Shown here: piece by piece, positions 1 to 64,000 of the stretch
Layout: the number at the start of each line of letters is the position of its first letter
Position numbering within the stretch: position 1 is the first letter of the stretch
Virus record (IMG/VR): IMGVR_UViG_3300027782_000058
Location: 27,080-91,079 of that record
DNA length: 64,000 nt
Reading direction: 5' to 3' (one strand)
Source: a virus
Made by a program: the position numbers and the translations under genes
The notes under the pieces: generated by a model
The model's database searches: none
What the model was told of the DNA's origin: nothing
The model's input: the letters and a program-made list of their open reading frames with translations, nothing else

Positions 1-95
1 AGTTGTCATGCGTCGACCTTACTCGTGAATCGTATTCGAAGTCGAGCGAGCGGGCGGAGAACGAGAAAAAATCTTTACTCCGCCCGCCGGGCGGC

Positions 96-215
96 TCACT
101 TTTTCGGTTCTGTCTTCTTCTTGGCTGCAGCGGGCTTTGCCGCCTGAGGAGTTTTTTCAGGGGCGGGCTTAGTCGCGCCGGGCATGTCTTGCGCGCGGAA
201 GTTGGTTTGGGCCAT
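96..215 (-). CDS. 39-aa Lys/Ala/Pro-rich peptide (MAQTNFRAQDMPGATKPAPEKTPQAAKPAAAKKKTEPKK)
   Basis: Not in the ORF track; translated by hand. ATG at 215-213 is preceded by a strong SD (AGGGAGGTG on the minus strand); TGA at 98-96. Confidence 0.6.
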   Translation of the reverse strand: MAQTNFRAQDMPGATKPAPEKTPQAAKPAAAKKKTEPKK

Positions 216-288
216 GAGGGCACCTCCCTTCCTAACTTCGATGGGCATGTCAGAATCGTACCGTTTTCGGTACTGTTCTGCCTTGACA

Positions 289-329
289 TGACAAGGCCCC
301 CACTCCCCGAGAGGAGTGAGGGCTTGTCA
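289..329 (-). terminator. Hairpin downstream of the 339-698 gene
   Basis: Imperfect inverted repeat TGACAAGGCCCCCACTCC / GGAGTGAGGGCTTGTCA. Confidence 0.6.
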
Positions 330-338
330 GGGTGACGG

Positions 339-698
339 TCAGAGTTGGACCAGTCGTCCTAGGTCAAGCACGCGCTGCATGAGCGCGCCCCATGAGCAGT
401 AGTAGTGCATCCCGTACGCGGACCGCGTGCGGGGGTTGTAGGTCCAAGTGGAGTAGGTGTCCACCTTGCTAGGGGCCTCACCGTCGTTCACGGCGTAGGC
501 GTCCTTGAGGGCGATGCCGCACGCGGCACACGGGCGGTCGCCCGCCTCGCCATCGTTCGGCATGTGGAGCATGAACGTCTTACGCATGCGCCGTGCGCCT
601 TCCGCGAGTGCGGCAAACGTGTCCGCCTCATGGTACGCCTTAGCCCCGGTAGTCCACGGCTTGCGGAAGCCGGGGCGGGTAGTGGTCGAAGTCTTCAC
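339..698 (-). CDS. Early cassette protein, hypothetical (CxxC...HxxC)
   Basis: GTG start with CCTAGGGAGGTG RBS; own promoter at 775-747; terminator downstream. Confidence 0.8.
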   Translation of the reverse strand: MKTSTTTRPGFRKPWTTGAKAYHEADTFAALAEGARRMRKTFMLHMPNDGEAGDRPCAACGIALKDAYAVNDGEAPSKVDTYSTWTYNPRTRSAYGMHYYCSWGALMQRVLDLGRLVQL

Positions 699-746
699 TG
701 TCTCACCTCCCTAGGGTGTCTGCCGGGGTTTTCCCGGTCAGGAGTA

Positions 747-818
747 AAACTACCCTAGATCGAGTCAAAAGTCAAATCGAGGGTAGGACTTGCGAATGTC
801 AGAGAACTAGGGTACTCT
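747..818. promoter_or_regulatory. Divergent promoter pair
   Basis: Minus: TTGACT(775-770)-N17-TAGTTT(752-747). Plus: TTGCGA(790-795)-N17-TACTCT(813-818). Confidence 0.75.
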
Positions 819-861
819 GATCCCATACCCCGAAGACACGGGGCAGAACTAGGGAGGCACA

Positions 862-1092
862 ATGTTCACTGAAGTCAACTTCATCATCGACGTTTGCACT
901 GACTGCTACGTCGCCGCCGCTGGAGTCGGGGACGCGGGTGAGACTCCCGAGTACGCCCCCCTCGCTCACTTCGACGGGCAGGGTACGGCAGTGCCCACTG
1001 AGGAAGGGGAGGGCCACTTCAGCAATCACGGGTGCCCCGGATGCGGGTCACCCCTTGCGGGGCAACGCTTTGAGGTCACGGTTCTGAACTAG
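862..1092 (+). CDS. Small 4-Cys (CxxC...CxxC) phage protein
   Basis: AACTAGGGAGGCACAATG start context; CTDC and CPGCGSPLAG motifs; UACG-loop hairpin at 1105-1126. Confidence 0.85.
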   Translation: MFTEVNFIIDVCTDCYVAAAGVGDAGETPEYAPLAHFDGQGTAVPTEEGEGHFSNHGCPGCGSPLAGQRFEVTVLN

Positions 1093-1163
1093 GCGCGAGA
1101 GGTTGCCCCGGCCTACGGGTCGGGGCTTCCCGCCCCCGTCAGGAAACAATTCCGGCGTAAGAC

Positions 1164-1234
1164 TTGCGATCCGATCCAAAGTAGGGTATCTTCGTACTAC
1201 CGCCCCAAACGGGGGCCAAACTAGGGAGGTCACA
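1164..1234 (+). promoter_or_regulatory. Promoter, 5' stem-loop and RBS cassette
   Basis: TTGCGA-N17-TATCTT, GCCCCAAACGGGGGC hairpin, CTAGGGAGG. Confidence 0.8.
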
Positions 1235-1450
1235 ATGCACACACTCATCACCCCCACCCTCACCCTCGCGGGCACCGTTTACTCGGTGTCTGAGCAGTAC
1301 GAGTCCCCTGCGGCTCACTTCACTACCCGCGAGGCTGCAGTGGCCCACGCGGAAGCCCTTAACGCCGCCTACCGGGGTCGATTCAATGACTGTCTTGGCG
1401 ACGACTACTACCCCACGTTCGCGGTGGGGGAGGTCAAGGTCTACTCCTGA
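1235..1450 (+). CDS. Early cassette protein, hypothetical (71 aa)
   Basis: ATG 1235 follows the CTAGGGAGG RBS (the track start at 1103 is too far upstream); hairpin at 1463-1489. Confidence 0.8.
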   Translation: MHTLITPTLTLAGTVYSVSEQYESPAAHFTTREAAVAHAEALNAAYRGRFNDCLGDDYYPTFAVGEVKVYS

Positions 1451-1509
1451 CCACTGGCACGCGCCCCCCGGCCATACGGTCGGGGGGGCATTCACAACGA
1501 CAGAAGGAA

Positions 1510-1878
1510 GTGATCACAATGCAGAACCCAGTGACATTCACGCCCACTGAGGCCGTGATCCTCACTCACCGGCTAGAGGCCCCTGACGCTATCGCTGAAG
1601 CCCTCTCTGACGGCGGGGCACCGTGGACCTACGCGGCCATCGAGGAACGCGCCACCGCCATCCTCTCGGGCTGGAGGGGAGGCAAGTCCCTGACCGTCGA
1701 CATGGGCGACTCGCTCACCCGCGCCATCATCGAGGACTGTTGTGATGGCAGTGTGTTCTTCGCCGCGATGGAGTACGCGGTCGACTACGGAGAAATTACC
1801 CCCGCAAAGGCGCGACACCTTGAGCAAGCGGCGACCACGCTGGAAGCCAAGACGGGGGTGCCGGTTCCACTCGGATAG
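1510..1878 (+). CDS. Hypothetical protein, second gene of the cassette
   Basis: AGAAGGAA SD; phage-like codon use; UACG terminator at 1891-1927. Confidence 0.8.
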   Translation: MITMQNPVTFTPTEAVILTHRLEAPDAIAEALSDGGAPWTYAAIEERATAILSGWRGGKSLTVDMGDSLTRAIIEDCCDGSVFFAAMEYAVDYGEITPAKARHLEQAATTLEAKTGVPVPLG

Positions 1879-2027
1879 CCGCGCGCCTAGCGAGAAGCCT
1901 CATCCCTACGGGGGATGGGGCTTTTCGCATTCCCGTCGCGAGTCGAGGACGCCGCCGGAAAAAATCTTTGCCTCGCCCCCGCGCGGCCCCGCCCCCGGAC
2001 GAATGGAAAGGCTTCACTCGAAAGAAC

Positions 2028-2100
2028 TTGACACCTGTCATAGGACTGGTATAAGGTGTGTATACATCCCAGAGAGGGGTGCCACTAGGGAGGTGGGAAG
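2028..2100 (+). promoter_or_regulatory. Promoter and RBS
   Basis: TTGACA 2028-2033; -10 TATAAG/TAAGGT at about 2050-2057; CTAGGGAGG. Confidence 0.7.
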
Positions 2101-2385
2101 TTGCAGTACCGAATCACTCACCACGCGGCTCGTCAGGCCGCAGTCAAGGGGTTCGCCATCGACGCCGTGATCCGAGCGGCTCAATCCCCGAGCATCACTT
2201 ACCCGAGCGGGAAGCGTCACCCCGGTCAGGTCCGTCACATTCGTGACGGCATCGTCGCCGTCGTGGACCCCGTGACGGCAACGGTTGTCACGGTCTACGA
2301 GAACGTGCGGGAGACCGCGCTACGTCCCGATCAGCGCGACCCGGTGGCGCTGGAGTACGGCAGGCAGTGGGGCAAGCGGCACTGA
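2101..2385 (+). CDS. DUF4258-like (RelE/BrnT-type fold) putative ribonuclease
   Basis: YRITHHAARQ...P...Y...G...IVAVVDP...VVTVY pattern; TTG start after CTAGGGAGG; terminator at 2396-2427. Confidence 0.65.
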   Translation: MQYRITHHAARQAAVKGFAIDAVIRAAQSPSITYPSGKRHPGQVRHIRDGIVAVVDPVTATVVTVYENVRETALRPDQRDPVALEYGRQWGKRH

Positions 2386-2447
2386 CTGACTGAGAGGGAG
2401 GCCCCCACCTACGGGTGGGGGTCTCCCGTTTGTCAGGGGACCCAAAC

Positions 2448-2476
2448 TTGACAGGCAAGGTAGATAGGCGTATTCT
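2448..2476 (+). promoter_or_regulatory. Promoter
   Basis: TTGACA-N17-TATTCT. Confidence 0.8.
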
Positions 2477-2516
2477 TTGAGAGTTGGACTCACCACACAG
2501 ACAAGGGAGAACCGAA

Positions 2517-2861
2517 ATGACGACCACCACCGTCCTCGAACTTGTGGAGGACTACATGCAGGCAATCCGCGAGGCTACGGCCAAGTACTACGCGGACAAC
2601 TACCACCACCTTCAGCCCCCGATGATCTATGCGGAGCCGGGTCGCCGGTTCGCCCGCATCGTGATGGAAGGCTCGAATCAGCGTACGGTCCACGCTTTCG
2701 TGGACATGGAGACCGGCGACGTGATCAAGGCTGCAGGCTGGAAGGCCCCGCAGAAGGACAAGGACGGCCTCGCGGTTCGCTACCACCTCGCCGATGAGGC
2801 TGATCGCGCGCGGTGCTACGCGGCCATCGACCCTCACGGTGGATACCTCTACAAGTGGTAG
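2517..2861 (+). CDS. Conserved phage hypothetical protein (VHAFVD..TGD..KAAGWKAP...GGYLY family)
   Basis: Motif recalled from diverse phages; ATG 2517 after AAGGGAG; UACG terminator at about 2877-2899. Confidence 0.85.
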   Translation: MTTTTVLELVEDYMQAIREATAKYYADNYHHLQPPMIYAEPGRRFARIVMEGSNQRTVHAFVDMETGDVIKAAGWKAPQKDKDGLAVRYHLADEADRARCYAAIDPHGGYLYKW

Positions 2862-3057
2862 CCCTCACGAAGTACGGCCCCCACCTACGGGTGGGGGCTT
2901 TTCGTTTTCGCGCGACGGGAGGACTGGTAACCCTCTCGCCGAAAGGCCCTCGCCGAAAGGCGGGGGCCTTTTCGCGTGCGAATGCGGGCCGGGTGATGGG
3001 AGGTGGCGAAACTTTTTTTCCGGTCATCGCGCGCGAGGTCGCTACGCGCGGGACAAC

Positions 3058-3128
3058 TTGACACTCGGTAGGATGTTCGATAAGGTAGGACTACCGCCCA
3101 ACCGGGGCGCACAACCTAGGGAGTCGAA
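3058..3128 (+). promoter_or_regulatory. Promoter, stem-loop and RBS
   Basis: TTGACA-N17-TAAGGT; GCCCCAACCGGGGC; CCTAGGGAG. Confidence 0.8.
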
Positions 3129-3377
3129 ATGTCCGTCACCACCGTCACCACCTACGCAATCTCCTACACCGCCACTAACCGTAGCGGCGCGGTCCACACC
3201 TACGTTCTGTCAGACCTTGACACCGCCGGTATCGGCGAGGTCATCGCTTCCATGTACGCGCAACGGGATGACTGGTACTGCCGCAACGTCACCATTGCCA
3301 CGATGGGCGGTCAGGTTGTCTACACGTTCGATGGCACCCCGCACGCCGCTACCGTGGCGAGCGTTCTCTCTCGCTAG
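3129..3377 (+). CDS. Early cassette protein, paralog of 5694-5831
   Basis: Cassette context; shares YAISYT...VLSDLD...NVT with the 5694 ORF; GCGA-loop hairpin at about 3394-3422. Confidence 0.8.
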   Translation: MSVTTVTTYAISYTATNRSGAVHTYVLSDLDTAGIGEVIASMYAQRDDWYCRNVTIATMGGQVVYTFDGTPHAATVASVLSR

Positions 3378-3511
3378 TCACGTCCTAGGCCCCGGCCCTC
3401 ACCCTGCGAAAGGGTGGGGGCTGGCTGGCTTTCCGGCCCATATCGCCATGCGGCGGGCTAGATACAATGGCTTGACATTCCTTGCGCGCCCTACCCTGCC
3501 GGAGGCCCACC

Positions 3512-3682
3512 GTGCCGTTTCGCACGTCGTGCGAGCAATGCGAGGGAGTCGCCACCGTGCTAGTGGCGGGCGGTCGCGCGCACGCGCAATGCCTGCCGCT
3601 GCCGGTGGACTTGACGCGGCTCGCTGCCATGCCGCGACTTCCGGATGGGATCCCGTGGCGGTGCCCGTGGTGCGGCGCTTGA
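3512..3682 (+). CDS. Possible 56-aa zinc-ribbon protein (CEQC...CPWC)
   Basis: GGAGG at 3501-3505 then GTG 3512; two CxxC pairs; lacks the standard cassette frame. Confidence 0.5.
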   Translation: MPFRTSCEQCEGVATVLVAGGRAHAQCLPLPVDLTRLAAMPRLPDGIPWRCPWCGA

Positions 3683-3818
3683 AACTTTTTTTCCTCACCT
3701 ACGCGCACACGGCAGGACATCGGGAGTGCTCGGGCTACCGCGACTTCGAGACTTTGCGCGAAAGTCTGCCGTAAGGCTCTCAGACTTGACATGACTTGAC
3801 GCATAGGGCTCTCATGAC

Positions 3819-3890
3819 TTGACAAACGTTCGGATTCGAGTAAACTGGGCACACCGGCCCACAAGGGGCCGCAACCGAAGGGACACCGAC
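3819..3890 (+). promoter_or_regulatory. Promoter, stem-loop and RBS
   Basis: TTGACA-N16-TAAACT, preceded by two more GACTTGAC copies (3783-3800); GGCCCACAAGGGGCC hairpin. Confidence 0.75.
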
Positions 3891-4421
3891 ATGACCACCT
3901 ACGCCCCCCGCACCCGCGTCGCCCGCCCCGCGACCGACCGTCAGGTTGCGTACGCCGAGGCGCTGCTGCTGCAGGTCACCGGCCCTGACAACTTTGACGA
4001 GGCCCGCCTCGCGCTCGCCGAGCGGGGTGGACTCGCCACGGTTGACGCGGCGTCGCGCACTATCGACGCCCTGCGGACGCAGGCCGCTGCCATGCGGACG
4101 CAGGCCCCTCGCGCCGCTGCCCCTCGCGCCGCTGCCACTGAGGCCCTCGCACTGGGCATGTACCGCCGTGACGGTGAGGTCTACCGCGTAGTCGCCTCGC
4201 GGGCCGGTCGCCCGTACGCTAAGCGCCTTGACCCGGCCACGGGTAAGTTTGACTACGCGGCGGGCGCGATCCGCACGCTCACCGCTGCGGACCGTATGAG
4301 CCTCTCCGAGGCTGCCGAGTACGGTCGGGCCATCGGTCGGTGTTGCGTATGTGGCGCGACGCTCACCGACCCCGAGTCGGTCGCCCGTGGCATCGGCCCC
4401 GTGTGCGGGGGGCGAGTCTGA
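3891..4421 (+). CDS. DUF6011-type zinc-finger protein
   Basis: C-terminal CCVCGATLTDPESVARGIGPVC; N-terminal ATDRQ...ASRTIDAL helical motif; UUCG terminator at 4436-4466. Confidence 0.85.
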   Translation: MTTYAPRTRVARPATDRQVAYAEALLLQVTGPDNFDEARLALAERGGLATVDAASRTIDALRTQAAAMRTQAPRAAAPRAAATEALALGMYRRDGEVYRVVASRAGRPYAKRLDPATGKFDYAAGAIRTLTAADRMSLSEAAEYGRAIGRCCVCGATLTDPESVARGIGPVCGGRV

Positions 4422-4591
4422 GGCCCCGAGCGCGAGAGGCCCCATCCCTTCGGGGGTGGGGCCTTCGTCATGTCGTGCGGATCACGCGCGAGCGGCGAGC
4501 GGCAGGCGAGAAAAAATCTTTGCCCTGCCCCCGTCGGGCGTGGAGTCGCGAGAGGTCGCGCGAGTGGTGAGATTCCCTTCCGAGATTCGAC

Positions 4592-4662
4592 TTGACATGC
4601 CGCACGAGGTACGTCATACTGGAGGCATGCCGCAAGGCGCGGCAGCACCTAGGGAGGCAATC
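4592..4662 (+). promoter_or_regulatory. Promoter, stem-loop and RBS
   Basis: TTGACA-N17-CATACT; GCCGCAAGGCGCGGC; CCTAGGGAGG. Confidence 0.8.
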
Positions 4663-4908
4663 ATGACCGACTACACCACGATCACCGGAACCCGCGAGGG
4701 TGTTCGCGCCTACTACTCCGAGATTGCCCCCGGAGTGTGGGAGGCGGAGATTGAGTGGCAGGACGACTACGCTCGCGGTGTCTGGCACAACGCCGGTTGC
4801 GTTACGTTCACCAGTGAGCCCGACCTCGCCGCCATCGTGAGCGCGGTACAGTCCTACTGCTCCGATCAATACGACCGCGAAATGGAGTACCGCTCCACAA
4901 AACACTGA
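4663..4908 (+). CDS. Early cassette protein, hypothetical (81 aa, acidic)
   Basis: ATG 4663 after the RBS; GAAA-loop terminator at 4915-4951. Confidence 0.8.
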   Translation: MTDYTTITGTREGVRAYYSEIAPGVWEAEIEWQDDYARGVWHNAGCVTFTSEPDLAAIVSAVQSYCSDQYDREMEYRSTKH

Positions 4909-5068
4909 CACCCGAAAGATGCCCCGCCCCGAAAGGGTGCGGGGCATCTTTGCGTTTGGGATTGACAATCCGGCGCGCGAGGGGCACCGCCGCACCGTGG
5001 AAAAAATCTTTGCCCACGGGGCGGTCGGGAGTCGCGCGCGGACTGCGAACCATGCCGATGCACTTGAC

Positions 5069-5138
5069 TTGACACTGCCTTAGATCCGAGTAAACTGGGA
5101 CTACCGCCCCGGCAGGGGGCCACACCTAGGGAGACCAA
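5069..5138 (+). promoter_or_regulatory. Promoter, stem-loop and RBS
   Basis: TTGACA-N16-TAAACT; GCCCCGGCAGGGGGC; CCTAGGGAG. Confidence 0.8.
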
Positions 5139-5477
5139 ATGTCCACTGTCATCGCCACCGCCACCCCCACGTCCGCCGCTATCTCGGACGGCATCGTGCG
5201 GGCAAGTGTCGACCTTATGGGACGCAACCGTGAGGGGCGTCAGGAATGGCGCTACAGCATCGCCTGCGAGTCCGAGGCTCAGACTGGCACCGACCTGCGG
5301 ACGGGAGTTGGGGCCACAGAGACTGGCGTCGACATGCTCCGTACCCTCGCGGGATTCCTCGCGGCACACTCCGAGTCCTCCGAGGGCGGCGAGTGTGCGG
5401 ACCTGTTCGATATCTCGCGAGAGGCTACGGAGGCCATCTCCGAGGTCATCTACTACGCGGTCGGGTGGGATGCCTGA
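5139..5477 (+). CDS. Early cassette protein, hypothetical
   Basis: Cassette context; terminator at 5490-5525. Confidence 0.8.
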   Translation: MSTVIATATPTSAAISDGIVRASVDLMGRNREGRQEWRYSIACESEAQTGTDLRTGVGATETGVDMLRTLAGFLAAHSESSEGGECADLFDISREATEAISEVIYYAVGWDA

Positions 5478-5621
5478 CCCGAACGTTCTGAAAGGCCCCG
5501 CATCCGAAAGAGCGCGGGGCCTTTCGCATTGCGCGGGGAGCGCGCGCGGTGGAATCGGAAAAAATCTTTAGACCGCCGCCCCGCCCGTCGCCACGCGCCC
5601 ATCGCCCGGTCCCGATAGAAC

Positions 5622-5693
5622 TTGACAACGCTCGCAGAATCCGGCATACTAGATCCATGCCGCAGGGAGCGGCACTAATCAAGGGAGACTGAA
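5622..5693 (+). promoter_or_regulatory. Promoter, stem-loop and RBS
   Basis: TTGACA-N17-CATACT; GCCGCAGGGAGCGGC; AAGGGAG. Confidence 0.8.
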
Positions 5694-5831
5694 ATGACCT
5701 TCGCAATCGCCTACACCGTGAACACCGAGAACATCGTCCTGTCGGGCCTTGACTCGCAGGGGCTTATCGATGCCGTGCTCTACTCGGCTCAATACGGCCC
5801 CATCACGAACGTCACGGTGTCGTCCTACTGA
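5694..5831 (+). CDS. 45-aa protein (MTFAIAYTVNTENIVLSGLDSQGLIDAVLYSAQYGPITNVTVSSY), paralog of 3129-3377
   Basis: Not in the ORF track; full cassette frame; terminator at 5844-5874. Confidence 0.8.
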   Translation: MTFAIAYTVNTENIVLSGLDSQGLIDAVLYSAQYGPITNVTVSSY

Positions 5832-5889
5832 CAGGCACCGCGCGAGACCCCGGCCCTTACGGGTCGGGGTCTTTCGCTTTCTAGGGGGC

Positions 5890-5960
5890 TTGACAACGTG
5901 ACTCAAACTAGTAGACTGGGGCTACGCCCCGATACGCGGGGCCTGACCTAGGGAGTCACA
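5890..5960 (+). promoter_or_regulatory. Promoter, stem-loop and RBS
   Basis: TTGACA-N16-TAGACT; GCCCCGATACGCGGGGC; CCTAGGGAG. Confidence 0.8.
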
Positions 5961-6098
5961 ATGGCCGTTATGACCACAGAGTGGATCTGTTCCTCATGCC
6001 GTACCGTGTGGGTGAGTGAGGACTACCCGCTTTGCCCGGAGTGCCGCACGGATGAGTGCGCGCTCACGCGCGAGGCGTGGGTTAGGTGGGTACGATGA
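5961..6098 (+). CDS. 45-aa rubredoxin-like zinc-ribbon peptide (WICSSC...CPEC)
   Basis: Not in the ORF track; ATG 5961 after the RBS; stop overlaps the next start (ATGA). Confidence 0.75.
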   Translation: MAVMTTEWICSSCRTVWVSEDYPLCPECRTDECALTREAWVRWVR

Positions 6099-6406
6099 CC
6101 ACCACCCGCAACGCAAACGCCGCTATCGCGTCGTGCGAGACGTTCCGCGCGTCGGCCCTGTCGGGAGTCACCACGGTGCCCGGTGCGGGTCGCCTTGACG
6201 GTGCCGACCGTGATCGGTTCTACGCCGACCGGGACGCTATCGCCTACGCGGTTATGTCCTACGGCACGCCTATCGCGTGGCTCACGCCGCGCGGGTGGCA
6301 CGTCGTGGGCCAGCGTTTCAGCGTCACCACTTCACGACACCAGAGCGTCACCTTGCGGGGCGTGCGCGAGTGGTGCGAACGGTCGGGAGTCACTTGCGTT
6401 TGGTGA
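6095..6406 (+). CDS. Conserved phage hypothetical protein (YAVMSYGTPIAW...FSVTTSRHQ family)
   Basis: Recognisable phage motif; ATGA coupling; terminator at 6424-6459. Confidence 0.85.
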   Translation: MTTTRNANAAIASCETFRASALSGVTTVPGAGRLDGADRDRFYADRDAIAYAVMSYGTPIAWLTPRGWHVVGQRFSVTTSRHQSVTLRGVREWCERSGVTCVW

Positions 6407-6648
6407 CCCGCTAGCCTCCGAGTGAGAGCCCTGCCCCGTTTGAGGGGGGTGGGGCTCTCGCCGTTTCGCGCGCGGCGTGCGGGCGCTCGACGAAAAAAAT
6501 CTTTACCCCCCCGGTGTTTGGCTCGACGGACTACCGAGAGGTGGTCGGGGTCTTCACTTGTCTCCCGGCGGGGTGCGGGGCGGGGCGCGCCCACCCGTGA
6601 CGCTCTCGGGGCGCTATCAAACCGTGACCTAGAAACTTGCGGGAAGTG

Positions 6649-6720
6649 TTGACAGTCTCCCCAAACTCTGACAAACTAGAGGCATGCCCCAAACGGGGGC
6701 ACCACCTAGGGAGGCACCAA
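6649..6720 (+). promoter_or_regulatory. Promoter, stem-loop and RBS
   Basis: TTGACA-N17-CAAACT; GCCCCAAACGGGGGC (identical to 1202-1216); CCTAGGGAGG. Confidence 0.75.
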
Positions 6721-6828
6721 ATGTCACTCACCACCACCACCGCCTACACGGTCACTAGCCTCTGGGATGACGACCTAGAGGACGCACTCTGTGAGTGCGT
6801 TGCCGATGACTGCCCCCTAGATCACTAG
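6721..6828 (+). CDS. 35-aa acidic Cys/His peptide
   Basis: Full cassette frame; UACG terminator at 6842-6865. Confidence 0.7.
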   Translation: MSLTTTTAYTVTSLWDDDLEDALCECVADDCPLDH

Positions 6829-6930
6829 GGGGCAAGCGGGCAGGGGCACCCTACGGGGTGCCCCTTTCGTTGCCCGGCGGGGGTGCGCGGCGGGCGTCCG
6901 GAAACTTTTTTTCGTGCCTCGCGCCCCAGC

Positions 6931-6988
6931 GGCACGGCACGGCCTACGGCAGGGCAGGGCAGGGGCAGGGCAGGGCAGGGCAGGGGGG
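6931..6988 (+). repeat. (GGGCA)n / GGCAC tandem repeat, G-rich
   Basis: Direct reading of the sequence. Confidence 0.85.
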
Positions 6989-7034
6989 TGACGATGACCG
7001 TTATAGAACCGTGACCAAAACTTGCGAGACTGGC

Positions 7035-7106
7035 TTGACACTTGGCAGGCAACTACGGTACTTTCGTTGTATGCCGCAAAGGGCGGCACCAACTAGGGAG
7101 GCACCA
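7035..7106 (+). promoter_or_regulatory. Promoter, stem-loop and RBS
   Basis: TTGACA-N18-TACTTT; GCCGCAAAGGGCGGC; CTAGGGAGG. Confidence 0.7.
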
Positions 7107-7367
7107 ATGTCCAACTACACCTTCACCACCAACACCCCGTTCGTCAACGTCTCTGTCGGTCCGCGTACCGATGTTGCTCAGTACATCTTCCACCTCGCCA
7201 ACGGGGACAGTATCAGCGTTCTCCCCGCCTACGACCCTGCCGACTTCGAGTCGGCGTACATCCCCGCCGGGGACACGTCCGGACGTTGGGATGTTCGTAG
7301 GTGGGACGGCACCGACGCCTCCCCTGAGAGCGTGGCCCTCGCGCACCTCGCGGCACTCACCGCCTGA
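7107..7367 (+). CDS. Early cassette protein, hypothetical
   Basis: ATG 7107 after the RBS; UACG terminator at 7380-7409. Confidence 0.8.
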   Translation: MSNYTFTTNTPFVNVSVGPRTDVAQYIFHLANGDSISVLPAYDPADFESAYIPAGDTSGRWDVRRWDGTDASPESVALAHLAALTA

Positions 7368-7413
7368 CCCTCGCTCACTGGAAGGCCCTCGCTACGGCGG
7401 GGGCCTTCCTCAT

Positions 7414-7451
7414 GCGGCAGGGCGGCAGGGCGGCAGGGCGGCAGGGCGGGG
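7414..7451 (+). repeat. (GCGGCAGG)x4 tandem repeat
   Basis: Direct reading of the sequence. Confidence 0.85.
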
Positions 7452-7478
7452 CCTCCCGAAAAAGTTTGCCGGTAGGTC

Positions 7479-7554
7479 TTGCCATCCGATTCGAAGTACG
7501 GTACTTTTACCTCAGCGCCCCAAAAGGGGCCACAACCTAACCTAGGGAGACACA
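7479..7554 (+). promoter_or_regulatory. Promoter, stem-loop and RBS
   Basis: TTGCCA-N17-TACTTT; GCCCCAAAAGGGGC; CCTAGGGAG. Confidence 0.8.
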
Positions 7555-7782
7555 ATGACCACCACCGCCACCCGCCCCACCCCCACTACCAAGACCGTTT
7601 CCGTTGCCGTTCACCCTAGCGGCGAGTGTTTCGTCGTCACCCGGATCGATGGGTTTTACGACGCGGGTAACGGCTTCCGCGACCGTTCATTCTGGGAGGT
7701 TGTGTTCACCCTCAAGCGGGCAGGCGGGGACGTGCTGCACAAGGTGCCGAACCGCCACTACCGCCCGTGTGAGTGCGGGTAG
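7555..7782 (+). CDS. Early cassette protein, hypothetical
   Basis: Cassette context; GGAA-loop terminator at 7794-7828. Confidence 0.8.
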   Translation: MTTTATRPTPTTKTVSVAVHPSGECFVVTRIDGFYDAGNGFRDRSFWEVVFTLKRAGGDVLHKVPNRHYRPCECG

Positions 7783-7836
7783 TCCGCACCACGGCGAGAG
7801 GCCCCGCCCGGAAGGGTGGGGCCTCTCGCATGTCGG

Positions 7837-7899
7837 GCTCACGGCTCACGGCCTACGGCTCACGGCCTACGGCTCACGGCTCACGGCCTACGGCCTACG
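7837..7899 (+). repeat. Nine tandem heptamers, GCTCACG/GCCTACG
   Basis: Counted directly. Confidence 0.9.
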
Positions 7900-7903
7900 G
7901 CCC

Positions 7904-8068
7904 CCCGTACTTACGGTCACCGCCCTCCCGGACGTGTGGCAGGCCCTGCAGCCTGCCGCCGGATGGCTCACTACCGCGTGGACTGTGGTCGACGGTGCGG
8001 GCCGTGAGTACCGTAGCGACTCCCCCGCCGACGCGGTGGCCTCTACAGGGCAGGAAGGTAGGCCCTAG
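7904..8068 (+). pseudogene. Possible headless cassette gene remnant
   Basis: Protein-like frame (VLTVTALPDVWQ...WTVVDGAGREYRSDSPADAV) followed by a cassette-type terminator at 8081-8117, but no promoter or RBS. Confidence 0.35.
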
Positions 8069-8140
8069 GCCCACGACTCGGAAGGCCCCGACACCCGCGA
8101 GGGAGTCGGGGTCTTTCGTTGTGTCCATGCTCACGCGCAC

Positions 8141-8680
8141 TAACGCACGTTAACGCGCGTTAGCGCGCGTTAGGAATGAGCGACAGGACATGCCCCTATG
8201 CCCCTCAGAGAGGCTCTAGAGCATTAGAACACCCTCATCCTCATGTTCCCCCAGACTCACCCTGACAGGCCCTCAGAGAGGCTCTAGAGCCTCAGGGCAG
8301 GAAGGCAGGGCAGGAAGGTAGGGCAGGGGCTTCCTGTCGGGAGGTAGGGGCAGGGAGGCAGGGGCAGGCAGGCAGGGAGAGAGAGAGAGAGAGGGCAGGG
8401 ACACTCGACAGGCTCACTCGACAGGCTCGACACACTCGACTGACCCTCGACTCGACTCGACTCACTCGACAGGCAGGCACTCGACTCGACTCACTCGACA
8501 GGCAGGCACTCGACTCGACTCACTCGACAGGCAGGCAGGCAGGCACTCGACTCGACACACTCGACACACTAGACATGGCCCTCGACAGGCAGGAAGGCAG
8601 GCAGGGGAAAGGTTTTTTCCCTGCCCTAGTATGTCCGTTTTGCTCTTGATGTCCGTTTTGATCCTTTCTGTCCGTTTTGT
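8141..8680. repeat. Non-coding nested repeat block
   Basis: 10-mer x3 (8141-8173); 21-bp direct repeat (8202-8222, 8270-8290); GGCAGG/(GA)n tract; about 18 CTCGAC including a 29-bp unit x3 (8451-8537); TGTCCGTTTTG x3 (8632-8679). Confidence 0.9.
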
Positions 8681-8801
8681 ACGAAACGATCAGGGGAGGC
8701 CCGCCACATAAGCAGAGCCCACTCACACGCCTAACGAATTTCAACTAAAGGTTCACTTTTTTGCTTGCATCGTCCAACTTCTTCGCCCTAGACTCATCCC
8801 C

Positions 8802-9266
8802 ATGACGCTTCCAGAAGAGGAGACCCTCCTCCTCCGCTCGCTCTCTCAACCAGACCTTCACCCGCGTCTGAAGGCGCTCAACTCCGTTGGCTGGCCGATC
8901 TCGACTCTCGCCAACGCACTCTCCCCCGCACGACCGAAGGCGACCGTCCACTACTGGATCTCCAGATGCCACACGTCCGACCGCCTCGACATCCCGCTCC
9001 CCCACCCCCTCAAGCGCGAGAAGGCAGCACGTCCAGTACGTCCAACCGTCTCCCCGGAGGACGCCGCCACGCTCCGCTCCCTGTCGCAACTCGCACGCCG
9101 CCACCGAGCCCGCCAGCGCCCCGACGCGCCTCAGGCCATCGCGTCCCGAGAACTCACCATCCTCGCCGCACAACTGAACTCCACGGGCGTGCCCACCGCC
9201 GCAATCGCCAAGGCGGCAGGAATTTCCTATCGCGCCATGCACAAAAGGATCACAAACTCTGGTTGA
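8802..9266 (+). CDS. Double helix-turn-helix DNA-binding protein
   Basis: GWPISTLANAL...KATVHYW and GVPTAAIAKAAGISYRAMHKRI; TTGCAT-N18-TAGACT ends 7 nt before the ATG (leaderless). Confidence 0.75.
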   Translation: MTLPEEETLLLRSLSQPDLHPRLKALNSVGWPISTLANALSPARPKATVHYWISRCHTSDRLDIPLPHPLKREKAARPVRPTVSPEDAATLRSLSQLARRHRARQRPDAPQAIASRELTILAAQLNSTGVPTAAIAKAAGISYRAMHKRITNSG

Positions 9267-9274
9267 ATAGGCTA

Positions 9275-9655
9275 ATGCGCGTACGAGCAGATGTCTTCCC
9301 AGCGATCATCGTCGTGACGCCCAACGGCTCTGTGTCCGAGGACACCATCCAGTCCCTCTCCGCACGCAACACCGCGACGTATCCCGAGGGTGCCCGACGC
9401 CTCGACCGCTGCCGGGTCGCAATCATCCAAGACACGATCCTCGTAGCAGTCGACTCGCCGACCGGACCGACCCTCGTCTTCCGCGACGACATCTCCTACC
9501 ACTCCAAGGACGCCACCCGAGAGCATCGGGCCGTGACCGTCTCGGGCAAGGGCCTCGCGTTCATCAAGGACGAGAACTGCGGCTGCGGATCGCGCCTCCG
9601 CAGTTGGAACCCCTACGGCGCTACCGTGACCGCCTACGCGGAGGACTCCGAATGA
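9275..9655 (+). CDS. Hypothetical protein (CGCGSRLRSWNP)
   Basis: ATG 9275 just after the previous stop; ATGA overlap with the next gene. Confidence 0.75.
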   Translation: MRVRADVFPAIIVVTPNGSVSEDTIQSLSARNTATYPEGARRLDRCRVAIIQDTILVAVDSPTGPTLVFRDDISYHSKDATREHRAVTVSGKGLAFIKDENCGCGSRLRSWNPYGATVTAYAEDSE

Positions 9656-9954
9656 CCCAGCAGCGAAGCCTCGTCTCACTCGCCATCTCCGGGCTTGCCA
9701 CCTACCGCGCCACACGACTCGTGACGACCGACCAGATCACCGCCCCGATCCGCGACCGCGTCTGGGAGAAGCATCCCCCGCACACGTCAAAAATTGGATA
9801 CCTTTTCACATGTGACTGGTGTACGTCAATCTACGTCGCATCAGCACTTGAGATTTCCCGTATCATTGCACCTAGGTTGACCTCCAGTGCCGAGACAGTC
9901 CTCGCCCTCTCTGCCGTGGCAGGTCTGCTGTCCGCGCACGAGGACGACATCTAG
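9652..9954 (+). CDS. DUF1360-like membrane protein
   Basis: LATYRATRLVTTDQITAPIR...GYLFTCDWCTSIY. Confidence 0.8.
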   Translation: MTQQRSLVSLAISGLATYRATRLVTTDQITAPIRDRVWEKHPPHTSKIGYLFTCDWCTSIYVASALEISRIIAPRLTSSAETVLALSAVAGLLSAHEDDI

Positions 9955-9995
9955 AGGTCTTCGCGCTCCGACACAACGAGATTGAGAAGGGCCAA

Positions 9996-11660
9996 GTGGG
10001 AATCTTCCGCAGTGAGTCAGACAGTCCGTCGAGCGGACTCGTCCCTGTCATCTCGCCCGCACGCTCCCTCTCGTACTCGGCACCCCGCTCCCTGACGGCT
10101 GCCGCCGCCCAGATCAAGGTCAATGACAAGGGCGAGTTTGAGCAGTTCAAGTCACGCCGCAGCGCCGGTTCCAGCGCGTGGCAGGCAGAGGCTTGGGAGT
10201 ACTACGACGCCATCGGTGAAGTGAAGTACGCCTTCAACCTCGTTGCTTCCGTTGTCTCCCGAATTCGCATCTACTCGGCCATCGTCGAGGATCCCAGCCA
10301 GACTCCCGTGTCCGTCACCGCGTCCCCCAAGGTAGACGCGCGTCTGGCACAGGCCGCAGAGCGCGCGCTTGACCGCCTGACCAGCGCCTACGGTGGCCAG
10401 CCCGGACTCCTGCGCGACGCCGCGCTGAACCTGAGCGTCGCAGGCGAGTGCTACCTCATCCAGATCCCCGCCCAGATCAGCACCGGCACCCCCGAGTCGT
10501 GGGACATCCGGAGCATCGACGAGGTGAAGACCGACCCGCGTGGCGGGTACTCGGTAATCGGACGCCGTGAGGCCGCGAACTCCAACCAGCAGTCAGGTTC
10601 CGCTCGCAGCCTAGGCTCCAAGGCGTTCGTTGGTCGCATCTGGCGCTCGCACCCCCGCTACTCCGACGAGGCTGACTCGTCCCTGCGCGGCCTTCTGGAC
10701 CTGTGCGCCGAACTCCTGCTGCTCAACCGCACCTTCCGCGCCACCGCACGCAGCCGCCTCAACGCTGGCGCGCTCTACCTGCCTGACGGCTTGTCCGTCG
10801 CGGCTCAGGGCGACCCAGACATCTACGAGGATGACTCGGACCTGAACCCTCCGTACACGCAGGAGGAGGCTGAGGACGAGTTCGAGGAGCAGTTGATCGA
10901 CGCGATGACGACGCCGATCCGCGACGAGGAGTCCGCCTCCGCCGTCGTGCCGCTGATCATTCGCGGTCCTGCCGAATTGGGTGACAAGATCAAGCAGTTC
11001 AAGTTCGAACGGTCCTTCGACCCGGCTCTGGCCGAGCGCTCCGACCGCGTGCTTGAGCGCATCCTGCAGGGTCTGGATGTCCCCAAGGATGTCATCACGG
11101 GGCTGGCGAACGTCAAGTACAGCAACGCACTGCAGATTGACGAGAGCCTGTACAAGGCTCACATCGAGCCGCTGATGCTGCTGATCGTTGACGCGCTGAC
11201 CGTCGTCTACCTGCGTCCCTACCTCGTAGCCTCCGGCTTCGCCCCCGACGAGGTTGACCGGATCGTCGTCTGGTACGACCCCTCAGCCGTCTCCACGCGC
11301 AACGACCGCGCATCGGATGCTGACGCCGGGTACGACCGCTACGCCGTGTCACTCGACACTTGGCGTCGGGCGCATGGCTTCTCAGATGCTGACGCTCCCA
11401 CGCCCAACGAGTTGGCGATCCGCATGCTCGCAGAGCGCGGCACCCTGACCCCTGAACTCACCGAGGCCATGCTCTCGGCCCTCGCCCCTCAGGTCATGGA
11501 GGCCGTGCGCGCCGCTCAGCAGGGTGCCAGCGCCGGAGCAATCCCACCGGAGGTTCAGCAGTTGCTCAAGGCTCAGGGGCAGCAGCCCGGCGCAGCGCCA
11601 GAAGCCCCGGCTCCAGCACCAGCACCCGCACCAGAGCAGGGCGGTCAGCCCAATGCCTGA
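9996..11660 (+). CDS. Portal protein
   Basis: WQAEAWEYYDAIGEVKYA, LSVAGECYL, GRIWRSHPR and GLDVPKDV motifs as in cluster-B-type actinophage portals; first large gene of the head operon. Confidence 0.85.
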   Translation: MGIFRSESDSPSSGLVPVISPARSLSYSAPRSLTAAAAQIKVNDKGEFEQFKSRRSAGSSAWQAEAWEYYDAIGEVKYAFNLVASVVSRIRIYSAIVEDPSQTPVSVTASPKVDARLAQAAERALDRLTSAYGGQPGLLRDAALNLSVAGECYLIQIPAQISTGTPESWDIRSIDEVKTDPRGGYSVIGRREAANSNQQSGSARSLGSKAFVGRIWRSHPRYSDEADSSLRGLLDLCAELLLLNRTFRATARSRLNAGALYLPDGLSVAAQGDPDIYEDDSDLNPPYTQEEAEDEFEEQLIDAMTTPIRDEESASAVVPLIIRGPAELGDKIKQFKFERSFDPALAERSDRVLERILQGLDVPKDVITGLANVKYSNALQIDESLYKAHIEPLMLLIVDALTVVYLRPYLVASGFAPDEVDRIVVWYDPSAVSTRNDRASDADAGYDRYAVSLDTWRRAHGFSDADAPTPNELAIRMLAERGTLTPELTEAMLSALAPQVMEAVRAAQQGASAGAIPPEVQQLLKAQGQQPGAAPEAPAPAPAPAPEQGGQPNA

Positions 11661-12909
11661 TAGGAAGGCCCCTCCGGGGGACAGGATCAAAGGCTCTGAG
11701 AGCAATCGTCCGAAGAGTTCGGAGAGCCAGAGTTCCGCGCGTTCCATCGAGTTCTCCGAGGCAACCGAGAAGGCGCTCCAGAACAAGGTTGAGAAGAACA
11801 ACGAGGACGCTTCCACTGCCAAGAAGACATCGCTCGCCACCCTCAAGGCTGTGTACCGCCGTGGCGCTGGTGCGTTCTCGTCTAGTCACCGACCCGGAAT
11901 GACGAGGAACCAGTGGGCGATGGCCCGCGTCAACGCATTCCTTTATCTGCTGAACAACGGTGCCCCTGAGAACAAATCTTATGTGTCGGACAACGATCTG
12001 CTGCCCACTGGGCACCCCCGCTCGACGAGGAAGAAGGAGAGCATGAGCCTGAGCCCGAACTCCAAGGACGCCCGGATGATCTACTTCGGCGCTGATACGG
12101 AGGAAGCGATCTCAACCCGCGTCTCCGCCTACAACGCCAAGGCTCCCAAGGGCTTCGAGGTCTCGCTGCCCACAGCCCGCGCTGTCTTCCGTCGCGGCGC
12201 TCTGGCGATGACCGCCTCAGGCACCAGCCGCCGCACTCGCAACGACTGGGGCTTCGCCCGTCTCGATGCGTTCCTGTCCCTCGTGCGACACGGACGCCCA
12301 CACAACCCTTCGTACACTGAGGACAATGACCTGATTCCGCTCACTGCCAGCGCCGCTCGCAGCGAGGAGAACGCTGCAGGCACCGTCACTGGTGAGGAGA
12401 GCGATCTGGCCGGTGCTCTTCTGGACATCGCAGAGAAGTACGGCAAGTTCAACCAAGACGCCACCGGCATCTGGGCCGGGTACGTCCCTGCAGCGGAGAA
12501 CGAGGTTGCTGAGATCGGTGTGATGTGCGCCAACTGCGTGCTCTACCGTGGCGAGGACCAGTGCGCGATCATCGCGCTTCCGGTGGAGCCTGCGGGTCGC
12601 TGCCGTTTCGCGGTCATCCCAGATGGTGTCGTGAAGCCCGAGCCGCCCATCGAGGATGAGGTGCGCGCACTTCCGAATCTCATCTCGTTCATCAAGGAGC
12701 AGGACGACTACGAGTCGAACGAAGACGCGATTCTTGACATGACCGAGTACTCCGGTCTCGGCTATGACGCGGAGCCTGCCATTCGTGCTGCGTGGATTCG
12801 TGCCACGAATGATGACTCAGATCCATTCAAGCGTGCATTATCTATGGCAGAATTGACAGACCAAAGCATTGACGCCGACCTACTGCCCCGCTTTGAGAAG
12901 GGTGTCTAG
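11653..12909 (+). CDS. Head-region protein: two DUF5824-like repeats plus a HiPIP-like 4-Cys motif
   Basis: LKAVYRRGAGAFSSSHRP...QWAMARVNAFL with a second degenerate copy; CANC...C...C; ATG 11653 overlaps the portal stop. Confidence 0.75.
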   Translation: MPDRKAPPGDRIKGSESNRPKSSESQSSARSIEFSEATEKALQNKVEKNNEDASTAKKTSLATLKAVYRRGAGAFSSSHRPGMTRNQWAMARVNAFLYLLNNGAPENKSYVSDNDLLPTGHPRSTRKKESMSLSPNSKDARMIYFGADTEEAISTRVSAYNAKAPKGFEVSLPTARAVFRRGALAMTASGTSRRTRNDWGFARLDAFLSLVRHGRPHNPSYTEDNDLIPLTASAARSEENAAGTVTGEESDLAGALLDIAEKYGKFNQDATGIWAGYVPAAENEVAEIGVMCANCVLYRGEDQCAIIALPVEPAGRCRFAVIPDGVVKPEPPIEDEVRALPNLISFIKEQDDYESNEDAILDMTEYSGLGYDAEPAIRAAWIRATNDDSDPFKRALSMAELTDQSIDADLLPRFEKGV

Positions 12910-12911
12910 CA

Positions 12912-15900
12912 GTGAAGGACAACATCGATGGCGCAAGCGCCAAGTCGACAGCCCGACTCAATGCTCGGATTGATGCGCTGGTCGCGTCTGCGAATGATGG
13001 AACCCCGGCCCAGCGTCGGGTGAACCTTGGTGCTGCCCGTGAGGTGGTCCGACGCTCGCTGAAGTCAACACAGGGTAGGGCATTCTCTCAGCGCGAACAC
13101 ATCGCACTGACAGCGCTCTCGCACTTCATCACTCTGGCACAGCGTGACAAGTCAGTCGCGCTCTACCCGGCCAACACTGACCTTCTTCCTCTCGGCCACC
13201 CCCGGTCGACCGCTTCCAACGCCCTCACAGCCTTCGCCCTCCGCGAGCACCGCGCTCGCTGGTTTGCCGCTGACCACCGCGTCTTGGACGAGCACCGCGC
13301 GCTGGTTGCGTCTGCTCTTGCTGCTGAGTACGGCTCGATGGAGCACTTCTACGCGCTCTCGATGCTGGAGCAACTGAACGATGGCTCCGCCCTCGTTGCC
13401 CTCGTTGCATCCTTCGGTGACGGCAACTCGCGTGCTGCCCGTTCGGCTCGTGCCCGTCGTCAGCGCCGCGACCGTTTCGGTCGATTCGCCTATCAAGGCG
13501 GCGGTCTCCGCAGCCTTCTCCGCTTCGGAGACGGCAGCGTTCGCTCGCTCACTGGTAGTTATGTCAAGGACTCTGATGACGGTGAGTCGTTTGATGTCGA
13601 GACCCCGGACGGAACCCTCTACCGGATCCCAGCGAGCAAGGCCGAGTCTGTCAAGGCCGTACTTTTTGACAGTCCCGATGGCTTCAGTCCCATGCCCGCC
13701 AAGTATGACTCATCTGATCCGATCATCGACGTTGCTGACCTTGTCAAGATTGACATGCCATCCGGCTACATCGAGAAGTCTCGCGACAAGGATGGATCGG
13801 TCACATACGGTCTGGCCAATGGTGACGACTACCTGATTCGTGCGACTCCTGCAGGCAACGGCACGACTGCGTACGAGGTCGTGCGGAATGATGGCAAAGA
13901 CACCCCGGTTGGTCTTGCCAGCAACTGGTCTGACGTACACAAGATGGTTGTGCAAGACGGCAAGAAGGCCAACCGCGAGGACGCCGCCAAGGCTCGTCTT
14001 GAGGGCAAGTCCGGTCCTGAGTCTGACTACCTAGACTTCCTTCCCGATGTCAACATCGCGGCCAAGGATGAGGGCAGCGAGGTTCGTCGTCAGGCACAGT
14101 CGATCATGGACTTCTTCGAACTGGATGAACTTCCAGATGGAATGTCCGCCCAGCAACTGGCCGACCGCACACGTCTGAACGCTGATGCTCTCAAGGATGG
14201 CTCGCTCAAGGGCGGCGAAGACCTCGCTCAGGACTTCTACGACGCTGCTGACGCCATCGAGCGCAAGTCTGGTCTCGCCAAGCCCGAGAAGAAGGCCGAC
14301 CTGACCCCCGCTCCCTCCACTGCCCCAGCCCCCGAGGCCGGTAAGTGGGAGCCCAGCGACACCCGCATTGACCTGCCCTACAAGGAACCGATCATCGGCC
14401 CGGACGGCAACCTGACCGGAGAGTACAAGGACGGAACGGCGAATATCGTAGACATCAATGGCCGCAAGGTCGTGGTGGTGGATATCAACGGAACTCCTGT
14501 CCCCTTCTACCTGTCTTCCGGCGACGGCGGCAAGAAGGATGTAGAGGCTGGTAAGTGGTACCCCTTCTTCGGCTGGGGCATGGACGGCTGGATGAACAAG
14601 GGTAAGTCCGACGAGATCAACGACTACTACGGGTCTCCTGAACTCCGGGCGCAGGCCGAGTGGCTCGACGCGAACATCGGAGATATCCGAGACGACAAGA
14701 GCATCCCGCGCGATTCCTCAAGTCAGGGCAACCTCGACATGTGGATCAACGATCACGTTGGTCTCAAGCCTGCATCCAACGACACCCCCACCACACGCAC
14801 TGAGTTCGACGCAAACGTCGCTGAGATCAAGCGTCGGATTGAAGCAGGCAATGGTGGCTCCAACAAGGAGCAGGCCCGCCTAGATGCCACTCCTACTCCA
14901 GAGTCAGGAGGCACATCGGCCTCACCGGAGCAGATCGCCGAACTCCGCAGGCTGATGGACGAGCGTAATGTTCGTGATAACGTTCCCGATCTTGCCGATG
15001 GCATCGAAAAACTGATCGCGGACAACACCCTAGGTAAGGAACAAGCAGACCGGCTGATCAGTGGAATCAGGGAAAACCGGGACGTGTTCCCTGAGCCCGA
15101 CACCACTCCCGAGAAGGCTCCCAGTAAGTCCGACGACTTCAACGCACCTGAGGGCGCTTACGCGCTGAACCAGACTGCAATCGACAACTTCGAGCCTCAG
15201 GGTCGCGTAGATGAGAGCAGTACGGACTTCACCGACGACCCCTCCGAACTCGCGCAGCGGTTCGACACAGATGACCTGACGGCTGCTCTTGAGCAGGCCC
15301 TCATCGGTGAGGACGGCGCTGACGGCGACGTTCAGGGCCGTGGTGCTGGCAATCTCCAGTTCAACAGGGGAGACGAGTGGGTTCCTGCTGAGGCGCTTTA
15401 TCAAGCACTCGACCAGCAGGACGAGGATGCCCGCGCCATCGCCAACGATATCTACGACAGTGCGCGCAAGGGTCAGATGAAGGAGCAGGCCCGCCTTGAC
15501 GGTGCTCCGCTTCCTGAGAAGGCGACCAAGGATGAGACTCCCGTCTCTGCCCCCGAGAAGCCAGCGGCGCAGTCTGAGATGAAGCCTCTTAAGGAACTGA
15601 AGAAGGGAGATGTGGTTCGCTTAGAGGACGGCACTCTTCGCACTGTCTCTGAGGTCTATGGCGTCCGTAGTTACAATTCGAGGACCAACAGTTTCGATGG
15701 ATCCACCGAGGTCGAATTCACTGACGGCTCTACCATGCGTCGTTCTAACGAGGATGCGCGGAACAAGCCTGACTTCGAGGTAGTTTCGTCCGAGTCCGAG
15801 TCCGGCGTCAACATTCCAGAGAATCTCCCTAGCCTGCTGGAAGACCTGTCTCCAGAGGACCGCGCTAACTACGAGCAGACCGGCGACTACCGTCCCTACC

Positions 15901-18900
15901 TGCCCGAGAACGCAGACATTCCTGACTACCCGTCTTCCATGTACCAGATGGATCAGTCTCCTCTGTCGCCAGAAGAAATTGGCCCGCTGGCGGAAGACGC
16001 CCCGCAGGGGTTCGACAACGACCCGATGCGTCTGGCAACGGAGTACAACTCTGAGACGCTCACTGAGGAACTCACCAATGCTCTGACCGGCGATAACGAG
16101 CGCGACCTAGGCTACGGCTACTTCGGCTACACGGATGAGAATGGCGAGGAGTGGGCGGGCAACATCCCCGCCGAGGCCATCCGTGACGCGCTTCAGTTGC
16201 AGGGTGTCAACACTGATCAGATCGTTCAGGATGCAATTGACAAGACAGCCAAGGCCCCAGAAGGAGTAGAAGTAGACGTACCAGAAAAGCCATCGCGTGA
16301 GCCTTCAGCAGAGCCTCTCACTGATGTCCGGTACAGCGATGCGATCCTGCTGTCCAACCCTGAACTGCAGAACTCCATCGACGCTGCCCTTGAAGATGCC
16401 ATGAACGAGGGCCGCAACATCGGCAGGAACGCCACTCGCTCCTCTGCCAATCGACTCGAAGTCCTGCTGAACGAGCAGGCCATGCGTCGGGCTGGCGCAT
16501 CTCGCGCTGATCGTGTGAAGGCTCAGCGTCTGCTGGAGCAGATTCAGGCCCTGCGTGACACCAACATGCCCGCTGACTTCAGCAAGCCCTCGATGCGTGG
16601 CGGTAAGAAGGATCAGGACAAGGAGAAGAGCCTTGTCGATCAGTTCAACGCCATCCCCGGCGTAAGCCAGCAGCGCTACAGGCTCGACACCCCCAGCAAG
16701 ACCGTCGAGAAGCAGGGTGGCGTACCCAGTCTCTACGCTCCGTCAACAATTGAGGTCGCACCCGGCCTCAACTGGGAGCAGCGCGATAATGGCCGGTCAA
16801 AGGGTGGAAAATTCGGATCCCAGTCTGGAAGCACCTACATCATCTCTGGCTCCCGCGCCAAGGATCTCAATCCTGACGAGATGAAGAAACTCGGATTCTA
16901 CTGGGATGAAAACTCTCAGTCATGGATCAACTACAACGGTGCTGTTGGCAATATGTCCTCCAAGGACAAGAAGAACATCACTGACTCCCTCAGCAAGTCC
17001 GGATTCGATGTCAACCCTGCATTCACCAATGGAGGCTTCATTCCTTCATGGCTCAGGGACTCCGCTGACGTTGTCAACCCGAAGATTGTTGAGACAGTGT
17101 CGGCTCCTAGGCCGCGTCGTCCTTCTCCCCCCGGTCGTCCGATCACGGATGGAAGGCTTCGCGACCTGCTGGAGCAGGCTGACGGTGACCCCAAGAAGTT
17201 CCGTGAACTTCTTGGTAAGGAGAACGTCCACGTCTTCGACTTTGAGACGACCGGCATCCGGTTCGACGAGAACGGGAACATGATCGACTCCGGTGAACCG
17301 TGGGCGATTTCGGTTGCGCGCTACAACCCGGCCACGGGTGAGATGGAGCAGAAGACCTTCTACATGAACCCCGGCCAGTCCATCAAGGACACTTGGGCTG
17401 GCGGGACGAATGAAGACGGCAGTCCTCGCGCCATTGACTCAGATGGAAAACCGCTCACTGACGAGTGGCTCGCACAGCAGCCTTCGCAGGCTGAGGCTCT
17501 GCAGGCCGCTCTTGATTTCATGGGTCAGGATCCGATCCTGTTCGGGCACAACTCAACCTTCGACCACGACACGTTCACCCGCAAGGCGGACGAACTCGGT
17601 CTGGACTACCGCCCGGCTGCCATTGGTGACACGATGAGCCTTTCTCAACTGGTGCATGATGGCGAGCAACTGCCATCGCACTCGCTCGGTTATCTGGCCA
17701 AGCATCACGGGATTCCCAGTCAGGGCACCGCGCACACGGCTGATGCTGACACCCGCACGACTGCTGCGCTGCTCGACAAGTTGCTCACGAAGGCCGAGCG
17801 TGCAGAACTCGGCATGACGCCGGAGAACCTCGACAGGTGGCAGGGTAAGAACGAGGATCGATACAACAAGGCACTGGCTGACTACAACGAGGCCAATGCC
17901 CCACGGGTAGCCACTGAGGCAGTCCTTGAGGCCGCTCAGGATCCGACTGAGGTTCCTTCTCCGGAAGAGACCTCTGCCCGCGTTGACAAGATGATCAAGG
18001 ACATGTCTGGCAACCCTGATGGTGCGCCTAACCCTGAGACAGACATCGTTGATGAATCATCAGATGGAGCCGAACCGCTTCCTAACGGTTACAGCCGTAG
18101 CAATCTGCATGAGTTGGCTCAGTCGGCACTGGATGAGTTTGATCGCAACAGTGATATCAACAGTTACACGCAGTTCACGCCTCAGGAGATCAAGGAGGTT
18201 CAGGACAAGATCGATGCTCTTCGTGAGATGTCCAATGACCCCTCGGTCAGCGACGAGCAGGTAGCCGCTGCACTGGATGACATCGCTGAAGACCTTGATG
18301 CAATGGTCAGCCGTCTCGGTGACCCGAACGACGACCGCACTCCTCTGCGAAACATCGACATTATCGAGAATCTCAACCGAGAGCGGGACTACGTCACCGA
18401 GACCGCAGACATGCTGCGCGCTCGTAACGGCGAGAACAAGCCGGAGCCGGAGTCCGACGACACCACCAACGAGGTGGATGACGCACAGGTCCGCGACCAG
18501 ATGGCTGGGGAGGCTGCCGGAATTCGCAACATCGTCAACGAGACTGGCAGCACTAACGCCGACCTAACTGATGAAGAGCGCCAGAGGTTCTGGGACTATC
18601 AGACTCGCCTTGAGGAGGTCATCGCTCTCGTTCGTGGCAACCGCAAGGACGAGATGGGTGACAGGGATCTGGCAACCTACGTCAACCGTGTGGCAATTGA
18701 CCTGAAGAATGACTTCGGCCCCGGTGGTGAGTTAGAGGATGTCGCGTACTCGCGCGGCATGGACCGCAACAAGGTTGAGAACATTCTTGATCTGGCGGAC
18801 AAGTTGGAAGTGCTCACCAACCGGCTGATGCAGCAAGTCTTGGATCGTGAGGGAAGTAAACCTCCCGCAGTCCGCACGCCTGCCATACCAAAGAGTGGTC

Positions 18901-21900
18901 CCGGCTCGAAGCCTGAGGCACCGACGAAGCCGGAAGACTCTGGACAACTCAAGCCGCTCAAGCCAGCCAACAACCCATCCCGAGATGAACTGATTGACAT
19001 TCGAAGTAATTTTGACAGCCTCATGGCGAACGAGACTGACTCTGAAATTATTACAATGGGATCAGATATTTCAAATGCATTGAACGATGTGCTAGATCTC
19101 ATCGAGGCCGATCCAGATGGCAAGAACCGCGAGACTGGTCGGTCACTGGACGCGCTGGCAGGAGACATTCAAGAGTTGGCAGATGTTGTCGAAGACGACA
19201 GGCTGAAGTCATTTGACGGACTACTAGACAGAATCCGCACTCTTTCACGCGCATATCGTCGTCGTAACCGCGAACAACGTGGGGGTAACGGTACTGCCCG
19301 TAACCGCCGTCAAACTCCCGCAGCGCCTAAGAGCGAGCCGGTTGACACCCCGGAGACGAAGCCGGGACCAGACGCTCCAACTGTCACTAGAAAGGCTCAG
19401 TTTACTAACCCGGACACTGGAGCACGGTCAGAGAACTGGACTCTCAGTAACGGTGACCAAATTATTGCTATTGATTCCGTCACTGGTAGTGGGATTGCCA
19501 CGGTTTACTATCACGATGATGAGCCTGAGGTCAGGCGTTGGGACACTGACAACTTCGCTGAGGCTCTTCAACTGCACCTCGCTGAGCGCAGTGGCAACTC
19601 CTCCTCCGCATCTCGGGAGATCACGCAGCCGAACCCGTCGAACCTCCCACCAGAGGTCAAGGTTGGGAAGACTGGCAAGACTGGTGTTGGTGCCAAGGTT
19701 CCCGACGCTCCCGGCGAGCGTGCGGTCGGCATCACCAACGGAGCCGACCTTCCCAGTGCGCCTCCTCCCCCGAACAGCGATGGGCCGGTAGGCCCGAACG
19801 GGGAGCGGCTGCTTCGTCGTGGCCGGGAGAATCGCAACTTCTGGGATCACCCGATCATGCAGAGTTGGGCGCGTCGTCGATTCCGCAAGCCGCTTGAGGG
19901 TCAGTTCGTCGACCGGAGCCGTGTGCCGATTGCCTACGGAGACCGCGTCGTACACACTAACCCGAAGGCCGCTCGTTCGACTCTTCGTCCAGACGGCACT
20001 CCAATGACAGGTGTTGTCCTCAACCGTCAGGACAATGTTGGTCGCGAGAATGGCCACAACCGTGACCACGTCACGGTTCAGTGGGAGAACGGAACAGTGT
20101 CACACTACGTTTCCCACAACCTGCAGATCGTCGGACTCACTGAGGCTGACACTGAGTGGCGTACCCTCGTGCATCCTGACGAGACTCCTGACACTCCTGA
20201 GTCTGAGCGTATCGACCTACCGGCTGGCTTCGACTGGAACCAGAAGCGTCGAGGAGCAGCGCCATCTGGACGTATGGGACCAAATGGCAGGCTATCTGGA
20301 GAGGGTCGTGGGCAGAACAACATCCCTGTCGAGGCCGGAGACGAGTCCACTCGCTTCGAGCGAGGCGAAGGTGTAGAGGGTCTGATCGCTGACTTCAACG
20401 GCGTACAGATTCAGGTCGGCGACCGCGTCTACCACCGAGGCAAGGTAGGATCACGTCGCGGGCTCACTGGCGGAACAGTGATCGGGAAGAAGTACATCGC
20501 CCGGTACCGCACGATCACGGACGAGAACGGTAACAAGAAGCGAGTCCGTGTCGGCTACGCCTACCAGCCTATCGTCCGCTGGGACAACGACCCCGAGATT
20601 AAGGAGTGGTCGGCCAATCAACTGATCGTCACGACTCCTGATGCTGAATCTCGGAATGTCTCAGATGCGCCGATCCCGACCCTTCGTCGTGAAGGACGCG
20701 GAGCGAGTTCTAAGTGGGTTCCTGACACTGAGGCACCGGACTACAACGCCGATTCGGCTAGTGGGTTCGAGCCGATCCCGGCAAACGGCGGAGGTTCTGG
20801 GGCTCCTTCGACTCCAACCCCCTCCCGCTCTCGCCGAGTCCAGCCCTCCGGAAATCGACCGGGATACGAGTTCGTTGGCTCTAGAGAAGTTCTCTTCATC
20901 GGAACGTCCGAGCAGATCAATCGTCTCATCGATAACTATGCTGTCGATGACCAAGAGGCGGAGTTGTTCCGGTCTGAGATCGTAGACGACACCAACCCCG
21001 ATGGCACGCAGAGTGGTAACGATCAGATTATTCTGTCAATTGACCAAGGCGTCACCAATAGTGGGAAGACACCCAGAGAGTACGTTGAGGGCGTTCTCGA
21101 CGAGACATTCGGTTCTGCCTCTTCAGGCACCAGCCCGACTTCCTCCACACCAAACGCCCCGGAAGCAGATACCTCCACTCCTGACGATGGAATGGTGGTG
21201 CAGCCTAAGGACAAGAACGGTCAGTTGCTCGACCTTGGTGACATTGTCGAAGCCAACAACGGCAAGCGAGGCATGGTTCGAGGCTTCACTCCAGACGGCA
21301 AGGTGCGAGTCAAGTACGAGGATGGCCGTTACGGCAAGTTGAATGCTGACAAACTATCTCGCACTGGCCAAACGACACGCGGTCCTGCTGACCCAACCGG
21401 CGCTGTCGGCGAACCCGTCGAGGGTGAGTTCGGTGAGTGGGGTGCCCGCGCTGAGAAGATCCGTGAGGCCAAGAACCGTGGTCCGGCAGATCTTACTGAT
21501 CTGATTCAGCGAGGTGATGATGCCCTACCTCCGGGCAAGACCCTCAAGGACTTGATGCAGGAGGTCTGGGGCCTTGAGCACAAGTACAAGGACAAGGACG
21601 GCAATGAACGAAGCCTACGGGCCGAGGTCACTGGCGCTCACGTCTCTCGCGGCAGGCAGATCTCGGTCTCGATGAGAATTCTTGATGAGAACGGTCGTGT
21701 GGTTGGGACGATGAGTCGCCAACTCAAGATGGATAATAACGGCAATCTGTCTGTCTACCACGCATATTTTGAGATCACTGACAGCAAGCGTCAGGGCACT
21801 GGCTTTGCAACGGCTATCAACCGCTACGCCGAGGACTTCTACATTGCTCAGGGCGTTCGAGAGATCGGTGTTCAGGCTGCTCTTTCGAACGGTGGTTACA

Positions 21901-22277
21901 CTTGGGCCAAGCAAGGCTTCGAGTGGGACCACCCACACTACGGGACTCCGTGGGCTGACCCTCTGAGGAGGCTGGGAGAGTACGGTCGAAGAGGAAACAT
22001 GTCCCCGGCGCTGAGGAAGGTCTACGATGACCTAATGTGGCGTTTCCGCAACCTAGACCCAAGTGATCCCAACTTCCCGACTCCGCAGGAAATCGTCATG
22101 TTCGGATGGACACCCGGAGCCACTTCTTGGCCCGGAAAGTCGATCCTTGTTGGATCTGGTTGGTATGGCGTCAAGCGTCTCAGGCCCGGTGGTCGCAGGA
22201 CCACTCAGGGCGAGCGCGATAATGGCAAGTGGTGGCATGACCAGATCTTCAGGCGGAACAACCAGAGGAAGGCGTAG
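12912..22277 (+). CDS. 3121-aa large polyvalent protein (DEDDh 3'-5' exonuclease, SH3/KOW-like repeats, C-terminal GNAT-like domain)
   Basis: FDFETTG / GHNSTFD / DTMSLS / AHTADAD (about 17220-17790); QGTGFATAI...AALSNGGYTWAKQGF (about 21750-21930). Confidence 0.85.
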   Translation: MKDNIDGASAKSTARLNARIDALVASANDGTPAQRRVNLGAAREVVRRSLKSTQGRAFSQREHIALTALSHFITLAQRDKSVALYPANTDLLPLGHPRSTASNALTAFALREHRARWFAADHRVLDEHRALVASALAAEYGSMEHFYALSMLEQLNDGSALVALVASFGDGNSRAARSARARRQRRDRFGRFAYQGGGLRSLLRFGDGSVRSLTGSYVKDSDDGESFDVETPDGTLYRIPASKAESVKAVLFDSPDGFSPMPAKYDSSDPIIDVADLVKIDMPSGYIEKSRDKDGSVTYGLANGDDYLIRATPAGNGTTAYEVVRNDGKDTPVGLASNWSDVHKMVVQDGKKANREDAAKARLEGKSGPESDYLDFLPDVNIAAKDEGSEVRRQAQSIMDFFELDELPDGMSAQQLADRTRLNADALKDGSLKGGEDLAQDFYDAADAIERKSGLAKPEKKADLTPAPSTAPAPEAGKWEPSDTRIDLPYKEPIIGPDGNLTGEYKDGTANIVDINGRKVVVVDINGTPVPFYLSSGDGGKKDVEAGKWYPFFGWGMDGWMNKGKSDEINDYYGSPELRAQAEWLDANIGDIRDDKSIPRDSSSQGNLDMWINDHVGLKPASNDTPTTRTEFDANVAEIKRRIEAGNGGSNKEQARLDATPTPESGGTSASPEQIAELRRLMDERNVRDNVPDLADGIEKLIADNTLGKEQADRLISGIRENRDVFPEPDTTPEKAPSKSDDFNAPEGAYALNQTAIDNFEPQGRVDESSTDFTDDPSELAQRFDTDDLTAALEQALIGEDGADGDVQGRGAGNLQFNRGDEWVPAEALYQALDQQDEDARAIANDIYDSARKGQMKEQARLDGAPLPEKATKDETPVSAPEKPAAQSEMKPLKELKKGDVVRLEDGTLRTVSEVYGVRSYNSRTNSFDGSTEVEFTDGSTMRRSNEDARNKPDFEVVSSESESGVNIPENLPSLLEDLSPEDRANYEQTGDYRPYLPENADIPDYPSSMYQMDQSPLSPEEIGPLAEDAPQGFDNDPMRLATEYNSETLTEELTNALTGDNERDLGYGYFGYTDENGEEWAGNIPAEAIRDALQLQGVNTDQIVQDAIDKTAKAPEGVEVDVPEKPSREPSAEPLTDVRYSDAILLSNPELQNSIDAALEDAMNEGRNIGRNATRSSANRLEVLLNEQAMRRAGASRADRVKAQRLLEQIQALRDTNMPADFSKPSMRGGKKDQDKEKSLVDQFNAIPGVSQQRYRLDTPSKTVEKQGGVPSLYAPSTIEVAPGLNWEQRDNGRSKGGKFGSQSGSTYIISGSRAKDLNPDEMKKLGFYWDENSQSWINYNGAVGNMSSKDKKNITDSLSKSGFDVNPAFTNGGFIPSWLRDSADVVNPKIVETVSAPRPRRPSPPGRPITDGRLRDLLEQADGDPKKFRELLGKENVHVFDFETTGIRFDENGNMIDSGEPWAISVARYNPATGEMEQKTFYMNPGQSIKDTWAGGTNEDGSPRAIDSDGKPLTDEWLAQQPSQAEALQAALDFMGQDPILFGHNSTFDHDTFTRKADELGLDYRPAAIGDTMSLSQLVHDGEQLPSHSLGYLAKHHGIPSQGTAHTADADTRTTAALLDKLLTKAERAELGMTPENLDRWQGKNEDRYNKALADYNEANAPRVATEAVLEAAQDPTEVPSPEETSARVDKMIKDMSGNPDGAPNPETDIVDESSDGAEPLPNGYSRSNLHELAQSALDEFDRNSDINSYTQFTPQEIKEVQDKIDALREMSNDPSVSDEQVAAALDDIAEDLDAMVSRLGDPNDDRTPLRNIDIIENLNRERDYVTETADMLRARNGENKPEPESDDTTNEVDDAQVRDQMAGEAAGIRNIVNETGSTNADLTDEERQRFWDYQTRLEEVIALVRGNRKDEMGDRDLATYVNRVAIDLKNDFGPGGELEDVAYSRGMDRNKVENILDLADKLEVLTNRLMQQVLDREGSKPPAVRTPAIPKSGPGSKPEAPTKPEDSGQLKPLKPANNPSRDELIDIRSNFDSLMANETDSEIITMGSDISNALNDVLDLIEADPDGKNRETGRSLDALAGDIQELADVVEDDRLKSFDGLLDRIRTLSRAYRRRNREQRGGNGTARNRRQTPAAPKSEPVDTPETKPGPDAPTVTRKAQFTNPDTGARSENWTLSNGDQIIAIDSVTGSGIATVYYHDDEPEVRRWDTDNFAEALQLHLAERSGNSSSASREITQPNPSNLPPEVKVGKTGKTGVGAKVPDAPGERAVGITNGADLPSAPPPPNSDGPVGPNGERLLRRGRENRNFWDHPIMQSWARRRFRKPLEGQFVDRSRVPIAYGDRVVHTNPKAARSTLRPDGTPMTGVVLNRQDNVGRENGHNRDHVTVQWENGTVSHYVSHNLQIVGLTEADTEWRTLVHPDETPDTPESERIDLPAGFDWNQKRRGAAPSGRMGPNGRLSGEGRGQNNIPVEAGDESTRFERGEGVEGLIADFNGVQIQVGDRVYHRGKVGSRRGLTGGTVIGKKYIARYRTITDENGNKKRVRVGYAYQPIVRWDNDPEIKEWSANQLIVTTPDAESRNVSDAPIPTLRREGRGASSKWVPDTEAPDYNADSASGFEPIPANGGGSGAPSTPTPSRSRRVQPSGNRPGYEFVGSREVLFIGTSEQINRLIDNYAVDDQEAELFRSEIVDDTNPDGTQSGNDQIILSIDQGVTNSGKTPREYVEGVLDETFGSASSGTSPTSSTPNAPEADTSTPDDGMVVQPKDKNGQLLDLGDIVEANNGKRGMVRGFTPDGKVRVKYEDGRYGKLNADKLSRTGQTTRGPADPTGAVGEPVEGEFGEWGARAEKIREAKNRGPADLTDLIQRGDDALPPGKTLKDLMQEVWGLEHKYKDKDGNERSLRAEVTGAHVSRGRQISVSMRILDENGRVVGTMSRQLKMDNNGNLSVYHAYFEITDSKRQGTGFATAINRYAEDFYIAQGVREIGVQAALSNGGYTWAKQGFEWDHPHYGTPWADPLRRLGEYGRRGNMSPALRKVYDDLMWRFRNLDPSDPNFPTPQEIVMFGWTPGATSWPGKSILVGSGWYGVKRLRPGGRRTTQGERDNGKWWHDQIFRRNNQRKA

Positions 22278-22285
22278 GGACTCCG

Positions 22286-23212
22286 ATGAACAGCAAGCAG
22301 CGCTCCGCCAATGCGGCGAAGGTCTATCAGGACTGGATCAAGGCAAATCCGAAGATGGACCCGGACAACCCGACTCCGGAGCAAGAGAACGACTACTTCA
22401 TGCGTCTCTACGAGTCGGATCCTGATGTCGCAGGCAAGGGATGGGCTGATGCCGTATCCAAGATGAGCGAAGAAGAGATCACACAGTATTTGGACGATCA
22501 GGAGAAGGCATCTCCCGAGACAGCAAACTCCTTCCGTGTACAGGCTCTGATGGCGGCTGTAGATGAGTCGACCGACGAACTTGTTGGTCTGGTGCTATTC
22601 GTTCCATCATCTGGAACAAAGGGTCTAGAGACCGAATGGGTTCGTGTCGATGGTGAGTGGGTTCCCGAGAGCGTCAGCCCTCTGGCCGATATGTCAGAAG
22701 ATGATCTGGTCTACTACCCAGTAACGGACGACTACATCTTAATCTATGATGGAGGATCACGGTCCATCGAGGACGCGATGAGCCACAAGACGGAGATCCC
22801 TGAGCCTGTTGCGCCAGTCTCGTCACCCATCACTGCCGCAGCCTTCTCATGCCCGGCTCCCACGCAGGACATCCCTCTCAACCTAGCCAATCGACAGAAG
22901 GCCATTGATGGCGCTGGCTACGGACCGATGAATCCAACACGCCCGAATGAGCAGTTCTGGCAGGCAAAGGCAGACCGTTGGAGCACCACTGTAGAAGAGG
23001 CTAAGTCGTCCAAGTGCGGCAATTGTGCAGCATTCATTATCACTGCTTCTATGAGAGAATGTATCAATCAAGGGCTAGGCGATGACGCGGACTCTTGGAA
23101 CGTGATCAACGCTGGTGATCTCGGATACTGTGAAGCATTCGACTTCAAGTGCGCTTCTGAGCGGACTTGTGACGCATGGATCGTCGGCGGTCCCATTACT
23201 GAGGAGAAGTAG
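22286..23212 (+). CDS. Head-region protein with a C-terminal Cys-rich domain
   Basis: CGNCAAF...GYCEAFDFKCASERTCDAW; middle WVRVDGEW module. Confidence 0.8.
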   Translation: MNSKQRSANAAKVYQDWIKANPKMDPDNPTPEQENDYFMRLYESDPDVAGKGWADAVSKMSEEEITQYLDDQEKASPETANSFRVQALMAAVDESTDELVGLVLFVPSSGTKGLETEWVRVDGEWVPESVSPLADMSEDDLVYYPVTDDYILIYDGGSRSIEDAMSHKTEIPEPVAPVSSPITAAAFSCPAPTQDIPLNLANRQKAIDGAGYGPMNPTRPNEQFWQAKADRWSTTVEEAKSSKCGNCAAFIITASMRECINQGLGDDADSWNVINAGDLGYCEAFDFKCASERTCDAWIVGGPITEEK

Positions 23213-23214
23213 TC

Positions 23215-23535
23215 ATGGAAGAAGAGTTCACCTTCCCGTCGCAACTGTGGGTGCTTCTCGACGAAGACACCCCTACCAGTCTTGTCTTCATGACAGACGC
23301 TGGCGCTTGGGTGCGCGAGGATGGCGAGTGGGTCGAGTTCGTCATCGACGACAAAAACCCCAAGCGTCGCTTCGAGGGAATGCTGATCGCTCCCGTCGAT
23401 CCCCGGATCATCGACCTGTGGGATGCACAGAACGGCGAACTGTCAGACGCTGAGGTCGACCCCTTCGAGTACAAATGGAACCCGCCGTCAGTAGTCGGCA
23501 AGCCTGAAGATGCGGCTACGAAGCCGAGCAACTAA
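23215..23535 (+). CDS. Stand-alone WVREDGEW module protein
   Basis: GAGGAG RBS; similar to the module in the adjacent genes. Confidence 0.75.
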   Translation: MEEEFTFPSQLWVLLDEDTPTSLVFMTDAGAWVREDGEWVEFVIDDKNPKRRFEGMLIAPVDPRIIDLWDAQNGELSDAEVDPFEYKWNPPSVVGKPEDAATKPSN

Positions 23536-23592
23536 AGGAAGCAGCAGCAGTAGGCAGAATACTGAGCAATTATACTTTATTTGGAGCGTAAG

Positions 23593-24054
23593 ATGATGAT
23601 TCCGATGGACGGCCAGATGCATTCAGTACTCGTCGCTGCTCTTCGCCAACTCATGGCAGACACTTCAGCCGTGTACCAGCATGCTCATGGGTTTCACTGG
23701 AATGTCAAAGGTCCAGACTTCAGCCAGTACCACGCGCTCTTCGCTGCAATCTACGAGGACATCTACGGCAGCCTAGACCCGACAGCCGAGTGCCTTCTCA
23801 AGATCGGCGAGGACGCACCCTTCACCGCGAGTGAGTTCGCTGCGCTGTGCTCCATCGATGACATGACAACCACTGACACTCCTCAGTCGATGACTGAGAG
23901 CCTGTACATGCTCAACGAGGCGCTGATCCGATCCACCAAGACCGCGTTCGACGCTGCCATCGGATGCGACAACCAAGGTGTGGCCAACTTCCTCGCCGGT
24001 CGTCTTGACCAACTAGCAAAGTGGTCTTGGCAGTTGCGGGTTTCTGCTTCCTAG
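23593..24054 (+). CDS. dps: Dps / ferritin-like DNA protection protein
   Basis: HGFHWNVKGPDFSQYHALF...D..AE...KWSWQL Dps signature; ATG 23593 after GGAG; -10-like TATACT at 23571. Confidence 0.9.
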   Translation: MMIPMDGQMHSVLVAALRQLMADTSAVYQHAHGFHWNVKGPDFSQYHALFAAIYEDIYGSLDPTAECLLKIGEDAPFTASEFAALCSIDDMTTTDTPQSMTESLYMLNEALIRSTKTAFDAAIGCDNQGVANFLAGRLDQLAKWSWQLRVSAS

Positions 24055-24114
24055 GTTCTAGTACTACGTCAAGTTCGCTAGAATATAGGAACAAACAGTC
24101 AGAATGGAGAGACC

Positions 24115-27100
24115 GTGGGCTACTTCGGTAGGTCTGGCGATCTAGCGCTGTTCGTGTTCGACGAACTGGGTGTCGTCGTGGACGAGGGGCTCAACCTCGT
24201 CGTGGAGAAGGGGCATCTGGATGCCCTGATCGCTTCCGGCGACTGGAACACTGACGACTCTGAATACTCCAAGGCGGCAGAGGACATCGCGCAGGCGTCC
24301 ATCACAGATCTCGATATCCACGTCTTCTCGTCTAATGACCGTCTCTACACGATCCCGAAGTCCGTCCAATCGGAGGCCAAACGTGCTCTTGAGTGGAGGA
24401 AGACGCACAAGCGTGGCGGAACTCCAGTAGGACTAAACACCGCTCGCACTCTGGCCGAGGGTGGACAGATTGGGATCAAGAAGATCCGCCACATCGCTCG
24501 CTACTTCCCTCGTCACGAGGTTGATAAGCGTGGCCAAGGGTACAAACTGGGAGATAAGGGATTTCCCAGCAACGGTCGAATCGCATGGGCTCTCTGGGGA
24601 GGGGACGCTGCACAGAAGTGGGCAGCGACTATCGTAGAACGAGACGACAAGAAGAAAAAGTCTCTCACTGCTGATGGACTTCCTTCCGAGTACTTCGAGC
24701 CGAGCAGCAGTCGATTTGACTACTTCCGAATGGCAGAAAATCTGCCTGCTGAAGAGGCTCCGGAGTTCATGGCCCGAGTCCGTCTCGACGGGAGCGGGAT
24801 TGACCGCATCTACATGATGGATGCTGATGGGATCGTCTACATCTGGGACGACGGATCTTGGGATGACCTAGGTCTGTTCGAGCAGGACATCATGTCATTT
24901 GATGCTTTCTTCGACATGCCAGACGACGACGTAGACACCATGTACGTTCCAGTGGACGCTGAGGCTGCTGTCAAGATCTGCGCCCTCATCGATGCTGAGC
25001 CGTTCTCCCCCAAAAACACTAGCGACTTCTCTTCTGACGAAGAGATGCTAATGGTACATAGCGCCCTGTCCGAGATCGACTGGGACGAGGTCGACAGGGT
25101 TCTGGTAGCCGCTGGTGAGGCTCCTGCAGCAGATGCCCCCGCCGACCAGCCTCAGGGGGATGGCAACTACACCCCGGATGAGCGCTCCAAGAATGCGTCC
25201 AAGCAGGTTCGTGACGCGACTGGCAAATTCTCGAAGAGCGGATCACGAGTAGTTGTTGGCAATGACACGAACTCCCGTGGAACGATCACGTCGATCAATC
25301 CTGACACTCAGACTGTCGACGTACAACTGGACAACGGAAACACTGTCACCGTCCCCGGAACTGCCACTCAGGGGGAGGACAAGTTCGTAGACGTGTCGGC
25401 AGAGAACGAGACCAACATGACTGTCCCTCCGAGTGCCACCGCTGGCATTCTAGGCCAGCCTCGCGTCCCATCAAATCAGCCGAATGCTCGTATCCCCGGC
25501 ATGCTTCCCCCTCTCACTGGAGAAAGCATCTCTCTGCTGCTCAATGACTGGCCTGCATGGGTTGCAGCCGAGCGTGAGTTGTACCGGCAGACCGCTCCCA
25601 AGACTCCCCCGAACATCGGTCCGCGCCAGTACAACGTTCCCCAGCGGGACAACACTGGTGTAGATGTCCGAGACCCCTCCACCGGAGGCACTCGAAACGT
25701 CGCATGGAATCCGATGCAGGCTCCCAACGCATACAACCACCCCCTGCTGCGCGACTGGCTGAAAGGCAGCGACCGTCACGGCCACCCAAACCGTGGATGG
25801 TACAACCCAATCGTTCGCAGGAACGTGATCGAGCCCCGCAGGTACTTCTCCGCCGAGGTTCTCATCGCTGCTGGTGCCGAACATCCTGAGGTGCAGGAGA
25901 TCAAGAAGCCTGATCCCAATGCTCCCAAGGCAAAGTCAGGCCCTGACTTCACACCTGAAACCTCTGACGTTCCTCCCATGTACATGGCCATCGTCGCTCA
26001 GGATGATCCTCAAGCCGTCATGGACCTGATCTCTCTGGTTCCAGTGAACTCCCAGTCATCCACTCCGACCATCTTCCGCAGGGAGCCCGGTGAGTGGGTC
26101 AAGGATGATGCCATCCTCGCTGACCTGAACTCTCCCACGCCTCCACCAGTGGTTGTGCTGGACAACAAGAACCTAGCATCAGTGGTCGAGCAGATCGACC
26201 AAGCCTTGGTGGCATCTGCCTCTTATCTGCTTGACCGTCGTCTTGCTGATCTCTGGATCAGCGGTGCTGATGTCATGGCGATTGTCGCTGCTGGTGGCGT
26301 TGACCGCAACCGTGGCAACGCTGAGAAACTACGTCGGTACTGGACTGTTGGTGAGGGTGGAGCGAAGATCCGCTGGGGGACTGGCGGAGACTGGAAGCGC
26401 TGCGTTCGCCACCTGTCGAAGTATCTCGGTCCGCGTGCGAAGGGCTACTGCAACCTTCGTCACAAGGAGATGCTGGGCATCTACCCCGCTACCCACGCGA
26501 AGCGCCTCCGCGAGAACTCGATGGAGCAGCCTCTATACATGGAGGTTCCAGACTCTGACCTGCAGATGCCCATCGAGGCCATTCATGCTGAGGAAGACAA
26601 GAACTTTGATCACGAGTGGGAGCCAAACGAAGAAGTCGTTTGGATGCTCATCGAACTCAAGGATCTTGATGACGACACGTTCAGCCTAGTAGCCGCTGGC
26701 GGTCTAGACCGCAATCGCGGAAACGCTGAGGAGTTGCGCCGCTACTGGACGGTCGGCAAGGGTGGAGCCAAGATTCGCTGGAACACCAAGGGCGACTGGA
26801 CCCGCTGCACACGTCATCTTGCCAAGTACCTAGGCCCACGAGCCAAGGGCTACTGCGCTCTCCGCCACAAGGAGATGACAGGTATGTGGACCGGAGATCA
26901 GGCTCACCGTCAGATGTACGGGCGCAAGTCTTTCAGCACCGACTTCATCCTGCCTGAGCAGCAGATCATCGAGAACGCTGCACTGTCTGCTCAGATCGCC
27001 TCTGCCAAGGCCCGTATCTCTGGTGTCACTGCTTCCGGCAGCACTCCTGAGTACGGCTCTGCATTCTTCATCCCTCTGGTCATCCCTGAGCAGATGGAGT

Positions 27101-28611
27101 CTGGTGATGGACGGAAGTTCACCAAGGACGCCATCGACATGCGTCAACTCCCTCTCCCCCTGCTGTGGCAGATCAAGACTGGAGCCGGGCACGACGGTTC
27201 GGTTGTGGTTGGAAAGATCACGCACATGCAGCGGACTAAGGATGGCATCGGTCATGCCTTCGGCGTCTTCGACAACGGAGAGCATGGACGCGAGGCTGAG
27301 CGCCTTGTCCGTGGCGGCTTCATTCGTGGTGTCTCCGCAGATCTGGACCGATTCGAGGCAAGTGAAGAACCTGAGGAAGCCTCAGGTGACGACTCCAAGA
27401 AGATCGGCTCAAGCAAGATCAACATCACAAAGGCCCGCGTAATGGCCGTTACCCTTGTACCTAAGCCAGCATTCCAAGAATGCACGATTGAACTCATTCC
27501 AGACATGGCGCATAAGCAGCAGGAGGAAACCGTGGTACCTGACGGAGTGTATGTCGAGGATTCGGATGCCGCCGAGGCTTCCGCGCTGCTCGCTTGCGGA
27601 ATGGTTGCCGGTGCGATTCCGGTAACTCCGCCGAAGGAGTGGTTCACCAACCCCGGACTGTCCAAGCCGACTCCCCTCACCGTTGATGAGGAGGGCCGAG
27701 TGTTCGGTCACATTGCCGCATGGCATGTGGACCACATCGGCATGTCGTTCGGAACTCGTCCTCCCCGAAGCGCCAGCCAGTACGCCTACTTCCACACTGG
27801 AGTCATTCGTACTGAAGAGGGCTCAGACGTTCCGGTTGGTCAGTTGACACTGGCTGGAGGGCACGCCTCTCTGGAGGCAAGCGCCTCCGAGGCCGTTCGT
27901 CACTATGACGACACTGCCAGCGCCATCGCTGATGTCCACGCAGGCGAGGACAATCACGGCATCTGGGTAGCCGGAGCCCTGCGCCCCGGAACCACTCCCG
28001 AGCAGGTTCGTGCGCTGCGCGCTTCTGCCCCATCCGGTGACTGGCGTCCGATCAAGGGCAAGTTGGAACTGGTTGCCGTGTGTCAGGTCAATGTTCCCGG
28101 CTTCCCCGTCGCCCGCGCGCGTGTGGCGTCTGGTCAGGTTCTTGCTCTGGTTGCCGCTGGGGCAAACACTCTGGCGAAGATGAAGGGCGATCCGGTAGCC
28201 GAACTAGCCGCTCGGATCGACAAATTGGAGCAGTTGGAGAAGGCTCCTCTGGTTGCTGCCGCTGAGGCTGCCAAGGCTCGCATCGCATCAGTCCGGGCTG
28301 CTGAACTGAGCGCCCGAGTGCATGGCACCGGAGAGTTCGCAATCTCAGAGGAGACTCGGATGCGTCTGGCCGGGGAGGGCAAGGCTCTGCCTGACGGCTC
28401 CTACCCGATCCGCAACGTCTCTGACCTCAAGAATGCGATCAAGTCCTACGGGCGGGCCAACAAGAGCGACCGGGCCAAGGTCCGCAAGCACATCACGAAG
28501 CGGGCCAAGGCTCTGGGTCATCCTGAACTGATCCCCGATGAGTGGACCGCTGCTTCCATTCTTGAGGCTCGCGTCGCCTCCGCCATGACGGAGGAGCCAA
28601 GTGCCGAGTAA
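24115..28611 (+). CDS. Capsid maturation protease polyprotein (1498 aa)
   Basis: Protease core SGDGRKF..LPLPLLWQ..GHDGSVVVG..GVSADLD..TLVPKPAF (about 27050-27500) plus several fused phage head modules (RGGTPVG...IAWALWGGD; a duplicated RRYWTVG module; ALPDGSYPIRN). Confidence 0.85.
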   Translation: MGYFGRSGDLALFVFDELGVVVDEGLNLVVEKGHLDALIASGDWNTDDSEYSKAAEDIAQASITDLDIHVFSSNDRLYTIPKSVQSEAKRALEWRKTHKRGGTPVGLNTARTLAEGGQIGIKKIRHIARYFPRHEVDKRGQGYKLGDKGFPSNGRIAWALWGGDAAQKWAATIVERDDKKKKSLTADGLPSEYFEPSSSRFDYFRMAENLPAEEAPEFMARVRLDGSGIDRIYMMDADGIVYIWDDGSWDDLGLFEQDIMSFDAFFDMPDDDVDTMYVPVDAEAAVKICALIDAEPFSPKNTSDFSSDEEMLMVHSALSEIDWDEVDRVLVAAGEAPAADAPADQPQGDGNYTPDERSKNASKQVRDATGKFSKSGSRVVVGNDTNSRGTITSINPDTQTVDVQLDNGNTVTVPGTATQGEDKFVDVSAENETNMTVPPSATAGILGQPRVPSNQPNARIPGMLPPLTGESISLLLNDWPAWVAAERELYRQTAPKTPPNIGPRQYNVPQRDNTGVDVRDPSTGGTRNVAWNPMQAPNAYNHPLLRDWLKGSDRHGHPNRGWYNPIVRRNVIEPRRYFSAEVLIAAGAEHPEVQEIKKPDPNAPKAKSGPDFTPETSDVPPMYMAIVAQDDPQAVMDLISLVPVNSQSSTPTIFRREPGEWVKDDAILADLNSPTPPPVVVLDNKNLASVVEQIDQALVASASYLLDRRLADLWISGADVMAIVAAGGVDRNRGNAEKLRRYWTVGEGGAKIRWGTGGDWKRCVRHLSKYLGPRAKGYCNLRHKEMLGIYPATHAKRLRENSMEQPLYMEVPDSDLQMPIEAIHAEEDKNFDHEWEPNEEVVWMLIELKDLDDDTFSLVAAGGLDRNRGNAEELRRYWTVGKGGAKIRWNTKGDWTRCTRHLAKYLGPRAKGYCALRHKEMTGMWTGDQAHRQMYGRKSFSTDFILPEQQIIENAALSAQIASAKARISGVTASGSTPEYGSAFFIPLVIPEQMESGDGRKFTKDAIDMRQLPLPLLWQIKTGAGHDGSVVVGKITHMQRTKDGIGHAFGVFDNGEHGREAERLVRGGFIRGVSADLDRFEASEEPEEASGDDSKKIGSSKINITKARVMAVTLVPKPAFQECTIELIPDMAHKQQEETVVPDGVYVEDSDAAEASALLACGMVAGAIPVTPPKEWFTNPGLSKPTPLTVDEEGRVFGHIAAWHVDHIGMSFGTRPPRSASQYAYFHTGVIRTEEGSDVPVGQLTLAGGHASLEASASEAVRHYDDTASAIADVHAGEDNHGIWVAGALRPGTTPEQVRALRASAPSGDWRPIKGKLELVAVCQVNVPGFPVARARVASGQVLALVAAGANTLAKMKGDPVAELAARIDKLEQLEKAPLVAAAEAAKARIASVRAAELSARVHGTGEFAISEETRMRLAGEGKALPDGSYPIRNVSDLKNAIKSYGRANKSDRAKVRKHITKRAKALGHPELIPDEWTAASILEARVASAMTEEPSAE

Positions 28612-29371
28612 CGACGCTCCTCTGGATGCTGACGCGATCCTTGCAAGCATGAGGGCGCGTATCAGCGAGTTTAACAAGACTGAGGACATTATCCAGTCGA
28701 TCCCAGATGCGCCCAAGCCTGAGGATCTGATCAAGGCTGTAGAGAAGATCCAAAAGGTAGATGCTCCAACTCCTAAGAATCCTACAAATGTCAATAAAGA
28801 TGGAGTTCCGGAGGGCACTGTTGTACCTGCCCCTGCTGAGAGAATGACCCCAGCAGAGGCGCTCAAGTACACCGCTGAGACACAGCCACGAGATGCTCGC
28901 GGGCGATTTCGTCAGGTGCTGGCACGGATCAAGCAGGATCTAGGAACGTCTGGAAATCAGGATGCACTTGCCAAGATCGCTCAGGTCGAGAACCTTGACT
29001 TTGCAGGAAACTACACAGGCGCTGTAGAGGCATCTGGTGATCTTCTAAGCATTATTGATCGTCTTGACTCTGGAGCGCTAAACGCAACTTCACTAGAGAA
29101 TGTCCGATCTAGTGCTGCTGAACTTGGAAAAGTAATTTCTAATCTTCCTTTTGCATTTGGAGACGACAACGCAAAGATTCGCTATAGCGATGTCCCTCCA
29201 GCGCTGAAGAGTCTCATGGAAGAGATGATCAAGCGGGTTGAGGGAAAGATTGGCAAGAAGGATTCTGCCAAGGCCACTACCACTCTTAGGGAGTTCAAGT
29301 CTGGCGGTCTGTACATGAATCAAGCGCAGATCTCAAGCGAAATGTCAACGCTCCTGCGTTTGCTCACATAG
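28601..29371 (+). CDS. Hypothetical head-region protein with a QPRDARGRF motif
   Basis: GGAGGAG RBS; operon position. Confidence 0.8.
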   Translation: MPSNDAPLDADAILASMRARISEFNKTEDIIQSIPDAPKPEDLIKAVEKIQKVDAPTPKNPTNVNKDGVPEGTVVPAPAERMTPAEALKYTAETQPRDARGRFRQVLARIKQDLGTSGNQDALAKIAQVENLDFAGNYTGAVEASGDLLSIIDRLDSGALNATSLENVRSSAAELGKVISNLPFAFGDDNAKIRYSDVPPALKSLMEEMIKRVEGKIGKKDSAKATTTLREFKSGGLYMNQAQISSEMSTLLRLLT

Positions 29372-29538
29372 AATCATTCAACTGCAACAGATAGACAACT
29401 AAATAGCCCACAAATAATGTATCATTCAGTATCAGGTGGAGTGCCTCCGCACAGTTATGCGGCTGGAGTCCCTCAGCCTCGACTGATCATCGAATGGCGA
29501 ACGCTCTGTTCGCCACTGACTGCCCCGGAGGAGGGACA

Positions 29539-31449
29539 GTGGACCGAATCAAGCAGATGATGGACTCACTGCCTGAACTTAGTGACGATCAGGTCACCGA
29601 ACTTCAGAGTGAGATCATCAACGAATTCGAAACGGTCGAGAAGGAAGAGCCGACTCCGCAGACAGTTGACGCGATGACTTCTCTTGCCGACATGCTCGAC
29701 ACAGTGCGTACCGAGGTCAAGCGCCGCGAGGCCGCTGCCGTCGAACTCGTTCAGGTTGCCGCAGAGGCTGCCTCTCGCGTTCACGGCTCGACCGAGGGCG
29801 AGGCCGAGACCGAGGCCGGTAACATGACCGACGAGGTCGTGGAGGACACAGTCTCAGAGGTTGTTGAGACTCCCGCCGCCGAGGCCCCTGAGGGAGAGGC
29901 TCCTGCCGCTCCCGAGGAGAAGGCACCAGTCGAGGCTCCCGCCGAGGGAGACGAGTCAGAGGAAGAGAACATGGATGGTGAGGCCAAGAAGAAGGCCGCA
30001 CCCGCCGAAGCGTCAGCCGATGCAGAGAGTGCTGCTGAACTCTCGACCGAAGCCGCCCCAGAAGCCGAAGCCGCAGTCCTCGTTGAGGATGGGGCCGAGG
30101 CTGCTTCAGAAACATCAGACAACACTGAGGCGCAGACCGCGCCAGAAACTATGGAGGCACCCGTGACCGCCGCTGCTGAGAATGCAGACCTCACCCCTGA
30201 GGTTCCGGCTGACCGCCGTCCCACCCCTGATTCATCGGCTGTCGTGGCGATCACGGCTGGCGCTGACATTCCGGGCTACACGGCTGGCAGCCCCTTGTCC
30301 GACATGACTGAGGTCTCCGAGGCGATGGTTCGTCGTCTCCACGGCCTCCGTAACATCAAGGGTGGTGACGGCGACCAGCACATCGTGGCCTCGCTCATCA
30401 CCTCCTACCCGCAGGAGCGCACGCTCACTGCTGACACCGAGTCGAACAACGCGAAGATCAAGGGTGTCGAAGCCCTTGTTGCTTCCGGTGGCCACTCGAC
30501 CCCGTTCGAGGTCCGCTACGACATCTTCGCGTTCGGTAGCACCGTTCGTCCGGTTCGGGACTCGCTTCCGCGATTCCAAGCCGACCGTGGCGGTATCCGC
30601 TACATCGTTCCCCCGGTTCTGTCGGACTACGACAACGCCGTTGGCGTCTGGACCGCTGCCAATGACGCAGCCACCAGCCCCAGCCCAGCGTCGAAGACCA
30701 GCCTCACCGTTGCTGCCGCTACGGAGACGACCGTCGCAACCGACGCCGTCACCCTGCAGTTGCAGTTCGGTAACCTCGTGACCCGCGCCTACCCCGAGTT
30801 GGTTGCTCGTCACAACGAACTGGCCCTGATCCAGCACGCTCGTGAGGCTGAGCAGTACCTCATGAGCAAGATCGGCGCTGGCTCAACCGCCATCACGAGC
30901 ACCAGCCTCATCGGTGTTGCTCGCGACTTCCTAGTTCAGGTTGGTCGTGCCAGTGCGGGCTACCGCTCGCGTCACCGTCTCGACCCTAATGCCCCACTTC
31001 GCGTTATTGCCCCCGCGTGGGTGAAGGACGCGATTCAGGCTGACCTTGCTCTGGCCATGCCCGGTGACGGCACCCTTGCCGCCTCCGAGGCCGAGATCGA
31101 GGGTTACCTTCGCGCTCGCAACGTCCTGATCACTTGGACGATTGACGGCGACGTGTTTGGTGCTCAGAGCGCAGCCGCGATGGTTGAGTTCGGTGACACC
31201 TTCGTCTGGTACATTTTCGCCGAGGGCACCTTCCTGTTCCTCGACGGCGGTACGCTCGATGTCGGTATCATCCGTGACTCGACCCTCGTCGGCACGAACG
31301 ACTACAAGATGTTCATCGAGACCTTCGAGGGCATCGCAAAGGTTGGCGTGGAGTCGCTCAAGGTGACCTCAACCATCTCGGTGAACGGTGCGGCTGCTGC
31401 CCTCCGCGACACCACTGGTGGTGCCACCGCCGCTGCCATCGAACTGTAG
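29539..31449 (+). CDS. Major capsid (hexamer) protein with an N-terminal acidic scaffold domain
   Basis: GGAGGAGGGACA then GTG 29539; ALVASGGHSTPFEVRYD, RPVRDSLPRFQADRGGIRY and LDGGTLDVGIIRDSTLVGTNDY are Rosebush-type motifs. Confidence 0.88.
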   Translation: MDRIKQMMDSLPELSDDQVTELQSEIINEFETVEKEEPTPQTVDAMTSLADMLDTVRTEVKRREAAAVELVQVAAEAASRVHGSTEGEAETEAGNMTDEVVEDTVSEVVETPAAEAPEGEAPAAPEEKAPVEAPAEGDESEEENMDGEAKKKAAPAEASADAESAAELSTEAAPEAEAAVLVEDGAEAASETSDNTEAQTAPETMEAPVTAAAENADLTPEVPADRRPTPDSSAVVAITAGADIPGYTAGSPLSDMTEVSEAMVRRLHGLRNIKGGDGDQHIVASLITSYPQERTLTADTESNNAKIKGVEALVASGGHSTPFEVRYDIFAFGSTVRPVRDSLPRFQADRGGIRYIVPPVLSDYDNAVGVWTAANDAATSPSPASKTSLTVAAATETTVATDAVTLQLQFGNLVTRAYPELVARHNELALIQHAREAEQYLMSKIGAGSTAITSTSLIGVARDFLVQVGRASAGYRSRHRLDPNAPLRVIAPAWVKDAIQADLALAMPGDGTLAASEAEIEGYLRARNVLITWTIDGDVFGAQSAAAMVEFGDTFVWYIFAEGTFLFLDGGTLDVGIIRDSTLVGTNDYKMFIETFEGIAKVGVESLKVTSTISVNGAAAALRDTTGGATAAAIEL

Positions 31450-31509
31450 GCAGTAAGCACTAAGCAGTCATCTGGCGGCGCTGAAGAGATCTGAAGGAGA
31501 GTAAGCGAA

Positions 31510-32598
31510 ATGGTGTTCAAGGGTATCTACCCAGCACTAGAACTTCGTCCTACCGAATTCGGACTCTTCAGCGCCGCACAGGTGTCTGAGAGCAAGGTTC
31601 CAGACGAGCAGTGGGTTCGCGGGTTTTCATTCGAGTTTGATTCTCGCCCCACGCTTCGACTTGTTCAGCAAAATGGAACCGTCTCAAAGACAATGTTTGA
31701 TGGCACTGGGCTTGCTCGATTCTTAGAAGTAGAGTCTTTCTACATCGAAGTCGAGGACTACCACTCAACGTTTGCCGCTAATAACGAAGATCGATTCGCC
31801 CGCGTCCTCAAGCAACTCAACGCCGCTACGCAGAAGGGCGTTGAGGCTGAGTTGATGAACGGGTATACCGCCCGAGGCGAGAACAACACCAACAACTACT
31901 TGGCCATGAGTGGTGTTACGACGATGGCATCAGCCACTCCGGGCACGGCGGTAAGTGTTGCCACCGGGCTAGCAATGCTTGAGTACGCCTTGGCTGCCTC
32001 TCCCACAGGGGAGCAGGGGCTCATCCACCTGACCCGAGACGTTGCTGCAGCCCTTGGCTCCCAGTGGCTTCTCATGCGCGTCGAAGATGACCCCGGACAT
32101 TTCCACATTGAGACCATGAATGGGACTACTACTTCTATTGGCTCCGGATACACCGGAGATGGTCCCATTGCTCGTGTCAGTTTCAAGCGTCGTACTGGCG
32201 GAAACTTGGCGCATATAACGACCACAACTCCTCACTACCTATCAGTGGGAGATACCGTTCAGGTTTCAGGTGTTGATTCCACGTTTAATGGCAGTTTCAC
32301 TGTTTCTGCTATAACAAATAGCACTGAGTTTGACTACGCAAGTACGGGCACCAACGTCAGTACTACTGCTGTATCACCATATGGCAGTGCTCAGATGCTT
32401 GGATCTAATACAACCAAGTGGATCTATTCAAGTTCCAATGTTGGTGTTCTACTAGGAGAGTCTACTGTTGTCAATGACAACATCGCTCAGGGCTATGACG
32501 TAACCGCCAACCAGAACAACCTTCGGATCAAGGCTGTGCGACCGGCTGCGATCTACTTTGATCCTTCAATGACGTACGCCGTTAAAGTCACTGTCTAG
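31510..32598 (+). CDS. Second capsid (pentamer-type) protein with an inserted beta-domain
   Basis: Follows the MCP; FGLFSAA...W..G, GLIHLTR and GSGYTGDGP motifs. Confidence 0.7.
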   Translation: MVFKGIYPALELRPTEFGLFSAAQVSESKVPDEQWVRGFSFEFDSRPTLRLVQQNGTVSKTMFDGTGLARFLEVESFYIEVEDYHSTFAANNEDRFARVLKQLNAATQKGVEAELMNGYTARGENNTNNYLAMSGVTTMASATPGTAVSVATGLAMLEYALAASPTGEQGLIHLTRDVAAALGSQWLLMRVEDDPGHFHIETMNGTTTSIGSGYTGDGPIARVSFKRRTGGNLAHITTTTPHYLSVGDTVQVSGVDSTFNGSFTVSAITNSTEFDYASTGTNVSTTAVSPYGSAQMLGSNTTKWIYSSSNVGVLLGESTVVNDNIAQGYDVTANQNNLRIKAVRPAAIYFDPSMTYAVKVTV

Positions 32599-32649
32599 TA
32601 GTTCTTGTAGAATAAGCCCTACGAGAGCGTCACCTAAGGAGAAATACGA

Positions 32650-33882
32650 ATGGCTACTCAGGACTACGCGGCGAGCGTTCAGGGCGTGTCCATCCGGGTC
32701 ACCCGGCTCGACGCCGCAGGAAACCTGCTCACTGGGGTCATGGACTCCTACACTACCTCCGCCTTCATGCGCGTGTCGTTTACCCCTGAGTACGAAGAGG
32801 GCGACGAAATCACGGAGAAGTCGGCCAACGGTGTCATCTGCGTCTCGTACAAGGCTCCCGACACCCTCAAGCGCATCACGATGGAACTTGCCATCTGTGA
32901 GCCTGACCCCGAGATGACCAGCCTAATCTCAGGCGGTCTGCTCCTCCGCAAGACGGTGAGCAGCGTTGAAACCAGTGTTGGTTGGGCTGCCCCCGGCGTC
33001 GGTGACGACCCTGCAGGCAATGGTGTTTGCGTCGAGGTGTGGTCGTTCGCCGTCAAGGACGGCAAGCGCGCTGCCACTCTTCCCTACTTCTACTGGGTCT
33101 TCCCCTACGTCCGTCTACGCCAGTCTGGCGACCGCGTCATTGAGAACGGCATGCTCGCGAGCACCTTCGAGGGCTACGGTCTTGGAAACGCCGCATTCGG
33201 CATCGGTCCGGATGGCCGCTGGGAGTGGCCAGTCGCTGCAGAGCGTCCCTACTCCTACGCTCGCACTTCATGGGCACCCACCGGCCTCAAGGGCTTCTAC
33301 CAGTGGTACCCAGTATCGACTGCCACAGTCACCACCAAGGCTCTTGCAACTGACATCGCCACCATCACTACTTCGGCTTCCCACGGCTTCCTTACCGGGC
33401 AGACCGTCACAGTGGCAAGCCTTGGTAGTCCGTTTGATGGTACCTACACCATCAACTCGACCACGACCAACACCTTCACCTACAGCAAGGTTGGCGCAAC
33501 CGTGACCAGCACTGCCACTACTGGAACCGCAACTCGCGGCCCCGGCTACAGCGCGGTGTCCAGTCTCACTGCTGGCACCACCCTCGCGAATGTCTCGAAC
33601 AAGGCTCTCACGAGCAACGTGGCAACCATCACTACATCGGCTGCACACAACTTCACCGTTGGTCGGGATATCTACGTCACTGGAGTCGGAAGCCCGTTCG
33701 ATGGCTCCTACGCCGTCGCGAGTGTTCCTACTGCAACTACTCTTACCTACACCCGAGTTGCGGACAACGTCACGTCCACCACGTCAACAGGTACGATTCA
33801 GGACGCCTTCAACGTCCCCGGAAGCATCAACTACAATGCGGATCTGGCTATCGACACCATCGTCGGCTCGACTGCAGGCTAG
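32650..33882 (+). CDS. Major tail (tube) protein with two C-terminal decoration domains
   Basis: IRVTRLDAAG...FTPEYEEGDEITEKSANGVICV. Confidence 0.85.
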   Translation: MATQDYAASVQGVSIRVTRLDAAGNLLTGVMDSYTTSAFMRVSFTPEYEEGDEITEKSANGVICVSYKAPDTLKRITMELAICEPDPEMTSLISGGLLLRKTVSSVETSVGWAAPGVGDDPAGNGVCVEVWSFAVKDGKRAATLPYFYWVFPYVRLRQSGDRVIENGMLASTFEGYGLGNAAFGIGPDGRWEWPVAAERPYSYARTSWAPTGLKGFYQWYPVSTATVTTKALATDIATITTSASHGFLTGQTVTVASLGSPFDGTYTINSTTTNTFTYSKVGATVTSTATTGTATRGPGYSAVSSLTAGTTLANVSNKALTSNVATITTSAAHNFTVGRDIYVTGVGSPFDGSYAVASVPTATTLTYTRVADNVTSTTSTGTIQDAFNVPGSINYNADLAIDTIVGSTAG

Positions 33883-33896
33883 TCAACATTCTGAGA

Positions 33897-33941
33897 ACGA
33901 GCGGCGTGCGCGCGTGTGTGAACACGTCGCACGCCGCTCGT
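33897..33941 (+). terminator. Long hairpin after the tail tube gene
   Basis: ACGAGCGGCGTGCG / CGCACGCCGCTCGT. Confidence 0.75.
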
Positions 33942-33965
33942 ATCAGTTAGAAGCGAGGAGAAGTC

Positions 33966-35102
33966 ATGACGAACCTCTGGGTGAACGTCGAAGACCTCGG
34001 CGTCTATGCCACGTCTGACTACGCCTACGACGCTGTCAAGACATCCTCATATATGCTTTGGGCCATGTCTGGGCGCAAGTTCAATGGAACTTCGACTGTA
34101 ACCGAGAGGTATGTCGCCCCCGTCCGTGGCTTTCGAAATGCTTCTGGTCAACGGTTCAGTTATTTTCCAACTCTTGTCAACGGAGAAATTGTCAATCTTC
34201 AGAACACATCTGACACGGACTTTTCTGATGGGTTCTTCTATAACGAAAACTCGACTCGATTTCGAGTGCGCCTTCGTGGGCGCAGGGTCATCAAGATCCA
34301 CACCCTGCGTGACTGGAACGGGACCATCATTCCAGAGACCCAGTACTACCTTGCGGATCACTCGCAGATTCAAGCAGCCCCTAATGCTCAGTGGTCTACC
34401 TCTAACGTCGAAGTGACCTATACCTACGGAACCCCGCCTCCCTTTGCTGGGAAGGCTGCAGCCAAGATGCTTGCTATCGAACTTGTCAAGATGTATGAAG
34501 GCGACGAGTCATGCTCTCTTCCTCAGCGTGTGACTAGCGTTGCTCGTCAGGGCGTGAGTTACACAGTCCTAGACTCGCAAGACTTCATCGCAGACATGAG
34601 AACTGGTGTATACGCCATTGACTTGTTCCTTAAGGCTGCCAACCCAGACAATGCTCGCACACGATCTCGTGTCTTCTCTCCTGACCTGCCTCGTGGTCGT
34701 CGTCAGATCCCACGGGACAAGGTTCTCGCTACGTCTCTCTATGACCTTGCAGTGAAGAAAACTGGTGGGTCCATTGAGATCCCGATGCTAGACATCGATG
34801 CTGACGAGATCTTTGCAAATAATCAATGGACATACTCAGTAGTTGTATCAAACTGGCCGGGTACTATCACTGGGACACTTGCAACTGCGCCAGTTATCGA
34901 CCAAGTTGGAGACACTGTCACGATCTCAGCGGCGTATCTTGAGACCAAAACTATCCTTGTGCTTCGTGACCCCGGAACATATACCCTTTACGCGAGTAGG
35001 CCAAGCCTCGCCAATCCAGCAATTCCCGAGGTTGTCGAGTTGTATTCGGGTAACATTGAGATTCAGTTGGCCGAGCCGGTCGAAGCAATCTACACGCCGT
35101 GA
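33966..35102 (+). CDS. Head-to-tail adaptor
   Basis: LWAMSGRKF...VTYTYGTPPP...CSLPQRVTSVARQGVS. Confidence 0.8.
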   Translation: MTNLWVNVEDLGVYATSDYAYDAVKTSSYMLWAMSGRKFNGTSTVTERYVAPVRGFRNASGQRFSYFPTLVNGEIVNLQNTSDTDFSDGFFYNENSTRFRVRLRGRRVIKIHTLRDWNGTIIPETQYYLADHSQIQAAPNAQWSTSNVEVTYTYGTPPPFAGKAAAKMLAIELVKMYEGDESCSLPQRVTSVARQGVSYTVLDSQDFIADMRTGVYAIDLFLKAANPDNARTRSRVFSPDLPRGRRQIPRDKVLATSLYDLAVKKTGGSIEIPMLDIDADEIFANNQWTYSVVVSNWPGTITGTLATAPVIDQVGDTVTISAAYLETKTILVLRDPGTYTLYASRPSLANPAIPEVVELYSGNIEIQLAEPVEAIYTP

Positions 35103-35107
35103 GGTGA

Positions 35108-35614
35108 ATGATGCCATTAGACAACATTGCTGGTATTGACGAAGACGCTTACCATTTAGCAGATCATCTCCAGAACGTACTGGACAAGGTAGTCCAGACA
35201 TATCAGTCGTATAGCATGCCCATTCCAGATCGTCAGTACTGGACCGTTGGTCAGCCTGTCGTGGACTGCGAGCAGATCGTAGTCACGTTCATGCAGATGT
35301 ACATCGGATCTCCCGGCGATGAGGCAGTCGAGCCTCGTCGATGCTCTGATCCTCGAAGCGCCACGATCAACATCTTGGTGTCTCGATGTATCCCCGTAGT
35401 TGGGCCGGGTGGCCGAGCACCATCTGCGGAGCGTATTCAAAATGGCTCTCTTATGGCTGCGTATGACGCATGGATCCTATTAGAGAGTGTTCGACTTCTC
35501 GACACATGGGATCAGACCTCGTACGGACTCGGTGTAATTGCAACCGTAGAGACTCCACCCGCTGAGGGTGGCTTCCAGTCCGTAATGCTCACAATGACAT
35601 CGGCGGTGCCGTAA
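35108..35614 (+). CDS. Probable tail terminator/completion protein
   Basis: Synteny; DCEQIVV...SRC...EGG. Confidence 0.55.
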   Translation: MMPLDNIAGIDEDAYHLADHLQNVLDKVVQTYQSYSMPIPDRQYWTVGQPVVDCEQIVVTFMQMYIGSPGDEAVEPRRCSDPRSATINILVSRCIPVVGPGGRAPSAERIQNGSLMAAYDAWILLESVRLLDTWDQTSYGLGVIATVETPPAEGGFQSVMLTMTSAVP

Positions 35615-35994
35615 TGGCTAATGTAACGTTCTATCCTTCTATGGACTATATGCTGACCAATCCAAATGGAGATGTTGGTAAGTACCTATCTAGTAGAGGA
35701 AAACTTGTCACTGCGCTGGCCAAACGTCAAGTAGGAGTTCGGACTGGAGCACTTAGGGCTTCTATCCATATGAGGCATCTTCGAGACAGCCGTGGTCAAT
35801 ACCTATGGATTGGGTCAGAACTGAATTACGCCCTGCTCCATCATGAGGGTAGTAGGCCCCACATGATCACTCCTAATAGGGCAAAGATGCTGAAGTTCCA
35901 GTCCAGAGGCAGGACTGTATTTGCTCATGTCGTCATGCACCCCGGAACCAAGGCTAACAAGTACTTGAGCGACAACCTTAAGTACGTCTTCTAA
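35614..35994 (+). CDS. HK97 gp10-like neck protein
   Basis: VRTGALRASI...YALLHHEGSRPH...HPGTKAN. Confidence 0.75.
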   Translation: MANVTFYPSMDYMLTNPNGDVGKYLSSRGKLVTALAKRQVGVRTGALRASIHMRHLRDSRGQYLWIGSELNYALLHHEGSRPHMITPNRAKMLKFQSRGRTVFAHVVMHPGTKANKYLSDNLKYVF

Positions 35995-36060
35995 GACTAC
36001 AAATTGATACACTAACTCAGTACCGACGTACCTACACCTACATCACAGACTGGATAAAGA

Positions 36061-36405
36061 ATGACTAGATTCAAGGACTTTGGCGCAGGAGATGTTGACA
36101 AGACTCCTCTTTCTTTCAAGTTGTACGAAGAAGAGTTTCACTGCCGTCCCGCTATTCAGGGTTCGGCTCTACTCAAGATGGTCTCAGATTCGGAGTCTGA
36201 TGATGGCGCTACGGTAGCCAACATCATCACTACCTTCTTCTCCAAGACCCTTCAGCCAGAAAGTTACGAGCGCTTTGAGGTTCTTCTTGAAGATCCTGAC
36301 AGAATCGTCACAGTCGAGACTCTTGGTGAAATCACGGCTTGGCTGGTGGAGGCGTACACGGACCGCCCTACTCAGGAGCCCGCGCCCTCCTCGAATGGGC
36401 AATAG
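36061..36405 (+). CDS. Tail assembly chaperone (short form)
   Basis: Position upstream of the tape measure; ends WLVEAYTDRPT. Confidence 0.8.
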   Translation: MTRFKDFGAGDVDKTPLSFKLYEEEFHCRPAIQGSALLKMVSDSESDDGATVANIITTFFSKTLQPESYERFEVLLEDPDRIVTVETLGEITAWLVEAYTDRPTQEPAPSSNGQ

Positions 36406-36827
36406 ACATCTGGCCCTACATCAACGGTAGGGCACTGATGCACGGGCTCCAACTCAGCGGTATGGAGTGCTCAGACATGCTTGATGTACTTCATTATATG
36501 TTTGAGGAAGATCTACAAGCAGAGTCTTCTGAGCATGCCGAGGCGAAGAGTCAACTCAGAACTACTTTGTACGATACTATGTATGATAGAAGATACAAGT
36601 ATGCGCTACAATAGAATGGAAGCAGTACTGGATCGTTTGACTTCGATACAGATGATGGGTTCGTCAACAATTCAGAATCTGGAGTAATACCGTTTGATCC
36701 CACAAAACACTTAGAAGCGACAGCCAAGCCGGAAACGACAAAACCGAAGCGTTACGTCCCGCCAACAGACTTCAACTCGGACATGACGCTTCCATTCGGC
36801 AAAATCCTAGATTCTCCTATGAACTAG
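36366..36827 (+). CDS. Tail assembly chaperone extension (-1 frame), interrupted by an in-frame TAG at 36612-36614
   Basis: -1 frame is open from CGCCCTAC; a single amber codon, then 70 more open codons ending YVPPTDFNSDMTLPFGKILDSPMN. Confidence 0.6.
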
Positions 36828-36867
36828 AATAATAGGCTGGAGGTTAATAGGCTGGAGGTGGTGGCGC

Positions 36868-39800
36868 GTGGCTGTAGTTGGCGAAGCACATATTATCGTT
36901 CGCGCCATTACTACGGGTGTCAAAAGAGACATCGAGAAGGCATTCGACGGAGCAGACCAAGCAGGCGGTAGAGCCGGTCAGCGAGCCGGTAAGTCCTTTA
37001 GCAATGGCTTCAACCGTGGTAGCGGTAGGAATAATACATTTAAGAAGTTTGAAAAAGAGGCAATGGATGCCAGTAAGGCATTCTCTAGCCTAGCCACTGC
37101 TGGCATGGCTGTAGGCCCCCTGATCGCTGGGGCTGCTTCTGCAATTGCTGCTGCAGGCGCTGGTCTTGCAGCACTAGCGGCACAGGCTGCCACTGCTGGT
37201 CCGGCCTTGCTGGCTCTAGGTAACATTTTTGGAGCGTTGATTCAAGGTGCTGGTGTTCTCAAGTTAGCCTTTGCTGGTGTTGGTGCTGCTTTATCTGCAG
37301 GACTTAATGATGGAGGAAGTAAAAAAGCAAAGACAGCAGTAGACAACACTAAACGAATCTCAGATGCGCGCAAAAGACTGGCTCAGACCATTGAACAAGC
37401 CGCTGAAACTGAAGAGCGTTCTCAACAGACCGTGGCTCGCTCTTGGCGTAACTACCAAGATGCTGTCGTCAGTACCCAGAAGGCTATTGAGAACCTCCAG
37501 AAAGTACAAAAGCAAGCGGCTGAAGATACACAGCAACTTGGATTCGACGCTGAGGATGCTGCTCTAGCCGAGCAACGAGCCGCGCAGGACTTGGAAGATG
37601 CCCGGACACAGTTGGCTGCAGTCCAAAGCCTTCCCCCAGACAGCAAGGCTCGTCAAGAAGCAGAGTTGGCGTACAAGGAAGCCGATCTCAATTACCGACG
37701 TGCCATTGACCGCAACCAAGACCTGAAGCAGTCGCAGGACGAGGCCAACAAGGCTGGCTCAGCAGGTGCTGAGGACATTGCAAACGCTGCAGAAGAAGTC
37801 CAGAGCGCCAAGCGTGACGAAGCAGATGCATACAACGAGTTTCAGCAGTCAATTATCGATGCAGAACGCGCCCGCCGTGACTCAGCACGAGCGATTGTTG
37901 ATGCAGAAGAAGCCCTAGCCGAGGCCATGAAGAAGACTGGAGATGCCGCAGATGCGGCTTCTGGAGGTCTTAGTGCCTTTGAGAAGGCTATGGCAAAGTT
38001 GTCTCCCGAGGCCAGACACTTTGTCAATTACTTAATAGGTATCCAAGGAGAACTAAAAAAACTTAAGGCTGCTGCTGGAAGAAAACTTTTTCCTAGCCTT
38101 GAAACTGCTATTGGTAATCTAGTTAAAAATCTATTCCCAGATCTTGAAGACATGCTTGAAGCCACTGGTGGCGTCCTTGGAGATGTTGCTGTTCAACTAT
38201 CTGGCACGATCACCGAAGCACGCAATATGAACAACCTCAAGGCAATCTGGTCTTCTAATGACAAACTCATTGGAAATATGGGAACTACGGTAGGCAACCT
38301 TTACTCGATCATGCTTGAGTTGTCCCGAGCAGCAATTCCTCTGGCTGAAGACTTCGGAGCATGGATTGCTACGATGACCGGCGGTTGGAAAGCCACTCTT
38401 CGAACTGAAAAAGGCCATAAAAAACTCAATGACATAATGAAGGAGGCAGGAAGAGTTGCCAGACAACTTGGACGAATTTTTGGAAACTTATTTCGAGCAT
38501 TCAAAGATATCGCTGTTGCTGCTTCTGGACCGGGGAGCGGTGGCGAACTTCTACTTAATACACTAGAGACAGCAACAAAAAAGTTTGAGAACTTCGTCAA
38601 AAAAGTTTCTGGAGATGGGTCTCTACAGCAGTTCTTCTTGGATGCTGCTAATAACCTAATCCCGATGGGGCAGGCTGTTACGACAATAGCCGAAGGCTTC
38701 TTGAAGTTGGGAAACAACAAGGGAGTTGGTACCTTCTTCTCTACGATTTCCAAAAGTGGTGGCGCTATTGATCAAGTATTCGCAGCGCTAGAAAAAATGT
38801 CTGGTGGAGATCTAGGTGCAAAGATTGGCGAACTTGTAAATAAGATTGCAACTATTCTTAGTTACTTTGTGGACTCCAAGTCAATTGAAATGTTCTTTGG
38901 AGTCCTAAATAAGGCAGCAGATATTCTGCTAGTTGTATTTGGTAACAGCATTGTTCAGAAGATCATTATCTGGGGTGGCGCAGTTCATGGTGTAGTTCTT
39001 GCACTTCTTCTTCTGTGGAAGATCGGCAAGAAAGTCTTCATGACAATGGTTGGCGGGCCTCTCAGAGTTCTCAGTGCTGTTAAGAAACTAGGTAGTGGAT
39101 TCGGTCTCCTAAATAAAGAATCAAAGAGCCTACGCAAAGAACTTGAGCACCAGCGCAAGGTAGAAGAAGCCAAGGCTAAGGGCCTAGGGCATCTCGATAG
39201 AGAGACCAAAAAGACATCTAGGTCATTCCACGGACTAGACAGAGCATCAACTGCTGCTAGAGGTGGGATCGGTAAAGCCAAGGCTAAGGTCGATTCTCTC
39301 AATAGATCAATGCATAAGAGTAACGGTGCCGCCGGAAAGATGGGCAAGTCACTTAAGGGAATCGGTAAGGGTCTTGCTATCGGTGGTGGTCTAATCGGAA
39401 TGCTAGTTGGTGGTCTGCTGATGATGGGCGCAGATCAGATCAAGGAACTTGGAAACAAGGTAACAGAGTTCGTCAACAAACTTCCGGGTCTAATTACTGA
39501 ACTCGGTAAGCAACTCCCCGGTGTAATTGAAAAAATTGCTGCTGCCTTTCCCGTTGTCATTCAGTCTTTGATTGACGCACTGCCTAGCGTACTAAATGCA
39601 ATTGTTGCAGCCATTCCAGTAGTGATCGACGCCATTGGGACTATGCTCCCCAAGGTTCTTGACTTTGTTGCGACCATGCTTCCAAAGGTAATCACTGGAC
39701 TTCTATCTGCGCTACCTAAGGTAATCTCGACTCTTGTAGCGCTAGTCCCTAAGATCATTGACGCAGTAGTCAAGTTAGTTCCTGCTTTGATCGGCGCGCT

Positions 39801-41445
39801 GGTTGCTGCGCTACCAGCAGTCATTACCGCACTGGCTGAGGCGATTCCGAAGATCGTTACTTCTCTCGCTGAGGCGATTCCGAAGATCATCACTGCACTA
39901 GCCGAGGCGATTCCTCAGGTGATCGTGGCATTGGCTGCAGCCATCCCACAGATCATCGTTGCGCTACTCACCGCGATTCCTCAGGTGATTGTGGCACTTC
40001 TCAAGGCGATTCCGCAGATCATCATCGCTCTGCTCAAGGCCATCCCGAAGATCATTGTGGCGCTAGTCAAGGCAGTACCTCAAATCATCATGGCGCTAGT
40101 TAAGGCAGTACCTCAGATCATTGAAGCGCTAGTTAAGGCAGTACCTGAGATCATCACGGCTCTCACTGAGGCAGTCCCCGAAATCATCAAGGCATTTGCA
40201 GAAGCAGGGCCAGAAATTGCTGCGGGATTTGCTGAAGCGTTTACGGGAATCTTTACTGGTGGTCTTCCCTCTATCGACTTCAGCGGAATCTGGGAAGGAT
40301 TCAAGACCGGCCTCACTGATACATGGAATAGTATCATTGGCTTCTTCACCACGACAATTCCAAACTTTCTTTCTAAGATTCCTGAAATGCTTGCCAAGAT
40401 TGGAAAGAAGGCTTGGGAGTTTTTGATCATTGGCTTGAAGTTCTACTGGAAGGTTGTCACTACCTTCTACGGAACGATCTGGAACTTCATTAAAGCGATC
40501 CCCGGTAAACTCGTAGAGTTGGGTTCCAAGGCTTGGGAGTTCCTGATTAACGGGCTCAAATGGTACTGGAACTTGGTAACGACGTTCTACGGAACGATCT
40601 GGAACTTCATCAAAGCAATCCCCGGAAAGTTAGTTGAACTCGGGTCCAAGGCTTGGGAGTTCATACTTACTGGAATTAAATGGTATTGGAATGCCGTCAC
40701 TAACTTTTACTCCACTATCTGGAACTTCATCAAAGCAATCCCCGGAAAGTTTGCCACTCTCGCTGAAGCCGTCTGGACGTGGCTCAAGGATAAGTTAGTC
40801 ACCGCTTGGAGTACAGTCACCGGATTCTTCACGAATACTCTCATCCCAGCAATCACTGGGCTCCCCGCAAAAATTGCAAGTGCTGCATCTGGAATCTGGA
40901 ATGGACTAACTAGCACTCTTAGTAGCGTCTGGACTACGATCAGCGGAAAGTTCACTGACATTGTCAATGGAGTTCTTGGTCTACCAGCGAGGATTGCTAC
41001 TGCTGCTGTTGGGATGTGGAATGGATTCACAACCGCATTCAAAGAATCAATCAATGGAATTATTAGATTCTGGAATAATCTAAATTTCACTTTCCCATCT
41101 TTTGATGGTGACTGGAATGGACCGCTTCCGGGTGGAGACTTCAAAGTTGGTGGATGGGTTCTGAATACGCCAGATTTGCCCACCTTCCTAGCCAAGGGTG
41201 GAGTAGTAAGTCCAAGCAGCGGAGGTACGTTGGCCTTGCTGGCTGAGGCTGGAAAGCGAGAGCGCGTCGAGCCTCTAGACCCAGACGGCCTCTCAAAGCG
41301 AGACAAGGCAATGATTAATATGCTGTCTGGTGGGGGCGGTGGTATGACCATCAACGTCTACCCGTCAGCCGGTATGGATGAGCGTGAGTTGGCTGCTCAG
41401 GTATCACGACAGATTAGACTTCAGATGCGGAAGGGCGCTGCATAA
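36868..41445 (+). CDS. Tape measure protein
   Basis: 1525 aa; MAVVGEAHIIV start; coiled coil; 11-aa AIPxII repeats; 40-aa Trp-rich repeats; LAKGG...AEAG...E end. Confidence 0.92.
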   Translation: MAVVGEAHIIVRAITTGVKRDIEKAFDGADQAGGRAGQRAGKSFSNGFNRGSGRNNTFKKFEKEAMDASKAFSSLATAGMAVGPLIAGAASAIAAAGAGLAALAAQAATAGPALLALGNIFGALIQGAGVLKLAFAGVGAALSAGLNDGGSKKAKTAVDNTKRISDARKRLAQTIEQAAETEERSQQTVARSWRNYQDAVVSTQKAIENLQKVQKQAAEDTQQLGFDAEDAALAEQRAAQDLEDARTQLAAVQSLPPDSKARQEAELAYKEADLNYRRAIDRNQDLKQSQDEANKAGSAGAEDIANAAEEVQSAKRDEADAYNEFQQSIIDAERARRDSARAIVDAEEALAEAMKKTGDAADAASGGLSAFEKAMAKLSPEARHFVNYLIGIQGELKKLKAAAGRKLFPSLETAIGNLVKNLFPDLEDMLEATGGVLGDVAVQLSGTITEARNMNNLKAIWSSNDKLIGNMGTTVGNLYSIMLELSRAAIPLAEDFGAWIATMTGGWKATLRTEKGHKKLNDIMKEAGRVARQLGRIFGNLFRAFKDIAVAASGPGSGGELLLNTLETATKKFENFVKKVSGDGSLQQFFLDAANNLIPMGQAVTTIAEGFLKLGNNKGVGTFFSTISKSGGAIDQVFAALEKMSGGDLGAKIGELVNKIATILSYFVDSKSIEMFFGVLNKAADILLVVFGNSIVQKIIIWGGAVHGVVLALLLLWKIGKKVFMTMVGGPLRVLSAVKKLGSGFGLLNKESKSLRKELEHQRKVEEAKAKGLGHLDRETKKTSRSFHGLDRASTAARGGIGKAKAKVDSLNRSMHKSNGAAGKMGKSLKGIGKGLAIGGGLIGMLVGGLLMMGADQIKELGNKVTEFVNKLPGLITELGKQLPGVIEKIAAAFPVVIQSLIDALPSVLNAIVAAIPVVIDAIGTMLPKVLDFVATMLPKVITGLLSALPKVISTLVALVPKIIDAVVKLVPALIGALVAALPAVITALAEAIPKIVTSLAEAIPKIITALAEAIPQVIVALAAAIPQIIVALLTAIPQVIVALLKAIPQIIIALLKAIPKIIVALVKAVPQIIMALVKAVPQIIEALVKAVPEIITALTEAVPEIIKAFAEAGPEIAAGFAEAFTGIFTGGLPSIDFSGIWEGFKTGLTDTWNSIIGFFTTTIPNFLSKIPEMLAKIGKKAWEFLIIGLKFYWKVVTTFYGTIWNFIKAIPGKLVELGSKAWEFLINGLKWYWNLVTTFYGTIWNFIKAIPGKLVELGSKAWEFILTGIKWYWNAVTNFYSTIWNFIKAIPGKFATLAEAVWTWLKDKLVTAWSTVTGFFTNTLIPAITGLPAKIASAASGIWNGLTSTLSSVWTTISGKFTDIVNGVLGLPARIATAAVGMWNGFTTAFKESINGIIRFWNNLNFTFPSFDGDWNGPLPGGDFKVGGWVLNTPDLPTFLAKGGVVSPSSGGTLALLAEAGKRERVEPLDPDGLSKRDKAMINMLSGGGGGMTINVYPSAGMDERELAAQVSRQIRLQMRKGAA

Positions 41446-44261
41446 TGACGACCGAAAACATCACTGCCTCATATCAGGCAAGCGAGAACTTCAACGTCCG
41501 CAAGGGTCTGACTCCGATGCCGGAGCCAACCATCACGGGCATGAAGTTGCTCGGCGATGTGATCGTTGACGGTGCCACTCATGTGATCAATCAGGTTGTC
41601 GTCTCCGGAACTACCGTCACAGCCACCACCAGCGATGCTCATGGCTTCCTGCCCGGACGCACGGTCCTCGTCTCCCATCTCGATGGGAACACTGCCATCG
41701 CCAATGGAACGTGGACGATCACGTCAGTCACCAGCACTACCTTCACCTTCACTGTCACCAGTACTTCGGCCAATGGAACGTACCCCGGTCTCTCAGGCGC
41801 TGCTCGTACCCGTCTAGTCCTCAATACCATCGACAGCAGCGGAAACGTCTGGGTAGCAACTGACATTGAAGGCTGGTGGACCGGGGCTGACTCGGACTTT
41901 CCTCAAGTAGATAAAGCATTCGGTGACGGCTCTTATGACGCCAGTGGTCGTAGGCTTGCCCGACAGTTGGCTCTGTCTGGGTCAATCCTTACCAAGGATC
42001 CCTCCTACGTTCCAGCAGCCCGAGAGCGTCTAGTTGAGGCCGTCGATCTTGTCTACAAGGGTGCATGGCTGAAAGCAGTAGAGCGTCAGGCCGGAACTGC
42101 GACAGTCGCAGTGAGCAACGTTGCCCTTACTGATGGACTAGCAACGATCACTACTTCCGCTGCTCATGGGTACTCAGTAGGTGAAACCGTTGAGATCTCC
42201 AACGTCACCTTCTCCGCCACTACCTCCGGTAGTACTCCAGCCGGAACCTCAATGGTGCTCACGAGCGCTGCTGGAATCCTCGTCGGATGCGGCATCAGTG
42301 GAACGAGCATTCCTACAGGAACCACTGTCACCGCAATCAGTAGCAACACTTTGACTTTGTCAGCAGCCACTACCGCTACCATTGCAACTTCTACCTCGGT
42401 GACAATCTTGCTTCCTCACTTCGCAGGTACCTCTGTTGTCACGTCAGTGCCAGACTCAACATCCTTCACTTGCTACATCTCAAAGAACAACTACTCATCG
42501 AAGGCAGTCACTGGGACAGTCCGTCTGGGAGACATCGTTAAGGCAGCGTTCGTCCGACTTAGCGGACAGCCAGACATTGCCAACGTGAATGCTCGCGGTC
42601 GGCTCGACTTCAACATAGGACTCTCTGCTGCTGACCCGGTCAAGTACCAGTGGTCTGACAGGTTTGATGGAAAGGAACAGGCTAAGTTCCCGTCCGTTGG
42701 AGCGTCTGCGACCAAGACTTTGGTTAACACAGGCAACTTGAACGTTGGCATGGAACTCGTAGTTACTGGTCCGACTGTCGGCACTCTCTCGATTGCGAAC
42801 AGTCAGACCGGAGAGACCCTCAACATCATCGAGCCCCTGAATGGGTCATCTACATATACCGTAATTAGAAAAAGTTTGACTGGGAGTCTTGCTACGCTCA
42901 CTACGGATGTGCCGAATGACATTGTTGTCGGCCAGCAGATCTTCGTCTACGGTGTCGATTCAGACTTCAATGGTTCTACTATTTCGACCACTGCAACGGG
43001 GACTAGCGCAACCAACACTGTCACGCTGGCAAGCGCCACTGGGGTAGCCGTAGGGTACGGGATTCGCGGCACAAACATTCCTACTGGAACCATCATCACG
43101 GCGCTTGTCCTGAACGTTGCCACACTGTCTGCCAACCTTACTGGGGCACTGTCGGCTACCGCAGTAACTATTGACATTCCAGTGACGGTTGTCTACAAGC
43201 CAGCGTCTAATCAGATCAGTTACACAAAGTCTCTGGCAAAGACCGCGACAGTGAGTTCATACGCTCTCAGTGCCGCCGACCCTCCAGTGGCTACCATCAC
43301 TACATCGGCTGCTCACGGATTCTTGGCCACGGAAGTCGTGACAGTACGAAACGTCGATGGGTCAGTCAACATTGACTCCGTAGAAATTGCCATACCCACA
43401 TCTACCACGTTCACATACCCCACGACTCGCACTAAATTAGTAAAAAGGGTCGAGTTTAAGAGAGTCGGTTCTCGCTGCACGATTTACACAACAGAGCCTC
43501 ATGGGTACAGAGTAGGCGATTCGTTCGCAATCACTGGGTGCGGACGACCTTTTGATGCTGCCTCTGAGACAGTAGTGGCAGTAAACAATGCCACTAATTC
43601 GATCTCTTATGACGTAACCTCAAGACTCATCACAGTCACAGCAATGACAGTCAAAAAACTCAGCAATACTCAGGCTCTTGTTACAGTCACAGCAGCAGGT
43701 CACTCATTTAACACAAGTGACATCGTCATTCTTGCAGCAAAAACTGCTGCTAGAGCAGCACCCTATTTACAAGGCTTACATACTATTATAAAAACTGGAC
43801 CAAACAACTTTACATATATAAAAACTACTACTACTGGAACAAGCCCCAAGTATCAGACATGGTTTGGTGTGAACATGTCCACTACTCCCCAGACTGTTCC
43901 CTCTTTGACTGCAGCCAGTGCCAATCTTGCTGACATTGCAAAAAACTTAACTACACGAGGCACTGTCACCAACACCAACGCCATCACCACCACGGCCAAG
44001 GGTGGTAACGCAACGATCTCCTCGATCAGTGAGCAGGATGCTTCGGGATCTATCGTGTCTATTCCAGACGTGCTGTCTATCGACACTTTCCAGCGATCCG
44101 CATCAATCAATTCAGGCACCAATGGTCGATCCAAGATCGAGGCAATTACAGACTGGGTGACACTTGCTCCCGGCCCGAACTCGCTCACAATCATTGATGA
44201 TGGAAACTCGTCTTCAACTGCTGTCGTCCAGATCAAGTACCGATCTGGCTGGCTGTCCTAG
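41445..44261 (+). CDS. Distal tail (Dit-like) protein with inserted repeats
   Basis: IEGWW...ADPVKY...NTGN...LAPGPNSL...YRSGW core after the tape measure. Confidence 0.75.
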   Translation: MTTENITASYQASENFNVRKGLTPMPEPTITGMKLLGDVIVDGATHVINQVVVSGTTVTATTSDAHGFLPGRTVLVSHLDGNTAIANGTWTITSVTSTTFTFTVTSTSANGTYPGLSGAARTRLVLNTIDSSGNVWVATDIEGWWTGADSDFPQVDKAFGDGSYDASGRRLARQLALSGSILTKDPSYVPAARERLVEAVDLVYKGAWLKAVERQAGTATVAVSNVALTDGLATITTSAAHGYSVGETVEISNVTFSATTSGSTPAGTSMVLTSAAGILVGCGISGTSIPTGTTVTAISSNTLTLSAATTATIATSTSVTILLPHFAGTSVVTSVPDSTSFTCYISKNNYSSKAVTGTVRLGDIVKAAFVRLSGQPDIANVNARGRLDFNIGLSAADPVKYQWSDRFDGKEQAKFPSVGASATKTLVNTGNLNVGMELVVTGPTVGTLSIANSQTGETLNIIEPLNGSSTYTVIRKSLTGSLATLTTDVPNDIVVGQQIFVYGVDSDFNGSTISTTATGTSATNTVTLASATGVAVGYGIRGTNIPTGTIITALVLNVATLSANLTGALSATAVTIDIPVTVVYKPASNQISYTKSLAKTATVSSYALSAADPPVATITTSAAHGFLATEVVTVRNVDGSVNIDSVEIAIPTSTTFTYPTTRTKLVKRVEFKRVGSRCTIYTTEPHGYRVGDSFAITGCGRPFDAASETVVAVNNATNSISYDVTSRLITVTAMTVKKLSNTQALVTVTAAGHSFNTSDIVILAAKTAARAAPYLQGLHTIIKTGPNNFTYIKTTTTGTSPKYQTWFGVNMSTTPQTVPSLTAASANLADIAKNLTTRGTVTNTNAITTTAKGGNATISSISEQDASGSIVSIPDVLSIDTFQRSASINSGTNGRSKIEAITDWVTLAPGPNSLTIIDDGNSSSTAVVQIKYRSGWLS

Positions 44262-44301
44262 GCTAGACTCGACACACGAGACATGACGAGGATGAATTGA
44301 C

Positions 44302-47300
44302 ATGATTGATAGAGTTGACTATAGGTACTACACAGTTGATCTGCTGACGAATGTGACCCTCGCTGAGATCCCATTCTCATCCGTTAACTGGGGTAGAGCC
44401 GTGCGTCGAGCCGGTGAGTTCAGCGGCAGCGTTCAAGTCATCGCAGCCAACGACCATCTCAATCTTTACGACAACACCATGCCGGGACGGACTGCTCTCT
44501 ACGTCGTTCGCAACGGAGTCTGCGTCTGGGGCGGGATCATCTGGTCTCGCTCGTACGATCCTCTAGGCAGAACTCTCAGCATCAGTGGTGCGGAGTTCCC
44601 CAGTTACTTCTACCACCGCTTCGTGTGGAAGACGCTCACCAGAATGTTCACTTCGTCAGATCGCATTCTTATTGACTCTTTCAGTATCACCAGCGGACAG
44701 ATGACTGTGACCACACGAGGGGGACTTCCTCACAACCTTAACGACAGAGATAATGTTCTCATCTCCGGAATCGCCACCCTCAATCCAGACCTTGAAGGTG
44801 TCTTTACAGTCGTATCTATTGTCTCTGATACTTCATTTATTCTTGACACATCTGATATTGCTGATACTGCTAGTACCACTACAACGGCAACTAGGTTCCA
44901 GAAGGTGACTGACAACTACACGTTTGTCAGGACACTGCTCAACTACATGGCAAGTGACTTTGCTGGCCTCTTGATCGCAAGAGTAGAGCCCGCAATTCCG
45001 GGCAAGAATAGAGTGCTGTCAATCATCCAGAGTGAGCGTCTCAACAAGATTGCACGTCTGGTTACTGACACACCACACGAACTAATTCCCGGACAAGAAG
45101 TAATTGTCAAAGACCTCAGTGATGATTTTGATGGTACCGATACGCAGACTGTTACCTCGGTTCGATCCGGGCTGTCCTTCGAGTACTCCAATGCAGCAAA
45201 CTCGTCCGGTACAGCGCTCTCTGACGCAGCAATGACGACAGAGGCTGGCTATCGAACTTACGGAATTACAGGATTCAGCGCAAAATCATTTAAGGACACA
45301 TCTACTGTCCCGAACAAAAGATACACAGACGTGACGTTGACCTTAGACGCAGCGCACAGTGCAGCAATAGGGGACGAGGTAATTGTTGATGTCAATACTC
45401 CGACCCCTCAACTCACGACAGATTTTCAGATCTTTGACAGTGTAGAAACGATTAGAACTGTTCCTGATGTCAACATTCTTACCTACAGACACAACAACCC
45501 CGGAGGCTCCGACACTGGTTGGTACCTGCAGAGGAATGTCACCCACAACGGACTTGTCTATAGCGCGGGAGTCTGGACAGTCACTCTTGCAGTCGACACT
45601 GCTCACACATACCAGAAAGGGGCTGACATCAAGGTAGAGGGACTCATCCCGTGCTTTAACGGAGAGTACACAATTGCCAGTGTCACGCCTGTACCAACAC
45701 AGGTCACCTACACGATCAGTAGGCAGTTCAATATTCTTGGTGTGCGCTGTAAGGGCGGTGTAGTCACACTGACTACTGATGGTGTCCACAGAATGGTTGC
45801 CGGAGAAAGCATTCAAATTTACAACTATGGAAGCGCATCTAACAATAATCAATTTGGTGGCGTTGAATTCATTATCGACACTGTTGCAAGCAACAAGATC
45901 ACGTTCAGAAAGCAGTCAACAGTCAGCCGAGTAGGTTCTTGGACAAAAAACTCTACGTCAATAGTAGTAGATGATGGCTCGGGAATCATTGCTGGAATGT
46001 TTGTCGAAGCGGGGAGTGGGATGCCTACCGATGCAAAGGTAGTGTCAAGAGTCGGAACAACAGTGACCATCGATAAACCAACTACAGCGGCGGCTACTTC
46101 AGTCACAAAACTCACATCAGGAAGTACTCCTTCTGCATCTCCGACTATCACTCTTGCGAACGTTACTGGCATTAAAGTAGGAATGTCAGTTCAAGCAGCA
46201 GGAGTAGACTCAGTCATAACATCAATCTCAAGCAACACGATTACCATCAGAGATGCAACTACAGCGATCATTTCAACCAGTACTTCATTGAGTTTTAAAT
46301 GGCCTGTTTTGTTTCACAACAAATATCCTCAATCAGATAAGACACTTGGTAAGTCAGTAGCCCCCACCGCATATGTACGATGCGTCTCTAACATCACCTA
46401 CACAGATATCAATACTGCTAACGATGAGACGATCACACGAACAAATATGGTGAATGTCAGCAGTGGCGGTACTGTAACTCTCGGTCCTCGCGTCTATGCG
46501 GCTACCTATGGTGGGTTCGCCTACAACAGTGACATCGATCTTGGATTTATGGAAGAGTCCGACTCTGGTGGAACTGCAGATAGGGCCATCTACACAGCGA
46601 GCGAGATGATGAGTGTGGGCCAGATTCTTGAGGCCGTCTCCGCCGGGTCTGATGGATTCGAGTATCGAGTTGACTGTAACTATGACGAGAGTTCTGGATC
46701 TTTTACAAGGACATTCGTCGTCTCTGGGTACGACATCCCTGAAGACTTGGAACCGGGAGAAGCAAGGACACTGGAGAGTCTAGGAGCAGACAAGTTAGTC
46801 TTCGAGTACCCCGGTAATATCAGTTCCTTTGGTCTCGACGAATCTGCGGAAGAGGCTGCAACCCGCATGTGGGTAGTCGGGGCAAGTGGAAACAGTGGCG
46901 AAGGAGTAGAGCAACCCAGAGCCGGAGCCACCAAAACATCCATGCTGGAAGACGGATGGCCACTGCTCGATGCCACTGAACAGATGGAAGACCAGAGTGG
47001 GACGCTGGCTCTCTACAAGCAGGCCGAGAGTTTTCTGGAGGAGTCTCTTCCGCCAATCGATACTCTTGATGTAAAGGTCAATGGCTCTCTAGACCCACAG
47101 GTCGGGACATACAAGCCGGGAGACTGGTGCTCTCTGGTATTCGATGACCTGTATATGCAGATGAGGCTTGCCAGCAGTCAAGAGCCTCGGGACAACATCA
47201 TGGTCCGAAAGATCATGGGATATAAGGTGACAGTGCCAGACTCTTTCGGAATCCCAGAGTCCGTCGATCTTGACCTAATGCGAGACTCGGAGGTGGACGG

Positions 47301-47322
47301 CGTTGGCAACCAACAGGCGTAG
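44302..47322 (+). CDS. Minor tail / baseplate hub protein (ReqiPepy6 gp37-like) with inserted repeats
   Basis: LAEIPF...RAGEFSGS...RNGVCVWGGIIW...FEYPGNI...GWPLLD. Confidence 0.78.
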   Translation: MIDRVDYRYYTVDLLTNVTLAEIPFSSVNWGRAVRRAGEFSGSVQVIAANDHLNLYDNTMPGRTALYVVRNGVCVWGGIIWSRSYDPLGRTLSISGAEFPSYFYHRFVWKTLTRMFTSSDRILIDSFSITSGQMTVTTRGGLPHNLNDRDNVLISGIATLNPDLEGVFTVVSIVSDTSFILDTSDIADTASTTTTATRFQKVTDNYTFVRTLLNYMASDFAGLLIARVEPAIPGKNRVLSIIQSERLNKIARLVTDTPHELIPGQEVIVKDLSDDFDGTDTQTVTSVRSGLSFEYSNAANSSGTALSDAAMTTEAGYRTYGITGFSAKSFKDTSTVPNKRYTDVTLTLDAAHSAAIGDEVIVDVNTPTPQLTTDFQIFDSVETIRTVPDVNILTYRHNNPGGSDTGWYLQRNVTHNGLVYSAGVWTVTLAVDTAHTYQKGADIKVEGLIPCFNGEYTIASVTPVPTQVTYTISRQFNILGVRCKGGVVTLTTDGVHRMVAGESIQIYNYGSASNNNQFGGVEFIIDTVASNKITFRKQSTVSRVGSWTKNSTSIVVDDGSGIIAGMFVEAGSGMPTDAKVVSRVGTTVTIDKPTTAAATSVTKLTSGSTPSASPTITLANVTGIKVGMSVQAAGVDSVITSISSNTITIRDATTAIISTSTSLSFKWPVLFHNKYPQSDKTLGKSVAPTAYVRCVSNITYTDINTANDETITRTNMVNVSSGGTVTLGPRVYAATYGGFAYNSDIDLGFMEESDSGGTADRAIYTASEMMSVGQILEAVSAGSDGFEYRVDCNYDESSGSFTRTFVVSGYDIPEDLEPGEARTLESLGADKLVFEYPGNISSFGLDESAEEAATRMWVVGASGNSGEGVEQPRAGATKTSMLEDGWPLLDATEQMEDQSGTLALYKQAESFLEESLPPIDTLDVKVNGSLDPQVGTYKPGDWCSLVFDDLYMQMRLASSQEPRDNIMVRKIMGYKVTVPDSFGIPESVDLDLMRDSEVDGVGNQQA

Positions 47323-50300
47323 GACAGAGAAGAAGAACATCGGACAAACGCTCAACGATGTTGAGAACCGGATCAAGAAGGTAGAGCGTAGAAGCACTCC
47401 TGTACTCGGCGTTGCTCAGGTTGGTACTGACAACATCGGTAGCAGTTCCGTCACCTATGACAAACTTTCAGAAGATGTCCGGGCTCTGCTCGACACACTG
47501 ATCAACTCTGTTGACTCGGTGTCAACCAACCTGTCCGACATTAACGTCTTGGCGAGCAATCTCTCAGACAGTACGAGTTATGCTCAGGCCACTGCTGACG
47601 GTAAGAACATCATCTACTACCAGAACATTGCTCCTGCCGATAGCCCAGACCTTAAAATAGACGACCTCTGGTTTGACACCGACGATGCGTACAAGCCGTA
47701 CCGATGGGACGGCACCGCATGGACAGCCGTGCCCTTCGGCAGCAACGCGATCTCTGACCTCAACGTCGGGAAACTGACTACCGGAACCCTAAGCGCCTCG
47801 ATGGCGATTCAGGTTGGAACTCTTGCCAACAACTCAAGCCGGATCGTTATTGATGGTGGCCTCAGCGCAGCAGGCATCCGACTCATCAGCCGTAACGGCT
47901 CAGGTGTCGACACGATCACAGTCAACCTTGATGCCAGTACCGGAAGCGCTTCGTTCCTCGGAGATATCACTTCGGGTTCGACGATCACCGGCTCGACTTT
48001 CAAAACTTCTACGAACGTTGGCAACGGCAGCACAGCGGGCGTCAAGATCGACTCCACAGGTGCCAACTTCTACAACGCCGCGTCATCGACTCCTGTCACC
48101 TCGATCAACTCGACTACTGGCGTCCTGAGTGCTACCGGAGCAACTATCTCTGGAACTCTGACAGCGACTGCCGGAACAATCGGTGGATTCACCCTCAGTG
48201 GTAGTTCCTTATCTGCAGGCTCTGCCGGAACCTTCGTCACGATGTCGACCGGGGCAACTGCGTTCTCTGCTGGAGGAGCCACTCCTGCCAGTGCTCCGTT
48301 CAATGTCTCGCAGGGTGGAGCATTGACTGCATCTAGTGCCACCATCACCGGAACGATTAATGCTACAGATGGTTTCTTCGGTGTAGACGGAACCAACGGC
48401 TGGAACATCAACTCCAACCTTCTGCAGTCGAAGTCTGTCTCCTCGAAGTCGATCACGCTCGACGCTGCCAACGCCAAGATCTACATTGCAAATGGGACCG
48501 GAACATACGGAAACGCAGCAACTGCTTTTTACGTTGATAGCACCGGACTGTTCTCCATCACAGACAAGTTACTGTTCGACCCCGGCCTGACAGACTCTGG
48601 CGGTTTCGCAACTCTCACTGTCATTGGACGCATTCGCGGTGCCATTGATAATGTTGCGATTGTCCCCCCAGACTCGTCCACTTATACAGTCACCGGAACA
48701 GTGATCTCTGGTACTACTCCAAACCAGACGGCAGTGCTGACGACTTCAGCAACTCACACTTTCCTTGTCGGTGACACAGTCATTGTTGCTGGGCTCACTG
48801 GTAGCGCTGCTCTTGCGAATGGCGCTTGGGAGATCACCGCAAAAACAACTAACACTCTCACTTTTACCGGGGTGTCTGGGGCAACTAACGGTACCTATAC
48901 TGGACTATCTGGCACCGCCCGTGTACGAGAACTTACCCTCGGGCTTCATCCGGCACTCAACGGATCACCAGCAGGCATTGGAATCAGGCTTGATGAATAT
49001 AACTACTGGTTCCTCAACAACAAGTTTCGAGTCGGTACTGCAGGCTCCTACGTCCTCTGGGATGGTACGACTCTGTCCGTCTCGGGCACGATCAACGCCA
49101 ATGCCGGTAACTTCACGAGCACCGTCACAGTAGGGAGCGGTGCTACAGCAGGAACTCTGACCGTCGGCACGAACGCGACTGCCACAAATAGGATCACGAT
49201 CACCGGAACTGACACAGCAGCGACTACCAAGATCTACTCCGGCACAGGGACGTTCACCAACGCGAATACCCCGTTCTACATGGATGCGTCCGGACAGTTC
49301 AGCCTCGGTGCAAACTTTGCAGTTAGCACTGCCGGAAACCTGTCTCTGGCTGGGACGATCACATCTGCTGCAACAATCACTGGTGGTGTGGTTCAAACAG
49401 GCGCACCATCCACTACAACTGCATCAGTTCAGATGAACGCTTCAGCCTCTGACTACATTTTTAAAGCATCTCCCAAACTAGGTAGTAGCACGTTGGCTGT
49501 AGCACTAAACAATACTGATACTCAGTTCACTATAGGCGTCTCTCTTGCTAACTATTCATCTTTCTCTGGAAATGTTCCACCATATATTGCTAGAGTCAAC
49601 AATAACGAATATGTGATGGTGACTGCTGGTCCTTGGTTTGGGCTATTCAATATGCTTCGTGGCGCTGGTCCAACAATGGTCTACGCATCAGCATTTTCTA
49701 GGTCTGGGAGCACTGTCACTGTCACCACGTCTGCGGCGCATGGCCTTGCTGCAAGTGACTCTGTGACTATTAGCGCCTTCTACGACTTCTACACTGAATG
49801 GTCTGGAAATTTTACAGTTCTTGCTACTGGTCTTACTACTACTCAGTTTCAAGTTACCAACGCTGCATCTACCAGCACATCAATCGAATTTGGTGGAGTC
49901 ATTTCAAAAAGATCCGTGGCTCCTCAGACTGCAGCCTCTGGAAGTACTTTTGTTCAAATCACTGAGTCATATATCCCACCGTTTAGTATCAGCGCATCTA
50001 ACGGATCTGCAACTCTTAGCCCCACTATTCGAGGTGGGTCACTAGAAGGCACGTTATTCACGGGTGTCTTTGGGTCTATCATTACTGGACTTAAATTCTC
50101 CCCTAACGACACAAGTATCGGAATTAGCACTGGAACCATTGAAGCGGTAAAACTTGACTCAAGTTCTCTCCCTCAAACTACATTCATATTAAGTGCATCA
50201 GATGGTGCGCTACGTCTCTATGGAACTACCCCCACCGTCTCACTTGCTAGTACTGGACATCCTCTTCAAATTGGGCTGTCTTCTGGATATAACTTGGCAT

Positions 50301-50902
50301 TTGGTACCGACAGTGGCGGCAGCAAGACAGTTATTCAATCTCGAAATGCCGGTGCTGCAGCAGCCCTACAGTTGAACGCTCTCGGTGGAAATGTTCAAGT
50401 AGGAGACTCTTCCAGTACGGTAACTATCTCTGGGCTTGTCACCGCTCCAAATATGAATGTCTACACATATGTCACAGAAACAGACATAACTTTGGCAGCC
50501 AACCAAACTACATATGCTGGTACTCCAGATGCTAGTACAGCGGGTGGAAGATCTTTTGTTGCTCCTGCTTCCGGATGTGTAGTTGTAACAATTTTATTTT
50601 TGTGTGCGTCAGGCACTGCCAATAGTGCTGCAATGTCTTTCCAAGTGCGTACAGGAGGGACTGTTGGATCAGGAACAATTGTGGTCCCAAACTCATCGCC
50701 ATCAACTGCAGACTATAATGCTAATGCTGTGTGGGCCTACGGTAACCCCGGAGGTAATCAGTACTTATCTTCATCATGGACTACTCGTGTCACAGGTCTG
50801 ACAGCAAACACTACTTATAATATAAAATTAGTTCACTACAACAGCGACACAGTAACAAGAGTCGTTGCTCGACGCAGGATCATTATCCAGCCAGAGTTCT
50901 AG
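47303..50902 (+). CDS. Tail fibre / receptor-binding protein
   Basis: TADGKNIIYY...DDLWFDTDD..YRWDG; Gly/Ser/Thr-rich beta repeats. Confidence 0.75.
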   Translation: MATNRRRTEKKNIGQTLNDVENRIKKVERRSTPVLGVAQVGTDNIGSSSVTYDKLSEDVRALLDTLINSVDSVSTNLSDINVLASNLSDSTSYAQATADGKNIIYYQNIAPADSPDLKIDDLWFDTDDAYKPYRWDGTAWTAVPFGSNAISDLNVGKLTTGTLSASMAIQVGTLANNSSRIVIDGGLSAAGIRLISRNGSGVDTITVNLDASTGSASFLGDITSGSTITGSTFKTSTNVGNGSTAGVKIDSTGANFYNAASSTPVTSINSTTGVLSATGATISGTLTATAGTIGGFTLSGSSLSAGSAGTFVTMSTGATAFSAGGATPASAPFNVSQGGALTASSATITGTINATDGFFGVDGTNGWNINSNLLQSKSVSSKSITLDAANAKIYIANGTGTYGNAATAFYVDSTGLFSITDKLLFDPGLTDSGGFATLTVIGRIRGAIDNVAIVPPDSSTYTVTGTVISGTTPNQTAVLTTSATHTFLVGDTVIVAGLTGSAALANGAWEITAKTTNTLTFTGVSGATNGTYTGLSGTARVRELTLGLHPALNGSPAGIGIRLDEYNYWFLNNKFRVGTAGSYVLWDGTTLSVSGTINANAGNFTSTVTVGSGATAGTLTVGTNATATNRITITGTDTAATTKIYSGTGTFTNANTPFYMDASGQFSLGANFAVSTAGNLSLAGTITSAATITGGVVQTGAPSTTTASVQMNASASDYIFKASPKLGSSTLAVALNNTDTQFTIGVSLANYSSFSGNVPPYIARVNNNEYVMVTAGPWFGLFNMLRGAGPTMVYASAFSRSGSTVTVTTSAAHGLAASDSVTISAFYDFYTEWSGNFTVLATGLTTTQFQVTNAASTSTSIEFGGVISKRSVAPQTAASGSTFVQITESYIPPFSISASNGSATLSPTIRGGSLEGTLFTGVFGSIITGLKFSPNDTSIGISTGTIEAVKLDSSSLPQTTFILSASDGALRLYGTTPTVSLASTGHPLQIGLSSGYNLAFGTDSGGSKTVIQSRNAGAAAALQLNALGGNVQVGDSSSTVTISGLVTAPNMNVYTYVTETDITLAANQTTYAGTPDASTAGGRSFVAPASGCVVVTILFLCASGTANSAAMSFQVRTGGTVGSGTIVVPNSSPSTADYNANAVWAYGNPGGNQYLSSSWTTRVTGLTANTTYNIKLVHYNSDTVTRVVARRRIIIQPEF

Positions 50903-50915
50903 AAAGGAAGACTCA

Positions 50916-51227
50916 ATGGCAATTACAGCCGAGTATGTGGTGCAGACTGATAGCGGTGGATTTCCCTGCTGCTATCTGGTCATCTCAAGCGACAGTGTTG
51001 GAATCAACAGAGTAGAGTCAAATGTCGTGTCCGAGGCCCCAGCGATTGGTACCACTATCCTTGGGCAGTATCAGCAGGCGCTCAAGGATCGGGCTCAGGA
51101 GACTATAGACAGGGTCGTTGGAGCAGACTTTTCAGGAGCGTATGTGTCAGCATCTTGCATGGAGTACTCAACAATCGGAAGTCGACTTCTAGCCGTGGAA
51201 AACGCGATTCAGTCGCTGAGCCAGTAG
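50916..51227 (+). CDS. Hypothetical protein
   Basis: AAAGGAAG RBS, ATG 50916. Confidence 0.65.
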   Translation: MAITAEYVVQTDSGGFPCCYLVISSDSVGINRVESNVVSEAPAIGTTILGQYQQALKDRAQETIDRVVGADFSGAYVSASCMEYSTIGSRLLAVENAIQSLSQ

Positions 51228-51292
51228 TTTTTCGAGTAGGATCATCCGTAGCACGACATGAAGCGACATACACACAAGGAGATAGATTAGAT

Positions 51293-51484
51293 ATGCCAGA
51301 CAACCAGACAACCACTCTTGAACTTGTGGCTCAGGAACTTCAGAACCGCATCGGGCAGATCACGAGCAACTACGAGACTCAGATCGCGCTGCTCAAGGCT
51401 CAAGCCACACAGCAGATCAACGACCTTCAGCAGAAGGTTCAGGATCTAGAAACAGCAGTTACCACTAAAGCATCCTCGAAGTAG
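51293..51484 (+). CDS. Small coiled-coil protein
   Basis: AAGGAG RBS; heptad Gln/Leu pattern. Confidence 0.75.
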   Translation: MPDNQTTTLELVAQELQNRIGQITSNYETQIALLKAQATQQINDLQQKVQDLETAVTTKASSK

Positions 51485-51523
51485 GAGAGATGACTCTAAA
51501 AGACGACAAGACAGAGGTGTCTG

Positions 51524-51994
51524 ATGCATGAGGTACGAGACGGTTCACGCATCCTGAAATTCGATGGAGACCTTCTGGGGTCGTCCACCTCGTGGAGACG
51601 AGGGTCAGATCGATGGATCGAGTTTCAGTTGTTCAAGACCAAGAACGGGTCTTACATCCTGTCTCGGGTCGGGGTCTCTCTCGTCTTCCACGGCGCTGCC
51701 TGTCCTTTGGTCAAGAGGTACGGTCTTATTGAGGCTCAAGTGTCTGACCTTCGGGACAACGCAATCCCCTGCGAGACATGTACCCCGTCATCTGACCTGC
51801 CGGTGGTCTTCCCCGAGAAAGATCGGACATGGGCTCAGGTCAGTGAAGACCCGGAGGCAGTGCTCGATGCCCTCTACAAGTATGACCAAGGCGGTACTCG
51901 ATACCTGACAAACGTGGCTCATAGGCTTCTGGAGCAGGCGTCGAACATTGACTCTCAAATTGAGTCCGTGTACCGTATCGAGACAATTCCCTAG
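51524..51994 (+). CDS. Hypothetical protein (H..C...CxxC)
   Basis: GAGGTG RBS. Confidence 0.8.
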   Translation: MHEVRDGSRILKFDGDLLGSSTSWRRGSDRWIEFQLFKTKNGSYILSRVGVSLVFHGAACPLVKRYGLIEAQVSDLRDNAIPCETCTPSSDLPVVFPEKDRTWAQVSEDPEAVLDALYKYDQGGTRYLTNVAHRLLEQASNIDSQIESVYRIETIP

Positions 51995-52004
51995 GAGGGT
52001 CAAC

Positions 52005-52166
52005 ATGCAGGAAGAGAATGCCAGTCCGCTCCGAGAAGGAGCGATCATGGCGCACGAGATGTACGAAGAACTCCGGAATGCTGGATTCAAGAGGCGTGAT
52101 GCCCTTGAATTACTGGCAAAGATGATGACTGGTGCGATTGGCGCTGGCATGGAGAGCGACGACTAG
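52005..52166 (+). CDS. Small actinophage protein (HEMYEELRNAGF)
   Basis: AGGAGG RBS. Confidence 0.75.
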   Translation: MQEENASPLREGAIMAHEMYEELRNAGFKRRDALELLAKMMTGAIGAGMESDD

Positions 52167-52186
52167 ACAGAGGGTGGGCAAGGAAA

Positions 52187-54022
52187 ATGACTGAACGACG
52201 AGAAGGACTAGAGGGAGTTCAACTTCACTACGTTGACTCCGTGGAGAAGGCCGAGGAGTTCCTTCGGTGGCTCAGCGAACGTAGGCCCGGATCAGCAGTG
52301 TCAGTCGACATTGAAACCGGGGAACTCCCCGGAAGAGATCGTAAGGACGCATTGTCTCCTTGGCATGGGACCATCCGTCTCGCTCAGGTGGGCGATGGCA
52401 TGCAGGGATGGTCTATCCCGTGGGGCGAGTGGTCTGGTGTCTTCTATCAGGGCATGGTGCCGTTTGACGGTCCAGTGGTCTGCCACAACATTGCCTTCGA
52501 GGCCAAATGGTTTGCTGTGCAGTCCCGGTGGAAGTTTCCGTGGCATCAGGCGCACGACACCATGATCATGGCGCACCTCATCGATCCGCTCGGGTCTGGT
52601 GCCCTCAAGCAACTAGCCGCGTATCACGTCGACTCCAAGGCTGTCGCTTTGCAGTCCACGCTTGATCAGCAACTCTCTGCCAATGGTTGGACGTGGGGTT
52701 CGGTCCCGACATCGTTCCAGCCTTACTGGTCATACGGTGCTCTGGACACCATCCTGACGATGCGTCTTTGGGAGAAGTTCTACGAGAAGTGCGGTCCGGG
52801 CGGTGCCTACGCGATCCCCTACGAGTTGGAGATGGCGACTCGCAGGATTGTGACGAGCATGGAGATCAACGGCGCTCGTGTTGACCTTGAGTATTCCAAG
52901 AAGAAGTATGAGCAATTGATCGACTACACCGAGTCCGTGAAGGACTGGTGCCGCAAGACATACAACGGAACCTCGATCACGTCGAATGCTCAGTTGGTTC
53001 GGCTCTTCGAGAGCCTTGGTGGAGAGATCACCGAGTACACGCCTACCGGAAACAAGTCTTGCACCAAGGACCAGTTGAAGTTGTTCGTCATCGGCGGTAA
53101 TCCCGAGGTCAAGGCTCTGGCTGAGGCCGTACTCGCGCAGCGCAAGGCTGACAAGTTGGCGGGCAGTTACTTTCTCAACTTTCTCAATCAGTCAATCGAC
53201 GGGTTCGTTCATCCGTCAGTGCGGACTCTCGGTGCTCGGACAGGACGTATGTCTATCACCGACCCAGCACTGCAGACGCTTCCTTCCGGAGACGCCACGG
53301 TTCGTAGGGCATTCATCCCAAAGGATGACGAACACGTCATCGTGTCCTCCGACCTCGATCAGGTCGAGTTCCGCCTGACAGCGGCTCTGTCCGGAGACGC
53401 TGACCTGATCCGTCTGTTCCACGACGCCGATGCGACTGGTGGAGATGCGTTCACCAGCATCATGCGCGACATCTACCAAGACCCCACCGCAACCAAGTCA
53501 GACCCGCGACGCAAGTTGGTCAAGGGCGTGGTCTACGGAAAGTTGTACGGCGCTGGAGTCGCGAAGATGGCCCTGACTGCAGGAGTCGCTGAGCCGCAGA
53601 TGAAGTCTGTCGTTGATGCCTTCGATGGTGCCTATCCCGGTGTGAAGAAACTGCAGCGGGATATCGAGAACGTCGGGATGCTTCGTCTTCGTGATGAGGG
53701 TCAGGGGTACGTCCTCACCCGAACTGGAAGACGACTGCCATGCGATGACGACCGTGTCTACTCGCTCACCAACTACTTGGTTCAGTCAAGTGCTGCGGAG
53801 GTGTTCAAGGCCAACCTCGTGAAACTCGATCAGGCTGATCTGACAGACATGATGATCGTGCCAGTACATGATGAGATCGTCCTTCAGGTTCCACGAGATG
53901 GTGCCGAGGAAGTCATGCATGTCGTTCAGCAGTGCATGACGACCTCTGAGGGATGGGCCATTCCACTGACCGCTGGCGTTGACGGTCCGTTCGACAACTG
54001 GGGACAGAAGTATGAGCACTAG
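52187..54022 (+). CDS. polA: Family A DNA polymerase with 3'-5' exonuclease
   Basis: DIET, HNIAFE, HDTM, YGALD; motif A DLDQVEFR; motif B RKLVKGVVYGKLYG; motif C VHDE. Confidence 0.95.
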   Translation: MTERREGLEGVQLHYVDSVEKAEEFLRWLSERRPGSAVSVDIETGELPGRDRKDALSPWHGTIRLAQVGDGMQGWSIPWGEWSGVFYQGMVPFDGPVVCHNIAFEAKWFAVQSRWKFPWHQAHDTMIMAHLIDPLGSGALKQLAAYHVDSKAVALQSTLDQQLSANGWTWGSVPTSFQPYWSYGALDTILTMRLWEKFYEKCGPGGAYAIPYELEMATRRIVTSMEINGARVDLEYSKKKYEQLIDYTESVKDWCRKTYNGTSITSNAQLVRLFESLGGEITEYTPTGNKSCTKDQLKLFVIGGNPEVKALAEAVLAQRKADKLAGSYFLNFLNQSIDGFVHPSVRTLGARTGRMSITDPALQTLPSGDATVRRAFIPKDDEHVIVSSDLDQVEFRLTAALSGDADLIRLFHDADATGGDAFTSIMRDIYQDPTATKSDPRRKLVKGVVYGKLYGAGVAKMALTAGVAEPQMKSVVDAFDGAYPGVKKLQRDIENVGMLRLRDEGQGYVLTRTGRRLPCDDDRVYSLTNYLVQSSAAEVFKANLVKLDQADLTDMMIVPVHDEIVLQVPRDGAEEVMHVVQQCMTTSEGWAIPLTAGVDGPFDNWGQKYEH

Positions 54023-54338
54023 CAAGTTTCTGAAGCGAGCCATTGAGGTGGCTGAGCGCAGTCGATGTCACTACCGTCATGGGTGCGTTGTCGTGTCCAA
54101 TGGAAAGGTGGTGGCGGCAGAGACTAATCGCAGGGTGGGAGATCCAGATAGTGAGTGGAGGAAGTCTCATATCCATGCGGAGGCAGCGGCACTGATGGCT
54201 GCCGGAGACAAGGCGTACGGAGCGACTGTGTACGTCGCTCGTGTGTCGAAATCAGGCGCTCCAGCAGAATCCCGCCCGTGCAAGAAGTGCGAGCGGCTCA
54301 TCGACAAGTACAAGGTTGCGACGGTGGTATGGACATGA
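54012..54338 (+). CDS. Cytidine/dCMP deaminase-family protein
   Basis: HAE...SRPCKKC. Confidence 0.88.
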   Translation: MSTSKFLKRAIEVAERSRCHYRHGCVVVSNGKVVAAETNRRVGDPDSEWRKSHIHAEAAALMAAGDKAYGATVYVARVSKSGAPAESRPCKKCERLIDKYKVATVVWT

Positions 54339-54814
54339 TCAGAGTCATCATTGCGGTGGACCCCGGAAAGACAACTGGAATCTCAGTGCTGCAGATCAAG
54401 CCTGATGAAGAGCCTGTGATCCTCGACTCGAACGAACTGATCGTCGAGGACTTTGCTCCGTATCTCCGGAATCAGTTCGATGCTTTCTGGATCGGACCTC
54501 GTGAGCCTGAGATCAAGATGGAGATCGTGTGCGAAAGATTCACGATCAACGCTCAGACAGTCCGAAACTCTCAGGCTCCGTGGTCACTTGAGCAGATTGG
54601 TGTTATGAAGCAGATTTGTCGTGACTACAACTACTCGGAGGACAAGATCATCTGGCAGCAGCCTGCAGACGCCATGAACATGTTCAATAATGAAAAGTTG
54701 AAGCGTCTAGGCTACTGGCATCGTGGAGGCAAGGATCACGCCAACGACTCGATCCGACACGCACTTCTACGAGCAGTCAAGGTTGGCTGGGTGCCGAAGG
54801 GTCTGCTAGGCTGA
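54335..54814 (+). CDS. RuvC-like resolvase
   Basis: IAVDPGKTTG...CERF...HANDSIRHAL; ATGA overlap. Confidence 0.8.
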   Translation: MIRVIIAVDPGKTTGISVLQIKPDEEPVILDSNELIVEDFAPYLRNQFDAFWIGPREPEIKMEIVCERFTINAQTVRNSQAPWSLEQIGVMKQICRDYNYSEDKIIWQQPADAMNMFNNEKLKRLGYWHRGGKDHANDSIRHALLRAVKVGWVPKGLLG

Positions 54815-54911
54815 CACTTACAGCAAAACAATTCGTGGTACTTTCCTGTAAGTGTCATGGTGTACGATGTGGAAACGACGTAACGACGATGTGAAAGGGA
54901 GGTAGGCCGCA

Positions 54912-56726
54912 ATGACTGTTCTGGCCGAGATTGACCCGGACGGTAGGCGGATTAAGGTTGATCTGCCGTACCGTCTCAAGGAACTTGTGAAGGCCCTGCC
55001 GGGGTCATCTTGGGACTCCAAGGCTGAGGTGTGGCATGTGCCCCTCAGTTGGTCGTCCTGTCTGGCTCTTCGGTCTACGTTCAGGACTGACCTTGAGATC
55101 GGACCTGTGCTCTCTCAGTGGGCGTTTGATCTGCTCAATCAGCAGATCAACCCTGCCAATGCACTCCGTGAGGTTGAGACCGTCGAGGATCCCGCCAATG
55201 AGGATCTCTTTCCCCATCAGCGTGCCGGGGTAGCATTCCTCTCCACCGCCCGCCGTGCGCTTCTCGCAGATGAGCCGGGTCTGGGCAAGACCGCTCAGGC
55301 TATCCGTGCCCTCAAGGCTCTGCAGGACAAAGGAGACGATGTCTTCCCTGCTCTCATCGTCTGCCCCAACACGCTGAAGAAGAACTGGAAGCGCGAGTTC
55401 GAGCAGTGGTGGCCGGGGCTGAACGTTCAGGTCATCAAGGGAACCGCCACTCAGCGGCGCAAGCAATTCGCAAGCGAAGCCGATATCTATGTATGTAACT
55501 GGGAATCCCTGCGCTCTCACTCGCGTCTAGCCCCATACGGTTCCATTGCACTCAAGCGCTGCGTGGAGTGTGGTGGGCATGATGAGACTGTCTCGCTCAC
55601 TCGATGCGAGGTCCACGCTCGGGAACTCAACAGCATCGACTTCAAGTCTGTGGTGGCTGACGAGATTCACCGCTCCAAGGATCCCAAGTCCAAGCAGTCA
55701 CGGGCTCTGTGGGCCGCTACTGGAGACGCCGATATCAGATTCGCTCTCACTGGTACTCCCATCGCCAACAATGCTGTCGACCTCTGGGCGATCCTTCACT
55801 GGATCAGTCCCGAGAACTGGCCCACCAAGACCAAGTGGATCGACCGCTACGTCGACACGATGATGAACGCCTTCGGCGGAATGATCATTCTCGGCATCAA
55901 GCCTTCGATGGAGCAGGAGTTTCACCAGACGATCAATCCTCACATGCGACGGATGCTGAAGGCTCGTGTGCTTCCTTGGCTCCCTGAAGTCATGACTGAG
56001 CGACGAGACGTGGAGATGTCCACGAAGCAGAAGAAGGCATACGAGCAGATGCGCGACAACATGATCGCGGAGTTGGAGAACGACGGATCTGATGGCATCA
56101 TCACGGCCCCGAGTGTGCTGACTCAGACGACTCGTTTAGTACAACTTGCCAACTCGTATGCAGAGACTCACGTCGATGAGACGACCGGGGAGATGACACT
56201 CCGTCTGGCTGAGCCTTCATGCAAGGTCGACTCCTTGATGGATGACATCAAGAACGGGGACTTTGGTGACGACTCGGTGGCTGTATGCGCTGTGTCCCGT
56301 CAGTTGATCGAACTGCTCAGTGCCGCACTGACCAAGGCTGGTATTGAGCATGGCCTCATCACTGGAGCGCAGGACGAAGACGAGCGTCAGAAGTCGATTG
56401 ACGACTTTCAGTCAGGCAAGACCAAGTGGATCTTGTTCACGGCTCAGGCTGGTGGGGTCGGTGTCACCTTGACAGCAGCGCGTCGTCTTGTCATGCTTCA
56501 GCGTCCGTGGTCGCTGGTAGATCACAAGCAGGCTCTGGATCGTGTTCACCGTATCGGTTCTGAGATTCACGACTCGATCATCATCATGGACTACGTCACT
56601 GAGAACACGATTGAGGATCGGGTAATTCAGGCCCTTGAGGCAAAGGCAGACAACTTCGATCAGATCGTCCGAGACCGAGCCAAGTTGCTCGACCTTCTCA
56701 AGGATGACAAGTCAGGAAAATCATGA
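54912..56726 (+). CDS. SNF2-family helicase
   Basis: LADEPGLGKT, DEIH, LTGTP, GVGVTL, QALDRVHRIG. Confidence 0.93.
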   Translation: MTVLAEIDPDGRRIKVDLPYRLKELVKALPGSSWDSKAEVWHVPLSWSSCLALRSTFRTDLEIGPVLSQWAFDLLNQQINPANALREVETVEDPANEDLFPHQRAGVAFLSTARRALLADEPGLGKTAQAIRALKALQDKGDDVFPALIVCPNTLKKNWKREFEQWWPGLNVQVIKGTATQRRKQFASEADIYVCNWESLRSHSRLAPYGSIALKRCVECGGHDETVSLTRCEVHARELNSIDFKSVVADEIHRSKDPKSKQSRALWAATGDADIRFALTGTPIANNAVDLWAILHWISPENWPTKTKWIDRYVDTMMNAFGGMIILGIKPSMEQEFHQTINPHMRRMLKARVLPWLPEVMTERRDVEMSTKQKKAYEQMRDNMIAELENDGSDGIITAPSVLTQTTRLVQLANSYAETHVDETTGEMTLRLAEPSCKVDSLMDDIKNGDFGDDSVAVCAVSRQLIELLSAALTKAGIEHGLITGAQDEDERQKSIDDFQSGKTKWILFTAQAGGVGVTLTAARRLVMLQRPWSLVDHKQALDRVHRIGSEIHDSIIIMDYVTENTIEDRVIQALEAKADNFDQIVRDRAKLLDLLKDDKSGKS

Positions 56727-56863
56727 CGATCCTAGAACTGAACGATCAAGAGTACGCATGCGCGATCATGCGCGGCTGCGGAGTTCTCAATATCGCTGCA
56801 GCCCTAGGTAGGGACCACTCGCTCGACTGCAGATTCTGCACAGGAAAGATGGAGATCACATGA
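56723..56863 (+). CDS. 46-aa Cys-rich peptide (MTILELNDQEYACAIMRGCGVLNIAAALGRDHSLDCRFCTGKMEIT)
   Basis: Not in the ORF track; ATGA overlaps at both ends. Confidence 0.65.
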   Translation: MTILELNDQEYACAIMRGCGVLNIAAALGRDHSLDCRFCTGKMEIT

Positions 56864-57783
56864 CAGTAAGACTTTCTAACTCAGAGATCCAAACGTTCAA
56901 GGATTGCCGACGCAAGTGGTGGCTGGCCTACTACCGACGACTGCAGCCCCTTTACAAGGAGACGACTGGAGCGCTTGCACTCGGCTCTCGCGTTCACGAA
57001 GCGCTGGACATGTATTACTCGAAGGACATTCCTCTTCTGGTGGCCCACGCTGAGTTGGTCGAGAAGGATCGACTTCTTGTAGCCGATCACATGTTCGGCA
57101 CTGAAACCCTCGACAAGGAAGCCGACCTAGGTCGCATCATGCTGGAGGGATACCTTCAGTGGATCGAGGAGGAGGGCATCGACATGGAACTTGAGTTCGT
57201 GTCCTCCGAGGAGAAGATCTCGGCCAGCCTGTTCAATGGTGAGGTTGAGTTGCAGGGAAAGTTGGACATGCGTGTCCGGCGTAGGGCAGATGGTGTCCGG
57301 TTGTTCCGAGACTTCAAGACAGTCGGAGGAAGTCTCTCGGACTTTGCCAACCTTGCTCAGACTAACGAGCAGATCCTCACCTACATGCTTCTTGAGTCAA
57401 TGAAGGTCGATGAGCCCGAGCGTTGCGAGGGCGGCATCTTCACGATGCTCAAGAAAGTTCGTCGTACTGCTGCTGCGAAGCCGCCGTTCTACGATCAGAT
57501 CACAGTTCGACACAACGTGTTCGCGCTCAGGACTTTTTGGAAGCGAATTCACGGAACAATCGCAGACATGATGCGAGTGCGTAAGGCACTTGATGACGGT
57601 GAGGATCATGCGTTTGTCGCATACCCACGCCCGACTCGTGACTGCAAGTGGAAGTGCCAGTTCAGCACCATCTGCCCGATGTTCGATGACGGCAGTGCAG
57701 TAGAGGAAGCCATATCTGACATGTTCACAGAGGGCGATCCTTACGACTACTACAACACCAACGAATCAAAAGGAAGTGAGTGA
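56860..57783 (+). CDS. Cas4/RecB-like PD-(D/E)xK exonuclease
   Basis: LSNSEIQTFKDCRRKW, GKLD...RDFKT, Q..TY, C..C...C. Confidence 0.9.
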   Translation: MTVRLSNSEIQTFKDCRRKWWLAYYRRLQPLYKETTGALALGSRVHEALDMYYSKDIPLLVAHAELVEKDRLLVADHMFGTETLDKEADLGRIMLEGYLQWIEEEGIDMELEFVSSEEKISASLFNGEVELQGKLDMRVRRRADGVRLFRDFKTVGGSLSDFANLAQTNEQILTYMLLESMKVDEPERCEGGIFTMLKKVRRTAAAKPPFYDQITVRHNVFALRTFWKRIHGTIADMMRVRKALDDGEDHAFVAYPRPTRDCKWKCQFSTICPMFDDGSAVEEAISDMFTEGDPYDYYNTNESKGSE

Positions 57784-57786
57784 CGT

Positions 57787-58578
57787 ATGAGTGTTATTCA
57801 ACGCTCTCTCACGGTGATGGTGTACGGCGAGTCCAAGGTCGGTAAGTCGACCTTCGCTGTCACCGCTCCGTACCCTCGACTGATGCTTGATGTGGAAGGC
57901 GGTCACCGCTTCCTTCCCGTCATCGTCAAGTACTGGGATCCGATGCGGGAGGAGCCTCCTGTCGCTGATGGCACTTGGGACACATGCGTTGTCACGGTTC
58001 GTGACTACGACACGGTTCTCAAGGCGTACGCATGGCTACAGACTGGCAAGCACCAGTTCAAGAGCCTGATCATCGACTCGATCTCCGAGTTGCAGGTCAA
58101 GTGCATGGATCAGATTGCTGGGTCCGAAGCGATGAAGATGCAGCAGTGGGGAGAGTTGCTTCGCCACATGGGAGGTCTTCTCCGCGATCTTCGTGACCTG
58201 ACGATGCACCCGACCAATCCGCTGGAGGCGGTGGTCTTGACCGCTATGGCGCGTCAGGATCAGACTGGCCGCTACAAGCCTTACCTTCAGGGTCAGTTGG
58301 CGATTCAGGCTCCGTACTTCTATGACATCCTCGGTGCTCTCACCGTCGAAGAGGTGTCCAACCCTGATCCAATGCAGCCCCCGTACAAGGTTCGACGGAT
58401 GTACGTCGAGCGGACGAACACCTATGAAGCGGGTGAGCGTGTGCAGGGTCGTCTTGGCTCAATCGTCGAGCAGGAGAATCTTTCTATCGAACGCATGCTT
58501 GACATTACCTTCGGCTCAGCCCAAGATCAGAACAGCGCAAGAAAGACAAACACCAAAAAGGAAGAGGTTGCATCATGA
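57787..58578 (+). CDS. AAA_24 / Sak4-like P-loop ATPase
   Basis: YGESKVGKST, LIIDSISE. Confidence 0.88.
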   Translation: MSVIQRSLTVMVYGESKVGKSTFAVTAPYPRLMLDVEGGHRFLPVIVKYWDPMREEPPVADGTWDTCVVTVRDYDTVLKAYAWLQTGKHQFKSLIIDSISELQVKCMDQIAGSEAMKMQQWGELLRHMGGLLRDLRDLTMHPTNPLEAVVLTAMARQDQTGRYKPYLQGQLAIQAPYFYDILGALTVEEVSNPDPMQPPYKVRRMYVERTNTYEAGERVQGRLGSIVEQENLSIERMLDITFGSAQDQNSARKTNTKKEEVAS

Positions 58579-59108
58579 CATCGCTCAACTGGAACGACCT
58601 GATCAAGGACGCTGGAGACAGCGGCGCATCATTCGAACCCCTGCCCGATGGGGACTACGATCTGGAGATCGCTGAGGCCACTGCGACTGTGACGCAGTCG
58701 GGCAAGGCTATGTTCAAGGTCAAGGCTCAGGTTCTCTCTGGCCCGCACGCCAAGCGTCTGGTCTGGGACAACCTCGTGGTCTCTCCCGAGAACCCGAACG
58801 CTCTCGGCATCTTCTTCCGCAAGATGTCTGCTCTCGGTCTTGGTCAGGAGTTCTTCGCCAACAACCCGAGCAACGCTCAGATCGAGTCGGCGATGCTCAA
58901 GCGTCGGTTCCGTGCTCAGATCGGCTCTCGGACGTGGAACGGTCAGAAGCGCAACGAGGTCAAGAACTACTACCCGGCTCAGCAGACTGCGACCGCCTCG
59001 GCGGCTCCTGCCCCTGCCCCTGCCCCTGCCCCTGCCCCTGCTCCTGCTCCGGCACCGGCTCCTGCCACTGCGGCAGAAGCCACTATGGCCCCGGCTGCTC
59101 CTTTCTAG
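58575..59108 (+). CDS. DUF669-type ssDNA-binding protein with an (AP)n tail
   Basis: FEPLPDGDY...GPHAKRLVWDNL...RNEVKNY; adjacent to the Sak4-like gene. Confidence 0.8.
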   Translation: MTSLNWNDLIKDAGDSGASFEPLPDGDYDLEIAEATATVTQSGKAMFKVKAQVLSGPHAKRLVWDNLVVSPENPNALGIFFRKMSALGLGQEFFANNPSNAQIESAMLKRRFRAQIGSRTWNGQKRNEVKNYYPAQQTATASAAPAPAPAPAPAPAPAPAPAPATAAEATMAPAAPF

Positions 59109-59125
59109 GACTGGTATCGCTGGTT

Positions 59126-59148
59126 CGTCGCCCGCTAGTCGGGCGGCG
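59126..59148 (+). terminator. Hairpin after the SSB gene
   Basis: CGTCGCCCG-CTAGT-CGGGCGGCG. Confidence 0.5.
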
Positions 59149-59177
59149 TTCCAGTTGGACTAGACGAGAGGACTTCC

Positions 59178-60194
59178 ATGAGAGTGCTTCTGACAGGCTG
59201 CACGTCGCAGCATGTATCAAAGAGCATCAATGACAGAATCCCCACATTCGCTGGACTCCTCAAGAAAGCATTGACAGGAGCAAGTAATGATGTAGTTTGG
59301 ATTGAGCCCTCGATGAGCATGGATGAGGAGTACGTCTCCTCATTTGATCTAGTCATCGTCGGCCTTGTGTCGCCTAACAGTCTGGTGGCCAACTACCTAT
59401 ACCCAGCACTTTCCGTGGCTGAGCACGCCTATCGGTCGGGAAACCTTGTCCTCATGACTGATGCCCCTGAGCCTCAGCGCCTATGGGCTGGTCTTGTGGC
59501 CGTTTCTGCCTCTCCTGAGAGCCTCCTGAAGGCCCTGTACGCCCGCAGGAAGGACTATGACAAGGCATGCGCCCCTGAGGTAGAGAAGCGGCTCAAAGGG
59601 TTCATACAGGCTCTCACAAGCGACGAATGGCCTCTCACTATTGCCCCATCTTTTCCGTGGACCGATCCCACGTTCCTTACTAGGCATATCCCGACGCTCA
59701 CTCAGGAGCGGTCTGCTGGAATCAACCTAGACTCTATGATAAATATCGGCAGTCTTCCCGATGCTGACGAAGGCTCATACTGGTGCGCTGAGGCTCCTGT
59801 CACTCCGTGGAGCACGAAGATGTCCAAGACTCTGGCTCTTCCGGTGGTACCTCTCAAGCAGGACCGAGCAGATGATATGCCAGTCATTGTTGAGCGGCTC
59901 AGGGGGAGTATCGGGACACTGGTCAGCACGCACCGGGGAGGGGAGCCGTGGTGGACGCCTGCTGTGTCGATCTCCCTCAAGGCTTATACTCCTGTCATCT
60001 CAGACTGGCGTGCTACTGAACATCTCGGTTGGATCTGGTCGATGCTTCCTGCAAACATCGAGGAGATGAGCCTTGAAGTCCGACGTGACTTGGCGACCCA
60101 ACAGGCTGCATCATACAAATCTAACACCCTAGACAGCATGCGCTCTATGGCGGCACTCATGTCCGTACTGAAGACTGCGGTTCCTGTGTCCTGA
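59178..60194 (+). CDS. Hypothetical protein, possibly GT-B glycosyltransferase-like
   Basis: Rossmann-like start MRVLLTG, FDLVIVG, C-terminal WW...TPVISDW; function uncertain. Confidence 0.6.
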   Translation: MRVLLTGCTSQHVSKSINDRIPTFAGLLKKALTGASNDVVWIEPSMSMDEEYVSSFDLVIVGLVSPNSLVANYLYPALSVAEHAYRSGNLVLMTDAPEPQRLWAGLVAVSASPESLLKALYARRKDYDKACAPEVEKRLKGFIQALTSDEWPLTIAPSFPWTDPTFLTRHIPTLTQERSAGINLDSMINIGSLPDADEGSYWCAEAPVTPWSTKMSKTLALPVVPLKQDRADDMPVIVERLRGSIGTLVSTHRGGEPWWTPAVSISLKAYTPVISDWRATEHLGWIWSMLPANIEEMSLEVRRDLATQQAASYKSNTLDSMRSMAALMSVLKTAVPVS

Positions 60195-60243
60195 ATAATT
60201 TTCTTGTCGGCGAACTGACTCTTTCTGCCCTAGGATTTTGACT

Positions 60244-60489
60244 ATGACTGAATACTCAGACTCGACACGATGGACACCAGCAAACCACTCGCAACTGGTT
60301 AATGGGGATCTTGTCCGAGTGCTTCCAAATGCCTTTGGACATCGAGCCGGTGAGATCCATAATGGGAGAGTCGGAGTCGTCATTGACATCTCGGACGGTG
60401 ACATCGTGGTCAAGTCTGTAGATGACAAGTTTCCAGTCCTGAAAGCAGCGCACTACCCGATCTACAAGTTAGAAAAGAGTGCCGGATGA
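60244..60489 (+). CDS. SH3/KOW-like small protein
   Basis: GDLVRV...HNGRVGVVI; TAGGAT ends 7 nt before the ATG. Confidence 0.7.
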   Translation: MTEYSDSTRWTPANHSQLVNGDLVRVLPNAFGHRAGEIHNGRVGVVIDISDGDIVVKSVDDKFPVLKAAHYPIYKLEKSAG

Positions 60490-60704
60490 TCACCGCAGTT
60501 ATCCATCTGAACGTTGATGGAGACTCGTATGACGAGATCTTGGACAAGACGTACAAGATTCTTGGAGTAGTGCTTGACTTGGACTCAGATCAGGTACAGG
60601 ATCAAGTCAACATCGAGATCGAGATCTTTGAAAACGAAGAACTGATGGAAAATGACTCAGACCTGACGGCCACTATCACAGCAAGGTTGAAGAATGTCAG
60701 ATAA
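60486..60704 (+). CDS. Acidic hypothetical protein
   Basis: ATGA coupling. Confidence 0.7.
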   Translation: MITAVIHLNVDGDSYDEILDKTYKILGVVLDLDSDQVQDQVNIEIEIFENEELMENDSDLTATITARLKNVR

Positions 60705-61074
60705 CGATACCGTGACCACTCCTGCAGCCCCAGCCCCAGCCCCCAGTGCTGCTGCTGCTAAGGACAAGACTCAGGCGGCGCAGGAAACAGTTGAACTTCG
60801 AGTAGAGGCTCTCCGAGAAGCGGCAGCAATCATCAGTAGTGATCGTAATGTCCAGTACGGACCTCCTGAAGAGAACTTCCAGAGGATTGCTGATCTCTGG
60901 TCCCTGCTGTTCGGTATCCCGATTACGCAGGAAGACGTTGCAATGGCATTCGTCGCCACCAAGATGGCGCGTTACATGAACCGCAGTTCCGGCTTCCAGC
61001 GCGACACTTGGATTGACATTGTTGGGTATGCAGGCTGTGGCTATGAAGTAGGGATGAAAGCCTCAAGCAAGTAG
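60694..61074 (+). CDS. DUF6378-like (nucleotide pyrophosphohydrolase-related) protein
   Basis: DRNVQYGPPEENFQRIADLWS...DVAM...KMAR...DTWIDIVGYA. Confidence 0.8.
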   Translation: MSDNDTVTTPAAPAPAPSAAAAKDKTQAAQETVELRVEALREAAAIISSDRNVQYGPPEENFQRIADLWSLLFGIPITQEDVAMAFVATKMARYMNRSSGFQRDTWIDIVGYAGCGYEVGMKASSK

Positions 61075-61110
61075 GGCAAAAATTTTCTTTAAAACAGACT
61101 TTGGGAGCAT

Positions 61111-61413
61111 TTGTTGAGCCGGAATTCAATCTATCAAATCACGCCTCCGTGGAACTTTGATCAACCTCTATGCGCTGAGATTGGTGTAGAGATGTACTAC
61201 TTTGACTCTAAAGACGTGGATCTTCTTCCAAAAAGTGGCTATGACGTGGTGAAGAGTCTTTGCTTCAAGTGCGCGCATCAGACCGACTGCCTTGAATGGG
61301 GCATCAGGTACGAAAGTCATGGGCTCTGGGGTGGAGCCTCTGAGACTCGTCGTAGAGAGATTCGCAAGGAACGAGGAATTGTCCTTAACGAGGATCTTGA
61401 CCGATCTGCATGA
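61111..61413 (+). CDS. whiB: WhiB-family transcription factor
   Basis: C...KSLCFKC...C...GLWGG. Confidence 0.9.
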   Translation: MLSRNSIYQITPPWNFDQPLCAEIGVEMYYFDSKDVDLLPKSGYDVVKSLCFKCAHQTDCLEWGIRYESHGLWGGASETRRREIRKERGIVLNEDLDRSA

Positions 61414-61466
61414 CCATACTCCACTAAAATGATGTGTGTATGCACGTCATTTATGGAGGTGTTCTA

Positions 61467-61790
61467 ATGGCAGCCAGTTCGTCAGTGCCACTGGCGATGT
61501 GTGAGTCATGCTGGCTCGTGGAGAACACCATGTGGGAGCCCGAGAGCATGGACGAAAACGGGCAGGTATTCGTTCGTCTTGTCGGTGTAGGCATGCCTGA
61601 AATCGTCGGAGCAGACACTGTAGAGGTCTGCTGCATGTGCGGAGAACTTACCGTCGTCGGCATCTATGTACTCAGAGACCCGTCAACTGTCCCCTTCCCA
61701 GATGGAGGAGAGGCAGACGGATTCGGCTTTGAAGTGGAAATGTCTGACTCAGACTCTGACTTTGAGACTGACTTTGAGGATGATGACTGA
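61467..61790 (+). CDS. Zn-binding acidic hypothetical protein (CESC...CCMC)
   Basis: GGAGG RBS, ATG 61467. Confidence 0.75.
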   Translation: MAASSSVPLAMCESCWLVENTMWEPESMDENGQVFVRLVGVGMPEIVGADTVEVCCMCGELTVVGIYVLRDPSTVPFPDGGEADGFGFEVEMSDSDSDFETDFEDDD

Positions 61791-62131
61791 TGAAGGACCA
61801 TCGTCATGGGGATCAGTTGTGGGAAGAGTGGACCGGAAACGGGTATGAAAAACTCTTAGATGGAATCGTGTACTTCACGCACCCACATGTGTCACTTGAC
61901 GAAGATGTCGTGAAAAGAGCACTGGCATCAGCACTCCAGCGAGATGGAGTTGCAGACTCCCTTGGGATCGGATTCAAGATGGTCGAGTTCGCTACCATTT
62001 CATATCAATGGTCAGGATATGTGAGCGAAGAAATGCAGATGTCCTTCTGTGACGAGTCTGGTGAGACTTTCTATGGTGACTCAGTCGAAGTAGTCTTTCC
62101 GACCACCTTTGTGGAAATTGACTACCTTTAA
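61790..62131 (+). CDS. Hypothetical protein
   Basis: TGATG coupling. Confidence 0.75.
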   Translation: MKDHRHGDQLWEEWTGNGYEKLLDGIVYFTHPHVSLDEDVVKRALASALQRDGVADSLGIGFKMVEFATISYQWSGYVSEEMQMSFCDESGETFYGDSVEVVFPTTFVEIDYL

Positions 62132-62168
62132 TCAACAAATGAGAAGAATGCTCTGTAGAATACAGTGC

Positions 62169-62669
62169 ATGTGGTCTCCGGCAAACAACCTCTCATGGCA
62201 GCGCGACTCCGAGTGCTCCAAACCAGAGAATGCCGAGGCTCTAGAATGGTTCTTCTCCCCCGACTTCAATCAAAAGTATCAGGCCAAAAACCTCTGCCAC
62301 TCGTGTCCTGTCCGCAAGGAGTGCCTTCAGTGGGCTCTTGAGCATCGCCAGATCTGGGGAATCTGGGGAGGCCGTGATGAGATTGACATTCGAAGAGCGC
62401 TCTCTGTCTCCTACAACGGAGAAGAAACTCGTCGTCGTAGATATCCAAACTGTCCTTACTGTTCAGCCCGTCCATCAAAGTTGGTCACGGATACGGTCGA
62501 CGTTCCCGGTGGCGGTCGCTGGACAACAGCAAAGATTGTCAGATGCACTGAGTGTGACTTTTCATGGAGAAGTCGTACGAGTGTCAATGCTGTCAAGGCA
62601 TATCAGGCTGAGAAAACAGAAAAGGCGGCTAAAGCCGCCAAAGAACGAGAGACAAAGAAAAAGCCCTAA
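62169..62669 (+). CDS. whiB: WhiB-family protein fused to a C-terminal zinc ribbon
   Basis: C...AKNLCHSCPVRKEC...GIWGG plus CPYC...CTEC; TAGAAT ends 7 nt before ATG 62169. Confidence 0.9.
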   Translation: MWSPANNLSWQRDSECSKPENAEALEWFFSPDFNQKYQAKNLCHSCPVRKECLQWALEHRQIWGIWGGRDEIDIRRALSVSYNGEETRRRRYPNCPYCSARPSKLVTDTVDVPGGGRWTTAKIVRCTECDFSWRSRTSVNAVKAYQAEKTEKAAKAAKERETKKKP

Positions 62670-64000
62670 ACGGGAAGTCCCCAACCAATGAATGACGCTG
62701 GGTAGTACTGACTGGACATGACTTCTTGTAGTTGCGCTTGATCTGAGAATCCTCTGAATCCTGTGACTCTAGTGTTGATCTGGTCCAGCGCAGTCACACT
62801 GTCTAGAAGGTTAGTTCGTATTCTCTGCCCAACGTTGGACAGACTGTCGACAGTGGTAAGCGCCTGAGGTACTGGTCTGCTCTGGGTAAGTGTTCGTGAT
62901 GCTGTATCCAGCATCGATACCGAATCTGATAGTGCTCTCTGCAAAGACTTAGGACTAGCAATCACGTCAGAAGAAGACATCGAGTCAAGGGCACTTCGTA
63001 CGGCAGTGACTCTAGCCAGTACAGAGTCTCCACTGCTGATCGTTTCTAGCAGCGTTCGTACTCGCACTATCGAAGATGCCACAGTATCTGCAGCAGTAAT
63101 CGTGTCAGAAATGACTCGATATACAGCACCAAGAACTAAATCAGAGAGTGTGACTGAATCTTCCGTAGGTCTACTCAGTGTTTGTGATCTAGAGAGACTG
63201 TCAGATGTAGTGATCGAGTCTGAAAGTGCGCGGCTGAGTGCTGATACAGCAGTAATCGGCAGCACCACAGTTGACTGACGTGTACCCGCTGCTGACTTGT
63301 TGATCGTAACTGTTTGACCTGTAGTTGCAAGGAACGTAGTTGAGGCCGCACTAGTGATCCGATTGCAATTAACGTCGAGGACGGTGGTGCCGTTGATGCC
63401 GTTGAGGAATAGAAACCTTCCATAACGGCCCGCTAGGACGTTGGTGTATCCGGTTCCAAACGACCCAAAGGCAAGGTCTTCCGTTGATGCATTAGGTGTG
63501 CCACTGGTCACTGTTCGCGTGGTGCCCAACTGTGTCCACGTTGACCCATCCGGCGAAGTATAGAAGATCACTTCGCCCGTTGACGCCAGATAGGTTGTTC
63601 TAACCCAGAGCCACAAATTGGTGAAACCGCTGTCGACGGCGGCGTTAGACGTTGCGGTCCTGAAAGTCGAGCCGTCGGAAAGAATCAGCCCGAGCGACCC
63701 ATTGGTGTTTACGGGAAAGTACCAACTTGACGTTAAAGCCGTACCAGAATAACGACCTGCTAGACCACTCTGTGTGGACGGGCGCCACGTCTCAAGGTTG
63801 ACATAGGCTCGGATATCAAGGTCGGTAACATTGAATGAGGTGCTCGTCGGGACGGTGAGACGGTTGACCCCAGAACCCGGCAGGTACACATAGCCGACAG
63901 ATTCAGAGTCAAGAGATGCATACTTTTCTGCAAGTGCGCGTGGCTTAGAAGATGATCTAGTTAACGCATCAGACGAGGTGATGCTGTCACTTATTGATCG
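62666..64000 (-). CDS. Partial virion-type protein: LamG/ConA-like domain among about 19-aa RxLSDSxTxSD repeats
   Basis: Frame stays open to the window end (RSISDSITSSDAL...); DLDIRAYV...WLWVRTT...FYTSPDGSTWTQLG. Confidence 0.75.
   Translation of the reverse strand, partial: RSISDSITSSDALTRSSSKPRALAEKYASLDSESVGYVYLPGSGVNRLTVPTSTSFNVTDLDIRAYVNLETWRPSTQSGLAGRYSGTALTSSWYFPVNTNGSLGLILSDGSTFRTATSNAAVDSGFTNLWLWVRTTYLASTGEVIFYTSPDGSTWTQLGTTRTVTSGTPNASTEDLAFGSFGTGYTNVLAGRYGRFLFLNGINGTTVLDVNCNRITSAASTTFLATTGQTVTINKSAAGTRQSTVVLPITAVSALSRALSDSITTSDSLSRSQTLSRPTEDSVTLSDLVLGAVYRVISDTITAADTVASSIVRVRTLLETISSGDSVLARVTAVRSALDSMSSSDVIASPKSLQRALSDSVSMLDTASRTLTQSRPVPQALTTVDSLSNVGQRIRTNLLDSVTALDQINTRVTGFRGFSDQAQLQEVMSSQYYPASFIGWGLPV

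Follow-up and report, generated by a model that had tools for sequence, protein, structure and literature searches.

A repeated box in the early arm of an uncultured actinophage

The 91,079-bp record IMGVR_UViG_3300027782_000058 derives from an uncultured phage with actinobacterial hosts and represents ~54% of the genome. It contains a 35.7-kb arm of small early genes and a 55-kb virion arm, and the window that we analysed is a 64,000-nucleotide stretch of it (record positions 27,080 to 91,079). Early genes are arranged as cassettes in which a hairpin with a short T-tail is followed by a spacer, a TTGACA-N16-18-TAnnnT promoter, a leader and the gene. A short A-tract box is present in 21 of the 56 early-arm spacers. 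A preliminary description of this DNA had suggested counting the motif genome-wide, and an 11-mer search of the whole record with the core AAAAAATCTTT finds 19 exact copies, 17 on the plus strand and 2 on the minus strand, all between record positions 2,237 and 33,573 in the early arm and none in the virion arm. The 12-mer GAAAAAATCTTT occurs exactly 17 times in the whole record (15 forward, 2 reverse), whereas a control word with the same letters written backwards occurs 0 times. No other 9-12-mer of the early arm is repeated as often as the box core; the ribosome-binding word CTAGGGAGG has 12 copies there and GACTTGACA has 9. Allowing at most 2 mismatches, the window contains 15 matches to GAAAAAATCTTT, compared to 2.02 +/- 1.50 in shuffled sequence, and 7 matches to the variant GAAACTTTTTTTC, compared to 0.62 expected; 0 of 100 shuffles reached 15 and 0 of 100 reached 7, respectively. 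The repeated box is real.

The box consists of an A6 tract and then T3, and forms an AT island within spacer DNA of roughly 70% GC. Its edges are sharp, with a letter-perfect core and unrelated flanks among the 19 exact copies; column counts over these copies give G at position -2 in 15, G at -1 in 17, R at +11 in all 19 and C at +12 in 14. The core had been described as quasi-palindromic, which holds for the variant boxes, as these fit GAAA-N5-TTTC, but not for the main box, which ends in TTT-R instead. Separate palindromic forms, A6-N0-2-T5-6, are seen at record positions 858, 3750, 5790 and 7255, as well as in the related lineages L208 and L266.

Individual copies in the window

All eleven sites listed previously are present in the sequence. 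The first, an exact main box on the plus strand at 65..76, lies at a convergent gene junction and forms the center of a perfect 10-bp inverted repeat, a stem that none of 552 mismatched-flank controls equals. It adjoins a gene called on the minus strand at 96-248, and it is the only copy able to act as a terminator tail, for that minus-strand gene. Further exact main boxes, all on the plus strand, are found at 1958..1969, ~33 nt past the terminator hairpin of the gene at 1519-1878 and with TTGACA 58 nt on; at 4510..4521, ~41 nt past the terminator of the gene at 3891-4421, with TTGACA 70 nt on and a flanking stem of 6 bp; at 5000..5011, with TTGACA 57 nt on and likewise a 6-bp flanking stem; and at 5558..5569, ~31 nt past the terminator of the gene at 5139-5477, with TTGACA 52 nt on. 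A seven-A form, GAAAAAAATCTTT, at 6492..6504 on the plus strand gives a one-mismatch match to GAAAAAATCTTT at 6493 and is followed by TTGACA 144 nt on.

The variant box GAAACTTTTTTTC (reverse complement GAAAAAAAGTTTC) is exact at three minus-strand sites. That at 3008..3020 lies 38 nt before TTGACA, that at 3681..3693 overlaps the stop codon of a small ORF (3512-3682) and has no terminator visible upstream of it, and that at 6901..6913 lies 36 nt past a terminator. A degenerate plus-strand copy, GAAAAAGTTT, at 7458..7467 includes the form AAAAAGTTT at 7459 and sits ~12 nt before a weak -35; its membership is uncertain. Finally, the minus-strand variant GAAAGGTTTTTTC at 8607..8619, with a 7-bp flanking stem and a one-mismatch match to GAAAAAATCTTT at 8608, is located inside an ORF-less repeat block, with the virion operon starting its first gene ~190 nt further on.

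The box follows terminators and precedes promoters at variable distance

Our own gene calls place 23 of 24 boxes, counting the variants, between genes, although intergenic DNA makes up only ~37% of the arm. Spacers with a box are longer than those without, with a median of 248 nt versus 127 nt (Mann-Whitney p 2e-4). The preliminary description had placed the box between a terminator and the next -35, and the exact copies bear this out: a run of at least 4 T lies within 70 nt upstream in 10 of 19, at a distance of 12-33 nt (median 20), and a promoter-like site lies within 200 nt downstream in 12 of 19, at 16-156 nt. Judged by eye, ~14 of the 19 have a GC-rich hairpin upstream and ~5 have no visible terminator there. 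Cassettes with a terminator and a promoter yet without a box also occur, and given these together with boxes that lack a terminator, the box is not obligatory. The sequences of terminators and promoters vary while the box is invariant, and the box is closer to the preceding terminator than to the following promoter. The inverted exact copy at record position 22563 occupies the same post-terminator place as the forward copies. No copy overlaps a -35 or -10, the nearest ending 16 nt upstream of a -35, and column counts over the 19 copies reveal no conserved -10-like element at a fixed distance 3' of the box.

An UP element would be expected at a constant place, about -40 to -60 relative to the promoter. 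As had been anticipated, the distance from the end of the box to the -35 varies (16-156 nt), with no fixed spacing, and we reject the box as an UP element. We likewise agree that it is not the U-tail of an intrinsic terminator, as the coding strand of the box is rich in A in 17 of 19 copies and the real T-run precedes it by 12-33 nt.

Related phages carry boxes at the same place

A terminase search for the clade returned at least 599 stretches, at least 597 of which encode a relative; the closest relative compared, L275, has 75% identity to this record in its AAA_5 protein and otherwise shares only short gene segments with it. Nevertheless, L275 keeps the identical box AAAAAATCTTT, with 6 copies on the plus strand and 3 on the minus strand, mostly behind hairpins, and its inverted copies at 16225 and 19822 are in the post-terminator place. 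The box is therefore kept in a diverged relative. In L234 the box reads AAAAAATATTT, with TATTT where this record and L275 have TCTTT, and other lineages have invariant words of their own at the post-terminator place, including GTATTTATTTTTTC, GTATTCATTTTTT and GTATCCACTTTTT. These relatives' boxes have 14-16 invariant letters, G and C among them. Box types appear to differ between lineages by small steps, with all copies changing together. The similarity of boxes across lineages is of low complexity and can be aligned in either orientation, and does not prove a common origin.

Forward copies of GTATTTATTTTTTC number 10 in L250, 12 in L252, 16 in L254 and 13 in L256. Despite the same box, L256 has only a few 14-mer runs in common with L254, a single one with L252 and no such run with L250; phages with one box type have almost no cassette sequence in common. 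In the sole cassette common to L256 and L254, homology begins 86 nt past the box and not at the box. Orientation is near uniform in some lineages (forward:reverse 13:0 in L256, 16:0 in L254, 10:0 in L250 and 14:1 in L244) and mixed in others (9:6 in L263, 4:7 in L247 and 4:5 in L249). The complete 153.7-kb genome G004 has all 15 of its copies on one strand within a 14-kb block, spaced one per 560-830 bp across most of it. An unbiased test, which takes the commonest 9-mer within 45 nt past a hairpin and T-run, puts the lineage's box on top in this record (6 of 12 terminators), at 11 of 62 viral loci (at least 5 windows each) and at 14 of 47 metagenome loci (at least 4 windows each), some of the latter being the same contigs as the viral loci.

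Candidate binding proteins

The double-HTH protein encoded at 8802-9266 had been proposed as the binder. Of 80 terminase loci, 72 have homologues of it (78 ORF hits); where a position was given, these lie ~1.2-1.7 kb before the terminase gene, and they occur in lineages with quite different early regions. Therefore, this looks like a conserved protein of the packaging module, as judged by gene neighborhood, rather than the partner of the box. Pfam and PHROGs scans of the 56 early-arm proteins detected a WhiB and one HTH-like protein with an HNH repeat, and no repressor-like family among these 56. As the record covers ~54% of the genome, the binder could be encoded outside the record, or be a host protein. 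A suggested role for Lsr2, with the box as a decoy, finds no support: no Lsr2 or HU gene was detected in any of the five records searched, and a generic AT-rich decoy leaves the letter-perfect G/C positions unexplained.

A putative docking site at cassette boundaries

Given the versions of the box at the same place in related phages, its most likely function is to dock a regulatory protein. The preliminary description had predicted a protein site on double-stranded DNA, and this is still the best reading of the inverted copies, the lineages with both orientations and the lineage-specific words at one place. Specifically, we give about an even chance to the box being a sequence-specific double-stranded DNA recognition site for a trans-acting factor whose specificity changes between lineages. 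We infer protein binding, phage origin and effect alike, and the putative factor is most likely a phage-encoded protein. The occurrence of both orientations at the same place argues against a promoter or an RNA signal; the strong orientation bias (17:2 here and near uniform in several lineages) would fit a strand-specific signal too. The earlier interpretation is thus partly supported.

With one site per long spacer of the early cassette array, directly behind the terminator of the upstream gene, the factor would most likely act where two cassettes adjoin. From a position 10-30 bp past the terminator, a bound protein could meet RNA polymerase arriving at, or reading through, a terminator with a short T-tail. 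Early cassettes might thereby be insulated from one another, or the entire early set might be switched off together, as stoperators do in Cluster A mycobacteriophages. The phage looks lytic, and therefore any role would be in timing or insulation, not immunity. A broader proposal, which we put forward tentatively and consider doubtful, is that a very large freshwater clade of actinophages controls its arrays of early cassettes through a boundary operator that can be reprogrammed. One fast-evolving factor would dock once per cassette, 10-30 bp behind each terminator, and would back up weak terminators or silence the whole early set, and box and factor would change specificity together between lineages. 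Such an operator would bring the logic of stoperators to lytic phages, in a form that does not depend on orientation and has nothing to do with immunity.

Should a protein bind it, the box would be a compact and portable control point of 11-16 bp marking every early cassette in a widespread group of uncultured phages, and would offer a handle on the timing or insulation of dozens of host-takeover genes in large lytic actinophages. The lineage versions would then amount to a ready-made set of paired site and factor specificities, comparable to the Cluster A immunity systems and useful for recognition rules and for orthogonal switches in actinobacteria. If nothing binds, the box is a well-documented conserved motif and no more.

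Alternative explanations

Rather unlikely is that the box is recognized by a regulator or nucleoid protein of the host, borrowed or soaked up by the phage, with host sites differing by lineage. The L244-type box contains TATCCAC, which resembles a DnaA box, and the four variant boxes of this record fit the mycobacterial Zur (FurB) core GANAANNNTTTTC with one mismatch each. Mutating G1 and C13 of that core together abolishes repression (PMC4298942). The main box deviates from it at position 9 (C for T) and position 13 (R for C), and we reject the main box as a Zur box; moreover, the one-letter steps between related lineages, made by all copies together, favor a co-evolving phage factor. It is unlikely that the box is a promoter, or promoter element, for a phage-modified or phage-encoded RNA polymerase, such as a middle-class promoter before early cassettes, for which T4 MotA boxes and T7-type promoters are models. 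A lineage-specific, invariant and sharp-edged word upstream of genes and mostly co-oriented with them (17:2 here; 13:0, 16:0, 10:0 and 14:1 in L256, L254, L250 and L244) would suit such a promoter. However, no conserved -10-like sequence follows the box at a set spacing, inverted copies are seen at the same place, both orientations are in use in L263, L247 and L249, the box is in any case followed by a host-type TTGACA-N16-18-TAnnnT promoter, and the virion arm has no box. In addition, no Sigma70_r2 match was detected in five of five records in which controls were positive, and no T7-like RNA polymerase in five of five related records (four at least 90% complete), the latter being a weak test in which this record was not included and no control matched.

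We regard as quite unlikely a role in cassette swapping, as a microhomology or recombination signal or as the site of a site-specific recombinase. Boxes come one to a cassette boundary, phages that share a box differ wholly in what their cassettes contain, and the array has the terminator-promoter layout of PeSLs as outlined in PMC4122927. Against this, homologous exchange would have only a short stretch of 11-16 bp to use, no dyad arms flank a core in the box, the homology of the cassette common to L256 and L254 begins 86 nt after the box, and selection for evolvability would hardly preserve every letter. Tyrosine recombinases or integrases are absent from five of five records, and a resolvase is present in only two of the five, being absent from G004 despite its 15 boxes. 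A signal at the RNA level, acting in read-through transcripts as a processing site, an antitermination box, a target of a trans-RNA or ribozyme, or a hairpin loop, is very unlikely. The terminators have short T-tails, so read-through is plausible; AUC in the word is a possible ribozyme cleavage triplet; and 4 of 24 copies are centered in stems of 6-10 bp. However, stems of at least 6 bp are also seen in 37 of 552 mismatched-flank controls, the best flanking stem averages 4.0 bp compared to 3.5 bp in these controls, and flanking inverted repeats are not general. RNAalifold predicts 0 pairs for the 19 copies, a search of the early 38 kb gave no Rfam family, and the inverted copies and two-orientation lineages also speak against an RNA signal. 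No hammerhead core with box-matching arms was found in 91 kb (~54% of the genome), and we reject the box as a trans hammerhead target. Most improbable of all is a purely structural element, an A-tract that is intrinsically bent or melts easily and works without a specific protein. An A6 and T3 island in roughly 70% GC spacer, and palindromic A6-N0-2-T5-6 forms in this record, L208 and L266, would suit it, but a bend does not require the invariant T-C, the preceding G-G or the following R-C, and the 14-16 invariant letters of the relatives' boxes, G/C included, exceed a bend's needs.

Comparison with known systems

As an AT-rich word upstream of a strong sigma-70-type promoter, the box is like UP elements, the Fis sites of rrn P1 and T4 MotA boxes, all of them protein sites that lie upstream of strong promoters. 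There is a loose resemblance between the 15-mer GG-A6-TCTTT-RC and the Fis-site outline, G-N3-A-W5-T-N3-C; Fis is not known in actinobacteria. Unlike those sites, the box lies 16-156 nt from the -35 and nearer to the terminator than to the promoter.

Stoperators are described from the Cluster A mycobacteriophages L5, Bxb1 and TipsytheTRex, with more than twenty 13-mers in L5, in the accounts of PMC9283540 and PMC6550527. Both stoperators, as outlined there, and the box are short asymmetric words with many copies in the intergenic spaces of actinobacteriophages, in one prevailing orientation and with a consensus that drifts between related phages, and both have been proposed to act on elongating RNA polymerase. 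However, stoperators are genome-wide, whereas the box is confined to the early arm of a record covering ~54% of the genome. Stoperator orientation follows the direction of transcription and reversed stoperators are inactive, according to PMC9283540, whereas inverted boxes are kept here (17:2), in L275 (6:3), in L263 (9:6) and in L247 (4:7). Some stoperator copies are operators inside an early lytic promoter, whereas no box overlaps a promoter, and stoperators have a cognate monomeric immunity repressor, whereas no repressor-like family is seen among the 56 early-arm proteins of this ~54% of the genome, nor any tyrosine integrase in five of five records. Given its orientation and the lack of promoter overlap, we do not place the box in the Cluster A stoperator family and call it stoperator-like only.

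PeSLs, as outlined in PMC2839356 and PMC4122927, and this array both frame small variable genes with a composite terminator and an early promoter, and both belong to plastic parts of large lytic phage genomes; in this record a composite terminator stem-loop plus early promoter does lie between small variable genes. The abstract of PMC4122927 mentions no separate invariant word between the PeSL terminator and promoter. A PeSL, as presented there, is the terminator plus promoter itself, with a proposed role in recombination, whereas the box is an extra word between the two.

Copy number and sequence of the box

The IMG/VR record (91,079 bp, 54% complete according to CheckV; L206 in our locus numbering) contains the window at bases 27,080-91,079 and consists of an early arm (record 1-35,700; window 1-8,620) with approximately 70 genes at 60-65% GC, for the most part small and on the plus strand, and a remainder that is the virion operon, encoding terminase, a 3121-residue protein and the tail genes. 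Pfam searches place actinophage families in the early arm (WhiB, L5 gp82-like, GP88, two copies of DUF6011, DUF732, AAA_5 ATPase and a domain resembling histone deacetylase), and the DNA runs containing the stretch are freshwater metagenomes. A close relative is present in sample S2, which has 77% of the sequence words, and run X3 has 6% of them. Genes, terminators and promoters in the record were called by simple pattern scans, and the gene call is rough.

All of the sites listed in the preliminary description of an A-rich box in the cassette spacers were found in the sequence, and a genome-wide count confines the box to the early arm: the 11-mer core AAAAAATCTTT occurs as 19 exact copies (17 plus, 2 minus), all at record 2,237-33,573, and the 55-kb virion arm is without a comparable repeat. 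Searching the window for GAAAAAATCTTT with up to two mismatches gave 15 matches versus 2.0 expected, a number reached in 0 of 100 shuffles. The exact 12-mer is present 17 times in the whole record, versus zero for a control pattern with the letters reversed. In k-mer counts of the early arm, the AAAAAATCTTT box is the top repeated 9-, 10-, 11- and 12-mer; it outnumbers the shared ribosome-binding word as well as the word of the -35. The 19 exact copies extend to a consensus GG-AAAAAATCTTT-R-C, in which position -2 is G in 15 copies, -1 is G in 17, +11 is R in all 19 and +12 is C in 14; outside of this, their flanks are unrelated. A second form, GAAAAAAAGTTTC, has an exact core four times, three of them inverted, and GAAAAAACCTTTC is found inverted at window 8607. 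These two variants fit GAAA-N5-TTTC, whereas the main box ends TTT-R. In either orientation, GAAA-N5-TTTV is found 27 times in the record, and 24 of these sites belong to the early arm. Among the matches listed for the box word in published papers, all were to primers or unrelated sequences.

Palindromic A6-8/T5-6 boxes were also noted at L206:3750-3790 and L206:5790-5835, and similar sequence (GCGGCACGG...CTGTTCAT) follows both of them for 25-30 nt; further palindromic forms are A6-TA-T6 at L206:858 and A6T5 at L206:7255.

Location of the box in the spacers

Based on our own rough gene call, 23 of 24 boxes are intergenic, while the intergenic share of the arm is only about 37%; the sole exception sits in a doubtful ORF. 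A box is found in 21 of 56 spacers, and boxed spacers are longer, with a median of 248 nt versus 127 nt for those without (Mann-Whitney p 2e-4). Among the 19 exact copies, ten have a run of at least four Ts within 70 nt upstream, at 12-33 nt (median 20), and reading of the flanks places a GC-rich hairpin upstream of about 14, several with weak T-tails. In the 200 nt downstream, a promoter of TTGACA type is present for 12 of the 19, at distances of 16-156 nt, and no pattern of helical phasing in the box-to-promoter distances was apparent by eye. No box overlaps any promoter, and where the gap between terminator and promoter is only 10-25 nt the cassette has no box. The inverted copy at record 22563 lies approximately 30 nt past a terminator and 43 nt ahead of TTGACA. 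The box is therefore tied more tightly to the preceding terminator than to the following promoter, and this spacing bears out the earlier view, which excluded both an UP element and a terminator tail.

Relatives with the same or a nearby box

Relatives of the terminase are abundant, being encoded by at least 597 of at least 599 matched stretches, and 80 terminase loci were kept for the box search. The forward box was found in none of the 80 and the reverse in five copies across four loci; this reflects either phages too distantly related or loci that fall short of the arrays. A 15-mer scan of viral contigs gave single chance matches only, among the matches listed, and these loci were left out of the comparison. 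Querying with the AAA_5 ATPase, which is encoded mid-array, recovered 62 viral loci and 80 metagenome loci, some on shared contigs, and none of the metagenome loci recovered exceeded 75% protein identity. As for other queries, the DUF6011 protein led to one distant locus, a cassette protein to none in metagenomes, and a pattern scan with a 615-aa protein to no relative, a local phmmer search later finding it in 61 of the 62 viral loci.

Locus L275 (75% protein identity) has only nine short gene segments in common with this record. It carries AAAAAATCTTT in six forward and three reverse copies, plus one A7GTTT and one A6TATTT, most of them behind hairpins and ahead of TTGACT or TTGACA. A second locus at 75%, L234, has AAAAAATATTT or AAAAATATTT at the equivalent places.

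Lower-GC lineages have different invariant words at the post-terminator place: GGTATTTATTTTTTCTG in L250, L252, L254 and L256, GTATTCATTTTTT in L264 and L269, GTATCCACTTTTT in L244, L258 and L259, TTTTTCATTTTTTCC in L265, AACGTAAAGAAWGTGTAC in L255, TACACGGAAAA in L263, and, in L247 and L249, a two-part word made up of TACATGGAAAA and, at a distance of six bases, AAGGGT. In most loci the median distance from the T-run to the start of the word is 11-15 nt; in L265, L247 and L249 it is 21-39 nt. In G004, a complete relative of 153.7 kb, all 15 copies are on the same strand in a 14-kb block, spaced at 560-830 bp over most of it. Orientation is mixed in L263 (9:6), L247 (4:7), L249 (4:5) and L275 (6:3), and inverted copies in mixed lineages occupy the same post-terminator place; in L263 two copies only 17 nt apart form an inverted pair. 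Because the words are of low complexity, aligning the box types of one lineage with those of another is ambiguous.

An unbiased count took the 9-mer seen most often in the 45 nt that follow any hairpin and T-run. In this record that 9-mer is the box, at 6 of 12 terminators, and in 11 of the 62 viral loci it is the lineage's box at five or more such post-terminator windows; the remaining viral loci have no recurrent post-terminator word or few detectable terminators. Among metagenome loci, 47 are at least 10 kb long, and 14 of these have a recurrent 9-mer at four or more windows. Phages with the GTATTTATTTTTTC box have nearly no cassette DNA in common; the 14-mer runs of L256 include nine found also in L254, one in L252 and none in L250. 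The copies are therefore kept identical by selection, and their identity is not a residue of recent duplication.

Interpretation of the box

The preliminary description proposed a protein site on double-stranded DNA and named candidate proteins to bind it. The site itself is the best-supported reading and we give it an even chance, whereas the named candidates found no support. Recognition of a specific double-stranded sequence by a trans-acting factor is suggested by a sharp-edged, invariant word kept across diverged genomes, by one-letter steps between lineages in which all copies change together, by the tolerance of both orientations and by the placement of the box outside the main transcription units. 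On account of the one-letter steps we also favor a factor encoded by the phage rather than a conserved protein of the host. Since the box is tied to the terminator, the putative bound factor would act on polymerase arriving from upstream, as a roadblock or insulator or as a common shut-off.

That the box is a site for a host factor is unlikely, even though the L244-type word has the DnaA-box-like TATCCAC. Furthermore, the mycobacterial Zur core GANAANNNTTTTC (PMC4298942) differs from each of the four variant boxes by a single mismatch, but in the main box position 9 is C and the essential C13 is missing, and a Zur box was rejected for it on these grounds. That the box serves a phage polymerase or sigma factor as a promoter is also unlikely, given that boxes are used in both orientations and have no fixed downstream -10; in addition, Sigma70_r2 was found in 0 of 5 records, Sigma70_r4_2 gave sub-threshold matches only, and a T7-like RNA polymerase was found in 0 of 5 related records, a weak test as this record was outside the search and the control was silent. 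We consider a recombination signal distinctly unlikely, with tyrosine recombinase (integrase) in 0 of 5 records and resolvase in 2 of 5, being absent from G004. A bare A-tract bend is barely plausible, as it would leave the invariant G, C and TC letters unexplained.

At window 65 the copy is enclosed by a perfect inverted repeat of 10 bp, and stems of 6-7 bp flank three others, features that an RNA-level signal could share. Over 24 copies, however, the best perfect stem averages 4.0 bp versus 3.5 bp with flanks of mismatched copies, stems of at least 6 bp occur in 4 of 24 copies versus 37 of 552 controls, and RNAalifold predicted 0 pairs, and hence no consensus fold, from 19 aligned copies. 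With flanking stems weakly enriched and no predicted pair, a hairpin was rejected as part of the element; the inverted repeats belong to a few copies. An Rfam search of the early 38 kb found no family, and no hammerhead with arms matching the box was found in the 91 kb searched. A signal at the RNA level is thus very improbable.

Returning to the putative protein site, elements of this kind have precedents in the stoperators of Cluster A mycobacteriophages and the promoter-early stem-loop (PeSL) cassettes of T4-type phages. Action on polymerase from upstream would resemble stoperators as described in PMC9283540 and PMC6550527. Unlike in those accounts, the box is confined to one arm of this 54% complete record, overlaps no promoter and keeps reversed copies; tyrosine integrase was not found in five records, nor a repressor among 56 early-arm proteins scanned. 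The box is not a member of the stoperator family. The cassette layout matches PeSLs (PMC4122927, PMC2839356). What it adds is the invariant word that stands between the terminator and the promoter, which does not appear in the PMC4122927 abstract.

Candidate binding proteins

The proposed double helix-turn-helix binder at window 8802-9266 (154 residues) has homologues in 72 of the 80 terminase loci (78 ORF hits, E down to 7e-41), approximately 1.2-1.7 kb upstream of the terminase gene where a position was given. It matches no Pfam or PHROG family. Its conservation at this place makes it look like a packaging-module protein, probably small-terminase-like. Of the other candidates named, Lsr2 was found in 0 of 5 records, as was HU; WhiB genes are present in 5 of 5, and WhiB was set aside as nothing connects these genes with the box. 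The candidates to be considered still include three WhiBs and an HTH-like protein with an HNH repeat at record 24074-24751.

Early proteins conserved across the 62 viral loci are the AAA_5 ATPase (62), its 615-residue (61) and 150-residue (58) neighbours, and a CCCH protein (53). The latter (L206:2354-3265, 303 residues) is 40-66% identical across 41 aligned relatives, with C157, C167, C181 and H184 invariant. Its predicted model (pLDDT 79.5) has no PDB match at E <= 0.001, and in the Atlas it falls in hypothetical viral clusters only. Protein presence and box type both track phylogeny, and a correlation between them was dropped for this reason. No candidate binder can be named.

Other recurrent words in the spacers

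Approximately 30 nt downstream of three boxes are two or three close copies of TAACGA (e.g. AACGATTCGATAACGAC), at L206:9610-9650, L206:12340-12365 and L206:13935-13955, all upstream of the window; possibly this word is a further site within those spacers. A Cys-rich small ORF at window 3512-3682 (56 codons, GTG start) has its stop codon inside a variant box and is followed within 40 nt by three TTGACA words. Near the end of the array, at window 6950-6990, 7410-7445, 7838-7905 and 8140-8600, spacers hold short GC-rich tandem words (GGCAGGGCAGGG, GGCGGCAGGGC, CTCACGGC/CCTACGGC and CTCGAC units) and terminate in a repeat block without ORFs, ahead of the virion operon.

In L256:8467-20792 and L250, GACACGG follows the box by about 10-30 nt, along with CGCGCTCGCGG or its complement; as further recurrent words lie between box and promoter, these spacers would be multi-part modules. 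GACAC is the WhiA motif, and these phages carry WhiB genes. The post-terminator GTATCCACTTTTTT of L244, L258 and L259, with 13-14 copies per locus, contains TATCCAC, which is close to the DnaA-box consensus. L226:6189-14614 is without the terminator-box layout, and there TTCTAAAGAAG abuts a TAYAAT -10 directly past stop codons about 21 times, which looks like a class of promoter without a -35. Finally, in L225, L228, L230 and L235, AGTAAAAAGTAAAAA occurs 15-17 times immediately 5' of start codons, replacing the Shine-Dalgarno word.

Follow-up and report, generated by a model that had tools for sequence, protein, structure and literature searches.

A long array of small-gene cassettes that share one regulatory frame in an uncultured actinobacterial phage

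We analyzed a 64,000-nt stretch of an uncultured viral contig (the window; positions below are window coordinates unless a contig position is given) and found that its first 8 kb carry small genes, singly or in pairs, each with a promoter, RNA hairpin, ribosome site, and terminator in one repeated layout. The anatomy of these units, their confinement to the array region, and the unrelatedness of their cargo are demonstrated here. We consider it fairly probable that they are early genes read by the host RNA polymerase, laid out like PeSL cassettes and the SPO1 module, with frames that are likely recombination substrates. The cassette design is already known from T4-type and SPO1 phages; here it is unusually regular and belongs to an uncultured actinobacterial phage.

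Setting and extent of the array

Positions 339–8117 form the final 8 kb of a ~35-kb series of small phage genes, most of them unknown. The first-pass annotation had counted about 14 cassettes; 14 sites do lie in the window, but the array is longer, running ~27 kb further upstream as far as the contig start. Of the whole array, the window portion lies closest to the virion (structural) genes, and portal, capsid, and tail genes come directly after it, which sets the array in a phage context. The capsid protein is 76% identical to that of Actinomycetia phage DSL-LC01 and 51%–56% identical to those of Microbacterium phages; together with DUF6011, GP88, and DUF732 in the array, these matches support the earlier view that the DNA is from an actinophage. 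The phage is a large uncultured actinophage, kin of DSL-LC01 and of big Microbacterium, Arthrobacter, and Gordonia siphoviruses.

A composite pattern (-35, 16–18 bp spacer, -10, 20–42 nt, AGGGAG or GAAGGGA, 3–12 nt, start codon) matched 13 times on the plus strand and once on the minus strand within 1–9000, exactly at the 14 sites first proposed for the repeated frames, and had 0 matches in the other 55 kb (9001–64000); the mean chance expectation was 0.01 (500 dinucleotide-preserving shuffles). The -35 boxes lie at 775 (minus strand), 790, 1164, 2028, 2448, 3058, 3819, 4592, 5069, 5622, 5890, 6649, 7035, and 7479, and all 14 are paired, as had been claimed, with a -10 (TAnnnT or CAnnCT) at 16–18 bp. 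The unit promoter, (a/g)acTTGACA, 16–18 bp, TAnnnT, is a strong one and fits the housekeeping-sigma consensus. TTGACA occurs 15 times on the plus strand and 0 times on the minus strand (1.4 expected), and CTAGGGAG occurs 10 times on the plus strand (0.15 expected). Array-wide, 20 forward copies of CTAGGGAG and 17 copies of an A-rich element, the A-box, all fall inside the first 35 kb of the contig. Of the 13 plus-strand units in the window, 12 keep a distance of 57–62 nt between the -35 and the Shine-Dalgarno sequence (SD). Some units have extra -35 copies, and other copies are orphaned.

Anatomy of the units

Each unit is named after its -35 box. Unit 775 (289–775), on the minus strand and divergent from unit 790, has its -35 at 775–770, -10 at 752–747, leader hairpin at 741–720, and SD at 711, followed by a GTG at 698, a 119-aa ORF (698–339), and a terminator (329–289). 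Downstream on the same strand (49–228), a 39-aa ORF (215–96), whose coding status is uncertain because its GC3 is only 0.62, has an AGGGAGG SD and is followed by a hairpin (88–49) with an A-box (65–76) in its loop.

All other units are on the plus strand. Unit 790 (790–1134; -10 813–818, hairpin 828–843, SD 852) encodes a Cys-rich 76-aa protein (862–1092; terminator 1092–1134). One ORF per unit had been described, but two promoters precede two genes each (1235 and 1519; 5961 and 6095). The first of these, unit 1164 (1164–1928; -10 1187–1192, hairpin 1202–1216, SD 1224), has a 71-aa ORF (1235–1450), a hairpin (1461–1489), and then a 119-aa ORF (1519–1878) that lacks its own promoter and is followed by a terminator (1890–1928). 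Unit 2028 (2028–2431; -10 2052–2057, hairpin within 2058–2085, SD 2088) carries a TTG-start 94-aa ORF (2101–2385; terminator 2392–2431). Unit 2448 (2448–2905; -10 2471–2476, SD 2505), which has no GC leader hairpin, encodes a 114-aa DUF7717 protein (phrog_818; 2517–2861; terminator 2867–2905), and unit 3058 (3058–3430; -10 3081–3086, hairpin within 3087–3117, SD 3119) an 82-aa protein (3129–3377; terminator 3388–3430). A degenerate unit follows (3472–3682), with an orphan -35 at 3472 that lacks a proper -10 and a GGAGG at 3501; the small ORF that the first-pass annotation would place near 3500 starts behind this -35, at a GTG at 3512 (3512–3682, 56 aa, zinc-ribbon-like Cys pairs), and has no strong terminator.

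The -35 of unit 3819 (3786–4468; -10 3841–3846, hairpin within 3847–3870, SD 3877) is tandemly duplicated (3786, 3796, 3819), and its cargo is a 176-aa DUF6011 protein (phrog_636; 3891–4421; terminator 4432–4468). Unit 4592 (4592–4954; -10 4615–4620, hairpin within 4621–4649, SD 4652) has an 81-aa ORF (4663–4908) and a terminator (4913–4954), followed by an orphan -35 at 4962. Unit 5069 (5064–5525; -10 5091–5096, hairpin within 5097–5120, SD 5129) has a doubled -35 (5064, 5069) and an acidic 112-aa product (phrog_21648; 5139–5477; terminator 5490–5525). Unit 5622 (5622–5877; -10 5645–5650, hairpin within 5652–5680 with the loop AGGGA, SD 5683) carries a 45-aa ORF (5694–5831; terminator 5840–5877). 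The two ORFs of unit 5890 (5890–6463; -10 5912–5917, hairpin within 5919–5949, SD 5951) overlap: 5961–6098 (45 aa) and 6095–6406 (103 aa, phrog_32689), with a terminator at 6419–6463. Units 6649 (6649–6874; second -35-like box 6637, -10 6672–6677, hairpin within 6680–6707, SD 6709; 35-aa ORF 6721–6828, terminator 6831–6874) and 7035 (7035–7416; second box 7022, -10 7059–7064, hairpin within 7066–7093, SD 7096; 86-aa ORF 7107–7367, terminator 7372–7416) share ~45 nt of additional similarity upstream. Unit 7479 (7479–7829; -10 7502–7507, hairpin 7517–7530, SD 7545; 75-aa ORF 7555–7782, terminator 7794–7829) is the last. The plus-strand tail of the array (7832–8117) holds a microsatellite (7836–7902), a promoter-less open frame ending at 8068, which may be a cassette in decay, and, at the end, a terminator-like hairpin (~8083–8113).

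Leader hairpins, gene starts, and terminators

Thirteen of 14 leaders have a 5–6 bp GC hairpin (-9 to -16 kcal/mol) beginning 7–9 nt past the -10; a stem-loop had been ascribed to every leader, and only unit 2448 departs from this. Among shuffled leaders only 15% folded equally well, and among segments drawn at random from the region only 36%. The arms differ yet remain complementary (GCCGC/GCGGC, GCCCC/GGGGC, CCCCG/CGGGG, and CCGGG/CCCGG). The hairpin stands at the extreme 5' end of the transcript and most likely serves as an mRNA stabilizer. The SD takes the form (CU)AGGGAG(G), and the shared frame continues for ~27 nt into the ORFs as a CA-rich, Thr-coding stretch. A+C makes up 72% of the first 27 nt of the ORFs versus 49% of the remainder, and the Thr share at residues 2–10 is 35%, compared with 7% elsewhere and likewise 7% in other genes (P = 1e-6). 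We suggest that these first nine codons are most likely a translation-initiation enhancer that encodes a Thr-rich N terminus. The promoter, hairpin, SD, ORF, and terminator of the unit had been recognized before, whereas this stretch and the A-box had been overlooked.

A very stable hairpin of -24 to -39 kcal/mol lies within ~12 nt downstream of 16 of 18 ORFs, two short of the terminator after every ORF that had been reported; most have UACG/UUCG or GAAA-type loops and a CTTTCG tail. The cargo ORFs span 35–176 aa (35–177 in the earlier description), and all ORFs of at least 35 aa have a GC3 of 0.72–0.85 and therefore look coding. All-against-all BLASTP of the 148 ORFs of the 35-kb array returned two DUF6011 proteins as the sole paralogous pair, in agreement with the claim that the cargo is mostly unrelated. 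The cargo proteins are mostly orphans, and none in the array matched a known function. They may be immediate-early host-takeover or anti-defence genes.

Proposed cassette expression and exchange

We propose that each small gene or gene pair would act as an autonomous, insulated expression cassette, ordered as promoter, 5' GC hairpin, SD, CA-rich codons, cargo ORF, tetraloop terminator, and often A-box. The host RNA polymerase would read all units simultaneously upon entry of the DNA into the cell, and the outcome would be monocistronic mRNA, produced in bursts, for a large set of small accessory proteins. We infer early timing and use of these promoters, and host-directed functions for the cargo. 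Ordinary homologous or short-homology recombination would probably also use the frames as substrates when cassettes are gained, lost, or replaced, as has been proposed for PeSLs (PMC2839356; PMC4122927). A plus-strand module at 56860–59108, comprising a PD-(D/E)XK nuclease (56860–57783), a Sak4-like AAA_24 protein (57787–58578), and a DUF669 protein (58575–59108), could be what drives exchange between short repeats; this nuclease/Sak4-like module is the phage's own and may carry out the cassette exchange. Such exchange would need no integrase.

On indirect sequence evidence, such exchange through the frames is plausible in the window phage. The main alternative, which we regard as possible but rather less probable, is an ordinary early region: the frames would be alike through the need of each gene for a promoter, stable 5' end, SD, and terminator, would have no special recombination role, and turnover would proceed by generic illegitimate recombination. 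Indeed, conserved frame positions are mostly the functional ones, and frame likeness could stem from selection on expression signals alone. Yet identity is in surplus at spacer and post -10 positions: non-core positions are alike at a mean of 9.4 of 27 (6.8 by chance), and eight frame pairs are alike at 14 or more of them (0.23 expected). The frame homology is 47–72 nt long and runs through the ATG. The promoter spacers of units 1164 and 7479, first described as near-identical, match at 13 of 16 positions, and the leaders at 1202 and 6686 do share an identical 15-mer, as had been noted. Variants of the -10 co-occur with leader variants (units 4592 and 5622 combine CATACT with the GCCGC hairpin), which argues against an ordinary early region, as do the upstream similarity of units 6649 and 7035 and the tandem -35 duplications; frame classes could nevertheless reflect regulation instead of lineage. 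There is no neighbor effect on frame similarity inside the window (rho 0.06, P 0.66), a result in favor of an ordinary early region. Also in its favor, ~5 near-identical assemblies carry every cargo protein tested, and therefore no presence/absence polymorphism is seen at short range, which speaks against rapid turnover. Public homologs of adjacent cargo, by contrast, range in identity from 98% to as low as 53%, an indirect sign of exchange. Against an ordinary early region, a cassette with DUF7717 has been relocated between DSL-LC01 and an IMG/VR relative, both with a different frame type, and the relocated piece runs exactly from promoter to terminator.

Possible silencing, the A-box, and a hairpin-promoter alternative

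A further proposal, compatible with host-read, exchangeable cassettes and an addition to that reading, is coordinated shut-off, in which a trans-acting factor would bind the leader hairpin and CUAGGGAG and silence all cassettes after the early phase. We hold this to be unlikely. An RNA-binding protein of the phage might be this factor, as might a candidate small RNA that lies 3.9 kb upstream of the window and whose two loops both read ACUCCCUA. The ORF-less element (contig 23,037–23,170) has two perfect stems (z = -5.45), and its 8-nt loops are exactly complementary to UAGGGAGU, although an 8-nt pairing is short. Pairing with the anti-SD of 16S rRNA does not need CUA before GGGAG, and the conservation of this CUA beyond such needs favors shut-off, as do AGGGA leader loops in unit 5622 and in three units at contig 19.6–21.7 kb, among others. 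Against this, the element is seen in a single genome, and the first 50 kb of DSL-LC01 hold no element complementary to its own SD.

The A-box GAAAAAATCTTT, a 12-bp A-rich sequence, is the most sharply conserved element, with 15 of its 17 exact 12-mers oriented with transcription. The plus-strand copy at 1958–1969 has exact counterparts at 65, 4510, 5000, and 5558, and altered versions are found at 3008, 3681, 6492, 6901, and 7458. It stands a fairly fixed 11–45 nt past a terminator hairpin and a variable 10–144 nt ahead of the next -35. These features would suit an integron-like system with the A-box as the recombination site at the cassette 3' end for a putative recombinase, but we judge such a system very improbable: the scanned ORFs yielded no integrase or recombinase domain, the A-box flanks lack significant inverted repeats (z about -1 to +1, the copy at 65 excepted), 4 of 14 units have no A-box, and the cassettes have promoters of their own. 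The A-box could equally be a stoperator-kind operator or the counterpart of the AT-rich stretch in a PeSL-like composite. The stoperators of mycobacteriophage L5 are likewise short, conserved, transcription-oriented intergenic repeats scattered through a phage gene block, but are reportedly repressor sites of a temperate phage (Brown et al. 1997). The promoter-carrying intergenic repeats of halovirus HF2 resemble the A-box in the same respects, but HF2 infects archaea and its promoters are archaeal (PMC8707807).

Most improbable of all is that the hairpins, with their short stems, small loops, and fixed position, are N4-type DNA-hairpin promoters for an injected virion RNA polymerase and the -35/-10 boxes incidental: a 3121-aa ORF does lie within the head-gene cluster, but its product shows a DEDD exonuclease domain only and no polymerase domain, canonical -35/-10 boxes at correct spacing precede every hairpin far above chance, and loop and stem sequences are not conserved.

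Comparison with known systems

DSL-LC01 (OQ999401) and IMG/VR relatives are true relatives of the window phage. DSL-LC01 shares with it an AAA_5 plus CobT-like gene pair inside the array and the same layout, in which every small gene has its own promoter, leader, SD, and terminator and the array precedes the terminase/portal genes. The 30 units of its early array have a different frame: the -10 is of an extended type (TGTTATAAT) and sits within a short palindrome, the leader is AC-rich and has no hairpin, and the SD is GAAAGGA. Only ~10 genes are common to the two phages, some in permuted order (DUF7717, DUF6011, and an endonuclease-like gene), a point in favor of exchange. The paper describing DSL-LC01 makes no mention of promoters. 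Pumpernickel carries many promoters of its own in the left arm, and the array architecture is common to the phage family.

Likeness to SPO1 had also been proposed, rightly so. The SPO1 host-takeover module lies inside the terminal redundancy, with 26 genes in 12.4 kb, and its products have been shown to shut off host functions (Stewart et al. 1998; PMC6873191). Both phages have, at one side of the genome, a block in which small early genes form many short operons, and every operon has a strong promoter of host type and a strong ribosome site (PMC6873191). The window phage has about three times more DNA in its array, its contig is a fragment, and its cargo proteins are predicted from sequence.

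The proposed likeness to PeSLs (promoter-early stem-loop cassettes) of T4-type phages (Arbiol et al. 2010, PMC2839356; Comeau et al. 2014, PMC4122927) is likewise right and agrees in composition with the published PeSL definition; PeSL function was defined by close-relative breakpoints and mini-circles, whereas the likeness here is one of composition. The window phage differs in belonging to an unrelated lineage (an actinophage with siphovirus-type tail genes) with a high-GC genome, in an extra hairpin in the mRNA leader downstream of the promoter, in an AT-rich part that is a sharply defined 12-mer, in a frame that continues into the first codons, and in a far denser and longer array (~35 kb in one block). 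In both, a GC stem-loop terminator, an AT-rich stretch, a sigma-70-like promoter, and an SD recur in many copies, clustered in a region of small orphan genes, with degraded "half" copies, duplicated -35 boxes, and a consensus that varies between phage lineages.

One promoter frame is repeated along the array

The first-pass annotation had proposed about 14 expression cassettes at window positions 339-8117, with -35 boxes at 775 (minus strand), 790, 1164, 2028, 2448, 3058, 3819, 4592, 5069, 5622, 5890, 6649, 7035, and 7479. A promoter scan that required a downstream SD and a start codon recovered all 14, each with a -10 box of the form TAnnnT or CAnnCT at a spacing of 16-18 bp. A regular expression for the composite frame, i.e., the shared regulatory part of these units, gave 13 plus-strand matches and one minus-strand match in window positions 1-9,000, at exactly the same coordinates, and none in the other 55 kb of the window; the mean expected by chance was 0.01 (500 dinucleotide-preserving shuffles). 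A stricter consensus scan found seven promoter-like sites, with 1.0 expected. In 12 of the 13 plus-strand units, 57-62 nt separate the -35 box from the SD.

The housekeeping sigma factor of actinobacteria has the consensus TTGACA, ~17 bp, TAnnnT. The frame boxes fit this consensus, and the virion and replication genes lack them. Since the boxes fit the consensus and are confined to the array, the simplest reading is that unmodified host RNA polymerase would transcribe the array genes, and hence that they would be expressed early.

The array extends far upstream of the window

The record that holds the window is linear, 91,079 bp long, and 54% complete by CheckV estimate. Copies of CTAGGGAG (20 in forward orientation), composite frames, and a 12-bp A-rich box, GAAAAAATCTTT (the A-box), span this contig from its start region to ~35,200 and then end. 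The count of about 14 cassettes thus holds for the window, but the array as a whole is far longer and runs nearly from the contig start to ~35,200. The class of frame depends on the region: leaders are AC-rich and unstructured at contig 7-13 kb, fold into a hairpin with loop AGGGA at 19.6-21.7 kb, and have GC hairpins in the window. Over all 25 units, frame similarity declines with distance (rho -0.25, P 0.001); within the window this effect is absent (rho 0.06, P 0.66).

The A-box is the most sharply conserved element of the array and the commonest 12-mer of the contig, with 17 exact copies between contig positions 2,236 and 32,648, 15 of them forward, i.e., in the direction of transcription, and two reverse. 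Exact copies lie at window positions 65, 1958, 4510, 5000, and 5558, and variants at 3008, 3681, 6492, 6901, and 7458. Copies and variants sit 11-45 nt past a strong terminator hairpin and 10-144 nt ahead of the next -35 box; this closeness to the terminator and variable distance to the next promoter place the A-box at a unit's 3' end. Candidate functions are those of a stoperator-like operator, of a patch of AT-rich DNA for recombination, and of a reserve stop signal. Placing the A-box in the loop of variable inverted repeats was tried and rejected, as its flanks pair no better than shuffled sequence, except for the copy at 65. An IMG/VR scan for the A-box with its flanks returned only single chance matches among the matches listed.

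Units combine a leader hairpin, a CA-rich start, and a terminator

A GC hairpin of 5-6 bp (-9 to -16 kcal/mol) is present in 13 of the 14 leaders, where it begins 7-9 nt past the -10 box and so stands at the predicted transcript start; the leader of unit 2448 lacks it. Folding was equally good in only 15% of leaders after shuffling and in 36% of segments drawn at random from the region. The arms vary from unit to unit yet remain complementary (GCCGC/GCGGC, GCCCC/GGGGC, CCCCG/CGGGG, and CCGGG/CCCGG), which argues that the structure is what is kept. Leader structures were taken from per-unit folds; a MAFFT alignment of the leaders set several hairpins out of register, and no pair counts were drawn from it. 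No known RNA family scored above its gathering score in Rfam. Stem-loops at the 5' terminus protect transcripts against 5'-end-dependent decay, as in ompA-type leaders and the 5' stabilisers of Bacillus, and the leader hairpins may likewise shield the mRNA 5' end.

At the other end of the units, a terminator hairpin (-24 to -39 kcal/mol) follows within ~12 nt of 16 of the 18 ORFs; in most cases its loop is UACG/UUCG or of GAAA type and its tail CTTTCG. Of the two ORFs that lack it, one is overlapped by its downstream neighbour and the other is that of the degenerate unit 3,472-3,682. Terminators of this strength would insulate the individual units.

The shared frame extends beyond the start codon into coding sequence. 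Nucleotides +4 to +30 of array ORFs are 72% A+C, compared with 49% in the remainder of the ORFs, and threonine makes up 35% of residues 2-10; its share is 7% both further along these proteins and at the N-termini encoded by 23 other genes (P = 1e-6). Families of repeats, 47-72 nt long, begin at the -10 box or the hairpin, cross the ATG, and reach codons 8-10. CA-rich sequence just past the start is known to enhance translation, and these codons may raise translation initiation. Together, host promoter, 5' stem-loop, CA-rich start, and terminator suggest a unit designed to yield one small protein quickly, in quantity, and independently of the other units.

The cargo genes are mutually unrelated

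All ORFs of at least 35 aa have a GC3 of 0.72-0.85, which supports their coding status. The cargo had been described as mostly unrelated. When 148 ORFs of the whole array were compared, the single protein-level match was between two DUF6011 proteins; a second, weak match was the translated frame itself. Pfam and PHROGs identify only DUF7717 (2,517-2,861), DUF6011 (3,891-4,421), and three PHROGs with no assigned function. Domain and look-alike searches of the cargo gave no functional match, and an ESM Atlas look-alike search with two cargo proteins yielded nothing usable on function. Homologues of the DUF7717 cargo occur in cyanophages and in phages of Klebsiella and Caulobacter; this presence in unrelated phages shows that at least some cargo is exchanged widely. 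Scans, folds, terminators, GC3, and cargo comparison all agree with the first-pass annotation, whose observation is correct in every detail checked.

Several other proteins are encoded in the upstream array (L207:14598-17646 and L207:18272-18913, in an upstream part of the contig). An AAA_5 ATPase and its 615-aa partner are 60% and 47% identical to proteins of the Actinomycetia phage DSL-LC01 (OQ999401), and a histone-deacetylase-domain protein, GP88, and DUF732 proteins are encoded there as well.

The array lies in the genome of a large actinophage

Virion genes follow 3' of the array: the portal (window 9,996-11,660), an ORF of 3,121 aa (12912-22277) flanked by the portal and head-protease genes, a fusion of protease and scaffold (1,498 aa), the major capsid protein (29,494-31,449), and the major tail protein with adaptors. 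Next come DNA polymerase A, a SNF2 helicase, a PD-(D/E)XK nuclease, an AAA_24 (Sak4-like) protein, DUF669, and WhiB. Pfam matches the 3,121-aa protein only at residues 1515-1621, to a DEDD (RNase_T) exonuclease; Microbacterium phage Pumpernickel has a 2,235-aa gene at the equivalent position. The assignment to an actinophage was borne out by the capsid, which is 76% identical to that of DSL-LC01 and 51-56% identical to those of Microbacterium phages of ~190 kb; identity to large Arthrobacter and Gordonia phages is 46-52% over the C-terminal two-thirds only. The portal has ~600 relatives in IMG/VR at 71-80% identity, the majority with 42-54% GC. These relationships place the phage in a large, mostly uncultured actinophage group.

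A repeat-rich, gene-poor zone (window ~7,836-8,680) separates the array from the virion genes. It consists of dense microsatellites and nested tandem repeats with units of 7, 14, 21, and 29 bp, including three 19-bp repeat units at 8631-8679; tandem repeats upstream of the portal also occur in three relatives (L010, L028, and L046). Cassette spacers also contain G-rich (GGCAG)n runs, at 6948-6985 and 7414-7449. GC3 follows a strong gradient (window 36868-50902 versus 1-12000), with 0.7-0.9 in array genes and portal, 0.71 in the capsid gene, and 0.46-0.53 in tail genes. The genome looks mosaic in composition, or else its early and highly expressed genes look more adapted to a high-GC host.

Relatives keep the architecture with a different frame

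Among 50,697 phage records, neither megablast nor blastn found a match to the region, and protein-based scans of the accessible IMG/VR and JGI metagenome records with the cargo at 4663-4908 and 1519-1878 found none either. Every cargo protein tested has near-identical copies in public protein collections, on ~5 contigs, which argues against rapid presence/absence variation. Contigs that carry such cargo or its homologues measure 83,203 and 64,522 nt (JGI/IMG), 27,348 nt (Logan), and 1,728, 1,658, 692, 609, 530, and 521 nt (ENA). Public assemblies contain both near-identical and 50-90% diverged relatives. Diverged homologues are 98% identical for ORF 5,694-5,831, 88% for 4,663-4,908, 63% for 5,139-5,477, and 53% for 1,519-1,878, the last with its first 11 residues unchanged. 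The 98% homologue of ORF 5,694-5,831 and the 53% homologue of ORF 1,519-1,878 may be neighbours on the 1,728-nt ENA contig; in the window, 3.8 kb separate the two genes. This pattern would fit cassette-wise replacement, but the fragments may derive from more than one phage.

DSL-LC01 carries a frame of its own in 30 near-identical copies (L089:22600-43400), which precede small genes and consist of an extended -10, TCTAAAGATGTTATAAT, within a short palindrome, an AC-rich leader, and the SD GAAAGGA. The same type of frame is found in further IMG/VR contigs (L216/L279/L235, which represent one phage, L266, and L240). Only ~10 array genes are common to our contig and DSL-LC01; an AAA_5/CobT-like pair is colinear between them, and DUF7717, DUF6011, and an endonuclease-like gene stand in permuted order. 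With the same architecture and a different frame in DSL-LC01, the DUF7717 cargo thus carries the local frame in each phage. Contigs with the DSL-type frame are mostly colinear with one another, and single cassettes have been lost, gained, duplicated, or moved. Between DSL-LC01 and an IMG/VR relative, similarity of the DUF7717 cassette runs from the promoter motif to just past the terminator, with unrelated flanks. The movement of DUF7717 is thus that of an exact promoter-to-terminator unit, as seen in relatives with the other frame type.

The DSL-LC01 genome paper does not mention promoters, and a literature text search for such arrays in actinophages returned nothing specific. The left arm of Pumpernickel (L328:1-19400) begins at the physical genome end and holds ~50 small genes. 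Many of these have individual TTGACA / TAGACT promoters, and several seem to be leaderless, their -10 lying just 6-7 nt ahead of the ATG.

Frames may serve exchange, coordinated shut-off, or both

Frames resemble each other beyond their core boxes. At non-core positions (spacer, inner -10, and the eight bases beyond), mean identity is 9.4/27, compared with 6.8 predicted by composition, and eight frame pairs share at least 14 such positions, compared with 0.23 expected. Leader variants travel with -10 variants, and units 6,649 and 7,035 have an additional ~45 nt of upstream similarity. Homologous frames with unrelated cargo suggest that frames were copied beside new genes or that genes were inserted between resident frames. 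Tandem or orphan -35 boxes occur at 3,472, 3,786/3,796, 4,962, and 5,064; 'half' elements and slipped -35 copies of a like kind have been described for the promoter-early stem-loop (PeSL) cassettes of T4-type phages (PMC2839356; PMC4122927).

The phage also encodes candidate machinery: the PD-(D/E)XK nuclease, AAA_24 (Sak4-like), and DUF669 genes lie in a row at window 56860-59108. Known phage systems for single-strand-annealing recombination have this set of genes, and the module would be enough for exchange between imperfect repeats of 50-70 nt. We give a role of the frames in recombination about an even chance. A more elaborate scheme treats the array as a capture platform with self-homogenising frames. 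Here, A-box, promoter, hairpin, SD, and the first nine codons would form a standard junction at which short-homology recombination by the phage would bring in, exchange, and reorder foreign ORFs with no need for an integrase; each captured protein would gain the same Thr-rich N-terminus, and a small RNA with two anti-SD loops would silence the whole cassette class after the early phase. As one joint reading of capture and class-wide switch-off, we consider this scheme improbable.

The frame as a target for class-wide silencing is an attractive reading in its own right and is compatible with the others. An ORF-less element at contig 23,037-23,170 (L208:5958-6091), 3.9 kb upstream of the window, has a fold z of -5.45 and forms two perfect hairpins, both with the 8-nt loop ACUCCCUA. 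This loop complements, base for base, the shared SD UAGGGAGU, whose CUA prefix is otherwise unexplained. The element lies 3' of a terminator and a TGnTACACT extended -10, and a T-rich tail follows the hairpins. We propose it as a candidate anti-SD small RNA, putatively repressing CUAGGGAG-led genes; a search of the first 50 kb of DSL-LC01 for an anti-SD element was negative.

We give low weight to two further readings. First, the A-box might act as the recombination site of integron-like cassettes, but its flanks are not significant inverted repeats and form no attC-like structure, no domain of a tyrosine integrase, which in integrons accompanies attI beside the array, was found in the ORFs scanned (these included part of the contig's small ORFs), and all units carry their own promoter, whereas integron cassettes are promoter-less and end in an imperfect inverted-repeat attC. 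Second, leader hairpins might be promoters for an N4-like virion RNA polymerase, but the 3121-aa protein has no polymerase domain, hairpin stems and loops vary in sequence, and the canonical -35/-10 boxes would be left unexplained.

Comparison with known systems

The ways in which phages acquire and reshuffle their many small orphan genes are still argued mostly from T4-type phages. The array adds another example, very regular and unrelated to the first, from a phage group that is widespread in freshwater and soil and in which the regulatory frame changes while the architecture stays constant. For high-GC hosts, the units provide small and insulated parts for gene expression, made up of promoter, 5' hairpin, SD, CA-rich start, and tetraloop terminator, and the ~18 cargo proteins of the window are candidates for host-directed functions.

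The resemblance to PeSL cassettes that had been proposed holds in composition: terminator stem-loop, AT-rich stretch, sigma-70-like promoter, and SD recur as a repeated composite, with the A-box as the counterpart of the AT-rich stretch in the published one. As with PeSL, the units crowd into a hyperplastic region whose genes are small and mostly orphan, and frames are absent from the other 55 kb. PeSL function is defined by breakpoints in close relatives and by mini-circles that arise from recombination between flanking motifs (PMC2839356; PMC4122927). Unlike PeSL, which were described in T4-type myoviruses, the array accompanies portal, capsid, and tail genes that match actinophage siphovirus families. 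The likeness to the SPO1 host-takeover module (summarised in PMC6873191) likewise stands: in both, small genes lie clustered together and have strong ribosome sites and promoters of host type. That module sits in the terminal redundancy, is expressed first, and its products shut off the host. The array lies on a linear fragment, estimated to be 54% complete. The phage is unrelated to both the PeSL phages and SPO1, and we rate the array as a variant within a known category, not as a new category.

Follow-up and report, generated by a model that had tools for sequence, protein, structure and literature searches.

The window examined here, a 64,000-nucleotide stretch of the viral record IMGVR_UViG_3300027782_000058 (positions 27,080 to 91,079), encodes in its head module a 3121-aa protein (P0001; nt 12912..22277, + strand) that is acidic, free of cysteine and of the polyvalent type. 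We consider it probable (roughly 0.6) that this gene specifies a "head-cargo" protein of a large siphophage of actinobacteria that has not been cultured. It carries two intact-looking enzymes, a DEDDh exonuclease and a C-terminal GNAT-fold acyltransferase, and it shares a further domain with proteins bearing ART-PolyVal, LPD38 and LPD39, which bears out its initial annotation as a polyvalent-type mosaic. What is new is the GNAT cassette with its linked partner, and the fusion of that partner to the start of the next gene. The kind of cargo is itself known: with its GNAT domain and fused partner, the giant adds a variant to the polyvalent cargo proteins already described and does not amount to a new type of system.

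The giant ORF is confirmed as a real gene. It starts with GTG, 2 nt after the upstream stop, and a Shine-Dalgarno-like box, GAGAAGGG, lies ~10 nt 5' of that codon. The product has a predicted mass of 342.6 kDa and a pI of 4.82, with 524 acidic (D+E) against 381 basic (K+R) residues and a net charge of about −143; 18.9 cysteines would be expected and none is observed (Poisson P ~6e-9). Just one other long protein lacks cysteine, the product of the 1525-aa ORF that occupies the tape-measure position. An assembly fusion was considered as the origin of the giant ORF and rejected, because relatives of similar size are common. We found 24 giant homologues, relatives in the same gene position range from 1700 to 3800 aa, and no fewer than 314 IMG/VR contigs encode a relative of the N-terminal header. 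Related phages are large, at 130–190 kb, and cultured analogues exist in Microbacterium phage Cece (gp68) and Actinomycetia phage DSL-LC01 (a 3289-aa protein). By megablast the head module gives only two short patches, in these same two phages, and the middle third of the giant (aa 1001–2000) has no tblastn match among 50,697 phage records. No integrase was found in the 91-kb record, which is ~54% complete, and there is no sign in it of a temperate phage.

The surroundings of the giant are those of a head module. Upstream lie the portal gene (9996..11660, +; phrog_776, E 4.4e-107; 73–77% identity in related loci) and a gene whose product has two DUF5824 repeats and ends in a Cys-rich part (11660..12909, + strand, start approximate; Pfam DUF5824, E 3.8e-13). 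The latter is found in 80/80 related loci and is a paralogue of the first 100 residues of the giant; a literature search on DUF5824 returned nothing. Downstream, three genes (22286–23212, 23215–23535 and a Dps/ferritin gene at 23581–24054) precede a 1498-aa protease fusion protein (24115..28611, +; phrog_859/18402), which is followed by a 256-aa protein ahead of the major capsid gene, in the scaffold position (28601..29371, +). Where flanks allow, the order portal, DUF5824 gene, giant, next gene (g308), g106 and protease fusion is kept across the 80 related loci. The giant had been placed between portal and protease in the "MuF position". It is indeed flanked by both, though not directly, with the DUF5824 gene on one side and three genes on the other; "MuF position" holds only loosely, because the giant is +2 from the portal. 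The MuF assignment itself is not supported: Pfam MuF (PF04233) has no match in the giant at E values up to 1 and none in the 91-kb record. The PHROG head-morphogenesis families likewise have no match to the giant, and known polyvalent Pfam domains (LPD, ART-PolyVal, MuF, zincin, ArdC) were not detected in the giant itself.

The family is defined by an N-terminal header (aa 1–370; 12912..14021, +), a helical domain followed by a beta-rich part, which is kept in 20/24 homologues and is modelled by AF2 at pLDDT 73. Its residues 24–100 form a divergent DUF5824 domain (BLASTP E 7e-6 against the upstream gene). Within it lies the motif Q-x-R-D-x-x-G-[RK]-F (aa 184–192; 13461..13487, +), preceded by GDGN..RS..A, in which Q184, R186 and G190 are invariant in 20 homologue sequences. 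The motif has just three matches encoded on the + strand of the window: in the giant, in the protease fusion (aa 364–372; nt 25204–25230) and in the scaffold-position protein (nt 28883–28909). Cece gp68 carries it as well, as do three head proteins of DSL-LC01. Beyond this short motif the header has no significant similarity to the protease fusion (BLASTP E 0.73). Structure searches with the header gave no clear match in BFVD (best E 4.7e-4, TM 0.17, an XkdF-like protein), and among 48,161 PDB chains searched with VIA the best hits were small-barrel and helical-bundle look-alikes (best Z 6.3), with no head-morphogenesis protein listed; the barrel at aa 183–250 resembles KOW/Tudor barrels at Z 5–6. 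The motif is a candidate head-targeting or docking signal. That role is a guess, and the shortness of the motif counts against the explanation we favor.

Between the header and the enzymes the giant is a patchwork. The predicted PFYLSSG..KWYPFFG domain proved real (aa 470–660; 14319..14891, +; phrog_32390, E 4.7e-7). At 37% identity it matches gp039 of Cellulophaga phage phi17:2, a "structural protein", and parts of other giant proteins match it at 42–54%. P0022 (with ART-PolyVal, LPD38 and DUF7178) and P0024 (with LPD39) contain the domain too. The domain is mobile between giants and also forms stand-alone proteins of ~178 aa. Searches of the ESM Atlas with the domain and a stand-alone homologue yielded no usable match, and its profile found nothing significant among PDB sequences (best E 0.033, a ZapA coiled coil). 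A duplicated module had also been reported, and its two copies (aa 730–880, 15099..15551; aa 970–1120, 15819..16271; both +) do match each other (BLASTP E 2e-10, 28% identity over 120 aa). Copy 1 is kept in 19/24 homologues. The duplication is missed by a default self-BLAST of the giant and was found by pairwise comparison of the copies. Four SH3/KOW-like GD.V repeats were claimed, which is borne out only in part: motifs are present at aa 899, 2343, 2503 and 2776, of which the first is not clearly related to the rest. The region holding the three related ones (19629..21401, +) may form small beta-barrels: repeats 2 and 3 align across 73 aa at 29% identity (E 1e-5, five-sequence database), and the match between repeats 3 and 4 is weak (E 1e-3). 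Residues 2242–2605 are common to the giant and P0002, with shorter parts common to P0012 and P0013. An acidic, poorly conserved central region (aa 1701–2239; 18012..19628, +), several blocks of which carry a net charge of −12 to −20 per 100 aa, is covered by no homologue. The C-terminal half differs even between close relatives, which end in kinase-like, NUDIX or GNAT domains.

The exonuclease is of the DnaQ/RNase T type with predicted 3'-5' polarity (aa 1400–1700; 17109..18011, +). Residues 1437–1663 match Pfam RNase_T (E 8.5e-9) and phrog_192 (E 1.4e-22), and all five catalytic residues are in place: D1443 and E1445 (Exo I, D-x-E), D1551 (Exo II), and H1608 and D1613 (Exo III, H-x4-D), each 98–100% conserved in 49 homologues. 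The description of an intact DEDDh domain was therefore correct.

The GNAT-like end is likewise a genuine GNAT fold (aa 2831–3121; 21402..22274, +). The AF2 model is confident (pLDDT 91.9, pTM 0.85), all Foldseek matches listed at probability 1.0, the top ones in the PDB, are GNAT domains, and the best 50 VIA matches are all GNATs, led by NatD (Z 8.5, 141 aa aligned, rmsd 3.4). A profile of the domain finds Naa30 in the PDB (E 0.0011), in an alignment that spans motif A. The acetyl-CoA loop of that motif reads Q2961-G-T-G2964-F-A2966, in agreement with Q/R-x-x-G-x-G/A; across 30 sequences its second glycine, G2964, never varies and its first hardly does. The domain continues into a conserved C-terminal extension, ~100 aa long, with invariant P, G and W residues. 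The substrate cannot be read from the fold, a point that we count against our explanation.

This domain belongs to a large family (1606 cluster representatives) and stands at the extreme C-terminus in 59/71 complete viral ORFs. Ten sampled ORFs included four with MuF-type head-morphogenesis N-termini and three portal fusions, and gp5 of Microbacterium phage Jera joins a minor-head (MuF-like) protein to the GNAT domain of the giant. Among other giants it occurs only in P0014, P0015 and P0021, at an internal position, and it turns up frequently on actinobacterial chromosomes, where prophages presumably carry it. A new finding here is that the domain is widespread among actinophages as a module at the C-terminus of MuF-type and portal proteins. 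A Pfam search of 10 short GNAT homologues and 10 partner ORFs found nothing except DUF7178 elsewhere in one protein and a sub-threshold DUF5956.

The partner begins 9 nt downstream of the giant, as the first ~75 aa of the next gene (22286..~22510, +), where it is fused to the start of 22286–23212. This N-terminus resembles ORFs directly downstream of GNAT genes in independent viral loci (phmmer E 3e-8, 1e-5 and 3e-3; L087-89, L107 and L091-92) and belongs to partner family 2, which is only weakly related to family 1 (hhalign E 0.0044). A partner ORF is present in 55/79 viral loci with the GNAT domain, usually directly downstream, and in 0/80 giant-family loci without it; in bacterial genomes a known partner family was found within the 3-kb flanks of only 17/69 GNAT loci. 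Pfam detected no domain above threshold in the next gene or in 10 partner ORFs, and no DNA-binding domain was detected. A complex model of partner and GNAT scored 0.72, against 0.24 for the best of three controls; one of three runs scored 0.01, contact agreement was at least 6% and partner pLDDT at least 51. Out of 80 solved complexes, 58 reached the score mark, as did 2 out of 110 mismatched pairs; because our own alignments were used, these counts apply only approximately. The run at 0.01, the low bacterial count and the weak kinship of the partner families all weigh against our explanation. The modelled interface on the giant comprises aa 2961–2967 (the acetyl-CoA loop), 2999–3004 and 3052–3074, so placed that the partner module looks like the GNAT's own inhibitor in the model.

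It had been suggested that the next gene could include an immunity function. For its N-terminal ~75 aa, a candidate inhibitor or immunity module, the idea gains support from the linkage to the GNAT domain, from its absence where the GNAT domain is absent and from the model that puts it on the acetyl-CoA loop. The whole gene as an immunity protein was rejected, because only the first quarter of 22286–23212 is GNAT-linked. Its C-terminal part (22826..23212, +) is a Cys-rich domain with a HiPIP-like CxxC...C...C pattern, a conserved component of the head module without linkage to the GNAT domain. This domain occurs in 41/80 related loci, and in five inspected loci (L023, L024, L037, L041 and L073) it is fused ahead of the DUF5824 gene. 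Fusion to a conserved head-module domain is atypical of an immunity protein, which we count against our explanation.

Polyvalent proteins were described from phages by Iyer, Burroughs, Anand, de Souza and Aravind (2017, J Bacteriol; PMC5512222), who list GNAT domains among their protein-modifying cargo. Like them, the giant combines unrelated catalytic domains (here DEDDh and GNAT) in one polypeptide and is encoded among the virion genes of a portal-terminase phage. The main text of that paper does not describe a DEDDh exonuclease as one of their domains; the giant has one, and unlike polyvalent proteins it has a family-specific header. The GNAT protein cited there, Mycobacterium phage Alice gp113, shows no detectable relation to the GNAT of the giant (hhalign probability 0.2%). 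The same paper treats T4 Alt and the N4 virion RNA polymerase as virion-packaged enzymes delivered with the DNA, and the working model for the giant is the same, with no relation to either in sequence or fold. Jamet et al. (2017, BMC Biol; PMC5576092) called toxin-immunity pairs in MuF polymorphic toxins by a C-terminal enzyme followed by a small downstream ORF. That layout also occurs in the GNAT cassette loci, and in the window the GNAT is C-terminal and the partner family starts the next gene. What sets the window apart from the MuF toxins is the carrier, a giant of 3121 aa in which no MuF domain was detected and which lies +2 from the portal, and the fusion of the partner with a different gene; GNATs or acetyltransferases are not mentioned in the main text of PMC5576092.

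The giant's domain can also be compared with the GNAT toxins of toxin-antitoxin systems. The toxins TacT2 (7ak7_B, Z 7.0) and AtaT (6gtp_A, Z 6.9) share the fold of the giant's domain by VIA, and they score no better against it than N-terminal or aminoglycoside acetyltransferases do. In the TacA-TacT and AtaR-AtaT pairs the antitoxin binds at the cofactor or catalytic cleft. As with TacA and AtaR, a small cognate partner is predicted, from the complex model, to sit at the cofactor and active-site cleft of the giant's GNAT. The antitoxins of TacAT and AtaRT are encoded upstream and have a DNA-binding domain, whereas the partner here is encoded downstream and has no detected DNA-binding domain. 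The conserved C-terminal extension is a further difference from these toxins.

Taken together, these features suggest how a head-cargo protein could work. The header (DUF5824-like helices, then GDGN..RS..Q-x-RD-x-x-G-R/K-F, then a small barrel) would dock the giant inside the procapsid, and the protein would be ejected with the phage DNA. In the new host the exonuclease would trim or destroy a nucleic acid and the GNAT would acylate a host target, while in the producing cell the partner module would keep the cofactor cleft of the GNAT blocked until packing. That the giant is packaged in virions and injected, and that it acetylates host targets and degrades signals, are inferences. It counts against this scheme that no MuF domain was detected, that the header gave no clear fold match and that a 343-kDa acidic protein would be an unusual companion for packaged DNA.

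Other readings of the giant can be set against this one. It could serve inside the head as a scaffold, core or filling protein, processed by the neighboring protease. Its enzymes would then be directed at the phage's own components before the producing cell lyses, as in DNA-end trimming or capsid acylation, and not at the next host. The position between portal and protease and the motif common to the protease fusion and the scaffold-position protein are consistent with such a role, as are the long acidic, poorly conserved linkers, which resemble scaffold or internal peptides, and the almost constant tie of the GNAT domain to MuF or portal assembly proteins. We nonetheless think it unlikely, since a C-terminal half that varies between kinase-like, NUDIX and GNAT ends is easier to reconcile with conflict cargo than with a core part of the assembly, and a dedicated, tightly linked partner that the model places over the cofactor site points to an activity that has to be kept off in the producing cell. 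We give still less credence to a giant that stays out of virions, as a late cytoplasmic multi-enzyme merely encoded in the head operon. In favor of this, neither a MuF domain nor any other known capsid-targeting domain was detected in the giant, but its place beside portal and protease is strictly conserved where flanks allow (80 loci), it has a motif in common with head proteins, it is cysteine-free, and its GNAT recurs fused to portal and MuF proteins.

Two further alternatives concern the pair. The GNAT and its partner could be a MuF-type polymorphic toxin-immunity pair for bacterial competition, released at lysis or from prophages, instead of an effector that the phage injects into its own host; a head-protein N-terminus with a C-terminal enzyme and a small downstream ORF matches the MuF polymorphic toxins (PMC5576092), and the domain's frequency in actinobacterial chromosomes would suit this origin. 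It seems quite improbable for the window, where the partner is fused to a head-module protein instead of being a free immunity gene, where no integrase was found in the 91-kb record (~54% complete), and whose relatives are large phages of 130–190 kb. It is also conceivable, at rather long odds, that the partner is a packaging adaptor, a chaperone or a substrate of the GNAT and not an inhibitor. Its fusion to a conserved head-module domain would agree with this, and a complex model speaks of contact, not of function; against it, the interface in the model falls on the acetyl-CoA pyrophosphate loop and on invariant cleft residues, as in known GNAT antitoxins.

A broader proposal can be put forward tentatively, as one that may well prove wrong. 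The C-termini of the giants would make up, with the opening codons of the next gene, an exchangeable "effector plus safety-catch" slot; the GNAT and its ~75-residue partner would be an undescribed, widespread (>1600 clusters) toxin-immunity-like actinophage module riding on portal, MuF and giant cargo proteins; and the shared header motif would be a general capsid-loading signal in this phage lineage.

The usual view of polyvalent proteins is that they deliver a phage's first strike against its host, and to our knowledge almost none has been tested. The giant offers three handles: a header motif common to three head proteins, an exonuclease typical of the family (hundreds of actinophage contigs) and a GNAT with a predicted inhibitor. 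The GNAT-partner pair is found again on MuF and portal proteins of phages in culture, Microbacterium phage Jera among them, which are open to genetics. Should it indeed be a toxin with its immunity, it would add an acyltransferase class to the effectors that phages deliver, and would show an effector and its safety-catch moving together across a gene boundary.

The giant ORF (12912-22277, + strand) holds 3121 open codons and starts with a GTG codon that lies 2 nt past the upstream stop and is preceded by a GAGAAGGG box. Its product (342.6 kDa, pI 4.82, 524 acidic versus 381 basic residues) contains no cysteine, against 18.9 expected from the mean of 0.61% Cys across the window's 22 remaining long ORFs (Poisson p ~6e-9). 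Most of those ORFs contain several cysteines, and the sole other Cys-free long protein is the 1525-aa product of the ORF in the tape-measure position (36868-41445). The source IMG/VR virus record is 91 kb long and estimated to be ~54% complete. The initial annotation placed the giant between portal and protease; this order is correct, but the giant adjoins neither. The portal gene (9996-11660; phrog_776, E 4e-107) is followed by a DUF5824 gene (~11660-12909; Pfam E 3.8e-13), the giant, the 308-aa gene g308 (22286-23212) and a 106-aa gene (23215-23535), both without a family match, a Dps/ferritin-like gene (23581-24054; Pfam Ferritin E 1.2e-13), a 1498-aa protease fusion (24115-28611), a 256-aa gene in the scaffold position (28601-29371) and the major head protein (29494-31449).

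Several features of this neighborhood deserve mention in their own right. The protease fusion is a second giant head protein of the window: its prohead protease family matches are confined to the last ~500 aa, and ~970 N-terminal aa match phrog_2859 and phrog_6439 repeats. The Dps/ferritin-like gene is a mobile yet recurrent member of the head module, lying after the giant here but immediately behind the portal gene in some related loci (L011, L079 and L080). Cys-rich CxxC...C...C patterns mark both g308, in its C-terminal half (22826-23212), and the DUF5824 gene, in its C-terminal part (12540-12680), and Actinomycetia phage DSL-LC01 has at the equivalent place a gene annotated as "high potential iron-sulfur protein"; these patterns and the Dps/ferritin-like gene make iron or Fe-S proteins within the head module possible. 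G+C content is ~0.60 across the head module but drops, at window ~33000-36000, to ~0.50 for the tail genes and those beyond them, which suggests that the two halves of the virion operon are of mosaic origin.

We found 24 giant proteins (1860-4400 aa) related to that of the window. The first ~370 aa, here called the header, are common to 20 of the 24, most of which also carry the duplicated module, and the exonuclease is common to 15. Their C-terminal halves diverge, some bearing a NUDIX or PI3K/PI4K-like kinase signature. A scan of IMG/VR found the header encoded at at least 314 loci; all 80 of those fetched have a portal match and an upstream DUF5824 gene (portal identity 73%-77% across the 14 loci inspected closely), and, flanks permitting, g308, the 106-aa gene and the protease fusion each have a homologue downstream. 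Cultured analogues exist in Microbacterium phage Cece (gp68, 1654 aa) and in DSL-LC01 (a 3289-aa protein), both annotated as hypothetical. The giant is a real, conserved, Cys-free mosaic protein of the head module.

Within the header, aa 24-100 represent a diverged DUF5824 domain (E 7e-6 versus the upstream gene, which itself carries this domain twice). There follows the motif GDGN..RS..A..Q-x-R-D-x-x-G-R-F; across 20 sequences, its Q184, R186 and G190 do not vary. The strict form of the motif has just three matches on the + strand of the window, one in the giant, one at aa 364-372 of the protease fusion and one at aa 95-103 of the scaffold-position protein, and it is also present in Cece gp68 and three DSL-LC01 head proteins. 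A small barrel at aa 183-250 gives KOW/Tudor-like matches at Z 5-6, inside the noise range of the tool. The header is a candidate capsid-loading or docking element.

The internal domains reported initially have largely held up. Four kinds of match coincide on the exonuclease stretch: PolC/DnaQ models of NCBIfam, the exonuclease domain of DinG (PDB), phrog_192 (E 1.4e-22, aa 1437-1663) and Pfam RNase_T (E 8.5e-9). Its DEDDh site is intact: D1443, E1445, D1551, H1608 and D1613 are all present and are 98%-100% conserved among 49 homologous domains, so the exonuclease looks active from its sequence. The duplicated module is recovered as aa 730-880 against aa 970-1120 (E 2e-10); among the four GD.V repeats, three are mutually related but one has no clear relation to the rest. 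The PFYLSSG/GKWYPFFG domain (aa 470-660) is a self-contained unit that recurs at different places along other giant proteins, in stand-alone proteins of ~178 aa and in Cellulophaga phage phi17:2, where the 1957-aa protein that carries it is annotated "structural protein" by similarity to phi4:1 gp38; in some proteins it co-occurs with ART-PolyVal, LPD38 or LPD39.

The GNAT-like C-terminus noted at the outset is borne out. The last 291 aa (2831-3121) are modeled with pLDDT 91.9 and pTM 0.85; among the Foldseek matches listed, all those with probability 1.0 are GNAT domains, and the best 50 chains in a Foldseek-independent search are likewise all GNATs (top NatD, Z 8.5, 141 residues aligned, 3.4 A). 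A profile of this domain's own family aligns the Q-G-x-G-F-A loop to Naa30 (E 0.0011). The assignment is sound: the domain has a GNAT fold, and its cofactor loop is intact.

Among 1.84 billion cluster representatives, all scanned with HMMER, 1606 proteins contain this domain (614 at E <=1e-10), frequently at the very end of proteins of 400-1000 aa and as several matched stretches in some giants. Of 71 complete ORFs on viral contigs (median length 644 aa), 59 have it at their extreme C-terminus; ten sampled viral ORFs included four with a MuF-type head-morphogenesis N-terminus and three portal proteins, and Microbacterium phage Jera gp5 ("capsid maturation protease") joins a minor-head (MuF-like) N-terminus to it. 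In cellular genomes it is nearly restricted to Actinomycetota. It was detected at none of the 80 giant-family loci, and among other giants only in P0014, P0015 and P0021, at internal positions. The GNAT domain is thus distributed as a travelling cassette. Two metagenomic giants, P0029 (7601 aa) and P0040 (5246 aa), have up to 10 separate stretches matching the GNAT-domain query, which suggests tandem arrays of the domain or its N-terminal sheet. Many stand-alone or MuF-linked proteins (e.g., P0041, P0066, P0054) conserve K-H-x-x-G-x-H-D-Q-K-x-H-G upstream of the domain, which could be a processing or targeting site.

Directly 3' of GNAT ORFs lies a small ORF, commonly with stop overlap. Three partner families account for 55 of 79 viral GNAT loci (45, six and four for families 1, 2 and 3), and each is found at 0 of the 80 giant-family loci without GNAT; similarity between families 1 and 2 is no more than marginal (hhalign E 0.0044). 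In bacterial genomes the association is weaker, at 17 of 69 loci when just 3 kb of flanking sequence is considered. Jera gp6 (L003 5644-5787, minus strand), a tiny gene convergent with and overlapping the end of gp5, matches family 3 (E 2.8e-9) despite its opposite strand. In the window, the GNAT-linked partner begins the next gene: the first ~75 aa of g308 belong to family 2 (phmmer E 3e-8, 1e-5 and 3e-3; jackhmmer 1e-27 to 1e-14) and have no counterpart in the 80 relatives without GNAT. The C-terminal, Cys-rich half of g308, by contrast, recurs in 41 of those 80, and in five inspected loci it is instead fused to the front of the DUF5824 gene. In 13 relatives with complete data, the giant C-terminus and the next gene's N-terminus form one common cluster pair and the window departs in both; with few states and related sequences, this comparison is suggestive.

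Folded together with residues 1-105 of g308 (four sequences aligned), the GNAT domain (30 aligned) gave a complex model that scored 0.72, versus 0.24 for the best of three controls. The score mark was attained by 58 of 80 solved complexes and two of 110 mismatched pairs, a calibration that applies roughly here since our own alignments were supplied for the model. Contact agreement across runs was at least 6% and partner pLDDT at least 51, and one of three runs scored 0.01. The confident interface comprises fragment residues 131-137, 169-174 and 222-244, invariant positions among them; 131-137 is the Q-G-T-G-F-A-T acetyl-CoA loop (giant aa 2961-2967). The model supports binding of the GNAT domain by the N-terminal part of g308. 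Its interface is as expected of an inhibitor, which may be the partner's role; alternatively, the partner could be an adaptor or a substrate.

We favor, at a probability of about 0.6, a scheme in which the giant would be loaded into the procapsid via its header and ejected together with the DNA; in the new host the exonuclease would act on a nucleic acid, which could be DNA ends, host RNA or DNA, or signaling oligonucleotides, and the GNAT would acylate a host target, having been silenced by the partner in the producing cell. Alternatively, the giant could have a purely assembly-related role, or be a cytoplasmic enzyme absent from virions. It might also be an interbacterial MuF-type toxin. The GNAT cassette follows the same logic as the MuF polymorphic toxins described by Jamet et al. 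(2017, PMC5576092), a paper whose main text says nothing of acetyltransferases. Profiles detected no MuF domain in the giant or in the 91-kb record. The narrower claim, a polyvalent-type protein with a GNAT-partner cassette, is very probably right. The giant would work like the polyvalent proteins of Iyer et al. (2017, PMC5512222) and shares their architecture and context, but it has none of the domains named there, and the DEDDh exonuclease is absent from the main text of that paper. The GNAT-partner module, inserted as it is across the boundary between two genes, merits follow-up.
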